From Octopus bimaculoides (Eukaryota): 64,000 bases of DNA. The stretch is from positions 194,670,912 to 194,734,911 of the forward strand of contig NC_068981.1 in assembly GCF_001194135.2 (NCBI RefSeq). Direction: 5' to 3'. A program made the translations under genes and the position numbers. This document shows positions 1-64,000 of this stretch, piece after piece. Each line of letters starts with the position of its first letter. Position 1 is the stretch's first letter. Under the pieces are notes generated by a model. It did not search any database. It was not told where the DNA came from and worked only from the letters and a program-made list of their open reading frames with translations.

Positions 1-1575
1 ATAAATATGGGTATAAATGGAGATTTAATGATATATATTGATACAACATATATGGTTATAAATATAGACATATACATATATAGACACATCCAGCTATAAA
101 TGTCGATCCATATTGTAATGTGATAAAATGGTTTACAGCTGAAGAAATGAGTGAGGAGAGTGACAAGTCTAATTATGATGATAATTTTAATTAGAAAGTG
201 TAAAGTCAATGTCCTGTACTAATTATATTTCTGTCATCACATAATTATTTCTGGTTGCAGACAGTGTGAGGAAGAGTCTTGCCTACTCCTCCTCCTCCTC
301 CTCTAGACTGGACATATTTTTCCACAGAAGACTGGAACAATCTCACTTGATGTCAAGACAAGAAGACACACAGACACACAAATGTGCGCACACACATATA
401 AATATATGATGGGCTTCTTTCAATTTCCCGTTCACCAAATTCACTCATAAGGCTTCGGGAAACCTGGGGCTGTAGTAGAAGACATTTGCCTAGGGTGCTG
501 TGCAGTAGGACTGAACTGAAAACCACATGGTTGGGAAGCAAGCTTCTTAACCACACAGCCACACATGTACAAACACATCATGAATGTCTCAGCAAAGTTA
601 AACCATTACTATGGATCTTTGAATGGTTAAAATGAGTTTCTCTCACTGGAATTGCTTTAGTTTCAATACAATCTGCTCTCATACCATGTGTTCTAACACC
701 CAATGCTATGAGGGAGTTGTCCCCAAAATGCTATCAGGCAAGAAATCGGCAAACAAGCAAAACATATACATTGAGTATGTGCGGTTGATAATTCTTATAA
801 ACTAGAGCTGCTTTTAATTTGTAATTGAGGCACAAGAAGCCAGAGCTATTTTGAACGAGATCTCACTGGTAGCCATTACCATGTCCAAGACAAGAACAAG
901 ATCTTGCCTGCAACCATTTGCCATGCGCAAGACGACAACGAGGCTCTCATCAGCAACCAGTATTTAAGCAGGAGAATAAGACATTCTCTCTCGTTCCTTC
1001 TTGCACTTACACTGAGAAATACTGCATAGTCAGCGACTCACAGTGGACTCTTGTCTTGCTCTGACTCCACATGCTTATCTCCAGAGTTAATGAATCTCAT
1101 GTGTACAGAGTTAGGACAAACCATTTGTTGCTATAAAGACAGTCACTGAGAGCAAACAATATGAACGAGAACTCTGTAAATAAATGGCTATTGAATTGTA
1201 CTCTGCTTGTGAACTTCTTTGTGTTCCAGATCCTTGAAGCTACAAAAAATAATTATAATGGGGAAAGGAGATACTCCCACAAGCATCTTAAACCTTCTAT
1301 TCCATTATATATGCATCACTATGGCATACAAGCATATGGTTCTTACACTGTTTATAAATAGTCATATAGTAAGGCGCTGGCATGGCTGTGTGGTAAGAAG
1401 GTTACTTCCCAAACACATGGGTCCGGGTTCAGTCCTACTGCCTGGCATCTTGGACAAGTGTCTTCTACTATAGCCTTTCGCTGACCAAAGCCTTGTGAGT
1501 GGATTTGGTAGCAGCACTGGCAACGACCTCATATGTATATCATCATCATCATCATCATCATCGTTTAACGTCCGC

Positions 1576-1618
<43 letters not shown>

Positions 1619-2182
1619 TGATATGATCATCATCATTTTAACATCCTGTTCTATTCCCTTTTTACTTCTTTTTCCTCTTCTTTTTTCTTATTCTACTTCT
1701 CCTTCTCTTCTACTGACTCTGTCCAAAAGCCTTTATTTAGTCCAATCGAATCTTTCCTTTCAGTTAGTAAATACACACATGCCCTGTATTTCTTTTACTT
1801 GTCTGGAGAATTTGCTACATATCGAGGAAACCCAAAAGCAACAGGCCATCCATTGGACTGTTCTAAATAAAAACAAAATGTATAATCATCATCATTCATC
1901 ATTCATCATTCATCATTCAACATCTTTCCATTCTGACATGGGTTGGATGGCATGACAAAAGTTGCAAGGCCACTTTGCACACCGTTGCTAGCTTTGGCAT
2001 GGTTTCTACAGTTGGAGACCCTTCCCAATGCCAACCGTTGTACAGAGTGAACTGGGTGCCTTTTTCCCATGCTACTGACAAGGAAGAGAAGAAAAGAAAA
2101 GGGAGAAAAGCTATTACTCCTAAGAGGGACTATTTAGGAGATGGAGATGGGTGGATTTATGCCAGGTGTCGAGAGGGTAAAC

Positions 2183-2334
2183 CAGTGGTTCCCAACCTGT
2201 GGTCCCCTGATGCCTGGTGGTCTGCAAAGGTAGTACTCGGGGTCTGTGAACATGTTAAGTTTTCAATATTCTGGGGTCCGTGGGAAAACTCATTTAAATA
2301 AAAGGGGTCCTTGGTAGTAAAAGGTTGGGAACTG
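2183..2334. mobile_element. hAT-like MITE
   Basis: Starts CAGTGGTTCCCAACCT and ends AGGTTGGGAACTG (imperfect TIR typical of Charlie/MER5-type elements); no clear TSD. Confidence 0.5.
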
Positions 2335-3041
2335 TATGATTGAGGGACAAGCACAGGTGTTTTGGTAGAGGAGACACATGGCTGAAGGAGATCAAAGGAA
2401 AATAGTGATGGAGTGCTAGAGCAAACTTCCAAGGACCCCCAGTACTACCTTTGCGGATACAAATGGTGGGTCATGGGAGGGGATGAAAGAGTGGCTACTT
2501 TCATAAGTGTGTGAGAAGGGAGTACCAGATGGACAATGATAGGGGCAAAAGTGATGATAGCAAGGAACAAGGGCAGAGGTGAGGGTGAAGGGAAACATCA
2601 GAATAGAGAGGGGTAAGATGGGAGATATATGAGTGGCTTAGGAAGGGGACTAGATCAGAAAGTTATGGGTTGATGTGCAAGGTGTGGGAGAAGTAAAGAG
2701 GGAGGGATAGGGATATGTAAGGGACTACAGTAATTGGGACAGGATGATAATGATGAATAGAAGTGGCTCAGGGGAGAGGAGAAGGGCGATGGCCAGAAGG
2801 GGGATGAGGTAATATGTGCCAGTTCTGCTCTCAGGTGACTACAGCAGCCAAATGGTACCACAAATGGGGGGGGGGGAATGATAGGTGTAAAGGGATGACT
2901 ATTTGGGGAAATGTTTAATGCATCAGAGGCAAGAGAGGGGGCAGGTCCCTGCATGTGCAAGCATAACCAAGTGGTTTTAGGACATGATTTTTGCTGTAAT
3001 GGGCGATCTTTCATAGCATCGTTATCATTATTGCCACCGTT

Positions 3042-3074
<33 letters not shown>

Positions 3075-3280
3075 GTCGTCCTCGTCCTTGTCATCATTTG
3101 TCATCATCTAACATCTATTCTCAGTTCTGGCATGGAAGGATCCAATGTGTCTGAAGATCCATATAGATATTAGATGATACATTATATTATATATCACATA
3201 TATATATGATATATATATATATGTGATATATCATATCAAATTGTATTGTATTATATTTATTATGTTATACTCTGTTGTAG

Positions 3281-5543
3281 GACTGCAAGGATTTTCCTCT
3301 TGGGGACAACAAAGTCTAGCAAAAGATCCTTGCTGAAAACTGTGTTAAAGGATCAGTTTCAGGAGTCTGGTGCCAAAGGTGATGAAGGTGTTACACTGTG
3401 GCTATGGCATCCTTTCAAGAATCAACAAAACTGTAGGTCCTTTACAATGTTATTTTTGTTGTTGAATGTTGTTGTTGTTAAGCCCTAGTTCAGATCTGAA
3501 TGAGCAGACCTATGATCAGAAACAATCCAGCCATGACCATCTCATCATGTTATTCCAGACGTAGCATAACCAAGACTGTTTTATTGTTTTTTTTATATGT
3601 TTCAGCCCTCAAGGTTGTGGCCATGCTGGAGCACTGCCCGTAAAAATATTTTTTAATATGCTGGACTGCCGTGACCAAGATTCAAACCTGGGTTACCACG
3701 GCCTCAATGTGGGGTCCTCACCACTAAATGATCACAACCTTCATTTGGTTTTAATATGAGGGAAACTTGGCTGCTATTTCTGATGTATGCATGCATCTTT
3801 ATATATGTGTGTGTGCGTGTGTGTGTGTGTGTGCGTGTGTGTGTGTGCGTGTGCGTGTGTATCATCATCATCATTTAATGTCCTTTTTCCATGCTGGTAT
3901 GGGTTGGCTGATTTGACAAGAACAGACAAGCCAGAGGGCTCTGCCAGGTTCTATGTCTGTTTTGGCAGGGTTTTTACAGCTGGATGCCCTTCTTGATGCC
4001 AACCACTTAACAAGAGTTTACTGGGTGCTTACTTGTGAGTGGATTTGGAAGATGGAAACTGAAAGCAGCCTATCTTATATATGTATGTATTTGTGTGTCT
4101 GTGTTTGTCTCCCCCACCATCGCTTCATAGTCGATGTTGGTGTGTTTATGTCTCCCGTAACTTAGCCATTCAGCAAAAAGAGACCGACAGAATAAGTACT
4201 AGGCTTACAAAGAATAAGTCCTGGGATCGATTCGTTCGACTAAAGGCAGTGCTCCAGCAAGGCCACAGTCAAATGACTGAAACAAATAAAAGAGTAAAAG
4301 AATTTCTTTCAGAGCAGTGAGTTGGTGGAATCATGAGGGCATCATAAAAAATATCTTGGAACATTTGCTCCAGGTCTGAAAGTTATGAGATCAATTCTGA
4401 CTGAAGTCAAGAACCAGGGGGGATATAAATCATATCACCAACTGCATCCCCACCCAACTATAAATTCCAGGCCCTGTACCTATGTTAGAAACAGTTATTG
4501 GTTAATACTTTACATGGTTTTGTAACATTAGAGAGCAATATCTTTTCAGGTGATTTAGTGGCAGAATATATGACAGAAGATTTAAAAGACTCACAAATAG
4601 AAATCTGGGAACTTTCAGACAATCAGGTTGGTAGCTTTCGTTTCTTTTACACAAATATTTATGGAGTAAAGATTGTTTGCCAACATAACATGGCAGTCCT
4701 GGTTTAGGACGAATGTAATTTAGCCCCAGGAGACATCGTCTCCAGCTGGCTATAGGACACGATCTGTGTCCTTACATTTTTTGAACAAGGGAATCTAGCA
4801 CCCCCACTCAGCTCAAAACAATATCTGTGTATTACGATTTCAGGGTTATTTGCCTTCATCAGCACAGAATAATTGTTTGGCTAGAAGTGGCACTGCCAAA
4901 TTCCTGTTTGAAATATATAGTTTTCAACGGGAATTTGGCAGTGCCAAACATTTATTCTAGCCAAACATTTATTCTGTGCTGATGAAGAGAAATAACCCGG
5001 AAGTCGTGATACACAGATACTGTTTTGAGCTGAGTGGGGGTGCTATATTCCCTTGTTCGAAAATATAAGGACACAGATTGTGTTGTATAGCCAGCTGGAG
5101 ATGATGTCTCCTGGGGTTAAGCTACAGCAACATTCGTCCTAAACCAGGAGTGCCATGTTATGATGGCAAATAATCTTTACTACAAAGTACTGTTGCTGAA
5201 TATCTCTCGTTGTGAGATTTAAAAATAGTAATTTTCTAACGAATATTTATAGTCACTGACTTCTCTCCCCCACCTACTCTCTCTCTCTCTGTCTCTATTT
5301 CTCTACTTATCACTCTTTCTCCCTCTTCCCTCCCCCTCTCTTTATGCACCTCATCATTTATGCATACACACACATCTTCTCTGACTTTAGATCTCTGTTT
5401 CCCTCTCACTTCGCCTCTGTTTTTCTCAATACACATCTCTTGCTGAATCCATCCATCCATCAATACATCATTCAATACGCACACACATACAATCATATAT
5501 AAATATATGTAGATGTGTGTTCTCTCTCTCTCTCTCTCTCTCT

Positions 5544-5592
<49 letters not shown>

Positions 5593-6316
5593 CATACATA
5601 TATATATTATAGTGGGGTAGGCTAGTTTATGGGGTTACTGTGGGTTTCTCACTCATAAGGGATTTAGCTTTACGGCATATCATCAAACCCCAAACGCTGC
5701 TAGCCTGAGACTTCTTTAAAATCTCAGAGGTCCCAGGCCAGCAATGTTTGGGGGTCTGAAGATATATCATAAGGCTAAACCTCTTATGAGCGAGAAACTC
5801 AGGGCAACCCCATAAATCACTATAGTATTAACTGCTCCACATCTTAGAGTCTGCTTCTTCTCCATATTTATGTATTTCTACAAACGATCCTTTATATCTA
5901 TATATATGATAATAATATTAGGGAAAAAATTCCAAATTTACAGGGAAAAATTCAATTTAATTTATCAAAATTAAATTAAATTTCATAATATATAAATATA
6001 TAATTTAGAGAAAAAAACCACAATTATTTAATTCATCCATGAAAATCCACAATCATACATATATTTTACTANNNNNNNNNNNNNNNNNNNNNNNNNNNNN
6101 NNNNNNNNNNNNNNNNNNNNNNNNNNNNNNNNNNNNNNNNNNNNNNNNNNNNNNNNNNNNNNNNNNNNNNNNNNNNNNNNNNNNNNNNNNNNNNNNNNNN
6201 NNNNNNNNNNNNNNNNNNNNNNNNNNNNNNNNNNNNNNNNNNNNNNNNNNNNNNNNNNNNNNNNNNNNNNNNNNNNNNNNNNNNNNNNNNNNNNNNNNNN
6301 NNNNNNNNNNNNNNNN

Positions 6317-6369
<53 letters not shown>

Positions 6370-7699
6370 TATAATATATCTAAAGTTCTTTAATCACTGG
6401 TGTATTATTCTTTGCTGACCACCCCAACAGGTATTTCAGAAGATCCACCCCATCTATTACACATCAACTGCCCTCTATGTAATCACCTGTCATTCACCAA
6501 AGCCCAACTGTAAATCTGTGGTCGACTTTATCAATACAGTCCAATGTAAGGTAGGTAATGCTTTCATTGTACCTTAATTACACTTTATTTAGTTTCATTC
6601 TGCTCTCATTATATCTTAATTATTCTTTAACCCTTTAGCATTCAGATTAACCCTTTTGATACCAACCCGGCTGAAACTGGCTCTGGCTCTGTAGTAGAAA
6701 TGTCCTGTTTCCATAAGTTTTGAATTAAAATCTTCCACCAAACCTTAGTCACAATCTATGTTCCTAACACTAGCTTAATGATAACTAAGTCATTTTACTA
6801 AATTCTTTGTTATATTTAAAGTAAATGAAAGAAACACAGAGCATCTCAAAATAAATAAAGTAACGAAAGGGTTAAAAGTCTTCGTTAACTTTCCACATTT
6901 CAATGTCATGTAGTTAGAGTTTTTGCTCTCTGTATTTAAACCTATTGTTACCAACCCGGTCATTGCCAGAACCACCTGACTGGCACTTGTGCCGGTGGCA
7001 CATAAAAGCACCCACTACACTCTTGGAGTGGTTGGCATTAGGAAGGGCATCCAGCTGTAGAAACTTTGCCAGATCAGATTGAAGCCTTGTGCAGCTTACT
7101 GGCTTTCCAGACTTCAGTCAAACCATCCAACCCATGCCAGCATGGAAAACGGACGTTAAACGATGATGATGATAATTTCATGAAATAATTTGTTTTCAAA
7201 AAAATTTTGTTAATTTCAGAATCCCGGCAGCAGTATATTAATTGTAATGATTGTAAGTGATATAAATGGGGAGGTGAAAGGGACTCGAACCTGCGTCCCT
7301 GACCAATACTTCCAATTCCTCATGAACAGCATAATAGACAATGAGAAAAACCAACTGGACAGTCTGCAAGAGGAGATGGAACAAATTAGGTGAGACCTCT
7401 TCTACTTAGACACTGATCATTGGTCAGTTTAAGTAAGATAGCCACTGGTGGCCATCATTGGTCAGTTTTGGGTAAAATTTAGTGACTGGTCATTGTTGGT
7501 CCATTAATTAAAATAAATTATCTGTGTTGGTGTTCATAAAAAGCCCCCACAACATTCTAGAAAGTGGTTGGTGTTAAGAAAGGGCTTCCAACAGTAGAAA
7601 GCATGCCAAAACAGACAATTGGAGCCTGGTGCCGCTCTCTGGTTTGCCAACTTCTGTTGAACTGTACAATCCATGCCAGCATGGAAAATGGATGTTAAT

Positions 7700-7733
<34 letters not shown>

Positions 7734-10700
7734 AATGATATGGATGTTGGAATAAATCAAAATCCCAGATAGTCAAAGCAGGAAGTTCAATTGGTTATGA
7801 CTAATTTCATAAACTGATCAATCACATATATTAAAGACAGAACGCCTGGCATTCTATTTATTTCCTTCTCTGATCAAGTTCAGGATTGAAATCTTGAATA
7901 TAATCAGAGAAGGAAACAAGTGGAATACCAGACTTTCATATTAAGGGCCAGTTACCTATCTATGTTTGTTACCTACAATCATAGAAGGGACAGTTATCTA
8001 CTCATGTTTATTAAAGGGTCACTTACCTACCTATGATTGCTAAAGGATCAGTTTCCTATCTGTGCTTGTGAAAGAGTCAGTTACTTACCTGTGATTACAA
8101 ACATATGAGATAACAGTCCCTGCATTATTAACCCTTTTGTTACCAACCCAGCCGAAACCACCTCTGGCTCTGTAGTACAAATATCTTGTCTTCATAAATT
8201 TTGAATTAAAATCTTCCACCAAACCTTAGTCACAATTTATGTTCCTAACACTAGTTTCATGATAACTAAGTTATTTTACTAAATTCTTTGTTATATTTAA
8301 AATTAATTCAAAGAAACAGAGCATATCAACAGAAATATAGTAACAAAAGGGTTAAGGTGTTCCAAAGGACCAGTTAGTAAGCTACATTTGTTTACTCTTT
8401 CATATTTTATGAAATCCCTTTTAACTTTACCAATTTCATGTTCCTTAGGTCCCTTGATGCAAACGAAGAAGCCACAGAGAAGATTAAGTTGTTAACCCAA
8501 CTGCTACACACTCGGCCCAAGTTGCCGAAACAAGTCCATGTACTCAATTTTTCAACAAACCAGGTTTGTATAACTTTACTGTTTAGGCAAGGGTGTGGGT
8601 GTTTAACAAGTCTGCTTCTCTCATCCATAGTTTTGTGCTCAGCTCTGATGTAAAGTCAGATTAAGTAATGCCTTGTGAGTGATATTTGCACAGCACTCAA
8701 AAGTACCTTGGATCGTAGGGCGACATGCTGTGCTTGAGGAGACCTATTGAGTCAAGTACATCAAAACCAAAATCAAATGGAAATTGTTGTTGTGATTCCC
8801 GTGCCAGTGGCATGTAAAAAGCACCATCCAAACGTGGCTGATGCCGGCGCTGCCTTGATTGGCTTCTGTGCTGGTGGCAAGTAAAAAGCAGCCACTACAT
8901 TCTCGGAGTGGTTGGTGTTAGGGAGGGCATCCAGCTGTAGAAACATTGCCAGATCAGATTGGAGCCTGGTGTGGCTTCCTGGCTCACCAGGCCCATTCCA
9001 AGCCGTCCAACCCATGCCAGCATGGAAAGCGGACATTAAATGATGACGATGATGATGATAATGCATACATGTTTACAAGTATGTATGCATGCGTGTATGT
9101 ATGTATGTAATTATGTAAACATGCATGTGTGTATGTATGTAGGTAGGTATGTCTGCATCTATGTATGTGTCCGTGTATATGTGTTTGAGTGTGTGTGTGT
9201 GCATGTATAGACGACGAGATGCATAGGGAGAGTGAAAAGAGGGAGGGAAGAGGGACAAAGAGTGATAGGTAGAGAAATAGAGAGAGAGAGAGTAGGATGG
9301 GGGAGAGGGAAATAGGTGGCTGATAACGATGACGATGATGATAATGATAATCCTTTCTACTAGAGGCACAAGGCCTGAAATTTGTGGGGAGGGGCATGAG
9401 TCAATTACATTGACCCCAGTGTTCAACTGGTACTTAATTTATCGACCCTAAAAAGATAAACGGGAAAGTCGACCTTAGTGGAATTTGAACTCAGAACGTA
9501 GCAATGGGCGAAATACTGCTAACCATTTCGTCCAGCTTGCTAACGATTCTGCCAGTTCATCCCCTTAATGATGATAATGACGACGATGATGATGATTATG
9601 CTGATGATGATAAAGTTGATAGGGACGATGATGATGATGGTGATGAAAATAATACACTTCTTCCTCTTTTGAAGGATTAAACTTATATTTTACATTTACC
9701 ATAATAACATTCCAACCAATGATTCCTTCTCTTTCCTCTTCTCCCCCACCCTCCTCCGCATCTGTGCAGGGTTCTGACATCATACAGTCAGCTCTACTCC
9801 GTAACTGTATTGACCAAATGTGTGATGCCAAGTGGGAGCATCAAGAGGAGCTGGACATTATAAGAGACAAGATTTTTGAGTTGAAGGAATCAGGAACCGT
9901 TTTAGCAACATGGTCCTCTCTTCAAGAGTATTTCTTCACGAAGACACAAACTACACACCAAAAACTCTTTGAAAAACTGATGTCATTCCTCCACAAAATG
10001 GTAAGTCGTTTAGGTTTGGTTATTTTGTTGTGGAATAACTGTGAGATTATAGTTGTTGTAGTTGTTCTGATTAACAGCTGTGGAAAAAAGGTGAGAAAAT
10101 GGGAAGGCTGGCTGGAGAACAGGCAGGGCCCGTGGAGTTATTTGCAAAGCTGCCTATTTCAGTCAGTCTGGGATGAGCATTGGTAACCTACATGACCTGT
10201 CTTGACTCATGAACTGAAGATTCCCAGTCAGCTGTGAGTCATTGCAGCTTTTCCCTTCATGGACTCCAACGAGACATTGAAAGAGAGAACTTCTTGCCAT
10301 GTTCAGCATGCTTCATGTGCACTTGAGGACCACCTCAAAGCATTGGTCCCGTCTAGGGACTGTATGCACATATCTGGATTGAAAGGGTTGGCCTTGTCTG
10401 TTCTGATTCAGGTTACCGGAGCACTGGATAGAATGCTTCATGGTAATTGTGTGACTCTCTGTGCTCTGAGTTCAAATCCTGCCTAAGTCAAATTATTTTT
10501 CATTGTTGCAAGGTTGACAAAAAAATGACTGATCTAGGGTGGTAGATTGAGGGATTGTGAAAAGGTTGCATGGCACGTAAAAAGCACCATTCAAGCATGG
10601 TTGATGCCAGTACCGCCTGACTGGCCCTTGTGCCAGTGGCATGTAAAAAGCACCCACTACACTCTTGGAGTGGTTGGCGTTAGGAAGGGCATCCAGCTGT

Positions 10701-13700
10701 AGAAACTTTGCCAGATCAGATTGTTACTCTTCTTCCAACTTAGTCAAGGGTTCAAATCTTGCATGTACATTCTGTTTTTTGTCAAGGCACTACTTTTTTA
10801 CTCTTTTACTTGTTTCAGTCATTTGGCTGCGGCCATGCTGGAGCACTGCCTTTAGTCGAGCAAATCGACCCCAGGACTTATTCTTTGTAAGCCTAGTACT
10901 TATTCTATCAGTCTCTTTTGTTGAACCGCTAAGTTACGGGGACATAAACACACCAGTATCGGTTGTCAAGTGATAGTGGGGGGGGGGGACAAACATAAAC
11001 ACACAAACATATACACACACATACATACATATATACATATATACGACAGACTTCTTTCAGTTTCCGTCTACCAAATCCACTCACAAGGCTTTGGTCAGCC
11101 TGAAGCTATGGTTGAAGACACTTGCCTAAGGTGCCACGCAGTGGGACTGAACCCGGAACCATGTGGTTGGTAAGCAAGCTACTTACCACATAGCCACTCC
11201 ATGGTCAAATTGATCTAACAGGTTATGCTTAAACAGCTCTTAGTTAACAACTGCAAGGAAAACGTATATTCTCCTTGATGTTATTCATCTTCAGTGACGA
11301 GGCATGGCACAGTGGTTAGGGCATTCAGTCTATGGTCATAAGGTCATGAGTTCGATTCCCAGCAGTGCATTATGTCCTTGAGCAAGACACTTTATTTCAC
11401 ATTGCTCCAGTCCACTCAGCTGGCAAAAACGAGTATTACCTGTAATTCAAAGGGGCCAGCCTTGTTACATTCCATGTCATGCTGAATCTTCCTAAGAACT
11501 ACATTAAGGGTATGCCTGACTGTGGAGCGCTCAGCCACTTGCTCGTTAATTTCACAAGCCGGCTGTTCTGTTGATTGGATCAACTGGAACACTCGTCGTC
11601 ATAACCGACGAAGAGCCAGTTGATCTTTAAGTCCAGATGTTGAACAATTGTAATTTCTTAATTCTTTCTTCAGGGAGGTAGTCTTGACCTACAGAAATGT
11701 GGATGGAACCAAATCGACCTTGATAATCATTTCATCTGTGTGAATCCCATTGTATTCACAAAACTTCTATGTCGATTCCACATTGCAGAAGAAACCCAAG
11801 AATTTCGGTTAACATCCACTCACTTCTGGCCAGACAAACAAAATAAACCAAGTGTGGAGAGTTTGGTTCATGTCTTAGAAACAGTCCAAGTCCGTGGAAT
11901 TATTCCTGAAACGTTGTTCCCAGTTTTGTGGCAAGAGTTCCCGACGTTAGATGAAAGTCAGGTGAAGCTTCTACTTCAAGTGTTTATCAGCCTGGGTATG
12001 TTGCTTCCGCTTCATTCCAGTGTACATGGTTCATCTTTAACAACATTATCGCTACCCACATATCCAACACTTTCACCCAAGAAATATTATTATGCATCGG
12101 TCATTGATTGCTTCAATGACCTTCGACCTCAGCTCAACTGGACTCCAAAACCATACCCAGGAGATTTACAGGTAAGAAGACTACACACACATCATCATCA
12201 TCATCATCATTTAACATTCTTGTTCTCCGCTGGCAAGGGTTGGATGATTTGACAGGATCCGACAAACCAGAGAACACCACTGAGTTCCAATGTCTTCTTT
12301 AAAATGGTTTCTACAGCCAGGTGCAATTTGATGCAGTTCTGTGGCTTGTTGGATCTTGTTAAACAATCCAACCCATACCAACATGGAACAAGGATGTTAA
12401 ATGATGATGATGATGATATATAAGAAAATATATATAGATGTAAAAGAAAAAATATAAAGCAAAACCTAACTACTTTTAACATTCTCTTCTTTCTAAACCA
12501 AATCATGTTAAATTAATAAAACCTAGTCATTCCCAACATTTTTGATTATCTCCCTTATACTGGAAAAAATCCCTGATTACCTTCCCCTGCCGGGAACTCC
12601 ATATTTCACAACATAGCGAAGACATGACATGGTATAGGTAAAGAAATTTGAGAAACTCGTAAAGAAAATTACGAAACTGGTTATTTCTCCAAAAACAATG
12701 TTACTATATGCAAAATTTTCCAGTATTTTTCTAACATAACAATTTAAATATATTCTTTAACCATATAGCACAAGCCTTCTGTAATTTTTTCACTCTATTT
12801 TGTCTTTTAAACATCCAACCACGTGCTTTCACATACCAACTCTCTCACCTATTCAAATTAAAATACACACACACACACACACATAAATATAGTAAAGTTT
12901 CCATAAAACTTCTATTCCTGTATTGGTCTACCATGTTGACTTCCCAAACTCTGTACAAAAGGTGTGGTTAACTGACCTTGCTCCTCCAAATAGATTTTAT
13001 TCCTGTGTCTGTTGTATGACATATTGTCTCCTCTCCTCAGTCTGTTTATGGTACGGAGTTACATCTCCCTCAGGTCTTTATCCTGTGTTCTCATTTATTA
13101 AAAATTAATGATTTAGTCTAGAGGAAGGGGTTGTGATAAAGAGAGATGAATGGGGTTGATTTTCATCTTAAACAAACTGCAAAGAAAACAAGGACTGGAG
13201 GGGTACTTCACTTCGGTAAGAAAGGGCTGAGTGTAGGGAGTAGGGGAACATAATATGAAAGATGGGAGGAGAGATGAGTGAGGTGGGTGGGATTGGGTGG
13301 AGAAGGTACACAATCAACAAACTACAAAGAACAGAGGCCATTGTAGTAGCAGTAGAAAGACAAAGTGAGGAATCAGTGTAACTGTGGGTTTCAGAAGTGG
13401 ACTCCATGGCAATCATTCTTTTTTTGTTTTATTTGTTTCAGTCATTTGACTGCGGCCATGCTGGAGCACCGCATTCAGTCGAACAAATCGACCCTAGGAC
13501 ACTTATTCTTTGTAAGCCTAGTACTTATTCTATCAGTCTCTCTTTGTCGAACCGCTAAGTTACAGGGACGTAAACACACCAGCATCGGTTGTCAAGCGAT
13601 GTTGGGGGCACAAACACAGACATACAAACGCACATATATATATATATATATATGCATATATACGATGGGCTTCTTTCAGCCTCCATCTACCAAATCCACT

Positions 13701-16700
13701 CACAAGGCTTTCGTTGGCCCGAGGCTATAGTAGAAGACCCTAACCTTAACTTGCCCAAGGTACCATGCAGTGAGACTGAACCCATAACCATGTGATTGGT
13801 ATGCAAATTACTAACCACACAGCCACTCCTGTTTTATTTCTGTATCCGTTTAGCTTTCTAGCCACTTTCTCATGTTTCTATCTCTATTGACCAATGTCCT
13901 TCCAGTGGCCTTGTTCTTATATCTTACTGACCAGAAATTTACTATTGACCTTCAATGGATCCAATTTCCTTTCCAGATCAGCTGCTGGTTCCGTTTCATC
14001 TTGGGTGATCCCCCAGAGGGTCTGATGCAGCGACTGCTGTGTTGCTGTCACCAAGCCATACACAAACAGGCAACTTACCAACACTTATGGAAACATGGAG
14101 TGTTGATACGTGCTGGGGAAGTGATGCTTTGCATAGAATACACATCAGGAAACATCAAACGCTTCCATATAACTGGTCGCATCAATACAGACTTCCAAGG
14201 AAGCGAAGCAACGGCTATACAGATGACGTGGCTTAAAATGGCTCCCCTCATTCTGGCGGCCATTTCCATGCTCAGTTCTTTCCATGGTTTAATGTATAGT
14301 ACCTACCTGGTGCCATTAGGTAAATATTTCTATGAACCCATTGAGACGGCCACTGATTCCACTCACCAACATGTCTTCTCAACTGGAAGCTGTCTAAAAG
14401 CATGGACTCACAAAAAGCCTTTGATTATTGAAAGAGAAAGAATTCTAAAAGTCGATCATCTTTTTCCATTTGAAGGTAAGTTTTGGTTCATTCCAATCCT
14501 GTCCAAATGTTCTTTAACCCCAGGCTAACCTGGATCCAGCAGATCTATGATCAAAGACATTCCATTTCATTCTTGGACTGTCATGTTTTTTTATTTTTTA
14601 ATCTTTTACTTGTTTTAGTCATTAGACTGTGACCATGTTGGGGCACCATCTTGAAGAATTTCCATTTGAATGATTGAACTGCATTTTTTTTTAAAACCTG
14701 GTACTTATTCTGTCAGTTTTCTTTGCTGAACCACTAAGTCATTGGGATGTAAACACATCAAAATTTCCACTTCTTTCTTTTTTTTTTATTTTTATTTTTC
14801 TAAAATTTTCGTTGCGTTTTGCAACTTTTTCAATAGAAGACCAATGGAAGAAGCAGCACTGTTAGATCTCAGAATGTCAGATATTGTGGAAGAGATAAGA
14901 TCATACTGTATGGTAATAGATCTCTCCCACCCAAACTAGTCTGGGAAAAGGAAGTGAAGTTGACACTGGAGTTGACTTAATTGACTAACCATTTGAGACT
15001 AAATTTGTGATCTTGTATCTATGTCAGAAACAAATATAATTCTGGATTCCAGCAGGGGCATTCATGCATCTACTCTACAACAAAACACCTATATCTGTCC
15101 CCTCAATACCTTAAATCTCTCAACTTGCACAAAACCACAATCCCACAACACTACCCTCCACTCCCAGTTGAAGGGCTTTTGTCTTGCAAGATACTTGGTG
15201 ACCCTGTCAGTGCTGGGGCCGCATAAAAAGCACCCTGTACACTCTGTGAAGTGGTCAGCGTTAGGAAGGGCATCTGATCATAGAAACCAGCCCAAAACAG
15301 ACAGTGGAGCCAGGGACAGCTCTTGGCCTTGTCATCCACTGCCAAACCATCTAACCCATACCAACATGGAAATCGGATGTTTAATGATGATGATGATGAT
15401 GATGATGACTTCAATCCTGTTCAGGACAACTTTGCCTTTCCTCACAATGGATTTGATGAAGTATCAGTCAAGTACCAGAGCCCTTGGCATTAACATTTTC
15501 CCCCCAAACTGCAGGCTTTGTGGTGGTGCTGGTGGGGCAATGTAATTAACAATCACCTTCTCACTAATAATTACTGGTCTTACACCAGAATTTAAAGCAA
15601 TTATCATAATAGTTAATGCAATAATAAGAACATGGAAGACAAGATTAAAAAAGAGTTAAAAGTTGTAAATTGTTGTATTAATATAATTCCTCCTCTCCCT
15701 CCTCCTCCTCATCATCATCGTCATCATCACCACCACCACCACCACCACCACTACCACCACCATCATTATTTAACATCCATCTTTCAAGCTGGCATGGATT
15801 GGACGGTTTGGAAGGACTCAATGAGCCAGAGGATTGTACTGGGTGCCAATGTCTGCTTTGGCATGGTTTCTATGGCTGGATGCCCTTCCTAATGCCAACC
15901 ACTTTACAGAGTGTACTGGGTGCTTGTTATGGGGCACCAGCCCTTGTGATGTCATCGAATAACTCACAAAACAAAGAAAAAAGACCTTCAACTGGGTAGG
16001 GTTACAGTTTTGAGGAAGGTGGCTTTATGTCAGGAGTTGAGAGGATAAAGTATGATGGAGGGATAGACACATGAAGTCTTCTATACAGAAGATAGATGGC
16101 TACCCTGTATTATATAAGGGTGGGTGGGAACAACTTGAAAGAAGCCAATGATAGTGGTGACGAGGTGTCAAAATGTAATTCAACTCCAAAATACATATTA
16201 GTGTATTGTTAGTGGAAATATAGAAATATTTACCGATTTCTTGTGATTCTCAGATTGATGTAGTTCCAATTCAATATTGAACTTTGCTTTCTTTTTCTTT
16301 GTTGTTTCTAGTACAAAAATCTGTTGGTTCCATCTCTGTTATGATGGAATTCATCCTCTCCAAGAAGGAAGAAATCTGCTCCCAGAGTGAAGAAAGTCCA
16401 TTGATTGTTGATAACTACTCAGCAGCAAGATGTTCCACTCAGATGGCAGTTCCAAAGACCAAAAAGAAAGCGATGCTCCAAATAAAATGGAAATTAGATG
16501 AAGAAAATAAAATTGTCCAAAAAACGAACAACAACATGGCAGGTGAAGGTTTGTCTGTAAAAGACAATGGTAAGAATTCCTGTATAGGGTCTGATACTTC
16601 AAAGGGAACACTTCAGAACCTGAATGAGACTGAAACTGGGGTTTCGAATGAAAATGAAATTGATGGAAGAATAATGAATGGTCGAGTGATGAGTGAGGAG

Positions 16701-16979
16701 AATGAGAAGTCTATAACTGTGAGGATTGCTTCTAGTTTTGTGGCGAGCATAATGGTAATGGCTCTAGCACAGCACCTTGTGGAAGAATCTTCAGTGTCTG
16801 TGGGAAATATTGCTAAAATCACAGCTACAACTGCAACTGCAGTTCAGGCTGGTGACATTGATGCAGCCGTGAATGCAGTGTTTGATGTTGTGAATAAAGT
16901 TAACGACATGCTTGAGGTAAAACCTTCTAGCCCCAAAAATGAGGCCCCCCGCAAAAGTAAGTTTTGTATCTTAATGTAA
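3281..16979 (+). CDS. Roco-family (ROC-COR) protein, MFHAS1/MASL1-like; 5' part not identified or outside the window; multi-exon
   Basis: Phase-consistent GT-AG exons: 3281-3432, 4550-4626, 6431-6550, 7220-7389, 8449-8563, 9770-10000, 11674-12171, 13977-14475, 16312-16979. Peptides RIFLLGTTKSSKRSLL (P-loop position), IEIWELSDNQ, VFQKIHPIYYTSTALYVIT (cf. LRRK2 EFYSTHPHFMTQRALYLAV), a helical ROC insert ending KLLTQLLHTRPKLPKQVHV (cf. MFHAS1 HFQYLLNHRLQILSPVLPV), and COR-like PPEGLMQRLL...LWKHGVLI. Family call rests on recalled sequences; orthology not tested. Confidence 0.8.
4662..5240. mobile_element. Fold-back (palindromic) element with hammerhead cores in both arms; probably Penelope-derived
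   Basis: Arms about 250 bp, centre near 4916. CTGATGA..GAAA core on - at 4824-4868 and a degenerate core on + at 4974-5018. A single partial arm recurs at about 32915-33127. Confidence 0.75.
4824..4868 (-). ncRNA. Minimal type-I hammerhead ribozyme motif
   Basis: Minus strand: TCTGTG CTGATGA AGG-caaataac-CCT GAAA T-CGTA-A T A CACAGA. Stem I TCTGTG/CACAGA, AUA triplet. Activity untested. Confidence 0.6.
5608..5824. mobile_element. MITE-like element with about 60-70 bp imperfect inverted repeats
   Basis: TTATGGGGTTACTGTGGGTTTCTCACTCATAAGGGATTTAGC is mirrored by GCTAAACCTCTTATGAGCGAGAAACTCAGGGCAACCCCATAA. Confidence 0.5.
6651..6871. mobile_element. piggyBac-like MITE
   Basis: TTAA|CCCTTTTGATACC ... 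GTAACGAAAGGG|TTAA; the same family is at 8132-8351, 47375-47530 and 47551-47738. Confidence 0.75.
7942..8098. repeat. Degenerate minisatellite, about 29-bp unit x5
   Basis: Recurring AAAGGGTCAGTTACCTACCTGTGATT-like unit. Confidence 0.5.
8132..8351. mobile_element. piggyBac-like MITE (second copy)
   Basis: TTAA|CCCTTTTGTTACC ... GTAACAAAAGGG|TTAA; internal sequence matches 6651-6871. Confidence 0.75.
11297..11620 (+). mobile_element. tRNA-derived SINE with conserved central domain
   Basis: A box TGGCACAGTGGTT, B box GAGTTCGATTCC, then TCCTTGAGCAAGACACTTTATTTCAC. The 3' part recurs reversed at about 33905-34075. Confidence 0.65.
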
Positions 16980-17556
16980 AAAAACCCCCCAGAAAATAAA
17001 TGAACTCACAAACACATTTGTTTTTAATCTTTTCATCAGGGGAGAAGTTAGTGTCTATGACCTGTAACAGGGAACTCTAAGACTAGTGGAGGGGAGGGGA
17101 GGTGGATGGAATCCATAAACCATAGATCAAATACTAGCTGCAGATTAGACTCTACTTATGGCACCAAAAGTATTGTGGCAAAACGACAGGAGATATGGCT
17201 TAATTCTTATGATACCAAATGCATTTGGACATACGATAGTTTAACATAATAACAAAGAGAGATATATATATATATATATATATATCATTGCTATTACATT
17301 AAACTGTCGTATGTCCAAATTTGGGCAAATGTGTTTTTTGAATTTCTACTTTTGGTTGCGATAGCTGATTCTTTTGGTCAAACTATCGTATCGCCAGCTG
17401 CTTCAGATGCCAAGAAATCAAAAATTGTTGAAGTGTAGAACAGTTTTTGCTATGGAATGGTGAAACTATTTTTCGTTTTCTGAATAAGCAACGTTTTGAA
17501 CTTACGACACTTCTGCATAATAGCAATGATATATATATATCATCATCATCATCATC

Positions 17557-17598
<42 letters not shown>

Positions 17599-17601
<3 letters not shown>

Positions 17602-17725
17602 GGTGTCCACAAAGTCTGGGTACATGGAGTAAATAAAATCATAACATAAACAATTAAATATAAGAAATAATAATTTCTTAAAATATGTGTTAATCTCCTT
17701 GTACCCAGACTTTGTGGACACCCTG
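17599..17725. mobile_element. Tc1/mariner-type MITE, 127 bp
   Basis: Perfect 26-bp TIRs CAGGGTGTCCACAAAGTCTGGGTACA, inserted in a (TA)n tract. Confidence 0.85.
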
Positions 17726-18329
17726 TATATATATGAATGTGTATATTGATTTGTTCATGTGCATGCATGTGTAAGTGCTGAGACATGTCCGTTACATGCA
17801 TTGGTATATGTTTGACTGTCCATATATGGTATATACACGACAATCATAATCTTGGGCCTAACTGGGTGTCATTGTTTTTGAAATACCTCGATTTGAATGA
17901 ATCCTACGAACACTTGATTTTATCACCATCATCTTTTAACATCTGTTGTCCATGCTGGTATGGGTTGGACGGTTTGACCAGAGGTAGCAAGCTGGAGAGC
18001 TGCACCAGGCTCCAGTCTGATTTGACATCCAGTCGTAGAAACCAAACTAAAGGAGACAAGAACTTAGTGCAGCCCTCCAGCCTTGCCACGTCTGGTCAAA
18101 CCGTCCAACCCATACCAGCATGGACAATGGATGTTAAAGGATGATGATGATGACGATGATGACGATGATGATGATAAACTCCAATGACCCCAACATTCCT
18201 CTTAACAAATACACACACACACACACATATGTTTTGTTATAAATAAATAAATAAACAATAAATCAAATACAAGTAGAAAAATTTAATTTTCAGTTTTGAA
18301 ATTCCATGATATTGAGGACAACAACAACA

Positions 18330-18600
18330 ACAACAAAAACATGCAGATAAATAAGAGCATGGAAGCGGTGGTGGATATGGCGGTGGCAATGTTTGTTACT
18401 GACGATAATGATGAGGATGATGATGATGATAGTGATGGTGGTGGTGGTTCTTGTAGTGATGATGGTGATGGTCTTTCTCATAGTGGTGGTGGTGATGCTG
18501 CTGCTTATTATGATGATGATGGTGATGAAGGCGGTGGTAGTGGTGGTGGTGGTGGTGGTGGTAGTTCTTGTAGTGATGATGCTGATGATGCTTAATGTTC
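18330..18600. repeat. Compound (GAT/GGT)n microsatellite downstream of the BAP1 stop
   Basis: Direct reading. Similar large arrays at about 57110-57510 and 61790-63050; many (TA)n, (CA)n, (GA)n and (CAT)n tracts throughout, most gaps being bounded by them. Confidence 0.9.
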
Positions 18601-18735
18601 ATGTCCAGATGACAACCAAACACACTGACATCATTGTTGGTCATAACTGCAGGATGCTCCACCACTCCACTACTGACCACCACCACCAACAAAACATGAA
18701 ACTTTCCCTTGTGCAGCCGATACAGTACAATCTCC

Positions 18736-19415
18736 TCATCTCCTACGTTTGGTCCGAGCACGTTTGCGTCGGTCAGGTCCACTGCTCGGCAGCTTACTAA
18801 GCCGGCCAACACTCACACCTTGTCTCTTACTGGTCAACATGTGTTGCTCCACCAGTTCGGCCAGATGACCCTCTTGGGCCAGGAAGGACAAGAAAGTACA
18901 GATGAACTGGTCATAGCTGTGTGTNNNNNNNNNNNNNNNNNNNNNNNNNNNNNNNNNNNNNNNNNNNNNNNNNNNNNNNNNNNNNNNNNNNNNNNNNNNN
19001 NNNNNNNNNNNNNNNNNNNNNNNNNNNNNNNNNNNNNNNNNNNNNNNNNNNNNNNNNNNNNNNNNNNNNNNNNNNNNNNNNNNNNNNNNNNNNNNNNNNN
19101 NNNNNNNNNNNNNNNNNNNNNNNNNNNNNNNNNNNNNNNNNNNNNNNNNNNNNNNNNNNNNNNNNNNNNNNNNNNNNNNNNNNNNNNNNNNNNNNNNNNN
19201 NNNNNNNNNNNNNNNNNNNNNNNNNNNNNNNNNNNNNNNNNNNNNNNNNNNNNNNNNNNNNNNNNNNNNNNNNNNNNNNNNNNNNNNNNNNNNNNNNNNN
19301 NNNNNNNNNNNNNNNNNNNNNNNNNNNNNNNNNNNNNNNNNNNNNNNNNNNNNNNNNNNNNNNNNNNNNNNNNNNNNNNNNNNNNNNNNNNNNNNNNNNN
19401 NNNNNNNNNNNNNNN

Positions 19416-19463
<48 letters not shown>

Positions 19464-20438
19464 TAAGTTGTATATAAACTCAACAACATATACACAAACC
19501 CACAAATATAAACACACACACACACACACACAAACACAAATCCACAGACACACAGGTCTTACCTTGTATTTGTTTCTTTTGTCCACTTCATCTTTCAGGT
19601 TGTTCTCACAGGTCGTTATCTCTTTCTCCACGTTCTTCATCAAATCATACAAATCCTGTGCATAAATAAATAAACGATTTATTATTTCTATAGACACCCA
19701 TTCATACATACATCTACTATATCTCATCACCATCATCATTGTTTTAATGCTCAAGGTAGATTTTCTACAGCTGGATGCCCTTCCTGTCATAAACCCTCAC
19801 CTGTTTCCAAGCAGGGTAATATTTACCCATACATGGTTTTCCTTGCAGATGGAAGGGCATCCAGCTGTAGAAACTCTGCCAAATCAGATTGGAGCCTGGT
19901 GTAGCCACCTGGTCCACCAGTCCACAGTCAAATCGTCCAACCTATGCTAGCATGGAAAGCAGACATTAAACGAGGATGATGATGATGGGAAAGGAAGGAT
20001 ATTGTTTCTATGATGTTAGATATACATATATACACAGATATATACATACATATATCATCATCATCATCATCATCGTCGTTTAACGTCCGCTTTCCATGCT
20101 AGCATGGGTTGGACGATTTGACTGAGGACTGGTGAAACCGGATGGCTACACCAGGCTCCAATCTAATTTGGCAGAGTTTCTACAGCTGGATGCCCTTCCT
20201 AACGCCAACCACTCAGAGAGTGTAATGGGTGCTTTTACGTGTCACCCGCACGAAAACGGCCACGCTCGAAATGGTGTCTTTTATGTGCCACCCGCACAAG
20301 CCAGTCCAGGGGCACTGGCAACGATCTCACTCGAAAATCCTACAGGAGCCAGTCAGGCAGTACTGGCAACGGCCACGCTCATACACGTAAATCATAAATA
20401 TATACACACACAATGTACATACACATACATATATACAT

Positions 20439-20471
<33 letters not shown>

Positions 20472-23400
20472 CACACACACTCACACACACAACTAGCTTC
20501 TTTCAGTTTCCGTCTACTAAGCTCACTAAAAGGGCTTTGGTTGGCCCAGGGTTATAGAAGAAGATACTTTGCCTAATGTACCACATGGTATGACTGAACT
20601 CAAGACCACAGGATTGGGAAGCAAGCTTCTTAACCACACAGCCACACCTGTGTGTGTGTGTGTGTGTGTGTCTTGACATAAATGTGCTAAATGTAAACAA
20701 AATATTTTAACAATTTTTCTTTTTATACAATTCCTAATAATAATTCATTACAAAAGTTTAATAGGATTTTTTTTAAACACCAAATTATTATGAGGTGGGT
20801 GGAGGTGGCCATGTAATTAAATAGGGACCAAGGGTAAAGAATAATTGAGAACTGCTGATCTAACCCATGCAAGCATGGGAAAGTGGATGTTAAAACAATG
20901 ATGACGATGATGAGAGCTAACAAATCTCTAAGATTTTTGAGCATCTTCAATTCCTTTCTTATTTTGGCTCCAGTTCTTATCCAACATCCACCTCTAACAT
21001 TAATTAGATCACCCAGGTAACAGAAACAACCAACTCTTTGTAGTGAGTTATCTGAGTAGCTCAGGTACTCATCTCTTAGGCACCTCTACATCTAATCACT
21101 CCTGCATATCTATCTGTTCATGAGGTACTCTGTTAATGAAGTACCTTGTTCATGAGGCACTTTTTTCATGTGGTACCCTGTTCATAAGGTACTCTGTTCA
21201 TGCTGTACCCACATCATGAGGCACTTTTTTTTCATGTGGTACCCTGTTCATGAGGCACTCTATTCACAAGGTACTCTGTTCATGAAGCACTTTTTCATGT
21301 GGTACCCTGTTCATGAGGCACTTTTTTTCATGTGGCACTCTGTTCATGAGGTACCCTGTCCACGAGGTACTCTAATCATGAGGTACTCTGTTCATGTGGT
21401 ACCATGTTCATGATGTACCCTGTTTATGAGGCACTTTTTTCATGTGGTACCCTGTTCACGAGGTACTCTGTTCATGAGATACCAGTTCACGAGGTACTCT
21501 GCTCATGTGGTACCCTGTTCATGTAGGAGATAAAAATGCTGAAGTAAATAAATAAAAGATTTGTAAAACAAACAAAATCAACAACAACAACAAAAGATAT
21601 AAAAAAAACAATACGAAGCAATAAGCATGTTGTTACCTTTGGAGTAAAGGCTTGTCTTGTGTGTTGTTTGGTGCTTGACCGGGGATGGCTTGAGGGGTTA
21701 ACGGGGTTTGGTCGTGATGCACTTTCTTCTTTCACCGGCCGTGCACTTGAGGACTCTTTGCTTGGCTGACTGTCACATTCCATTTTCTCTTCTTTCACCG
21801 ACCCAGCTGGGTCCTTTACTGCTTTCTCCTGGTGTGGGTCGGCTGGTCTGCTCGGTGTGGCTGCTGTGTCCCCCTCGGACGTCAGAGAACTGTTTAATGT
21901 TGAAACAACAGGAACAATGTTGGGCGAATTGATCACACTGCCTGAATCTGAAGCAGTGTCAGTGCTTTCACTGCCGGGGCCAGACGAGCCCCCAAAACGG
22001 GTTTCAATTTTAAGAGGTTTCGTCACATCCGTAGAGGACACAGTTTTCGGCAGAGTGACCTCCCCTTCCCTGTCATCAGTGACTGCGATGTGTATTTTGA
22101 CGTTACTTTCTTTAACGGTGTGTAACTGGTGTCGTTGTAGGTTCTCTGCAGAAAGTCTAGTAACATCAGCTTTGGTGGAATGTGGGGGTAAGGTCTGAGG
22201 AGGCTGGAGGGTAGCGGATGGAGGCTGGGGGTTAGGATCTGTTAAGTTATTTTCAGTCTCTTTATCCTCCATTGGTTTCACCTCCTCCAGGATGGGGCTC
22301 TTGGCATAATTATGACTGTCGAGAGCAGCAGGAAGCCTTGCAGTGATCGTGGTCACAAGAGGAGCAGTGCTGGTAGCTGAAGTGGAGGACACTGAAGTGG
22401 TGGCATTAGAAGTGTCTTCTGGGGTGGCTTTGGTCTCGTTTGGTTGTGTTTGGGAATTCAGTTTGGAAGCAGGGTTAGGGTTCTGTTGAGCTGCAGATTT
22501 GGAATCTGTGTTTGCGTTTCCTTTGTCGGAGCTCTGATGAACTGGAGACATGACTTTCACCATCTGTAAATAACGGCATTAACAAACAAGAGAGAATAAC
22601 AGAGAAAATAGTGGCAAAGATATGAAGAGCAATTACAATATCAACAACACACACATTACATTCTCTTTCACAATGTTCATGTATTTACACAAACACATAC
22701 ACACATATACATACATACATGTATATATATATATATACATCTGACTCACCTACTCTATATCCTACCCTTCTCCCTGTTTTAACTCTACAGCAAGACACCT
22801 ACTCCTGTCCCTTTATACCTTTAACCTTTCATCGACTGGCACAAAACTCCCCTCTTCTCCTCAATACTACTCCCCACCGCCTCTTGGTTGAGGGGATTTT
22901 ATTTTGCAAGTTGGTGACCCTGTTGCTGCTGGTGCCACGTAAAAAGCACCCAGTACACACCGTAAAGTGGTTGTTAGCATTAGGAAGGGCAACCAGTTGT
23001 AGAAACCACGCCAAAACAGACAATTGGTGCCTGGTGCAGCTCCCGGCCTTACCAACTCCTGTCAAACTGTCCAACCCAGACTGGAAAACAGATGTTAAAT
23101 GATGATGATGATGATATCAGGATAAATATCAAAGAAAGGAGTTGGAAAATCATTTTAATACTTCATTTACAACCATTCCATCGTTATCCAATACAATCAA
23201 TCTTGTGTAATGCTGTAATCATTCCTGCAGCTTTTGATTAATTTTAATATGCCACATAGACTTTCTCTTATAACACATGTTCAACATAATTCCTTGGAAT
23301 TCTGTAAAAAAATACTATGCCAGTTGGCTCTGAAATTTCCTAAAAATACACACTCCAAGTTGGGTGTGTCCACAAGGGAATATCTTACTATAATTGGCTT

Positions 23401-24492
23401 CATGTCTGTCCATCTGTCTGTCTGTCTGTCAATGACCTTTTCATGGTCAAACGACTGGTTACACTTGCATGAAACTTGGCAGTCTTACTAAGGACGTCTT
23501 GAGAATAGTTTATATCATGTTTAAAATATTTTATTGGAAAGATTTGCTACACTGTTTCGATTCGTATGAAACTAAGGAAGCCATTTCCGTATACATAAAT
23601 AAAAATAAATTGTATGGAAATCAGCCACAGTAACAAAACAGAACATCTTATTAATGGTAATTTTTTACTGGGTACCTCAGCTAGTATATATNNNNNNNNN
23701 NNNNNNNNNNNNNNNNNNNNNNNNNNNNNNNNNNNNNNNNNNNNNNNNNNNNNNNNNNNNNNNNNNNNNNNNNNNNNNNNNNNNNNNNNNNNNNNNNNNN
23801 NNNNNNNNNNNNNNNNNNNNNNNNNNNNNNNNNNNNNNNNNNNNNNNNNNNNNNNNNNNNNNNNNNNNNNNNNNNNNNNNTATATATATATATATATATA
23901 TATCATCATCATCGTTTAATGTCTGCCTTCCATGCTAGCATGGGCTGGGCAATTTGACTGAGGACTGGCAAGCCAAGGGGCTGCACCAGGCTCCAATCAG
24001 ATTTGGCAAGATCTCTACAGCTGGATGCCCTTCCTAACGCCAACCACTCAGAGAGTGTAGTGGGTGCATTTTACGTGCCACCAGCATGAGGGCCAGTCAG
24101 GCGGTACTAGCAACGGCCACGCTCAAATGGAGTTTTTCACGTGCCACCTGTACAGGAGCCAGTCCAGCAGCACTGTCAATGACCTTGCTCGAATGTTTTC
24201 CTGTACCACCGGCACAAGTGCCAGTAAGGCAACGCAGGTAACGATCACGCTTGAATGGTGCTTTTCATGTGCCACCGGCACGGGAGCCAGACAGCTGCTC
24301 TGGCAACGATCCTGCTCAGATGGTGCTGTTAGCGCTCTACTGGCATGGGTGCCAGTCATCAAATTTGGTTCGATTTCGATTTCACTTGCCCCAACAGGTC
24401 TTTGCAAGTAGAGTTTAGTGTCCAACGAAGGAAAGGTTGGCATGGGCGCCAGTTGTCGAGTTTGGTTCGATTTTGATTTTGATTTCACTTGC

Positions 24493-24534
<42 letters not shown>

Positions 24535-27500
24535 TACATAAATTTTCATAAACCCAAAGGCTGAAAAGTTACAATAATAACCATAATAATATATTATGAT
24601 AATATATATGCTCCGATTATGTCACTTTAATTGGAGTATCATCATAATCATCATCAATTAACGTCTGTTTTCCATGCTGGCATAGGCTGGACAGTTTGAC
24701 TGAGGTCTGTAGAGCCAGTGGCTGCATCAGGCTCCAGTGTGTGTATATATATATATATATATATTTATATGTGCGCAATCACATATATCTGTTTGACACA
24801 TGTATGTGTGTGTAAGTGTTTATAGAGATATGTGCGTGTGGGTGTGTGCATAAGTGTATATTGATATACACGGATATAAGTAAACAATGATAAGTATATA
24901 AACATACAGAGTCATATATACAGGGAAAACAGACAGATTTATAAAAATATATCGGGAGAGGATCACTTTTAATAATTACAAATAATATTATCAAAAGATT
25001 ATTGTTATCAGAATTACGAGGGTGAGTGAAAAAGTAATGCCATTTTGTTTAGGACAGGTATAATTACCAACACAGGAACATGTATCATACATCAAAATGA
25101 AGCTGGTCCTCTGTGGATCACATCCCTACTTCTCAACATGGTCACCGCTTCTCTCAATAGCAATATTCCACCTTCAAATGAGAGCATGTATCCCTGCTCC
25201 ATAGAATTCTGTTGATTGTTCTTTGAGCCACTTCTTCACTACCTCCACTCACCAGGTTTAGCGCCTTCAGACAATCATCTCTTCGGTGCCATGAAAGAGG
25301 GTTTGAGAGGCAAACATTATTCCAATAATGAGGAAGTGAAAACTGTTGTGAAGAAGTTGCTCAAAGAACAGTCAACAGAATTTTACGGGGCAGGGATACA
25401 TTGCTATTGAGAGAAACGGTGACTATGTTGAGAAGTAGGGATGTGATCCACAGAGGACCAGCTTCATTTTGACGTTTGATACATGTTCCTGTGTTGGTAA
25501 TTATACCTGTCCTAAACAAAATGGCATTACTTTTTGACTCACCCTCAGAGTAGGACCTGACATCTCGATTCAAAATTTAAAACTATCTGCATTAACTCTG
25601 GATATTGTTATCAATATTTCATGTAAACTTCTAAACAGCTGCTATAATCACTAGAGATCAAAAGAAAAATATACGAGCTGTAGAGGACACAGTAGAGGAA
25701 TGGCAATGGTGGTGGAAAGTAATGGAGGTGATGGTGGTGGTGGCGGTGTCATCATAATGGTGGTGCTGGGAGTTGAGATATTGGTGTGTTAAGTCGGCCA
25801 GTGTGGTTGGCACATTCATTTCCATCCCTCTTCTCATCCAGTCACTTTCGTTCTTCTTCAATACATGACTCAACCATTTCAACCTATTTCTCTTCACAAC
25901 GTCTGTTGCTGGAGAAAGAAAGATGATGACTTGCAGAGTATGCTGGGAAATAAATCTCCAGATCAATAAACCCAAGAAACAACAACTATCTCCTGTAACT
26001 GTCTTCAGTTTTTCCTCTTCCTGGCATAAACCCTAACTGAATTATACTGTGGCAGATTTTCTATGGTTGAATGCCCTTTCTGTCACCAAGCCTCACTTGT
26101 TTCCAACTGAGGTAATATTTACATTATTTACATTTGATGGATATTTGTCCTCATCTTGTTTGTTGTTAACACAACGTTTTGGCTGATATACCCTCCAGCC
26201 TTCATCAGGTGCCTTGGGGAAATCTCGAACCTGGGTTCTCATTCCTAAGGTATTTTTCGATGTTATTATTATCATTATTATTCAGGTCACTGCCTGGAAT
26301 CGAACTCGGAATCTTGGGGTTAGTAGCCCGCACTCTTAACCACTACGCCATATGCTCATGGGCATATGTTAATAATAACATCGAAAACTACCTTAGGAAT
26401 GAGAACTCAGGTTCGAAATTTCCCCAAGACACCTGATGAAGGCTGGAGGGTATAACAGCCGAAACGTTGTGTTAACAACAAACAAGATGAGGACAAATAT
26501 CTGTCAAATGTAAATAAAGTAAATAATGTACTTAATTCCTCATCTCCTAAATATAGAACTCTAAGGTAATATTTCCCCATGACCAGACAAGCTTTTGTGG
26601 GAAACTGGCAATGATAGTGGCACTGATTTACAAGGACTTAGGCTGCTAAAATTGTCTCAAGGGAAGAAATTCTCCTTAGGGACATCATCATCATCGTTTA
26701 ACGTCCGCTTTCCATGCTAGCAGGGCTGGACGATTTGACTGAGGACTGGTGAACCAGATGGCTGCACCAGGCCCCAGTCTGCTCTGGCAGAGTTTCTACA
26801 GCTGGATGCCCTTCCTAACGCCAACCACTCCGAGTGTGTAGTGGGTGCTTTTACGTGCCACCAGCATGAAGGCCAGTCAGGCGGTATTAGGAACGGCCAC
26901 GCTCAAAATGGTGTATTTTATGTGCCACCCGCACAAGAGCCAGTCCAGGGGCACTGGCAACGATCTCGCTCGAAAATCCTACGACGGCCAGTCAGGCGGT
27001 ACTAAGCTGCTTAGTATACCTCTAATTAATAAATAATTAATTCCAGATTGAGGAAGCTTTGTGGCCAATTAGAGCAGCAAATATTAGACCATTTGCTGGT
27101 CTAATATAAGAAAAAACAAGTTTTTAGTAACCAACCATGAATGATGACTCAGTATTTGGAGCTGATGATTCACAACAATGCAGAAATGCATGCATCTTGC
27201 AATCCAATATCATTCATAGCCCAATGGTGTGGTTTTTTCACAAATTTTGTGTATAAGGAGAATTCTTTTGTTTCTGGAAATAGTTTCTGCAGCCTATATC
27301 CTTCCATGTCCAAGTGTGCATGAACCTATTAAATATGATTATACACACCTATATTTTATTCAATACTTTTTAGTGTGCCTGTAACTTTTACACACACACA
27401 CATACACACACGTGATGGCTTCTTTTGCACATAACAGCACATGTACGGTTCAATGTTCTAATACAAGAACCAGAAATTTTTAGTGGCTGTGAAGAATGAC

Positions 27501-29834
27501 CCAGCATCTATAGCTGACAAGGTGCAACAATGCAGAAATGCATGCATCCTACAATTCTCTTGAGACAATTTTAGCAGCCTAAGTCCTTCCATATCTAAGC
27601 CTACATAAACATGTTAAATATAGTTGTACGCACACACACACACACATATAAATATATAAATGAAAACCATGAAGAGAGTGGAGATTTATTCACATCCAAA
27701 ACTTTTTATGATTAAAGTTTCCTACAGTATATATAACACTGACCTACATATGTTTCTACTGCAGCAACTGCACAGCTCTGTATGCAATTATGCATCCTAG
27801 TCTGGGTTTATTATACCTAATATAAATGCAACCACGTAATTTCCTATACCTAGAATTAATTGCTCTAATAAGATATTGACAGTGTTTGGCTGATTCGGGA
27901 AAATCATCATCATCATCATCGTTTAACGTCCGCTTTCCATGCTGGCATGGGTTGGACAGTTCGACTGGGGACTGGCAAGCTGGGTGGCTGCACCAGACTC
28001 CATTCTGATCTGGCAAGGTTTCTACAGCTGGATACCCTTCCTAATGCCAACCACTCTGAGAGTGTAGTGGGTGCTTTTTATGTGCCACCGGCACGGGAGC
28101 CAATCGGGGGCACTGGCATGGCCACGTTTGGATGGTGCTTTTTACATGCCACCAGCACAGGAGCCAGTCAGGACGAAGGGGCTGGTAACAAAAGTTGATT
28201 CATATATTGTTTCATCATCATCGTTTAACGTCCATTTTCCATGCTGGCATGGGTTGGACGGTTCGACCGGGGTCTGGGAAGCCAGGAGGCTGCACCAGGC
28301 TCCAGTCTGATCTGGCAGTGTTTCTACAGCTGGATGCCCTTCCTAACGCCAACCACTCCATGAGTGTTTCATTCACAATTCAAAAGGTTTTTAAGTTGAA
28401 TTTCATAAAAAACGAGTCAAATAGACCTGTAGCTTATGATGTTGCTTAACAATTTCACATCTCGCTTGAGTGTTTACATTTGGGGGGGAGGGGCACAGGT
28501 TTTACAACTGGATGCTCTTCCTGTCACCAACTCCTTTACAGAGATTACTGCACTGGGTGTATTGTGCCAACATAAATATATAAATATAGGACAGACAAGG
28601 ATGTACCTGAATCATATTAGCAATGTCGACACAAGCATCACAACAACCATGCACCAATGAACAGAAGACAAAGAGAGAGAAAGAAAAGTAGAAAGTTAAA
28701 TTGCAAGTACCTTTGTATCCAGTAGCTTCAGAGTGTGGGGGGAATCGAGTGGTTTGGTGGGGGGGAAAAATATAAAGTAGGAAATAATTATTATAGACTT
28801 GTTTGTTGGTTAGATACTGAATGTTGGTGTATATTTGGAGGGTGTGTAACGTGTATATATGTGTATGTATGCATATATGTGTACGAGTGTATATGAATGG
28901 TTTAGATATATACATATAAAATATGTGTGTGTGTATAAATAAATAGTGGCTAGACAGCTAGTAGCCTTTACGTCACAACAGATTTCTTTGGAAACTGTCC
29001 GTCTGTAACAGGAGCTTTCTTTAACCCTTCCCACAGCTCCTATGATGGACGGAACCAGTAACCCTAATGTCACAGTAACCAAGACATATAGCTTGGCAAC
29101 AAGGCCTCACTACAATCAGGAAAATTGTCTCAATTCCAAGCTAAGTTCCTCTTGACTAGCTCAATATCTTGGAAACACCCTTTGACCACAAGAGTAACAT
29201 TATCCATCCAAAACTGACCACTCTTACCAACAGTATGGAAAGAAATTGCCCATCTACACTAGTGACCCTTTAGGGTACATAGATTCGGCTACTAAATCCT
29301 GTGCATGACACCATAAAGACATGGCCCCTTTCCCTTATAAAACCCTACCAAAAATAGGATAGAAGAATGAGACATGGATGCAAGCCACATTGCAATGGGA
29401 CAACCCGTATAGCAGTGGTGCTATAATAAGATGCCCTCGGTGCCCTCTGTAAAGTGGTTGGTGTGAAGAAGAGTACTGAGTAGCATAAACGATGCCAAAG
29501 TGGAGTGAATGAAGAAAGCATGGACATACGTTGCTGCCAAACTGCATTGTTTAGTCCTCATCAAGAAGGGTCGGAACTCTGAGTAAACACTTATATACAG
29601 AGTAAGGGGAGATCTGTTGCTCCTCTTCATATCAAGCAGGAAAGGGCTTTGTAAGACAGACACAACACCAAAATTTGTCGGTTTTCAGTTGGTGTGTGTG
29701 TGTGTGTGTGTGTGAAAGATGAAGAAGACAAAGATGACCCATCTAATCCTTGACAGCAGAAAAACAGACATAAAAGGATGACGATGATGTTCATGAAATA
29801 TATAACTAAGTTATATCTGTCTGTCTGTCTCTCT

Positions 29835-29874
<40 letters not shown>

Positions 29875-32351
29875 TAGTCATATCCAAAATCATGAAATTT
29901 AAGAGAGAAACTAGTCAACAAGTTCTAATACATAGCACAAAGAGAAGGTTTGTTAATGTTGTGTGATGAGAGGATAAGAGGCATGGATTTTTATCATGCT
30001 TTTTGCAAGATTTTATCATACTTTGCCAATATTCTTCTTGTTCTTGTTCGTTTTCTTCGAGTGACTGCTAATGAGACTGGATCTCATTAGCTTCATTTCA
30101 CCCTGTGTATTATTGCCAATAACATCGATGTAGCCGAGGGTCTTTGTTTTCTATTAAGGTGCAAAAGCCTTCAAAATACACAACCTGATACAGCCTGGTG
30201 ATAGCAGTGGTCAGAAAAGCTTACCCGAAATGGAATAATAATAGTAGAAATGGTTGAGAAGGTGTCCATAAATCTCCTCTTTGGTTTTCGTGCTCACGGC
30301 TTGAGGGGTTTTGAGATTCTAGGGGAATGAACCATCAAGGTGATCTTAATGCTCCTTTTTCATTGTCCAGGTTTCTCCTCCATAGAAGACAATGCTCTCT
30401 GCTTATGTTCTGAAGAAGACAAACTTTATTGACATTTAAATCTTTGGTTGGCAGATGTTTTGGAGCTTATTAAAAGCACTATCAACTAGTCCCTTGCACG
30501 TAAGGAAGTCTTTTTGAGTGTCAGCAAAATAGGACCCTAGGTACTTGAAGTCACTGCCCTCCTTGAGCCAGGTGCCATTATTGGAATAAGAAAGCAAGCG
30601 GTTTTTATCACCATTGATGGTCATATAAAGAGTGTTCTTTGTAAGGATCTTAGGATGCAGATAAATCTCAAGGAGGGGGTGAATGGCAGCACATACTTCT
30701 AGATAACACTCATCCAATCATACAAACATCATCATCATTTAACGTCCATTTTCCATGCTGGCATGGGTTGGACGGTTTGCCTGGGGTCTGGGAAGCCAGC
30801 TGGCTGCACCAGGCCCCAATCTGATCTGGTAGTGTTTCTACAGCCAGATGCCCTTCCTAATGCCAACCACTCCGAGAGTGTGGTGGGTGCTTTTTACATG
30901 CCACCGGCACAGAAGCCAGTCAAGGTGGCACTGGCACCATAAAGAGAATATTAAAAGTGATAGTAACGATGGAAGCTGGGAAGCATTACATGTGCGTATG
31001 TGTCTGTGAATGTATGTATGTATACACATTTGAGTCTCTCACCAAATATGTTTCTGTTAAGTCTACATCTGTTGCCGCCCTTGCTTCTTTGATACCTTGT
31101 CAATCCTTCTATCACTCACCTTTTATTTTCTTGTACCATGCTGCCTGTGTAACACAGAGAAGTATGAAACTTGTTTGACTCTCTAATCCTTCTCACCTAG
31201 TCTTCTATCGCTCTACCATACTACCCCTACAGTAAGTACTGGACTTACTTGTATTCAGTACCCATTACCCATCACTACCATCCTTATAATTCTGCCATCG
31301 CAACTGTAGAAGGAACCTGAGGAAGAGGTAGACTCAGGAAGACATGGGACGAAGTGGGGAAGCATGATCTTCAGATGTGGAGTCTCACGGAGGCAATGAC
31401 AAGTGATCATGACCTTTGGCGATTTGCTGTGCTTGAGAGAAGACCCATCAAGTGAAATGAAATCATAGCCATGGCCAGTTCCAGTGACACATAAAAGGGC
31501 ACCCACTACACTCTTGGAGTGGTTGATGTGAGGAAGGGCAGTGGTAGAAACCAAGCCAACTATGACTGGAACCAGTTCCAGTCAAACCATCTAAGCCATG
31601 CCAGAATGGAAAAAGGATTCTAAATGGCAATGATGACTTGCTCATCATGAGAGGCCTATGTATAAGGACTTGCACTGGTTTTCTTTGTACCTGATGCACT
31701 CTACTATTTCTCTTTCTGTATTGCCAGTCATCACTCCCTCTCTCAGGCCCATTTGTTATTAACATCCACAAATCTATCTTACCACTGTCCACCTATAGAC
31801 GTGTCGATTGTGCTTACTTCCTTCTCATCACCGTTTCTACCACATATTCCTACTCCGGCCACCTACAAATTCTAGTTCTTCTGTCATCACTTCACTCTCT
31901 CTCTCTTCTATTCATCTTTCCTTTCAGTTACATTCCTATGACAATATCATAACAGAGTAAAAACTCTTTAGTCTTACAGAATACAAGGCAACCTCACTAG
32001 TGCTGGTGCCAACATAAAATACATCCAGCACACTCTGTAAAGTGGTTTGTGAATGAGCAGGCGCAATGCTAGGTAAGAGGACCCTTTACTCTTGCTGGTG
32101 CCAGAACAAAATGCATTCAGGGCACTCTATAGAGTAGTTGGTGAGAGAAAGGGCATCAATCATAGAAACCAACTTAGAAATGAAACATGAGTGAGACGAG
32201 ATACTCTGAACCATTTAGGAGGGCAGTAACCCTGAGTAGGAACTGACTTGAACTGTAATGACCCATCCAAGCTTTTCCTGCAAGGAAACGGGACATAAAA
32301 TGATGATGAAAATGGTGACGATGATGCTGGTGGTGATAATGATAGAAGCTA

Positions 32352-32398
<47 letters not shown>

Positions 32399-35300
32399 CA
32401 CATACACATATATTTACACACACACACATCATTGGGGTTTCTCCCCCAATGTGTCTCTGTTAAGTCTATATCTGCTGTCTCTCCTTATACAGTGAAACTG
32501 GAGTCAATGCTTGTAAGAGATTTCTGCACAATGTGGAGATAGAGTACAATTTTGAAGGGTTTCTATGTCTGAAAGGGCAAGTGAAATGTCATGGAAAATA
32601 TTGTCAGAATCTGGTTGAAAGTTCCAGACGATAACCCTGGATACCAAGGATCAACAAAACAAGGAATAACAAAGCTGTTGTTGGTGATAGCAGAGATAGT
32701 GAAGAATATGAAGACAATAAACCATTGCTGAAGAAACTCAGGTTCTCGGCTAGATGAGTTTTCTTTGGATAGTCTTGAATATTGAAGAGGAAAGATGGAG
32801 AGCTTCTTACAAGGAGGGAAACGAATAAACTTATTAACTTACATATATATATATCAGGCACAAAGGTTCTTCATCAGAAGCAAACTGTCAAGAAATGTTA
32901 GACTATTCAGACACTAGAAAATTACTATTTTTAAATCTCACAACGAGAGATATTCAGCAACAGTACTTTGGAGTAAAGATTGTTTGCCAACATAACATGG
33001 CAGTCCTGGTTTAAGACGAATGTTGCTGTAATTTAGCCCCAGGAGACATCGTCTCCAGCTGGCTATACGACACAATCTGTGTCCTTATATTTTCAAACAA
33101 GGGAATCTAGCACCCCCACTCAGCTCATGATTTGTAGTGGGCAGTGGTCTTGCAGCTTCAGAGTAAGTGGTGGGGGAAGCAATGGGTGGTCAGTGATCAT
33201 AGTAGCACCAGCTGTTCTTCAAATGGTTGCAGAGGTTACTGTGTGTGTGTGTGTGTGAAGGTGGTGATGGTGGACAATAAGCAACTGTTGGTTGGTATCA
33301 GTCACAATGGAAGCAACTGCTTGTATTTTTGGTAGTGGTGATGGTCGTAGATAGAGCAGCAGTTGGTGACAAATGGACTGGAACAAGCAATAACAACCAT
33401 CAATATTAGCAATATTTGCCATAACAGCATCAAATTATACAATGCCAAACAGCTTCTATAAGCCACTGGCCTCACCACTTTTATGGATGTCATAGGGTTG
33501 CTGTCCACACCACAAGCAACGTGGCTAGTGTCTGAATAGAAAGGCATTTCTTGACTGTTTGCTTCCGATGGTGGGCCTTTGGGCCCGGAAAATACAAAGA
33601 TTATTAAAAACATTTCTTTTCCACATTGTAAGAAGCCCTCAGTCTTCACTATTTTACTTCTTTATCACAACACTTCAAGCAATCTACAAGACTCTCCTGA
33701 TATTCGGTAATCAATGTTTTTAGAGTCTGAATGGAACTCATTAATGCATCTACAGGTGTAATGACTCTAAGGTAGACAGGTTTCTTTTATTCAGATTAGG
33801 AAATCAATGTTAAAATTTTTAATTTCTAAGCAAAACAAGTGAGAAACAAATCACAGCTTATGTATCACTGTCCATCATTACACATACAAACGCATACACA
33901 CACAGAGGCACTCCGTTGGTTACATTGACGAGTGTTTCAGTTGATCCAATCAATGGAACAGCCTGCCTGTGAAATTAACGTGCAAGTGGCTGAGCACTCC
34001 ACAGACACGTGTAACCCTATCATAGTCCTCAGGGAGATTCAGTATGGCACAGAATATGACAAGGCTGGACATTTGAATGACAGGGACGACTCATTTTTGC
34101 CAGATGAGTGGACCTGAGCCATATACCCTAACCACTGACCTCCATGACACACACACACACAATAAATACATTCTTCAACCAGACGAGACCTTCTGTTGAC
34201 TCCACCCACCACTATTGAAGAATTGCCTTATTCACCATGGTGAGACTGAGGGTTAGCAAGGGTCATTCACAAGAGCCGAGGCAGAATGTGACTCGGAGCT
34301 TAAATGATGAAAGGAGAAGTTGATCACAGTGAGATTTGATCTCAGAGCACAGACAGCCGAAACAAACACCACAAAACGGTCTTAAGCTGACTCTTTAAAA
34401 ATGTCAATTTGCTTTCTTCTCTCTCTCCATAAGCAGGTATACAGTCGTCATCATCATCATCGTTGTTTAACATCCACTTTCCATGCTGGCACAAGTTGAA
34501 CAGTTTGACCGAGGACTGGCAAGCCAAGAGGCTGTACCAGGCTCCAATCTGATCTGGCAAGGTTTCTATAGCTGGATGCTCTTCCTAATGCCAACCACTC
34601 CGAGAGAGTAATGGGTGCCTTTTACGTGCCACCGGCACGGGAGCCAGTCAGGTGGCACTGGCAACGGCTACTACAAAAACTTATTTGGTTTTTTAACTCT
34701 TGACACCTGTCTTGTCTTTAATGATTCTTAGGTTTCCTCTCCATTCTAGTCAATGGCTTCTTTCTGACCCGTTTCCCTCACACCTTCTGTCTGTATTCAT
34801 TGCATATAAAGTTGAATGACCATCCTATCATCTTTTATCTCCATCCTTTCCTTTCTCTCACTAATTCCTATCATTAATCTCTTTTCTCTCCCCAATTCCC
34901 TGCTGCATCCCCTCCTCTCTTACCATCCCTCATCACCCACTTTCTCTTCTCTCCTATTCTCCTTCTGTTAAAGGGTCCATGATAGGGTTTTTAGCCCCGT
35001 AAATCACTGGTACTGATGCCGTGGAAAAAGCAGCAAGGACACTCTAAATTTGTCGGCATTAGACAGGGTATCCAGTTAAAGAGACCGTGCCGAGGTGGAC
35101 ATGGGAGCAGGACACAATTCTCTCAAGCCATCCAAACCATGACATCAGGAAAGCTGGACATTAAATGACAAAGATGATGATAATGATTATGTTGATGATG
35201 ATGACGACAACGATGATGTTGATGATGATGGTGATGATGTTGATGATGATGGTGTAAGTCCAAGGGAAAAGTGGATTACATGATTCACAGGTACATGTTG

Positions 35301-38242
35301 GGGACTTACTTCAATAATCCCTAAAAAATGAAAGGCAAAGATGGCCTTGGCTGGATTTGAATCCCTGAATGTGACAGACATTTCAAGAGAATTAACTTAA
35401 TATCACTAAGAAGTTTATCTGACGCTCTACCAATTCACCTCTAACCCTGTCGACCTTTGACTCGGGTCACAGCTGCATACAACAGACATTCTGGATACAT
35501 TCTATCACTCTCTCTTTTATTTGTAGCCATGTCTTTGTATATGAGACAAGGAGAGAGAGAGAGAGAGAGGGGGGAAGAATAAATAAACCGTTATAACAGA
35601 TGTACAGGGAACAACTGACAAGAACAAAGGTATATATGGGGGAGGGGTACCCGAAAGAAACTGGAATTTTTGCAATGTTATTTTATTCACTTAGTTTTAA
35701 ATGCTTACACTTTTATTGCCTTCATATTGAATTCTCCATTTGAAGCAATGCATCGGTCCAGGCGCGTTTTCCATTATTCGAAGCAGTCCTGGAATTCTTG
35801 CGAAATGATGCCTTTTAACGCCTCCATCGTTCCTTTCTTCACCTCTTCCACATCTGCAAATTCCATGGCACCAGCTTTCGCCACCAGGGATGACTTTCGA
35901 CAAAAGGTCCGGAAATACTTCCAACTGTTCTTTCAGTTCACGACACGCATTCAGTCGAGACTGTTTTTGATGTCCAGTGAGGAAGCGAGGCACAAATTTT
36001 GCTGCAACTCTTTTCATTCGCAATTCCTCGCTCAAAATTCGTTGGCAGCAGCTCCAGGACACAACAGTCATATCAACAAGTTCTTCAATTGTTCGGTGAC
36101 GGCACTCCAAGATCAGTTCATGAATTTCCATGATGTTTTCATTCGTTCCGGAGGTCGACGGTCATCTTGAACAAGGTTGGTCTTTAAACGACAAGTGACC
36201 ATTCCTAAAGCATGGAAACCACTCGTAAACTTGTGTTCTCCAGCAAGAAACAAAATTTCATGGAAGCCATTCCAGAAATCAATGAACAGGGGAGAAGCAT
36301 TGCAAAACAAAGACACACCAAGTGAAGCATGACTCCACGTGCAACCACCAGTCGGCAGACTGATGCCTGAGGGTTGCATCAAGTGGCTTCTAGTAGTGAG
36401 AGCCTGAACTACAATGGGTTTGTCCCACAGTAAACGTTTCTGGTTAAGAAAACGTTCTGGCTAAGGTGGCGAGCTGGCACAAACGTTAGCGTGCCGGGCG
36501 AAATGCTTAGTGGTATTTTGTCTACCGTTACGTTCTGAGTTCAAATTCTGCCGAGGTCGACTTTGCCTTTCATCCTTTCGAGGTCAACTAAATAAGTACC
36601 AGTTATGCACTGGGTTCAATGTAATTTACTTAATCCTTTTGTCTGTCCTTGTTTGTCCCCTCTATGTTTAGCCCCCTGTGGGCAATAAAGAAATAATAAT
36701 TATTATTATGATAAACACACACACACACATACAAGGGAGTTCCTTGCCATTTAATGAGTAACTCCAATAGTATGCTTTCGCCACACTGGGTAATACCAGG
36801 AAATATGACACACATTTAATAATTATAATTTAAATTTCATCACATTTCTTGCTGTTTATACAAAATGACGAAATGAATATTAAGTTTCAAAACCAAGTAA
36901 TAGTAAAGAAAAAAGAATCTCATTTGAATAACTCTTCCCACTATTCCTCTAGCATTTACCTCCTCCCCTTCCTGCCTTCTCTGTCTCTTTGATTCTGTAT
37001 CTCACACTATGTGTGTGCGTGTGTGCGCATGCATTGCATTCCAATATTCATTGCCTGCCACCAAGCCTAGTATGAACACACATCCACCACTTCTTATGTT
37101 AATTCTCTCTGTATCTCTCTTTTAAATCTCTCTCTTTTTCTCTATACATTGTAAAGCATGACCAGAAGAATAAAGTTACCAACTAACCAACATATATATA
37201 TATGAACATATATATATGTGTATATATATATATATATTATTTTGCTTAAAAGAGTTCCAACACTGTCTGTTTTTTATGTTTTATTTATATTCCTGCAGAA
37301 CTAATGTGGGGTATAGAATATGGAATATACAATATATAATATGATATACAATATACAATATAAAATAAAATAAAATAAAAATGGATGGCACCATGAAAGA
37401 AAGTATTGAATGTAGATGAAATATTGAGTGTTCAATATAAAGGATCAAATATATAAATATATAAATATAAATATATATATATATAAAGGCAACTCGAGTT
37501 TCAGGGCTATTTCCCTTCGTCATGGCCGGTATGACAGACTTTAACAGACAGTCTGTTAAAGTCTGTCATACCGGCCATGACNNNNNNNNNNNNNNNNNNN
37601 NNNNNNNNNNNNNNNNNNNNNNNNNNNNNNNNNNNNNNNNNNNNNNNNNNNNNNNNNNNNNNNNNNNNNNNNNNNNNNNNNNNNNNNNNNNNNNNNNNNN
37701 NNNNNNNNNNNNNNNNNNNNNNNNNNNNNNNNNNNNNNNNNNNNNNNNNNNNNNNNNNNNNNNNNNNNNNNNNNNNNNNNNNNNNNNNNNNNNNNNNNNN
37801 NNNNNNNNNNNNNNNNNNNNNNNNNNNNNNNNNNNNNNNNNNNNNNNNNNNNNNNNNNNNNNNNNNNNNNNNNNNNNNNNNNNNNNNNNNNNNNNNNNNN
37901 NNNNNNNNNNNNNNGGGGACCCTGTCAAAGGCTTTCTCCATGTCAACGAAAGCCAGGTACAGAGGTTTATCCTTGGCTAGGTATTTCTCTTGCAACTGTC
38001 TCACTAGAAATAAGGCATCAGTAGTGCTTTTACCTGGCACGAACCCAAACTGCATCTCATCTAAATTGATTCGCTCGTTTAACGTCCGCTTTCCATGCTA
38101 GCATGGGTTGGATGATTTGACTGAGGACTGGTGAAACCGGATGGCAATACCAGGCTCCAATCTAATTTGGCAGAGTTTCTACAGCTGGATGCCCTTCCTA
38201 ACACCAACCACTCAGCTCATTCATACATACCTTCATACATGC

Positions 38243-38293
<51 letters not shown>

Positions 38294-41200
38294 TGTAAGT
38301 ATGTGCGTATGTATGTGTGCATATAGTAATGAAATTAACTTACCTGTTGTAAGGTGTCCAGGATAATCTGCCGGTTCTTTTTCAGCGTCATCAGTTTGTT
38401 CTCATACAGTTGTCGTCTGTCGGGTACGACTGCCATCAGATTGAACCAGATGTCATGGTAAGGTTCCCTTTGAAGACAAAGAGGGAGACATTCGTTAAGC
38501 ATGACACGTAGTTTAATTGGGAAGTGGAACACTTGAGGAGTATTCTGCCAGCCTCAGACCAACAGGATACAAGGGTGTCACATCATTTCGTGACACTGTA
38601 ACTGTGATAAATGTGGCGAGCTGGCAGAAATGCTAGGATGCCAGGCAAAATGCCTAGTGGTATTTTGTCTGTCTTTACGTTCTGAGTTCAAATTCCGCCA
38701 AGGTCGACTTTGCCTTTCATCCTTTTGAGGGTCGATAAATTAGGTACCAGTTGCATACTGGGGCTGATCTAATCGACTGCCCCCCCCTCCCCCAAAATTC
38801 TCCCCGGTGGCACGTAAAAAGCACCATCCCAACATGGCCGATATCAGTACCACCTGACAGACTCCTGTGCCGGTGGCACATAAAAAGCACCCACTACACT
38901 CTTGGAGTGGTTGGCATTAGGAAGGGCATCCAGCTGCAAAAACACTGCCAGATCAGATTGGAGCCTGGTGCAGCTGCTGGCTCTCGAGACCTCAGTCAAA
39001 CTGTCCAACCCATACCAGCATGGAAAACAGACGTCAAAAGATGATGATGATGGTGGTTTCTGTTATGGAACTACAGGCATTTTCGGGGCCACCAATCAGT
39101 TCTGTTGATTCTGAAAAAATATTTTAATCGCCTCAGAATTGATTTAAGGAAAAGTAGGCCAAGATGGGATTTGAACTCAAAAATTAGCAATGTATGATGC
39201 TTGATAGGAACAATGGTAGTTAAGAAAAGAGTTTGAAAGAGAAATCTTACCCTCCGGTACCCGTACCAAGTCTCTCAGAGATGACCCGACGAAATTTTTC
39301 AGTCCAGTCTTCATTTTCTTGCCATGGCCCTGAATATGGAGAACAGTAAGTCAAGGAGAGGTGGTCATTGAAGGGGAGATAACTCATATGAATATACACA
39401 TTGATGTCAAAAGACACTATTACCACCAGAAATTCTCCGAGAAAAACACTAGGGAATGTTACTATTACTTTAAGCCCAAAACACAATCATATACGCGGTT
39501 AACCAAAATTTTAATTCTTTCTTCGGCTAGCCTATCATATAGTGTGCTTTTCTCAGAGAATTTATGGTGGTAATAGTGTCTTTTGACATCTATTTTTAAA
39601 TGCGTGGTGAGGCTCAAGCCAAGCCCTTGTTATAATTATGTATATAATTATAAAATATTTATAAAATTTACCTGTGAGGTTTTATTTCCCCGTTGACCTC
39701 TTGGTAAAAATCATTAATGACTTTTACCCTTTATTATCATTAATGACTTTTACCCTTTATTATCATACACATTGATGTCTAGATAGATATGCTTTGTTGT
39801 ATATAAATACTTTTTTTTAAAAATCTATTTGATTATTTATTTCCAATATATTCTATATTCTCCATCAAATATAAAAATATAAGGTCATCATCATCATTTA
39901 ACATCCGCTTTCCATGCTAGCATGGGTTGGACGATTTGATTGAGGACTGGTGAACCAGATGGCTGCACCAGGCTCCAATCTGATCTGGCGGAGTTTCTAC
40001 AGCTGGATGCCCTTCCTAACGCTAACCATTCCGAGAGTGTAGTAGGTGCTTTTACGTGCCATCGGCATGAAGGCCAGTCAGGTGGTACTGGCAACGGCCA
40101 TGCTCAAAATGGTGGTTTTTACGTGCCACCTGCATATAATATATACCAGAGTAAACACATAAATGTGACAAAAAGTGGGAAAAAATAGTACTTGAATACC
40201 AGAGGTAAAGTAATACGTTTTAGTGTTAAAGCTGCAAAAATATCACAAAAATATCGCCAAAAAATCAGAGTTTCACATTCCTGTTTGTTGGACAGATGTG
40301 ATAAAGAACTTGATCACAACTATTTACATTAGACAGATATTTGTCCTCATCTTGTTTGTTGTTAACACAATGTTTCGGCTGATATACCCTCCAGCCTTCT
40401 TCAGGTGTCTTGGGGAAATTTCGAACCTGGGTTCTCATTCCTAAGGTATTTTTTGATGTTATTGAACTTGAAGCTATGTGGTTGGGAAGCTAACTTTATG
40501 ATCACACACAAAGACAAAGACACACACACACAGATACAAAGACACACACACACAGACAAAGACACACACATACTCACAGACAACACAATACCGAATATAC
40601 AGTTGTAAAAGATTTCAAGAAGAATACATACCATGGTCAATGGGGTATGGCTTGAGACCATCCAATTCAAAGAGGTGGCCATTTATAGGTACATAGCTGA
40701 CAAAATGGAATGCTTCCATGGTTCGGACAGTTGATATACCTTGTTGTTTCTCTGGGAGGTGACGAGGTTCTGGTCTAAGAAATGATAGAGATACAAATGT
40801 GTGACATGGTTATGACACAGGGAACAAAGGAAATGTAACATAGATGTGACAAGGGAGAACACAGGAAATGTAACACAGATGTGAAGTGTTACAAAGTGTA
40901 TCAGGCATGAAAGGAATTGTCACAAGGTATATATGTCTCTGATCTTTTATTCTTTGCTTGTTTCAGTCATTAGACTGTGGCCATGCTGGGGCACCACCTT
41001 GAAGAAGTTCAGTTGAATGATTCAACCTTGGTACTTACCTTTTTTTAAGTCTGGTCCTTATTCCGTCAATCTCTTTTGCTAAGCTGCTAAGTCACAGGGA
41101 CATAAACACACCAACACCGGCTGTCAAGCAGTGATGGGGGGGACAAACACAGACACACACACATATAGATATCATCATCATCGTTTAATGTCCACTTTCC

Positions 41201-44200
41201 ATGCTGGCATGGGTTGGACAGTTTGACTGAGGACTGGTGAGCCAGATGGCTGCACCAGGCTCTAATCTGATCTGGCAAGGTTTCTACAGCTGGATGCCCT
41301 TCCTAATGCCAACCACTCCGAGAGTGTAGTGGGTGATTTTATGTGCCACCAGCACAAGGGTCAGTCAGATGGTACTGGCAACGGCCACGCTCAAAAGGTG
41401 TTTTTTATGTGCCACCTGCACAGGAGTCAGTCCAGTGGCACTAGCAATGACCACACTCGAATGTTGATTTTCACGTGCCACTGGCACATATGCCAGTAAG
41501 GCAACACTGGCAACAATCACGCTCGAATGCTGTCTTTTATGCGTCACCAGCACAGGAGCCAATCCATGGCCCTGGCAATGATCACGCTTGGATGGTGCTT
41601 TTAATGTTCCACTGGCACAAGTGCCAATCAGGTGGTACTGTCATCGGCCACGTCAGTGATTTTGATTTCACTTTCCTCAACAGGTCTTCGCAAGCAAAGT
41701 TTATTGTCCAATGAATGAAGGGTACTCATAAGTGGGCTGGTTATACACCATTGGCATAGGCCATGAATTATGGTCTCACTTGGCTTGTCGGGTCTTCTCA
41801 AGCACAGCATATCGCCAAAGGTCTTGGTCACTAGTCATTAACTCAGTGAGGCCCAATGACTACACACACATATATATATATATATCATCATGGATGTGTC
41901 ACCTACCTTGAATAAAATCGATCGATAGCAACATTTTCCTTTTATAGTAAAATATGCACCAAATTCAATAAAATTATGAAGTTTACTCTGATTATTATGC
42001 AAGAAATGCGAAACGTTTTATTCTTTTGTAGATTAGGTAGGCATAATTCACTCCTGCTTTTCAAGTTTCATACCACACAAACACATCTATACCTATATAT
42101 GCACTACATACATATATCTATAATAATAAATGCCAAAATGAATTTCTGTGTGTCAGTGTGTCACATTTTGACCCCCTCTCTCACTATTCAATGACACTTC
42201 TACTATTCCTCCTGCTGGGGTGAGAGTAATGGAAGGCATAGAGATGGAGAAGGTGGTAGTAGATTGACAGTTGTGATGGTAATGGTGTGAGAGTAATAGT
42301 ATGAGTCGTAGTTATGATAGCGGCAGAGGCGACAGTGATGATGGTGGTGGTGGTGGTAGCCAAGGCGGTCAGGGATGACAGTAATAGTAAGTGATGTGAA
42401 AGACAGTGGTGATGGTGGTGGAGGGAAAGGCAGGCGAAGTCAAAGGTATTGATGGTGGCGGCATCAGAAGTCTGAATGGTGTGTGTATGGCAGTTGTGGT
42501 GGCAATGGTGGTGGTACTGGTGGTGGTACTGGTGAGATGGTGATGGTTGAAAACAATCAACAAAAAGAGAGAGAGAGAGAGAGGAGGGNNNNNNNNNNNN
42601 NNNNNNNNNNNNNNNNNNNNNNNNNNNNNNNNNNNNNNNNNNNNNNNNNNNNNNNNNNNNNNNNNNNNNNNNNNNNNNNNNNNNNNNNNNNNNNNNNNNN
42701 NNNNNNNNNNNNNNNNNNNNNNNNNNNNNNNGGGAGAGAGAGAGAGGGAGAGAGAATGAGGTTAGACAGAAAATAAAATTGTACTGACCCCGCCCCACCG
42801 GAAAGGGGAAGACAAAAAATGTTGTTTATCATGAAGCTTTGCAATAAGTTCGAAGTTGACAAATTATATCATTGTTTTGATGGAAACCGCTCATTGCTTG
42901 AAAAATATTGGTCAAGTTTAATAAAATTTAATATGTACTCAATGCATGAAGTGTCATTGTTGGGCTCAAGGCCCAATGAAGAGCCCTCCACAGGAACCAG
43001 CTTAAAAGCCACCCGATAGGGTGGCTTTTAAGCTAGTATATTATATACATACACACACACACTCATATACAGTAATCCCTAACCATATCGTGGTTCACCT
43101 ATCGCGGTTTACTATTTAAGCTTATGTCGATTCCTCCGTGGTGTTGTTCTGCATTTATAATAAAATATATACAAATTATAAAAATAATAATAAAAAATAT
43201 ACAGTACTGTACTGTTTCTACTTCACGGATTTTCACCTATCGTGGGGGTGGGGGCGTAACAACAGCGGCAGTCGAGGGATTATTGTGCATACATACATGC
43301 ACACACGGATATGTACATAGGAAGTTTAACTATGAGAGATGTGCTGTACATATTTTAAAACTGGGAAATAAACCCTTCAAAAACAGAAATCTTTTTTTTT
43401 CGTGTTCTCTCCTTGTGTTAAGTAAAACATTAGATTTAGTATGAAGAAGTCACTAAGTTACCTGGCATGACTGTTGTGAGCTCGAGCAAGTTCTGGCATA
43501 TTACCGATAGCATGGCCTTTATCCTGAGGAGAAAAAAAAAATAATATAAAAATAATTATTCCAAGATGTTATAAAACAAAGGAATTGACATGCGATTAAA
43601 TCATCATCATCATTTAACGTCCGCCTTCCATGCTAGCATGGGTTGGACGATTTGACTGAGGACTGGCAAACCAAAAGGCTGCACCAGGCTCCAATCTGAT
43701 CTAGCAAAGTTTCTACAGCTGGATGCTCTTCCTAATGCTAACCATTCCAAGAGTGTAGTGGGTGCTTTTTACGTGCCACCAACATGGGGGCCAGTCAGAT
43801 GGCACTGGCATCGACCATGCTCATATGGTGATTTTTATGTGCCACTGGCACAGGAGACAGTCAGATGGCACTGGCATCAACCATGCTCGAATGGTGCTTT
43901 TTACGTGTCACTGGTATCGTCCATGACTATGATTTCACTTTACTCAACAGGTCATCTTAAGCACAGCATATTGCCCAACGATTGAAGGATACTTTCAAAC
44001 AAGCCAGTTATGCGACACAGGCATTGGCCACGGCTACTATCTTACTTGGCCTGCCGGGTCTTCTCAAGCAGCTTCGAAGTATATTATGGCTGCATAACGA
44101 AATACCACATACCTACAAGTCATTAGACGACGATGATGATGAAGAATATTTGGTAGAGAACTTACTTCTGGATTCATGTTCTTGGTAAATTCTTTTAGTT

Positions 44201-47200
44201 TGGAGAGAGTTTTACCATGTCTGACCTTGTCATTGTTTAGAAGAATACTGAGTAAGGCATGAGTGGCACAAGAGTTTGGTATCACCTGTAAAGGTAAGAA
44301 ACAGATGCAGGGTGAGGTTTGGTTGTGTGATTATGAAGCTTACTTCTCAAACACGTGGTCTCAGGTTCAGTCCCATCGCATGGTAGCTTTGTGAGTGGAT
44401 TTGGTAGATGGAAACTGAAAGAATCCTCCCTTCCCCTCCACCCACCGGACTACCACATTATCTCCCTCATGTAAAATACCTGTTCTCTCTCTCTCTTCCC
44501 TTCTCCTGCAGCGTACCCCCTAAAAATGTCATCTCTCCCCTCCTCTTGTCAATTATATCATCATTACTATCCTGTTGTTACCATTCCTCATGGACCACAA
44601 GCCATCTTCCACCCCCTCCGTCCACCCTTTAACCCTTCTCGATCTTTACAGACGTCTCTTACCCCCTCTTCCATTTCCTCTACCTCTTGCCTCTCCATAC
44701 ACCCTTACGAGTCCCCCCCCCACCCACTCCTAGCTTCTCTATTCCCACTCATTTCTACCCACCTCGTACCTTTAGGGGCCATCTGGACATCTCATTACCA
44801 CCATTTATCTCTTTGCAGCTCCCACTGATTCATCCTCTCTCTGTCCCCTAAATGTGAAAAACCATTCAGCTTCTCTACAACAAGAACCTTCCTTGCCCCT
44901 GACCCTTTCTCGAGCCCTTTAAACTCCACCCAGCATACAGATGCCCTTCCCCACCTCCTCCAAGTATTATTAGCTTGAGCCACAGAAACATCTGCTGTTT
45001 TGACCCATAATCGGGGCCTTTGACAAATGCTACCACCCTGGGCCAGAGTAACCCTGAGAGTAGAGGTGACTAAAGAATAACTCCAAACTCCCAAGTTGGA
45101 TGCAGTTTAATGTGTTGCCCACAATTAGTCACCTGTGGGTGCAGGTGTGGCTGTGTGGTTAAGAAGTTTGCTTCCTAACCACAAGGTTCTGGGTTCAGTC
45201 CCACTGTGTGGCACCTTGGGAAAGTGTCTTTTACTATAGCCTTGAGTTGGCCAAAGCCTTTAAGTGGATTTGGTAGACAGAAACTGAAAGAAGCCTGTCA
45301 TATGTGTGTGTGTGTTTGTGTTAGTCCCCCCCCACCACTTGACAACCAGTGTCGGTGTGTTTATGTCCCCCGTAACTTAGCGGTTTGGCAAAAGAGACTG
45401 ATAGAACAAGTACTGGGCTTAGAAACCGGTAAGTACTAGAGTAAAAATTCTTCAAGGCAATGCCCCAGCATGGCCACAGTCTAATGACTGAAACAAGATA
45501 AAAAATAAACAATTCAACCAAATCATTAGCTACGCTCCCCTCCTTCTTACCCCCACCCACCTTCCCGCTCTCCCTCTGCTTTGTCTAAGATGGCATGCAA
45601 AGCTACGGGCACCGGCCCTCTCTCAAAGACAAATGGCTACAAGACAAAAAAAGAAAAAGGTGTGAAGAATTCTTACCTGTTTGGCAAAGAAAATGCTATT
45701 GACGGCTTTCTCATCGATCAAGAAAAACTCCTCTTCTGTATTGGTCTTGCGTCGACATCTTCGCTCTTCAATCCAGCGGAAGAGGAAAATAAAACCATAA
45801 ACAGGTCTGGAGGGGAGGAGAAAGGAAAACATGGTGGAGGTTATCTGGACAGGAAACAGGAAGGTGATGATGATGATGGTGGTGATGATGATGATGGTGA
45901 TGATGATAATGATTATGCTGCAGACTATGAGGAAGGCAATATTGTTTGTTTGTGTTGCTTAGCCCCAGGTCAGCTTTAAATGAACAGGTGGCACTGGCAA
46001 CGACCATGCTCGAATGGTGCTTTTTACGTGCCACCGGGACGGGAGCCAGTCAGGCAGTACTGTCATCGGCCACGCCGTGTATGTGTGTGTGTGTGTGTGT
46101 ATATATATACACACACACACAATGACAGGCTTCTTTCAGTTTCTGTCTACCATATACACTCACAAGGATTTGGTCAGCCCAGGGCTATAATAGAAGACAC
46201 TTGTTCATGGTGTCATGTAGAGGGACTGAACCTGAAACCATATGGCTGGGAAGCAAACTTCTCTACCACATAACCAAGCCTGCACCTGAAACTCTTGACA
46301 GGATGGGGCCCCAGGACAACAATATGCATTCGAGGTGTCTAAGTTCACTAAGTCCTGCAAGCCAGCCATCATACAATAAGCCTTTGATCAAAGACGCTCC
46401 AGCTGTGACTATCTAGTGGAATCTTCAAAAACAGTCTGCCAAACACCAACCGCTTTAGAGAGTGCATGGGGTGCTTTTTACGTGGCACCTGCACAAACGC
46501 TTTTTATGTGACACCAGCAATGCATCCTTTTATTGTACTGTCCTTTCGAATGTTGGGATTCACAGAGGCAATGGCTGAGACCTTTGGCATTATGTTGTGC
46601 TTGAGGAGAAGACCCATTAAGCTGAGCAAAATCACAGTCATGGCAGATACTGGTGTCATGCAAATGGCACTTGTGCCAGTGGCATATAAAAGCACTTCTC
46701 AAGTATTGGGCCTCAATGAGGCAATGACCGAGTCCATTTGGCATTATGCTGTGCTTGAGAAAAAGACCCATTAAGCCAAGTAAAACCGCAGTCATGGCAG
46801 ATACTGGTGTCACACAAATGGCACCCGTGCCAGTGGCACTGATTACACTCTCAGAGTGGTTATTGTTAGGAAGGGCATCCAACCGTAGAAACCATGCCAA
46901 AACAGACTGGATTCTAGCGCAGCCTTGCAGCTTGCCAGCCCTGGTCAAACCATTCAGCCCATGCCAGTCTGGACAACAGATGGTAAATGATGATGATGAT
47001 GAATACAAGAGCAGAACTAAGTTTTGAGACCTTTCACATCTTACAGTCATCAGTTGAACACTTTAAAAGCTTTCATTAGTTTCTTTAATGAAGCTTCTTC
47101 TATTAAAGAAACTCACCAATAATTCTTAGAAAAGAATGCATGAAACTGAGTCGTACCCTTCTATCTGTTTCTGTAGATCATAGATTTCTTCCACCTGGAC

Positions 47201-50200
47201 ACCTTGTACACCTAAGCAAAATCAATATAATTAATTAATAATTTACTGTTGATTTCGAATTTGCAAAAACGGATAAAAAAACTTAACATTTGGCTCAAAA
47301 TTGAAATCACAAGATTAGGAAATAGCAAAAAACATTTATTTATTATCATCCATGTTTAATCCTTTAGCATTTAACCCTTTTGTTACTGTATTTCTGTTGA
47401 GATGTTCTGTATTTCTTTTAATTACTTTAAGCATAACAAAGGATTTAGTAAAATAACTTAGTTATCATTAAGCTAGTGTTTCTGTACTATAGAACCAGAG
47501 GTGGTTTCAGCCGGGTTGGTATCAAAAGAGTTAAATTAATCATTTGTTAACCCTTTCATTTCCATATTTCTGTTGAGATGCTCTGTTTCTTTCAATTAAT
47601 TTTGAGATACTCTGTGTTTCTTTCAGTTAATCTTAAATATAACAAAGAATTTAGTAAAATAACTTAGTTATCATTAAGCTAGTGTTAGGAACATAAATTG
47701 GGACTAAGGTTTGGTGGAAGATTTTAATTCAAAACTTACCAAAGTCTTCCAGAAGCAATGTGAAGAGACCTACAAAGAAATAAAGAATGGTAAATAAATA
47801 ACAGAGAAATGGTAAAGTTAATAATTTGACTTTAGATTTATTGTTCTATACAGGGGAAAACATAAACTGCTGTTGTTGAGGACATATCAGCACCCTCCTC
47901 CTCCTCATTGTTGTAATAGAGTGCCTTCCAATGCTTTGCTCTGGGTATCGGCTACCAGATGCTATCAGACAGTAGATTTCTCCTTTTACTTGATATACAT
48001 GTGGAAAAATACATAAATATCCATAGAATATAAACAAACAAATTTTAATATGAGAAGATGGATTGAACAGGCTTTATTACAAATCACTACAATTGTTTCA
48101 ATGCATCATTATCAGGTGTTAATTGCTGAATGTTGCATGTATTATTATATGCAATATTGTATTAATATGATTCAACAACAGCTGTATGCATGTGCCTTAT
48201 CTTTAGTTTCTCCATATTCTATATCAAAGAAAAGCATCCAGCTGTAGGAACCATGCCAAAACAGACAAATGGAGCCAGCGGAGCCTGGAGATTATGATTC
48301 TGAAAAAAAATTTTTGTCAAATTTTTTTTTTCAAAATATGTGGAAAAATACAGATTATGATTTGGAAAAAAATTTCAAAACATTTCTGTAGTTACGGTTA
48401 GGGTTTTAGGGTTAGGGTTGGGGAAAAAAGTAAAAATTGAAGAATTTGGGGAGGGGGGAAAATTTAACAATGCCAATTTTTGGCAAATTTTCCGAACCTC
48501 CGTATCTAAAAACAGGGGTTCTGGGCAAAAAATTTTTTTTAAATAAACAAATTTGGGAGAAAATGGTGGTGGTGGTGGGAGGAATGGAAGTCTTTCCGTC
48601 CATAAATGACCTTTACAATTTGAAGAATTCAGAAAACAATGAAAAACAAGGACAACTCAGTAGAGTTTATAGGAAAACAGAGAAAGAAAAAAATAAAGTT
48701 TTATTAGGAATATGAGAACACTTCCACCTGGGCTCAATTGATTGCACACACAACATCTAGACAATGCAATACAATAAATTGTGGAAGTTGTAAAGATAAT
48801 TTATGGACACTCTATATATATGTGGTGAGACAACTCCAAACATGTTTCGGTTGTATTCTCACCTTATCAGTAAAGTATATAATCATCATTTAATGTCCAT
48901 TTTCCATGCTACCATAAATTGGACAGTTTGACACGATCCAGCAAGCAGCATTAAGATACAATGTCAGTTTTGGCATGGTTTCTAAGGCTGGATGAACTTT
49001 GTAGAGTGTGCTGGGTGCTTTTCTTGTGTCACTGGTATTAATGAGGTTGCCTAGTGATTTGGTTGACAGCAAAAGAAGAAGAAACGGAGGGAAAAGCCTC
49101 CTTGACTATATGTGGGTGGGTTAAAGTTTGAGAGAGGGACAGGCATGGGTGTCTTATTTCAGTATGGGACTGCCCCATCCCATCCCAGTATAAGATGGGG
49201 GTGGGGTGAGGCAGTCTGGTATGACTGTCATCGACCACGCTCAAATGGTGCATTGTATTTGCAACTGGCATGGTGTAGGGAACAAATAATGTAAACATGT
49301 ATACCTACCTACCTACCTACCTGCATGCACACACACACAAGGGTTTCACCAAAAGAAATACAAGTAGGCATAACTTTTTGTTTTATATTTCTTTTACACA
49401 AGTCGTTCAAACGGCACAAGTTGGTAGAATAAACTCTTTCTCTGTACGAAGGTACAACTCAGCTTAGTCTCCATCGCTGAACTCAACTCTCAAGTCGTCT
49501 TTGAAAAAAAATTCAGATATGCACAGTTGAGTCCTGATTGAACAAACCTATGCTCAAAGGCGCTCCAGTTACGATCCCCACGCCCTGTTTAATTCCATAT
49601 CAACCCTGAATGAGAACAGACTTATGAACAGTCACATTCCAGCAGTAACTATCTCATCATTTTGTACATCGAGAACTACATTGTTTAATGCATACCTGTT
49701 CGTTTAAAGACGACAGGGAGTGACTTGAGGGAGATTTGGCTGCTATTTCTGATAAGCTCAGTGACCATGTAAAAATGTTCCTTATTGGTTGACGAAGAAC
49801 CAAGTTTAGTGTAGAGAAGGTGGTAGCGATGATGTTAGGAGACTAATAATGGTGCGGTGTTGGTAGCCAAATAATGATACTGTGATGGTAAGTAAAGATG
49901 ATAATGATGTTGTAATGATTGCGTACATAAGGCGGGAAATGATGTTGATTTTATTGTGGTAGTTAATAAAGTGGACGATGCGGTAGTCGTTCCTTACTCG
50001 AATGAAAGACGACAGACACTGTAACAACGTAATATTGTCAGTACGAACAACAACAACATTATCGTATCATTAATCTTATCTTTAAATGAGATGAAATTTA
50101 TCTTTTTTAATATTTACGTCTGCGAAGGACAATACATTTGGCAGAATCGCAGACAACATTTCTGGCGGTATTTAGTTACAACTGTTTACGTCCCGTGGTC

Positions 50201-50629
50201 AGTTTTGCTGTTCAATCCCGTTATTTAAAACAAAATACCTGTTAGGTACCGCGGTTAATACAATCGATCATACCCACAGTTCTAAATGGATCGCCTAATC
50301 ATTATATAAGAAAACAATATTTACATCTACACGACGTTTCGATCTGTTATAATTTATTTAGAAATAAAAGGGTCCTAGTTCGAATCCAGTTTGGTATTAC
50401 TCACGCACACACACAAAGGAATAATGACAAAATATAGTCTTGATGTAAATATTAAAAAGAAGAAAACGTTTCATTTCTAAAGATGAAGCAAATTAATTAG
50501 AAATTATATTAACACCAATTCATCTCAGCCGTTGACTCAGTCGTAATTTACAAACTAATATAGAAGATAAATAATAATAAAATATAACAAACCAGGGTCA
50601 CTTTCTAACTCCAGCCAACCTTTGTTCAT
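18736..50629 (-). CDS. BAP1: Ubiquitin carboxyl-terminal hydrolase BAP1 (UCH-family H2AK119ub deubiquitinase); multi-exon
   Basis: Exons in minus-strand order: 50629-50593 ([12 protein letters not shown]), 47769-47740, 47211-47157, 45806-45677, 44285-44166 ([13 protein letters not shown]), 43523-43462, 40774-40632 ([22 protein letters not shown]), 39329-39251, 38467-38344, 22563-21637, 19655-19563, and a last exon whose 5' end is in the gap, visible 18924-18736 ([19 protein letters not shown]...[11 protein letters not shown]). First nine exon sizes 37/30/55/130/120/62/143/79/124 versus human 37/30/55/133/120/62/143/79/124. Catalytic Q, C, H, D all present. Confidence 0.97.
20054..20385 (-). 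mobile_element. Most abundant interspersed repeat, ending in (GAT)n with internal ~60-66 bp modules (SINE or LINE-tail derived); representative copy
   Basis: Signature CATCATCGTTTAACGTCCGCTTTCCATGCTAGCATGGGTTGGACG...CAGCTGGATGCCCTTCCTAACGCCAACCACTC. Roughly 30 copies in both orientations, e.g. about 3870, 6960, 8700, 15190, 19850, 23900, 26684, 27905, 28215, 30727, 34450, 38078, 38810, 39885, 41170, 43603, 46850, 57770, 58080, 58910, 59270. Confidence 0.85.
21114..21522. repeat. 16-bp minisatellite, about 25 units
   Basis: Units GAGGTACTCTGTTCAT / GTGGTACCCTGTTCAT / GAGGCAC(T)nCAT. Confidence 0.9.
23390..23686 (+). mobile_element. Possible non-autonomous Helitron/DINE-like fragment
   Basis: (CTGT)n tract followed by GAAACTTGGCAG, ends CTAG|T; no clear subterminal hairpin. 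Confidence 0.3.
25017..25547. mobile_element. Mariner-derived fold-back MITE built from two element 3' ends
   Basis: TA|CGAGGGTGAGTGAAAAAGTAATGCC ... GGCATTACTTTTTGACTCACCCTC. Arms of about 205-225 bp. The interior encodes [24 protein letters not shown] (mariner YSPDLAPSDYHLF motif). Confidence 0.85.
26121..26563 (-). mobile_element. Composite element A: inverted hammerhead arms flanking a tRNA-like Pol III head; 11-bp TSD
   Basis: TSD AGGTAATATTT at 26110-26120 and 26564-26574; tRNA-like head on - at about 26285-26357; hammerhead cores at about 26168-26213 (-) and 26428-26473 (+). Confidence 0.85.
26428..26473 (+). ncRNA. Minimal type-I hammerhead ribozyme motif (Penelope-type, probably dimer-dependent)
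   Basis: GACAC CTGATGA A GGCTG-gagggtataa-CAGCC GAAA CG T T GTGTT: stem I GACAC/GTGTT, 5-bp stem II, palindromic AACGTT in place of helix III, GUU triplet. Confidence 0.65.
30050..30715 (-). mobile_element. Degraded non-LTR retrotransposon RT/C-terminal fragment
   Basis: [10 protein letters not shown]...AFNKL (FKYLGS RT motif), followed by EETWT...DHLDG with stop codons. Confidence 0.6.
35638..36400 (-). mobile_element. Truncated mariner transposon, transposase pseudogene fragment
   Basis: RTIEELVDM...[26 protein letters not shown]...[15 protein letters not shown] (WVPR and TGDESW motifs, degenerate). One TIR-like end GGAGGGGTACCCGAAAGAAACTGGAAT at about 35640. Confidence 0.85.
36466..36695 (+). 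mobile_element. tRNA-derived SINE family 1 (representative copy)
   Basis: GGCGAGCTGGCAGAAACGTTAGC...GAGTTCAAATT..GCCGAGGTCGACTTTGCCTTTCATCC. Further copies at about 9405-9560(-), 38616-38790, 53765-53985(-), 55950-56130(-), 60490-60690, 61010-61235, 61365-61530(-). Confidence 0.8.
37915..38075 (-). mobile_element. RTE-like LINE reverse transcriptase fragment running into the N-gap
   Basis: [46 protein letters not shown] (Q.GF...STTDA.F and F.D..KAFD.V RT motifs). Confidence 0.85.
40322..40462 (-). mobile_element. Solo arm of the hammerhead composite family
   Basis: Minus strand: GACAC CTGAAGA AGGCTG..CAGCC GAAACATT GTGTT; same flanks as the arms at 26121-26270 and 56242-56420. Confidence 0.8.
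42117..43036 (+). mobile_element. Probable non-autonomous Helitron (interrupted by an N-gap)
   Basis: A|TCTATAATAATAAATGCC at the 5' end; 3' hairpin AGCTTAAAAGCCACCC-GATA-GGGTGGCTTTTAAGCT and terminal CTAG|T. Confidence 0.55.
43070..43285. mobile_element. pogo/Tigger-like MITE
   Basis: TA|CAGTAATCCCT ... AGGGATTATTG with the internal CCTATCGCGG motif repeated. Confidence 0.65.
44560..45100 (-). mobile_element. Highly degraded RTE-like LINE fragment
   Basis: [14 protein letters not shown] resembles the E.V..F.YLGD RT motif; similar purine-rich decayed stretches at about 2350-2990 and 31030-31450. Confidence 0.3.
47375..47738. mobile_element. Two piggyBac-like MITE copies in BAP1 intron 2 (47375-47530; 47551-47738, truncated at the exon 2 donor)
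   Basis: Reverse complement of the 6651-6871 family, TTAA|CCC starts; the second copy ends within the exon 2 splice donor. Confidence 0.75.
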
Positions 50630-52223
50630 GTTTTTCTTAAGAAAAGACAAACCGTGAAAAGTGGAGCGAGTTAGCCATTGTTTCATACACGGTGTCTATA
50701 GAAAATATCCCCATTGATATAGAATACCGGATTACATTTGTACTCTTCTGTATACCTCCGTAGTTTTTTTTTTTTACCAAATTTATGTAAATAATTAAGA
50801 AATTATATTTGTTTTATGAATGTATGTATATCTGTGCATTAATAATGTACCTTTTCTTATAATATATATCTGTGCTTATAACATATAGTAAGTATAGTTT
50901 CTTAATTGTATGTAGTAATTAGCCAAGAAACAGTGAAAGTGCGATTGGCAATGAAATAATAATGTTAATAAGTTTTGTATTGTAGAAAGTTAAGAGAAAA
51001 AAAGTAAGATTTCAAAGTAGGAAAATAACAGAAAAATCGCGACTAAATTATTGGCAGACGGCAAAGAATTTTTATGCAAGGGAAATAACTTGTTAAACTT
51101 ATTGAAGAGTTATCTTCCTTAAATTCTGCCCCTTTACGCTAAAATGCCAGAGATAAATTTTATTTTTCATTGTCCATGGCGCCCATTATATTGACACTGT
51201 ATAAATAGCATTTATACAGTAGATTAATTAACGAGGTATGGTGAGTTCAAATCCATAACAGTCATTTTGTCATTTCTCTGAAACAGACATTTAGTTGTAC
51301 TGGAGAAATTACGAAATTATCCACAAATTGTTTGGCGTCTTATCCACGAAAAAGTTTTTCTGTCGTTCAGTTTGTTCAATCGGAACTACAGTTAAGTACT
51401 ATCCTTGATGACCAGTGTGTGTTATTGAACGATTATCGCTGGATAAATCAAACATCAACTTCAGGTGAAATATGCTGTAACACGAAAGATGTATCTTGTA
51501 AAACACAACCTTTATAATCACCTACTGCCCAAGCTGTAGCAAATCTCTTTTGATTCCTTGCAGAATGAATATCTACCGACTTTACTAGGTCTTTGCTTCT
51601 CATCCGTGGTAGTTCTGTAATCTCGCTGGGAAAGCCTCTACTTTTGTGATCCGATTTATGTCCAACTCTACATTATACACATAAAGTGAATGTCCTTAAA
51701 ACTATCTCTTCCACTCCATTAAGCCAAATATGAAAACAACACCTGCCATTTCAAACCAACACGGGGACCATCTCTGATAATGTCCCTCCAGTTACTCTCA
51801 TAGTGTGCTCCCTATCTTTGCCGAATTCATCAAACTATTCATAGGGAACAGGATGACTGCGTGTTTCTTTGCAAAATACAGTCACTATTCATACCAAGAA
51901 CATAATATTGTATCAGTCCCCGCATGATGAACACAGAACTAAATCTCTCAATGTTGATAGAAATTCTACTTTTCTGATGATGTAAAACTTGCCACCATTA
52001 TATACTAAGAAGATACTCTTTTTTCACTCTTTTACTTGTTTCAGTCATTTGACTGTGGCCATGCTGGAGCACCGCCTTTAGTCGAGCAAATCAACCCCAG
52101 GACTTATTCTTTGGAAGCCTAGTACTTATTCTATCTATCTCTTTTGCCGAACCGCTAAGTTACGGGGGCGTAAACACACCAGCATCGGTTGTCAAGCGAT
52201 GTTGGGGGACAAACACAGACACA

Positions 52224-52271
<48 letters not shown>

Positions 52272-52719
52272 CATATACATATACATATATACGACGGGCT
52301 TCTTTCAGCTTCCGTCTACCAAATCCACTCACAAGGCTTTGGTCGGCTCGATGCTATAGTAGAAGACACTTGCCCAAGGTGCCACGTAGTGGGACTGAAC
52401 CCGGAACCATGTGGTTCGTAAGCAAGCTACTTACCACACAGCCTATATTTTGTCTTTTTTTTATGTGCACGGAAGTCTCATTTTCATAAAATGTTCTCAG
52501 CAGCCTATGCTATGTAAATGCAAATCCCAACGCTTTATGGTTTAATAATCTTATCAAATTGCAACCCATCCCGTTCACATGGTCACGTTAAGGTGTGTTT
52601 AATTATCTCCCTTCTATTTACTGACATGGGAGGTAACTCTTCGTGTTAACCGGAATGAAGGATAAACATTTCCTTTTCACCGTTTCTTAAGAGATCAACA
52701 TTTGGTGTAACATTGTCCA
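50630..52719. promoter_or_regulatory. Putative divergent promoter and 5' UTR region shared by BAP1 and the RPUSD3-like gene
   Basis: Start codons are 2.1 kb apart, head-to-head; 49950-51550 lacks the common SINEs and shows visibly more CpG than the introns (not quantified). Confidence 0.5.
52023..52445 (-). mobile_element. tRNA-derived SINE family 2 with an internal (TG)n tract (representative full copy)
   Basis: GGCTGTGTGGTAAG...GGTTCCGGGTTCAGTCCC head, tail TGACTGAAACAAGTAAAAGA. Copies at about 353-560(-), 1375-1510, 4040-4305, 10795-11200(-), 13425-13830(-), 20490-20650(-), 40935-41150(-), 45140-45505, 46115-46285(-), 54660-54930(-), 59845-60060. Confidence 0.85.
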
Positions 52720-55450
52720 ATGTTACCACTAGTATTGAACCCGCGTCACCTTACTAAGTGTGGTAATCATCTCCTGAAAGCCTTATTTCCTCCTCCTCCT
52801 CACTACCCGACAAAAGCACGCTTCTGTAATATAACACAGAGGAGATGGATTCACACGAGAGAAATTGGTGCGTGCCTTTCGTCTTCTCAAGACATCAACA
52901 TTGGTGCGAACCTTTACCAAACACCGGACCTTGCTTGTAATTCTTCCTACAGATATCACAGTTCATTCCGTTCTGAACGTAAAGAAGACTTCAGTTCTCT
53001 CAAAATGACTCGATTTATGGAAAATATTTTAAACCACGTTATTTACGAAGATGGTAATATATTTACATTTGTCTCCGTTTTGTGTTTACGGTTTATATTT
53101 GTGACCCACGTGTGGTTTTGGTACCTTCTTTGTACCTGTGTCATACAGTCATTTCCTAAAGTGTGTATCTTTTATTTGTTTCAGTCATTGGACTGCGGCC
53201 ATGCTGTAGCATTGCTTTCAATGGTTTTAGCCAAACAGATCGACAAGGGATTAAACAGTAACAGCTAAATATTAATAACAGCCACATTAGCACCAGTTGT
53301 CTCTATCTACCATGTTCTCTGGAGGAAAAGACTGTTGATAGCTTTGACCGGTTGCACTACAATGTGGCCGTGACCTTGTCATGTGTTGTCACACTGTCAT
53401 CACTGCTTGAGAAACCGTTATCACACTTTGTTTATGACCTTGACAGACCTTGTAATACTGTGATGGTCACTTTGGCAGATCTTACCTCCCTGTGACCATG
53501 AGCTTGATTGGCCCTACCACTGTGGCTATGACCTTCTTTGAGCTCACCCATCCAACCTTGACCATGTCTAATCCTACCACTCTGATCTTGATCTTGACTG
53601 ACCATACCAATCTGGTCATCTCCTTGATAGGCCACACCATACTGTGACCATACACATACCATACTGTGTGTCCATGACCTCTGCAGACCCAAGCAAACTC
53701 TGTCCAGCATCGTGGTCAGCCCTACCAGACTGTTGCGACTGATGTAGTTTCTTATTTCTTTATTGCCCACAAGGGGCTAAACGTAGAGGAGACAAACAAG
53801 GACAGACAAGGGAATAAGTCGATTACATCGACCCCAGTGCGTAACTGGTACTTAATTTATCGACCCCCAAAAAGATGAAAGGCAAAGTCGACCTCGGCGG
53901 AATTTGAACACAGAACGTAAAGACAGACGAAATAACGGTAAGCATTTCGCCCAGCATGCTAACGTTTCTGCCAGGTCGCCGCCTTTGATGTAGTTCCTAT
54001 TTAGTTTTGAACATCTGTAAACCAACATTTGTACAAGGAAAATGCATGAGGAACGAGAAACCAAGAAGGTTAGCATTTGAGGGTCACCACCACCACCATC
54101 TCCACAAACATCATAGTCATCCTCTTCTACCATTGTTACCAAGCACCACCACCACCGTCTCTAACCTGTGTTTTCTTCTTCTTCTCATTAGATGATGTCG
54201 TTGCCATAAATAAACCCAGTGGAGTCACAGTTTTTGGTAAGTTGCTATTTATTTATTTCAATATATTTTAGAGAATAAATTATTGAGAATAATTACTCAG
54301 GGACCTCCTCCGCCTCATCATCATCATCACCACCACCACCACCACCACCACCACCACCATCACCATCACCATCATCATCATTTAACGTCTGGGTGGGACG
54401 TTACCACAAGAGCTGACTAGGCCGAAGCCTGCACCGGGGCTCTGTGACTGTTTTGGCAGGAATTTTACGACTTCCGAACACCAACCACTCAGCAGAGTGG
54501 ACTTAGTGCTTTTTAAGTGGCCCAAGCACAAGCGAGGTCAGTTTTGGCAAGGTTTTTACAGCTGGATGCCCTTCCTAACACTGACCACAAAACAAAAAAA
54601 TAAGCTAGTGTTGATGTATTTCATTTAAGGGACACTAAAAGGCTAACTTGGCACAGGTGTGGCTGTGTTGTACGTATTCTGTCAGTCTCTTTTGCCAAAC
54701 CGTTAAGTTACAGGGATGTAAACACACCAACACTGGTTGTTAAGCAGAGGTGGGGGACAAACACTCACACACATATATCATGGGCTTCTCTCAATTTCCG
54801 TCTACCAAATCCACTTACATGGCTTTGGTCGGCCCAGGGTTAAAGTAGAAGACATTTATTGAAGGTGCCACGCAATAGGACTGAACCCGGAGCCATGTGT
54901 TTGGGAAGCAAGCTTCTTACCACACAACCACTTTTACACCTTACCCCCCTCCCCCATAATATGTGCTGAGAATCACGATGTTCCAGATATGTACTGAAAG
55001 TGACCGCGGGTCAAGTGGAAGATGGTGATGTTGTAGTAAAAGCAAGGAGATTGTGGAGGATTAGGGTTAAATGGTTTGATGGTGGAGGGGCAGACGTTGA
55101 CCAAGGTCAGTGGTATGAGAAACGGTGATGTGTGCCACCTGAATAGAACTCCCCAAAGAGCTTTGAGCTTGTGGAATTGTTAATTAAAGAACATAGAAGA
55201 GCAGAGATGTATGAAGGTACAAACCTATCCGACCCATATTACTATACGATGATGATGATAATGATGATGATGACGATGGGGATGATGATTATGGTGGTGG
55301 TGGTGCTGCTGCTGATGTCAAAAGTCATTAAAATTTTGTTTTCATCTCCTTAATTTCTGAAAATCATTTCCATTCAGATATTTTTTCCTGTTTGGGAGAG
55401 TGTGATGATATTCTCTGTCTGTCTGTCTTTCTGCATGTGTGTGTATGTGT

Positions 55451-55487
<37 letters not shown>

Positions 55488-55543
55488 TGTCTGTCTGTCT
55501 GTCTCTATCTCTCTCTCTCTCTTTCTGCATGTGTGTGTACGTG

Positions 55544-55590
<47 letters not shown>

Positions 55591-56512
55591 TTCTCGCTCT
55601 CTCTCCCTCTCTCTCCACTTCTCCATTGGATTTATCCAAGATTAGGAGGCTGATCTCAACATATCGTTCATCTTATTATTTACAGGTCAGAAAGTCCGTG
55701 AACATGAAGATGAGAAAGGTTATTGCCTCCCGATATTTGCTGATTCGGAACCAGACCCCAATCTTTGTCTGGCTGACATAATGCCACTTCTTAGAAGACA
55801 TTTCAAATCTCCTGCCCTCACCATTGTCCACTCAATCAAAATGTAAGCAATAAGGCTTTTTTTTCTTTTTCCTTAATACTTCTTAGAACATTCTATAATT
55901 TTTTCTTTCAATCTTCCCATTTTCCTTGGATATCCCACAATTCCTTATTTCTTTATTGCCCAGAGGGCAATAGAGGGACATAGAGGGGACAAACAAGGAC
56001 AGACAAAGGGATTAAGTTGATTACATCGACCCCAGTGCGTAATTGGTACTTAATTTATCCACCCCGAAAGGATGAAAGGCAAAGTCGACCTCGGCGGAAT
56101 TTGAACTCAGAACGTAACAGCAGACAAAATACCGTGCTAACAATTCTTCCAGCTCCCACAATGCCGATATTTTATGTACCACATCTTATCGAGAACTCTG
56201 TCTTTCATCTAGCTAAGATCATTGAGAGCAATACCAGTGATAATACAGTTCTATATTCAAGAGATGAGGAATTATTTACATTATTTACATTTGACGGATA
56301 TTTCTCCTCATCTTGTTTGTTGTTAACACGTTTCAGTTGAGATACCCTCCAGCCTTCATCAGGTGTCTTGGGGAAATTTTGAACCTGCGTTCTCATTCCT
56401 AAGGTATTCTTTGATGTTATTATTATTATTATTATGCCCATGGGCATATGGCGTAGTGGTTAAGAGTGTAGGCTACTAACCTCAAGATTCCGAGTTCAAT
56501 TCCAGGCAGTGA

Positions 56513-56546
<34 letters not shown>

Positions 56547-58372
56547 TAATAATAATAATAATAATAATTAATAATAATAATAATAACGATAAAATCGAAA
56601 AATAGCTTAGGAATAAGAACCCAGGTTCTAATTTCCCCAAGACACCTGAGGAAGGCTGGAGGGTATATCAGGCGAAACATCGTGTTAACAACAAACAAGA
56701 TGAGGACAAATATCTGTCAAATGTAAATAAAGTAAATATATACCAGTGATGTTCTGGGGTTCATATTTAATCACCCCACTCTATCATTATCCCACCACAC
56801 CCTACCATCACCCCACTCCACCTACCACCNNNNNNNNNNNNNNNNNNNNNNCAACACCTCACCCCCTACTAACACCTGTAAAGTGACCTCATTTCTCTTG
56901 TACCACAAATACTACTGCCCATACTGCACTCCTCCCACTGCTGTGTCCACTGTTATGGCTCACAGTCGTTTCTGTTTCTCTCCCTCGCTCGCAGGTTCTA
57001 CAGTGGAGTGTTGTTGCTGGCCAAACACAAAACTGGCAAGGACAAAATGATGCAGTCTTTAGACAGAGCCAAGTCTCTGGGCACATTCTACCAGTCTTAC
57101 TTGTAAGTCACTTTTCGTCATCATCATCATCATCGTCATCAGTATTGTCATCATTATTGTCGCCACCAGTGTTGTCATCATCATCATTGTCAATATTGTC
57201 ACCATTCTCATCGTCATCATCATCGTCGTCATCATTGTCATCATCATTTTCGTCGTTAGCACTGGTGTTGTTATCATCACTGTCATCATCACTGTCATCA
57301 TCATCATCGTTGTCGTCAGCATCATCATCATCATCATTGGCATCCTCACCATCACCACTGGTGTTGTGATCGTCATCATCGTCATCATCATCACTGTCAT
57401 CATTATTGTCGTCATCATTGCCATCGTCGTCGTCATCACCATTGATGTTGTCATCACCATTGATGTTGTCATCACCATTGATGTTGTCATCATCATCACA
57501 GTCATCATCATAACATCAAGTGTGTGTCAATATGTGTATATTTTTATGTAGCCTTGAATGCATGCATGCGTGTATGTGTGTGTGTACTACCACTACTGTT
57601 ACTACTACTATTACAACCCATTTTTGTTGTGAATTTTGTGAGAAAATCGCGTGAAATTTCAACATTAAATTAATCATGAAAGATTAATTTAATTTAATTC
57701 AGTGTCTTGTCTCTTTTTGCATGATTATATTGTTGCCACATAAAAGGCACCCGTGCTGGAACCATGTAAAAAAGCACCCAGTGCACTCTGTAGAGTGGTT
57801 GGGATTAGGAAGGGCATCGAGCTGTAGAAACCATGCCAAAAGAGACGATTGGAATTAGGTGCAGTTCTCTGGCTTGCCAGTGCTTTGTTAAACTGTCCAA
57901 CTCATGCCAGCATGGAAAAATAGACATTAGATGGTGATGATGATAATGAATTGAAACCGGTCGTATTTTTGTTAAAAATAGACCTTTGGCAATATGCTGT
58001 GCTTGAGAAGAAGTCCCATCAAGCCAAGTGAAATCATAGTGATGGCAGATACCGGTGTCATGCAACTGGCACCTGTGCCAGTGACACATAAAAAGCACCC
58101 ACTACACTCTCTCAGAGTGGTTGGCATTAGGAAGGGCATCCAGCTGTAGAAGCCATGCCAAATCAGACTGGAACTTGGTGCAGCCTTCCAGCATGCCAGC
58201 CCTTGTCAAACCACTCAACTCATGCCAGCATGGACAACAGATGTTAAATGATGATGTTGATAATAATGATGATGACGACGACGATTTTATATGATAAAGT
58301 TCTCAAAAAGTTCATGTTTTAAATATGAATTTACTTGTGTAAACTGTCATTACTTTTTGCAATATGTATAAA

Positions 58373-58417
<45 letters not shown>

Positions 58418-58540
58418 NNNNNNNNNNNNNNNNNNNNNNNNNNNNNNNNNNNNNNNNNNNNNNNNNNNNNNNNNNNNNNNNNNNNNNNNNNNNNNNNNNN
58501 NNNNNNNNNNNNNNNNNNNNNNNNNNNNNNNNNNNNNNNN

Positions 58541-58592
<52 letters not shown>

Positions 58593-61500
58593 TAAACACA
58601 CATATATTTTATATTTAGTGTTTGAATAATTGTAGAGCTATAACTGTTGGAATACCAAAGCAAGATGCACCTACCAAGTCAAGTTATTACTTAAAGCAAG
58701 AAAATATCCAAGACAGGGTTTTGGTAAGTTCCAGTAAACATGTTATTATTATATTGATGAAAGATTCTTCTTCTTCTTCTTCTTCAATGCCAACATGGAA
58801 AGCAGACGTTAAATGGTGATGATGATGATGTTCATGAAATTCCAGTCAGTAAAAGTGACCCAAGTCACTTAACTTCCTAGAAATAACAGTCAAATTACGA
58901 TCTCATCATCATTTAACGTCCGCTTTCCATGCTTTCATGGGTTGGACGATTTGACTGGGGACTGGCAAGCCAGATGGCTACACCAGACTCCAATCTGATC
59001 AGGCAGAGTTTCTACAGCTGGATGTCCTTCCTAACGCCAACCACTCCGAGAGTGTAGTGGGTGCTTTTTACATGCCACCGGCACAGGAGCGAGACCATGG
59101 CACGGGAGGTTTTTCTAAAATATATAAGGCAGTATTTCTCAAACATTTTACCCTTGTATAACACTTAAATTAGATTACATGTCTCAAGGAACCCCTGCAC
59201 ACAAAACAATAAATCATATACCATATCTTTCTCATATTTTCTCATCATAGCTCACATAGTAAATCAGCATCATCATCGTTTAAAGTCTGTTTTCCATGCT
59301 GGCATGAGTTGGACGGCTCCAATCTGATCTAGCAATGTTTCTATAGCTAGATGCCCTTCCTAACGCCAACCACTCCGAGAGTGTAGTGGATGCTTTTTAT
59401 GTGCCACCACGGAAGCCAGTCAAGTGGGCTTGGCATCGATCACATTCACGTAGTGCTTTTTACGTGTCACCGGCATGGGAGCCAGTCAGGGGGTACTGGC
59501 ATCGACCACTTTCGGATGGTGCTTTTTACATGCCATCAGCACGGGAGCCAATCAGGGGGTAAATATCATATATATATAGTTATATTTTTTTTTTTGATAA
59601 CATAATAGGTTAGATAGGATGATAACTATATTACAATAACCAATAATATGTTGTGTATGTATAGTAATATTACGATCATGAAATTAGCATTAGCTTATCT
59701 CACTCTTTCTTGTGGAACCCCAGTTGAAAAATGCTGATATAAGGACACATTTGTAAATGTAATCCTAAGTATACTCATGGCTGCAATATCTTTGATGGTA
59801 AGTGGTTAATGTGGTCTGACCTTGGGCTAAAGAACAACAATTCTCTTTTGTGGTTAAGAAGTTTGCTTCCCAAAAATGTGGTTTCAGGTTCAGTCCTGCT
59901 GTGTGGCACCTTGGGCAAGTGTCTTTTGTTGTGGCTTTAGTAAAGCCTTGTCAGTGGATTTGGGAGATGGAAACTGAAAGAAGCCCATCGTATGTGTGTG
60001 TGTGTGTGTCTCTTCTTGTCTTGACATTGTGTGATGGTTGTAAATGAGCATCACCATCATACTGGTATTCTTCCTGAGAAAGCATGTCCTTGCCATGGAG
60101 AAATATTACAATAGATCAAAACCAGTGAGGGTTGGTGATAGGAAGTGCGTCCAGCCATAGAAAATCCACCTCTGAATTCTGTCTGACCCATACAAGCATA
60201 GAAAAGTAGATGTTAGAATGATGATGATGATGATGATGATGGTAGCGGGGGCGGTGGCAGTGGTGATGATACTGATGATGTCTCGCTATTTCAGGAATAT
60301 TTGACATTGATGTTATTTCTTTATTTCCAGTCGCTGCCAACTGAGGCCGCTTCCAAAAATCTGAGAAAAAGCGGGAAAATCCAGAGAATAGAAGTTCAAA
60401 CTACAATACTGAAGAAGAACGAGGTGTTAAACTGTGCCTTAGTGAGACTTGATACTGTGAAAGGTAAGACTGTTCAGGGGTTTGCAGGCTGGCAGAATTG
60501 TTAGCATGCCAGGCAAAATGCTTAGTGGTATATCGTCTGTCTTTACGTTCTGAGTTCAAATTCCGCCAAAATCGACTTTGCCTTTCATCCTTTCGGGGTC
60601 AATAAATTAAGTACCAGTTGCGTACTGGGGTCGATGTAATTGACTTAATCCCTTTCTCTGTCCTTGTTTGTCCCGGCAATAAAGAAATAAGAAACTGGTG
60701 GGGGAAGCATTTTTAAATATTTTGGAGACATTCTTTGTCGGGTGAGGGTCTTTGCTTGTCTTTGAAATGTTAGTTTTGTTTTGTTGTTGTAATTCTTCTC
60801 GTTGTTGTTGTTGTTTCATTATAGATAAATGGCAGTGTTTAGAGGTGTACTGCACCACACAGCTGTGCCATGTGCTGGGAGACTACCTGTACTCCGGACG
60901 AGTCGGAAAAGTATTTGGTGTTCCAGTACTCCTGGAACCTCATTTCGCAAATGTTGGCAAACAGGTAAGGGCCATTTCTTTTTTTACTTGTTTTATTACT
61001 TTTTTGGGCGGCGAGCAGGCAGAATTGTTAGCACACTGGGCGAAATGCTTAGCGGTATTTCATCTGTCTTTACGTTCTGAGTTCAAATTCCGCCGAGGTT
61101 GACTTTGCCTTTCATCCTTTCAGGATTGATAAATTAAGTACCAGTTACACACTGGAGTCGAAGTAATCGACTTAATCCCTTTGTTTGTCCCCTCTATGTT
61201 TAGCTCCCCCCTCCCCGTGGGCAATAAAGAAATAATAATTTTTTTGTGCCATAGAACTCCTAAGGCCTGTTACCCAGTTTCCATGACATTTACATGACAA
61301 CATTCCCTGGATGGGATGCCAGTCCATTGCAGAGATCAAAGCTAGCAATTTTGAGGGGAGGGAGCAAGTTGATTACATCCATCCCAGTACTTGACCGGCA
61401 CTTTATTTGATTGACCAAGGAGATGAAAGGTAAAGTTGACCTTGGCAGTATTTGAATTCAGAACTTAAGCAGTTGCAAGAAATGCTATTAAACTTTTTTA

Positions 61501-61796
61501 TCTGATATGTTAATGATTCTGGCAGCTCACCGCCTTAAGGATCCTTAGGGTAGCAAGCTGGCAGTGCCCAAAACTGAGGCATATTGTGCCAGTGGTCGTC
61601 TACAGTGCAGAAACATGGATGGTGTACAGAACAATATGAAAGGAGAGCAATGTGTTTGGAATGTGGATCTTTTGTAGATTGGGCTGAACTAGCTGGGAAG
61701 ACAGGGTAACGAATGCTGCAGTATGAGTAAAGCTGAAAATACAAATACCTGTTTTTTGAGAATCAAGTCTACAAAGTTAGATAGCCCCTGCTGCTG

Positions 61797-61839
<43 letters not shown>

Positions 61840-62274
61840 AACACTACTACTACCACCACCACCACTACCACCACTACTACCATCATCACCATCAACAGCA
61901 GCACCAGCACCACCATCATCATCATTGCTGTTGTTGTTGTCAGCCTCTTTATCATTGTCATCATCATCATCATTATTGTTTTATGTCCATTTTTCCATGC
62001 TTGCAAGGCTTGGATGGTCATCTTCAGTACAAACTAAATAAAGGGAAAGAGTTAAAGAGAGAGGGAGAGAGAGAGTGAGAGAGAGAGGGAGAGAGAGAAA
62101 GCTTTGCAGTGTAAAAGATAAAAGATCTAAATAGTTTCCTCTGTTTTACTCAGCACTTCCTGACCCCTTCCCTTTGATCCTTGGTTGATTTGGACACGCT
62201 GAACATCATCATCATCATCACATTCATTGCCATTATCATCATTTGATTATCATCACCACCACCATCTTTACTAA

Positions 62275-62305
<31 letters not shown>

Positions 62306-63314
62306 GTCGTCCATCATCATCATCATCACCACCTTAATGGCTATTATCATTGCATCATCATCAACACAGCCAGCACCAGTACCACCATCACTACTACCAA
62401 CACTACTGCCATCACCACCACCACCACAGCCATCACTACTCTTATCACCATTACTACAACAGTCACCATCACCACCAAAGCCATTATCACCACGACCATG
62501 ACCACCATCACAGTCACCACCACTACTACCACATCTGCACCACAACCACCACCACTACAACCACCACCACCACCACCACAACCACCACCACCACCACAAC
62601 CACCACAATCACCACCACTACTACCACAGCTGCACCATCCATACCACCACAACCACCACCATGTATATGATAAAAAAATTTTAAATACATTTGTCTTNNN
62701 NNNNNNNNNNNNNNNNNNNNNNNNNNNNNNNNNNNNNNNNNNNNNNNNNNNNNNNNNNNNNNNNNNNNNNNNNNNNNNNNNNNNNNNNNNNNNNNNNNNN
62801 NNNNNNNNNNNACAGCCATCACTACTCTTATCACCATTACTACAACAGTCACCATCACCACCAAAGCCATTATCACCACGACCATGACCACCATCACAGT
62901 CACCACCACTACTACCACATCTGCACCACAACCACCACCACTACAACCACCACCACCACCACCACAACCACCACCACCACCACAACCACCACAATCACCA
63001 CCACTACTACCACAGCTGCACCATCCATACCACCACAACCACCACCATGTATATGATAAAAAAATTTTAAATACATTTGTCTTTATTTTCAGAAACTTCC
63101 TGAAGAACTGAAGGCAGCCATGAAATTGAAGCGAACCAGACCTGGCCAAATGCCTCTCTATTTACATCGTGCTAAAGTTGATCTTACCCAAATGAAATCT
63201 TCAAAACCTGTCCTGTCTATTGTGGCACCATTTCCAGATCATTTCTTAGAGACTTTACAAAAACTTCAACTAGAATATTCCTTTGATGACATTTTTGATA
63301 CAAAAACTAAATAA
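52720..63314 (+). CDS. RPUSD3: RPUSD3-like mitochondrial RluA-family pseudouridine synthase (probably catalytically inactive), 408 aa, 8 coding exons
   Basis: Exons 52720-53053, 54192-54236, 55686-55842, 56995-57102, 58636-58723, 60331-60463, 60825-60964, 63093-63314, all phase-consistent GT-AG. Motif I AINKPSG, motif II region HSIKMFYSGVLLLA, QLCHVLGDYLYSGRVGKVFG (cf. human RPUSD3 LQLCPVLGDHMYSARVGTVLG), MPLYLHR and APFPDHF. Basic/hydrophobic N-terminus consistent with a mitochondrial presequence. Confidence 0.88.
56242..56739 (+). mobile_element. Composite element B: same architecture as 26121-26563, opposite orientation; 11-bp TSD
   Basis: TSD ATACCAGTGAT at 56231-56241 and 56740-56750; tRNA-like head at 56442-56514, then (AAT)n, then the arm with CTGAGGA..GAAA at about 56641-56687. 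Confidence 0.88.
59130..59736. mobile_element. hAT-like MITE with a nested (GAT)n-tailed repeat
   Basis: CAGTATTTCTCAAAC ... GTTGAAAAATGCTG with 8-bp TSD ATATAAGG (59122-59129, 59737-59744); nested repeat at about 59270-59560. Confidence 0.75.
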
Positions 63315-63560
63315 AATTTTTAGAAAAATTTGCAGAAAATATCTGGTGTTGTTTGGGTTCAAGAGTGAGGAATTTGGCAGTCCACTTTGAGATATGCTGT
63401 GCTTGAGAAGAGCCGGCAAGCCAAGTGAGATCGTAGTCGTGGATGATGTCAGTGTAGCATAACTGGCCTGTTTAATAAAGCACCCTTGAATCATTGAGCA
63501 ATATGCCATGCTTGGGAAGACCTGTTGAATTGAGTGAAATTGTAGTTATGGTCGATGACA

Positions 63561-63865
63561 GTGCCACCTGACTGGCACCTGTGATGGTGATATGTAAAAA
63601 GCACTATTTGAGCATGGCCGCTGCCAGTGCCGCCTGACTGGCATCTGTGCTGGTGGCATGTAAAATGCACCATTTGAGCGTGGCCGATGCCAGTGTCACC
63701 TGACTGGCACCTGTGCCAGTGGCACATAAAAAGCAAAAAGCACTATTCGAATATGGTTGAGGCCAGTGGCGCCTGACTGACATCTGTGCTGGTAGCATGC
63801 AAAATGCACCATTCAAGTGTGACCAATGCCAGTGCCGCCTGACTGGCATCTGTGCTGGTGGCACT
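63561..63865. repeat. 66-bp tandem array x4.5 downstream of the RPUSD3-like stop
   Basis: Unit starts at 63561, 63627, 63693, 63766, 63832; same module as inside the abundant (GAT)n-tailed repeat. Confidence 0.85.
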
Positions 63866-64000
63866 ATTAGATAGAGCGAAAAACGGGCTTTACAATGATA
63901 TATAAAGTCAAAGTAATTTAACGAAGATTAATTTGAAAATACATCATTTAAAACCAAAATTAAAAATTCTGCAAGACCTTTCTTGACAACCTAATATATA

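Follow-up and report, generated by a model that had tools for sequence, protein, structure and literature searches.

A divergent Roc-COR gene of Octopus bimaculoides encodes a C-terminal CaaX box that is conserved among its relatives in several animal phyla

The window analysed here is a 64,000-nt stretch of the Octopus bimaculoides genome (assembly GCF_001194135.2, contig NC_068981.1, positions 194,670,912 to 194,734,911 of the forward strand; positions below are counted from its first base). It contains a Roc-COR (Roco) gene of at least nine exons, located on the plus strand at positions 3281 to 16979. Eight of these exons were placed by tblastn of an NCBI Octopus protein model (XP_036364909.1), and the ninth was identified by its phase and its sequence, as follows.

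3281 to 3432, plus strand: Roc exon with the G1 region (RTARIFLLGTTKSSKRS...); tblastn, AG/GT junctions.
4550 to 4626, plus strand: Roc exon with the switch II region, IEIWELSDNQ; tblastn, AG/GT junctions.
6431 to 6550, plus strand: Roc exon; tblastn, AG/GT junctions.
7220 to 7389, plus strand: Roc exon; tblastn, AG/GT junctions.
8449 to 8563, plus strand: Roc and linker exon; tblastn, AG/GT junctions.
9770 to 10000, plus strand: exon at the start of COR-A; tblastn, AG/GT junctions.
11674 to 12171, plus strand: COR-A exon; phase fitting both neighbours, match to the family consensus RPQLNWTPKPxxGDLQ.
13977 to 14475, plus strand: COR-B exon with the donor AAG/GTAAGT; tblastn, Pfam COR-B below threshold, COR fold confirmed.
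16312 to 16979, plus strand: terminal coding exon with a disordered linker, a helical module, the CaaX box and the stop codon; sequence and tblastn.

Joining of the nine exons gave an uninterrupted frame of 843 amino acids in which every junction was GT-AG, and the same nine-exon frame was open in two species. The COR-A exon at 11674 to 12171 is skipped by XP_036364909.1 but was intact in both the window and O. vulgaris, and the database entry for the O. bimaculoides protein is an 89-aa fragment. The first codon of exon 3281 to 3432 is completed by an upstream exon, which lies outside the window or was not identified within it. The last exon has its acceptor at 16311/16312, inside an open reading frame running from 16284 to 16979. 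An initial annotation of this DNA had taken it to be the C-terminal exon of the Roco gene, joined to the COR exons, and both points held: XP_036364909.1 reads VDHLLPFE directly into VQKPVG and on to KSKFCILM, thus joining the COR-B exon to the last exon with a CILM end, and the order COR-B, linker, helical module and CaaX was common to all relatives. That the last exon belongs to another gene was rejected on account of the NCBI join, the compatible phase and the identical domain order of the relatives. Elsewhere in the window, two open reading frames resembling mariner-type transposases were not confirmed by Pfam.

The rebuilt octopus protein matched the Pfam Roc family (PF08477) with 31.5 bits against a cut-off of 27 bits, and its relatives scored 39 to 54 bits. 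A search of the PDB with the family profile returned the LRRK2 Roc domain as the top match (E = 6e-18), the match in sequence being confined to the Roc part, and Pfam COR-B gave 18 to 24 bits, under its cut-off of 27 bits. An AF2 model of the protein (pTM 0.70) was then compared with known structures by Foldseek, in which the top matches were LRRK2, LRRK1 and the RocCOR structures of Chlorobium and Methanosarcina (E values of 6.5e-16 to 6e-8); those to LRRK2, LRRK1 and the C. tepidum RocCOR (3dpu and 6hlu) extended over about 630 to 690 aligned columns with E values of 1e-11 to 6.5e-16. A COR domain directly C-terminal of Roc, sub-threshold by sequence, is thus clear in the predicted fold. The octopus G1 (GTTKSSKRS) and G3 (WELSDN) are degenerate compared with the GxxxxGK[ST] and WDxxGR of the family, which are canonical in most relatives and degenerate in Patella too. 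Judging from these motifs, the octopus Roc may not cycle GTP, and the G domains of the octopus and the limpet look like those of pseudo-GTPases; the claim of an active GTPase is therefore lowered, whereas that of homology is unaffected. Pseudo-GTPase Roc domains are still able to serve as scaffolds.

The last exon and the region immediately downstream contain the following features.

16455 to 16499, plus strand: polybasic motif KTKKK...IKWKLD, kept across phyla (alignment A2).
16719 to 16919, plus strand: Ala-rich helical module with three predicted helices, kept across phyla, low dN/dS.
16950 to 16964, plus strand: basic/Ser motif R-K-S-K-F preceding the CaaX box (family consensus [KR]-S-[KR]-x; tail alignment).
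16957 to 16962, plus strand: donor-like hexamer GTAAGT, read as the codons AGT-AAG-T(TT), most likely unused.
16965 to 16979, plus strand: CaaX box C-I-L-M and stop codon TAA; Cys invariant in alignment A2.
16995 to 17000, plus strand: poly(A) signal AATAAA, 15 nt past the stop codon, kept in three octopods.
17018 to 17039, plus strand: T-rich stretch with CAG at its end, taken here to be the U-rich element downstream of the poly(A) site and previously a putative acceptor.

No Pfam family matched this exon. Among three octopods, dN/dS was 0 to 0.02 in the helical module and 0.2 to 0.4 in the linker or N-terminal part of the exon. In the AF2 model, helices were found at residues 750 to 821 with low confidence, and the last 21 residues (823 to 843) had pLDDT values below 50 and no secondary structure, from which the C-terminal tail is predicted to be accessible and flexible. 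The possibility that the hydrophobic helix VRIASSFVASIMVMALAQHLV crosses the membrane was set aside, since with a single span the CaaX box would be expected on the side away from the cytosolic prenyltransferases.

The open reading frame ends in ...EAPRKSKFCILM, with TGT ATC TTA ATG at 16965 to 16976 followed by the stop codon TAA at 16977 to 16979, in agreement with the end APRKSKFCILM read previously. Two further octopods, one of them O. vulgaris, have the same KSKFCILM end, and over the last ten codons the three octopods differed by three synonymous changes (CGC/CGT, TTA/CTA and the stop TAA/TAG) and by no non-synonymous change. Conservation extended well beyond the octopods. An exhaustive HMMER search, by which rarity was judged, yielded only 21 representatives, and all 21 relatives with an intact C-terminal module had Cxxx as their C-terminal end (CVIL, CTIL, CNIM, CVLL, CRLL, CTIM, CVIA, CSVF, CSLL, CQLL, CTLL, CEIL or CIIL). 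The a1 and a2 positions were mostly V, I, L or T and X was L, M, A or F, the box was usually preceded by [KR]S[KR]x, and its Cys occupied one of the only two invariant columns of the tail alignment (A2); the upstream linker differed in sequence between species while the motif stayed constant. The CaaX box is a family-wide trait rather than a peculiarity of the octopus, a point that the initial annotation had missed.

Molluscan members were found in Haliotis, Batillaria, Patella, Babylonia, Elysia, scallops and Biomphalaria, and those of other phyla in the nemertean Tubulanus, Acanthaster, Lytechinus, Antedon and the hemichordates Saccoglossus and Glandiceps, so that the groups with a Cxxx end comprise gastropods, scallops, a nemertean, a starfish, a sea urchin, a crinoid and hemichordates. 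Some relatives (Tubulanus, Owenia and Lytechinus) carry N-terminal LRRs, and the automatic names vary, the Acanthaster member being called 'MFHAS1-like' and others 'roco4' or 'LRRK2-like'. Vertebrate, insect and nematode proteins were absent from the 21 HMMER representatives, and the octopus query returned no vertebrate protein at E ≤ 0.001. Word-indexed searches with the last exon and the tail profile gave one genomic Logan contig and nothing more, and an exact look-up of the last-exon open reading frame gave no match; the word-indexed homolog searches missed even XP_036364909.1 and are uninformative on rarity. It is probable that the CaaX anchor is ancestral to, and invariant in, a small ROCO subfamily, as yet unnamed, with members in molluscs, annelids, nemerteans, echinoderms and hemichordates. 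These comparisons show that the CaaX box, CILM in the octopus, is more than a chance occurrence, is under purifying selection and is deeply conserved throughout the subfamily.

According to the specificity rules for a1, a2 and X (PMC11152559), the I-L-M of the octopus fits the aliphatic a1/a2 positions and an X accepted by FTase or GGTase-I. In the same source, CIIM, CLIM and CVIM are experimentally prenylated and CILM is absent; nor was CILM found as a tested sequence among the literature matches listed. Searches of the literature on Roco, COR or MFHAS1 together with CaaX, prenylation or farnesylation found no prenylated Roco. The earlier proposal of a prenylated, membrane-anchored Roco stands as a well-founded inference from the conserved CaaX box, its X = M and its basic neighbours. 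For most relatives, the Leu at the end points to a geranylgeranyl rather than a farnesyl group.

As described previously, the signal AATAAA is present at 16995 to 17000. On the plus strand of the window this hexamer occurs about once per 930 nt, and its occurrence within 40 nt of the stop codon would be expected by chance in about 4% of cases; in the three octopods, the hexamer and the following 29 nt or so were nearly invariant. The mRNA most likely ends at this signal, which on the sequence would give a 3′ UTR of about 35 to 45 nt. In O. vulgaris, the end of the convergent BAP1-like gene lies some 2.8 kb downstream.

The terminal codons also contain a candidate 83-nt intron. The sequence AAAA/GTAAGT places a GT at 16957 to 16958, a CAG at 17037 to 17039 comes after the T-rich tract tttgtttttaatcttttcat, and joining of 16956 to 17040 removes 83 nt to give ...APRKREKLVSMTCNREL with a stop codon at 17078 to 17080; the donor, the acceptor and the stop codon of the spliced frame are all where they had been reported. 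The motifs are of good quality (a donor perfect from +1 to +6, 11 pyrimidines in 14 positions, a CAG acceptor and a branch-like CTCAC about 31 nt upstream of the acceptor AG), which makes the intron physically plausible by motif, and the most distant octopod (L001) retains donor, tract and CAG alike. It had been proposed that this intron switches the CaaX box on and off. The exon would then be a composite terminal exon, in which cleavage at AATAAA gives the CaaX isoform and splicing from 16957 to 17039 gives a CaaX-less one (...PRKREKLVSMTCNREL) ending at a distal poly(A) site, for which hexamers are available at 17298 and 17632. We consider this arrangement very unlikely, and with it the consequence that the cell tunes membrane-anchored versus soluble Roco has just as small a probability.

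GTAAGT was kept in the three octopods, in which it spells conserved Ser-Lys codons, but it was absent from other members of the family, none of six non-octopod genes having GTRAG in the terminal codons; a switch is therefore not a mechanism of the family. Since the three octopods are close (dS 0.2 to 0.5), conservation of a short motif weighs little either way. At the acceptor, O. vulgaris has CGG in place of CAG, and its next AG is a poor, frame-shifting GAG two bases on. The hypothetical spliced tails of the octopods (REKLVSMTCNREL, REKVVPVICNRELQDWW...KY and RELSVYDL) are 13, 34 and 8 residues long and lie in different frames with a moving stop codon, and in the shared part all of their differences were non-synonymous. 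Splicing to any acceptor in any frame would drop the CaaX box and reach a stop codon within 6 to 65 codons, so that conservation of the frame is not strictly required for a switch. However, 35 GTAAGT hexamers were counted on both strands of the window and 13 of them (about 37%) had an equally good acceptor-like site by chance, defined as YAG after at least nine pyrimidines in 14 positions and located 60 to 150 nt downstream. The other introns of the gene are 0.7 to 1.9 kb long, and the NCBI cluster holds a single protein isoform, which is unspliced at 16957. The pyrimidine tract fits a poly(A) downstream element equally well.

Isoforms that differ in a CaaX box are known for lamin A versus lamin C, prenylated versus brain Cdc42, and K-Ras4A versus K-Ras4B. 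The proposed switch follows the logic of these pairs and of the competition between splicing and polyadenylation in secreted versus membrane IgM and in calcitonin/CGRP: with a 5′ splice site ahead of a poly(A) signal in a composite terminal exon, products with and without an anchor could in principle be made. In all of those cases, however, the alternative exons are conserved and the transcripts are documented, whereas the acceptor and alternative tail of the octopus are unconserved. With a donor derived from codons, an unconserved acceptor and tail, and motif pairs that are common by chance, the proposed switch is not supported, and is improbable rather than refuted. It is correspondingly very unlikely that, within an ancient and hitherto undescribed ROCO subfamily with a lipid anchor, octopods made a functional 5′ splice site of the Ser-Lys codons before the CaaX box, in which case competition between the 83-nt splice and the poly(A) site it encloses would set whether the Roco carries its membrane anchor. 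GTAAGT is most likely an octopod-only by-product of these conserved codons.

By analogy with the papillomavirus late 3′ UTR and with U1 telescripting, in which damping of adjacent poly(A) sites by U1 is established, GTAAGT could also act as a U1 snRNP site that damps cleavage and polyadenylation and leaves the protein unchanged. The geometry, namely a perfect match from +1 to +6 located about 38 nt upstream of AATAAA and kept in three octopods, is what speaks for such a site. However, the hexamer is fully accounted for by the conserved Ser-Lys-Phe codons, its two synonymous sites would often be expected to remain unchanged over octopod divergence, and it is absent in non-octopod relatives; this reading is very unlikely, and the same slight chance attaches to its outcome, a lower expression or a shift to distal poly(A) sites. 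Finally, a decaying or non-functional octopus copy, with the CaaX box as a relic no longer modified or needed, would accommodate the degenerate G1 and G3, the skipped COR-A exon and the 89-aa entry, but is scarcely credible given the frame open in two species, the low dN/dS of the linker and helical module, the purely synonymous differences among the final ten codons and the scaffolding open to a pseudo-GTPase Roc.

We therefore favour, as likely though not certain, a divergent ROCO protein with an ancestral CaaX anchor, an ordinary poly(A) site and an 83-nt intron that is not used. The protein consists of a Roc GTPase-like domain, COR-A, COR-B and about 100 disordered residues with the polybasic IKWKLD motif, followed by the conserved Ala-rich helical module and a flexible 20-residue tail that has RKSKF-CILM at its end. 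This is a CaaX signal of the classical type, in which one would expect farnesylation of the Cys (X = Met), removal of ILM and methylation of the resulting C-terminus; the lipid and the neighbouring Lys and Arg would then tether the Roc-COR body to a membrane in the manner of the K-Ras4B tail. The mRNA would end at the conserved AATAAA (16995) with a CA and a U-rich downstream element, GTAAGT at 16957 would be the octopod spelling of the conserved Ser-Lys, and the CAG at 17039 would be part of that downstream element.

In the octopus protein, as in LRRK2, LRRK1, MFHAS1, DAPK1 and the Roco proteins of Chlorobium tepidum and Methanosarcina barkeri, COR-A and COR-B come immediately after the Roc domain. 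Unlike known ROCO proteins, it lacks a kinase, a death domain or another output domain and has a C-terminal module of its own (KKK-IKWKLD, Ala-rich helices and CaaX) without a Pfam match; the named human ROCO proteins are not known to end in CaaX. The flexible tail with upstream Lys, Arg and Ser resembles those of small GTPases (K-Ras4B, ...KSKTKCVIM; K-Ras4A, CIIM; Rheb; Rnd3), and as in K-Ras4A and K-Ras4B a terminal Cys-aliphatic-aliphatic-Met is found on a protein with a Ras-superfamily G domain. In contrast to small GTPases, the tail is carried by an 843-aa multidomain protein and is located about 190 residues past COR instead of adjoining the G domain.

For the scanning of genomes, these observations mean that a perfect GTAAGT that spells conserved last residues near a poly(A) site is weak evidence of splicing. 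For the family, they define a metazoan ROCO subfamily, as yet unnamed, whose conserved C-terminal module is new. LRRK2 and other ROCO proteins function at membranes, and partners like Rab GTPases are thought to bring them there. With its own CaaX anchor since before the protostome/deuterostome split, a ROCO lineage would be a natural experiment on how Roc-COR behaves under permanent tethering and in the absence of a kinase.

The window is drawn from a repeat-rich animal genome (2.6% N). A search with the COR exons of the Roco gene returned a single protein, XP_036364909.1 (678 aa, "uncharacterized protein LOC118766001 [Octopus vulgaris]", with a Pfam Roc domain), which aligned to eight window exons in the interval 3279-16979 with identities of 88-98%; the one exception, a 61% match, continued beyond exon 2 into the intron. 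Every exon junction of the gene was canonical GT-AG, the last one connecting the donor AAG/GTAAGT at 14475 to the acceptor at 16311/16312; across it the protein reads ...VDHLLPFE/VQKPVGSISV... and its C-terminus is ...APRKSKFCILM. Since XP_036364909.1 reads through COR-B into this terminus, the last exon (16312-16979) is joined to COR-B, as the initial annotation had assumed, and the CaaX end is already present in public annotation. The following ninth exon was also identified:

11674-12171 (+), and 43694-44194 in the O. vulgaris locus: COR-A core with the signature ...RPQLNWTPKPxxGDLQ, in phase on both sides, good splice sites

This 498-nt exon was absent from XP_036364909.1, yet intact in O. 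bimaculoides and O. vulgaris (93% amino acid identity, no stops); either the annotation left it out or the model represents an exon-skipping isoform that would lack most of COR-A. With the exon included, the product has 843 aa, plus a Met from an upstream exon. In O. vulgaris, the gene call spans 40.6 kb (10001-50602 of the locus) and Roc exon 1 sits 7.4 kb into it, placing the start codon on a far-upstream exon. Intron size differs greatly between these close species: the exon 4-5 intron is about 17 kb in O. vulgaris and 1.1 kb in O. bimaculoides. The sole O. bimaculoides database entry for the gene, UniProt A0A0L8HN20_OCTBM (89-aa fragment), contains exons 2-3 with the variants seen in the window, joined to a repeat-derived poly-Asp ORF (HGKWMLIDDDDDD..., 7578-7769, +) instead of exon 4, and is a fragmentary or mis-spliced model. 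Elsewhere in the window, two ORF fragments (36066-36134, -; 25237-25320, +) resembled remnants of mariner-type transposases, with no Pfam match at E <= 0.01.

The Roc domain scored above the Pfam cut-off and COR-B fell below threshold by sequence. The best PDB chain for the 15-member family profile was the LRRK2 Roc domain (6e-18), and the AlphaFold2 model (pTM 0.70; residues 1-647 mostly pLDDT 70-90) gave LRRK2, LRRK1 and the Chlorobium tepidum and Methanosarcina RocCOR structures as top Foldseek matches (E 6.5e-16 to 6e-8), those to LRRK and Chlorobium covering about 650 columns. Taken together, these matches identify a true Roc-COR protein that lacks a kinase; with both defining domains present, it belongs to the ROCO family. 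Its G motifs are degenerate, and orthology to any named ROCO was not demonstrable. In the octopus Roc (3281-3432 and 4550-4626, +), the P-loop/G1 reads GTTKSSKRS and switch II/G3 reads WELSDN, where most relatives have GxxxxGK[ST] and WDxxGR; the Patella motifs are likewise degenerate (GDCEEKKSR, WNLKYK). Judging from these motifs, the octopus Roc may be a pseudo-GTPase, and the degeneracy in both octopus and Patella suggests that such domains evolved repeatedly within the subfamily.

Direct reading of the 3' end gave the following features, an exact match to the initial base-level description:

16284-16979 (+): last open frame, ending in ...NEAPRKSKFCILM
16965-16976 (+): CaaX, with the stop at 16977-16979, in the final codons CGC AAA AGT AAG TTT TGT ATC TTA ATG TAA
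16957-16962 (+): GTAAGT, from Ser-Lys-Phe codons
16995-17000 (+): AATAAA
17037-17039 (+): CAG terminating the tract tttgtttttaatcttttcat

In-silico excision of 16957-17039 (83 nt) produced ...APRKREKLVSMTCNREL, with a stop at 17078-17080.

Two orthologous octopod loci were retrieved, a 1.4-kb Logan contig of a third octopod (L001) and the O. vulgaris chromosome locus, and both encode PRKSKFCILM. Among the last ten codons of the three octopods there were three synonymous differences (CGC/CGT, TTA/CTA, stop TAA/TAG) and no non-synonymous ones, and the adjoining upstream linker is variable (KPSSPKNEA, RPSSPDNEA, KSSSPNDEG); dN/dS was 0-0.02 for the helical module and 0.2-0.4 for the N-terminal part of the last exon. 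Only 21 proteins with E <= 0.001 emerged from an exhaustive HMMER search across 1.84 billion representatives, and every match retaining the C-terminal module ended in Cxxx, usually preceded by [KR]-S-[KR]-x:

Haliotis: CVIL, CTIL
Tubulanus (nemertean): CNIM
Batillaria: CVLL
Patella: CRLL
Acanthaster (starfish): CTIM
Babylonia: CVIA
scallops: CTIL, CVLL
Elysia: CSVF
Saccoglossus and Glandiceps (hemichordates): CSLL, CQLL
Biomphalaria: CTLL
Antedon (crinoid): CEIL
Lytechinus (sea urchin): CIIL

Cxxx was absent from truncated models in which the tail module is missing altogether, from an unrelated Roco (E = 2e-4) and from an ENA gene call overrunning CTIL by 7 residues (CTILWWACEWK), whose sister sequence ends at CTIL. 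In the family C-terminal alignment just two columns are invariant, one of them the CaaX Cys. Judged from these comparisons, the CaaX is real, ancient and under purifying selection. The last 21 residues were predicted to be disordered in the AlphaFold2 model, which fits the need of a prenyltransferase substrate.

Two further features of the tail were noted. A polybasic run followed by IKWKLD (16455-16499, +; consensus KKKxxxIKWxLD, Trp at least 90% conserved) precedes the helical module by about 70-100 residues in all phyla and may serve as a second site for binding membranes or proteins. An Ala-rich module (16719-16919, +; RxASxFVAxILAxAVA ... SAAQxxAAxxTAxAAxAxQxGDxDGAAxAV), for which no Pfam family was matched, was modelled with low confidence (pLDDT about 50-55) as a set of three helices, of which the first is sufficiently hydrophobic for membrane embedding. 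Among ENA-contig proteins (P0034 and P0022), a 183-aa predicted protein, the cluster mate of the CTILWWACEWK call, consists only of a polybasic stretch, the helical module and KSKTCTIL, representing either an independent tail module or a gene call restricted to the last exon.

The initial annotation had further proposed that splicing of the 83-nt intron, in competition with intronic polyadenylation, deletes the CaaX. Physically, such an intron is plausible (a branch-like CTCAC sits about 31 nt upstream of the AG), and CaaX deletion alone would require no conserved alternative tail; we nevertheless regard this switch as very unlikely. The donor hexamer is explained by the codons AGT-AAG and the T of TTT, i.e., the conserved Ser-Lys-Phe, and while CILM and the donor are both kept in the other two octopods, GTRAG was not found in the terminal codons of six non-octopod members in genomic DNA, where codon choices differ (Patella has at most a weak GTAAAA). 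Retention of two synonymous donor sites among three closely related octopods is not notable. L001 retains the acceptor CAG, whereas O. vulgaris has CGG, and there the next AG (GAG, two bases on) changes the frame. The putative alternative tails (REKLVSMTCNREL, REKVVPVICNRELQDWWRREEVDGILKPEIRLKY and RELSVYDL, each followed by a stop) are unconserved, every difference in the shared stretch being non-synonymous and the stop position shifting. The motif pair is uninformative because 13 of 35 GTAAGT hexamers in the window (both strands) had an acceptor-like site 60-150 nt downstream; moreover, the remaining introns are 0.7-1.9 kb, and the NCBI protein cluster holds a single isoform with the unspliced reading. 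The AATAAA, the following CA dinucleotides and the T-rich tract form a nearly invariant block in the three octopods despite indels just upstream, with the sequence of a textbook poly(A) site, so that the "polypyrimidine tract" is at least equally explained as a poly(A) downstream element. The proposed switch is probably a coincidence. A BAP1-like ubiquitin C-terminal hydrolase gene (Pfam Peptidase_C12, 1.2e-26; exons at 40630-40713, 44223-44285 and 50591-50629, -) converges on the Roco gene; the O. vulgaris counterpart has its coding end about 2.8 kb past the Roco stop, which restricts the space for a long Roco 3' UTR.

Family members are named in databases only as "uncharacterized" or, automatically, "MFHAS1-like", "roco4" or "LRRK2-like", and our literature search found no paper tying Roco or MFHAS1 proteins to prenylation. 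Although the proteins are already in databases, neither the subfamily nor its C-terminal module and CaaX seem to have been described. FTase accepts CaaX in general and GGTase-I accepts CaaL/I/M, and prenylation has been shown experimentally for CIIM, CLIM and CVIM (PMC11152559). By these rules, octopus CILM should be farnesylated and most relatives geranylgeranylated. The mRNA 3' end would be formed about 15-30 nt past AATAAA, and the Cys at residue 840 of the 843-aa rebuilt protein would be farnesylated, followed by proteolysis of -ILM and methylation. The protein would then be tethered to membrane, with help from R/K at -8, -7 and -5, to which the KTKKK-IKWKLD motif and the Ala-rich helices may add, in the manner of a K-Ras4B or Rheb tail, here predicted on an LRRK-type Roc-COR body.
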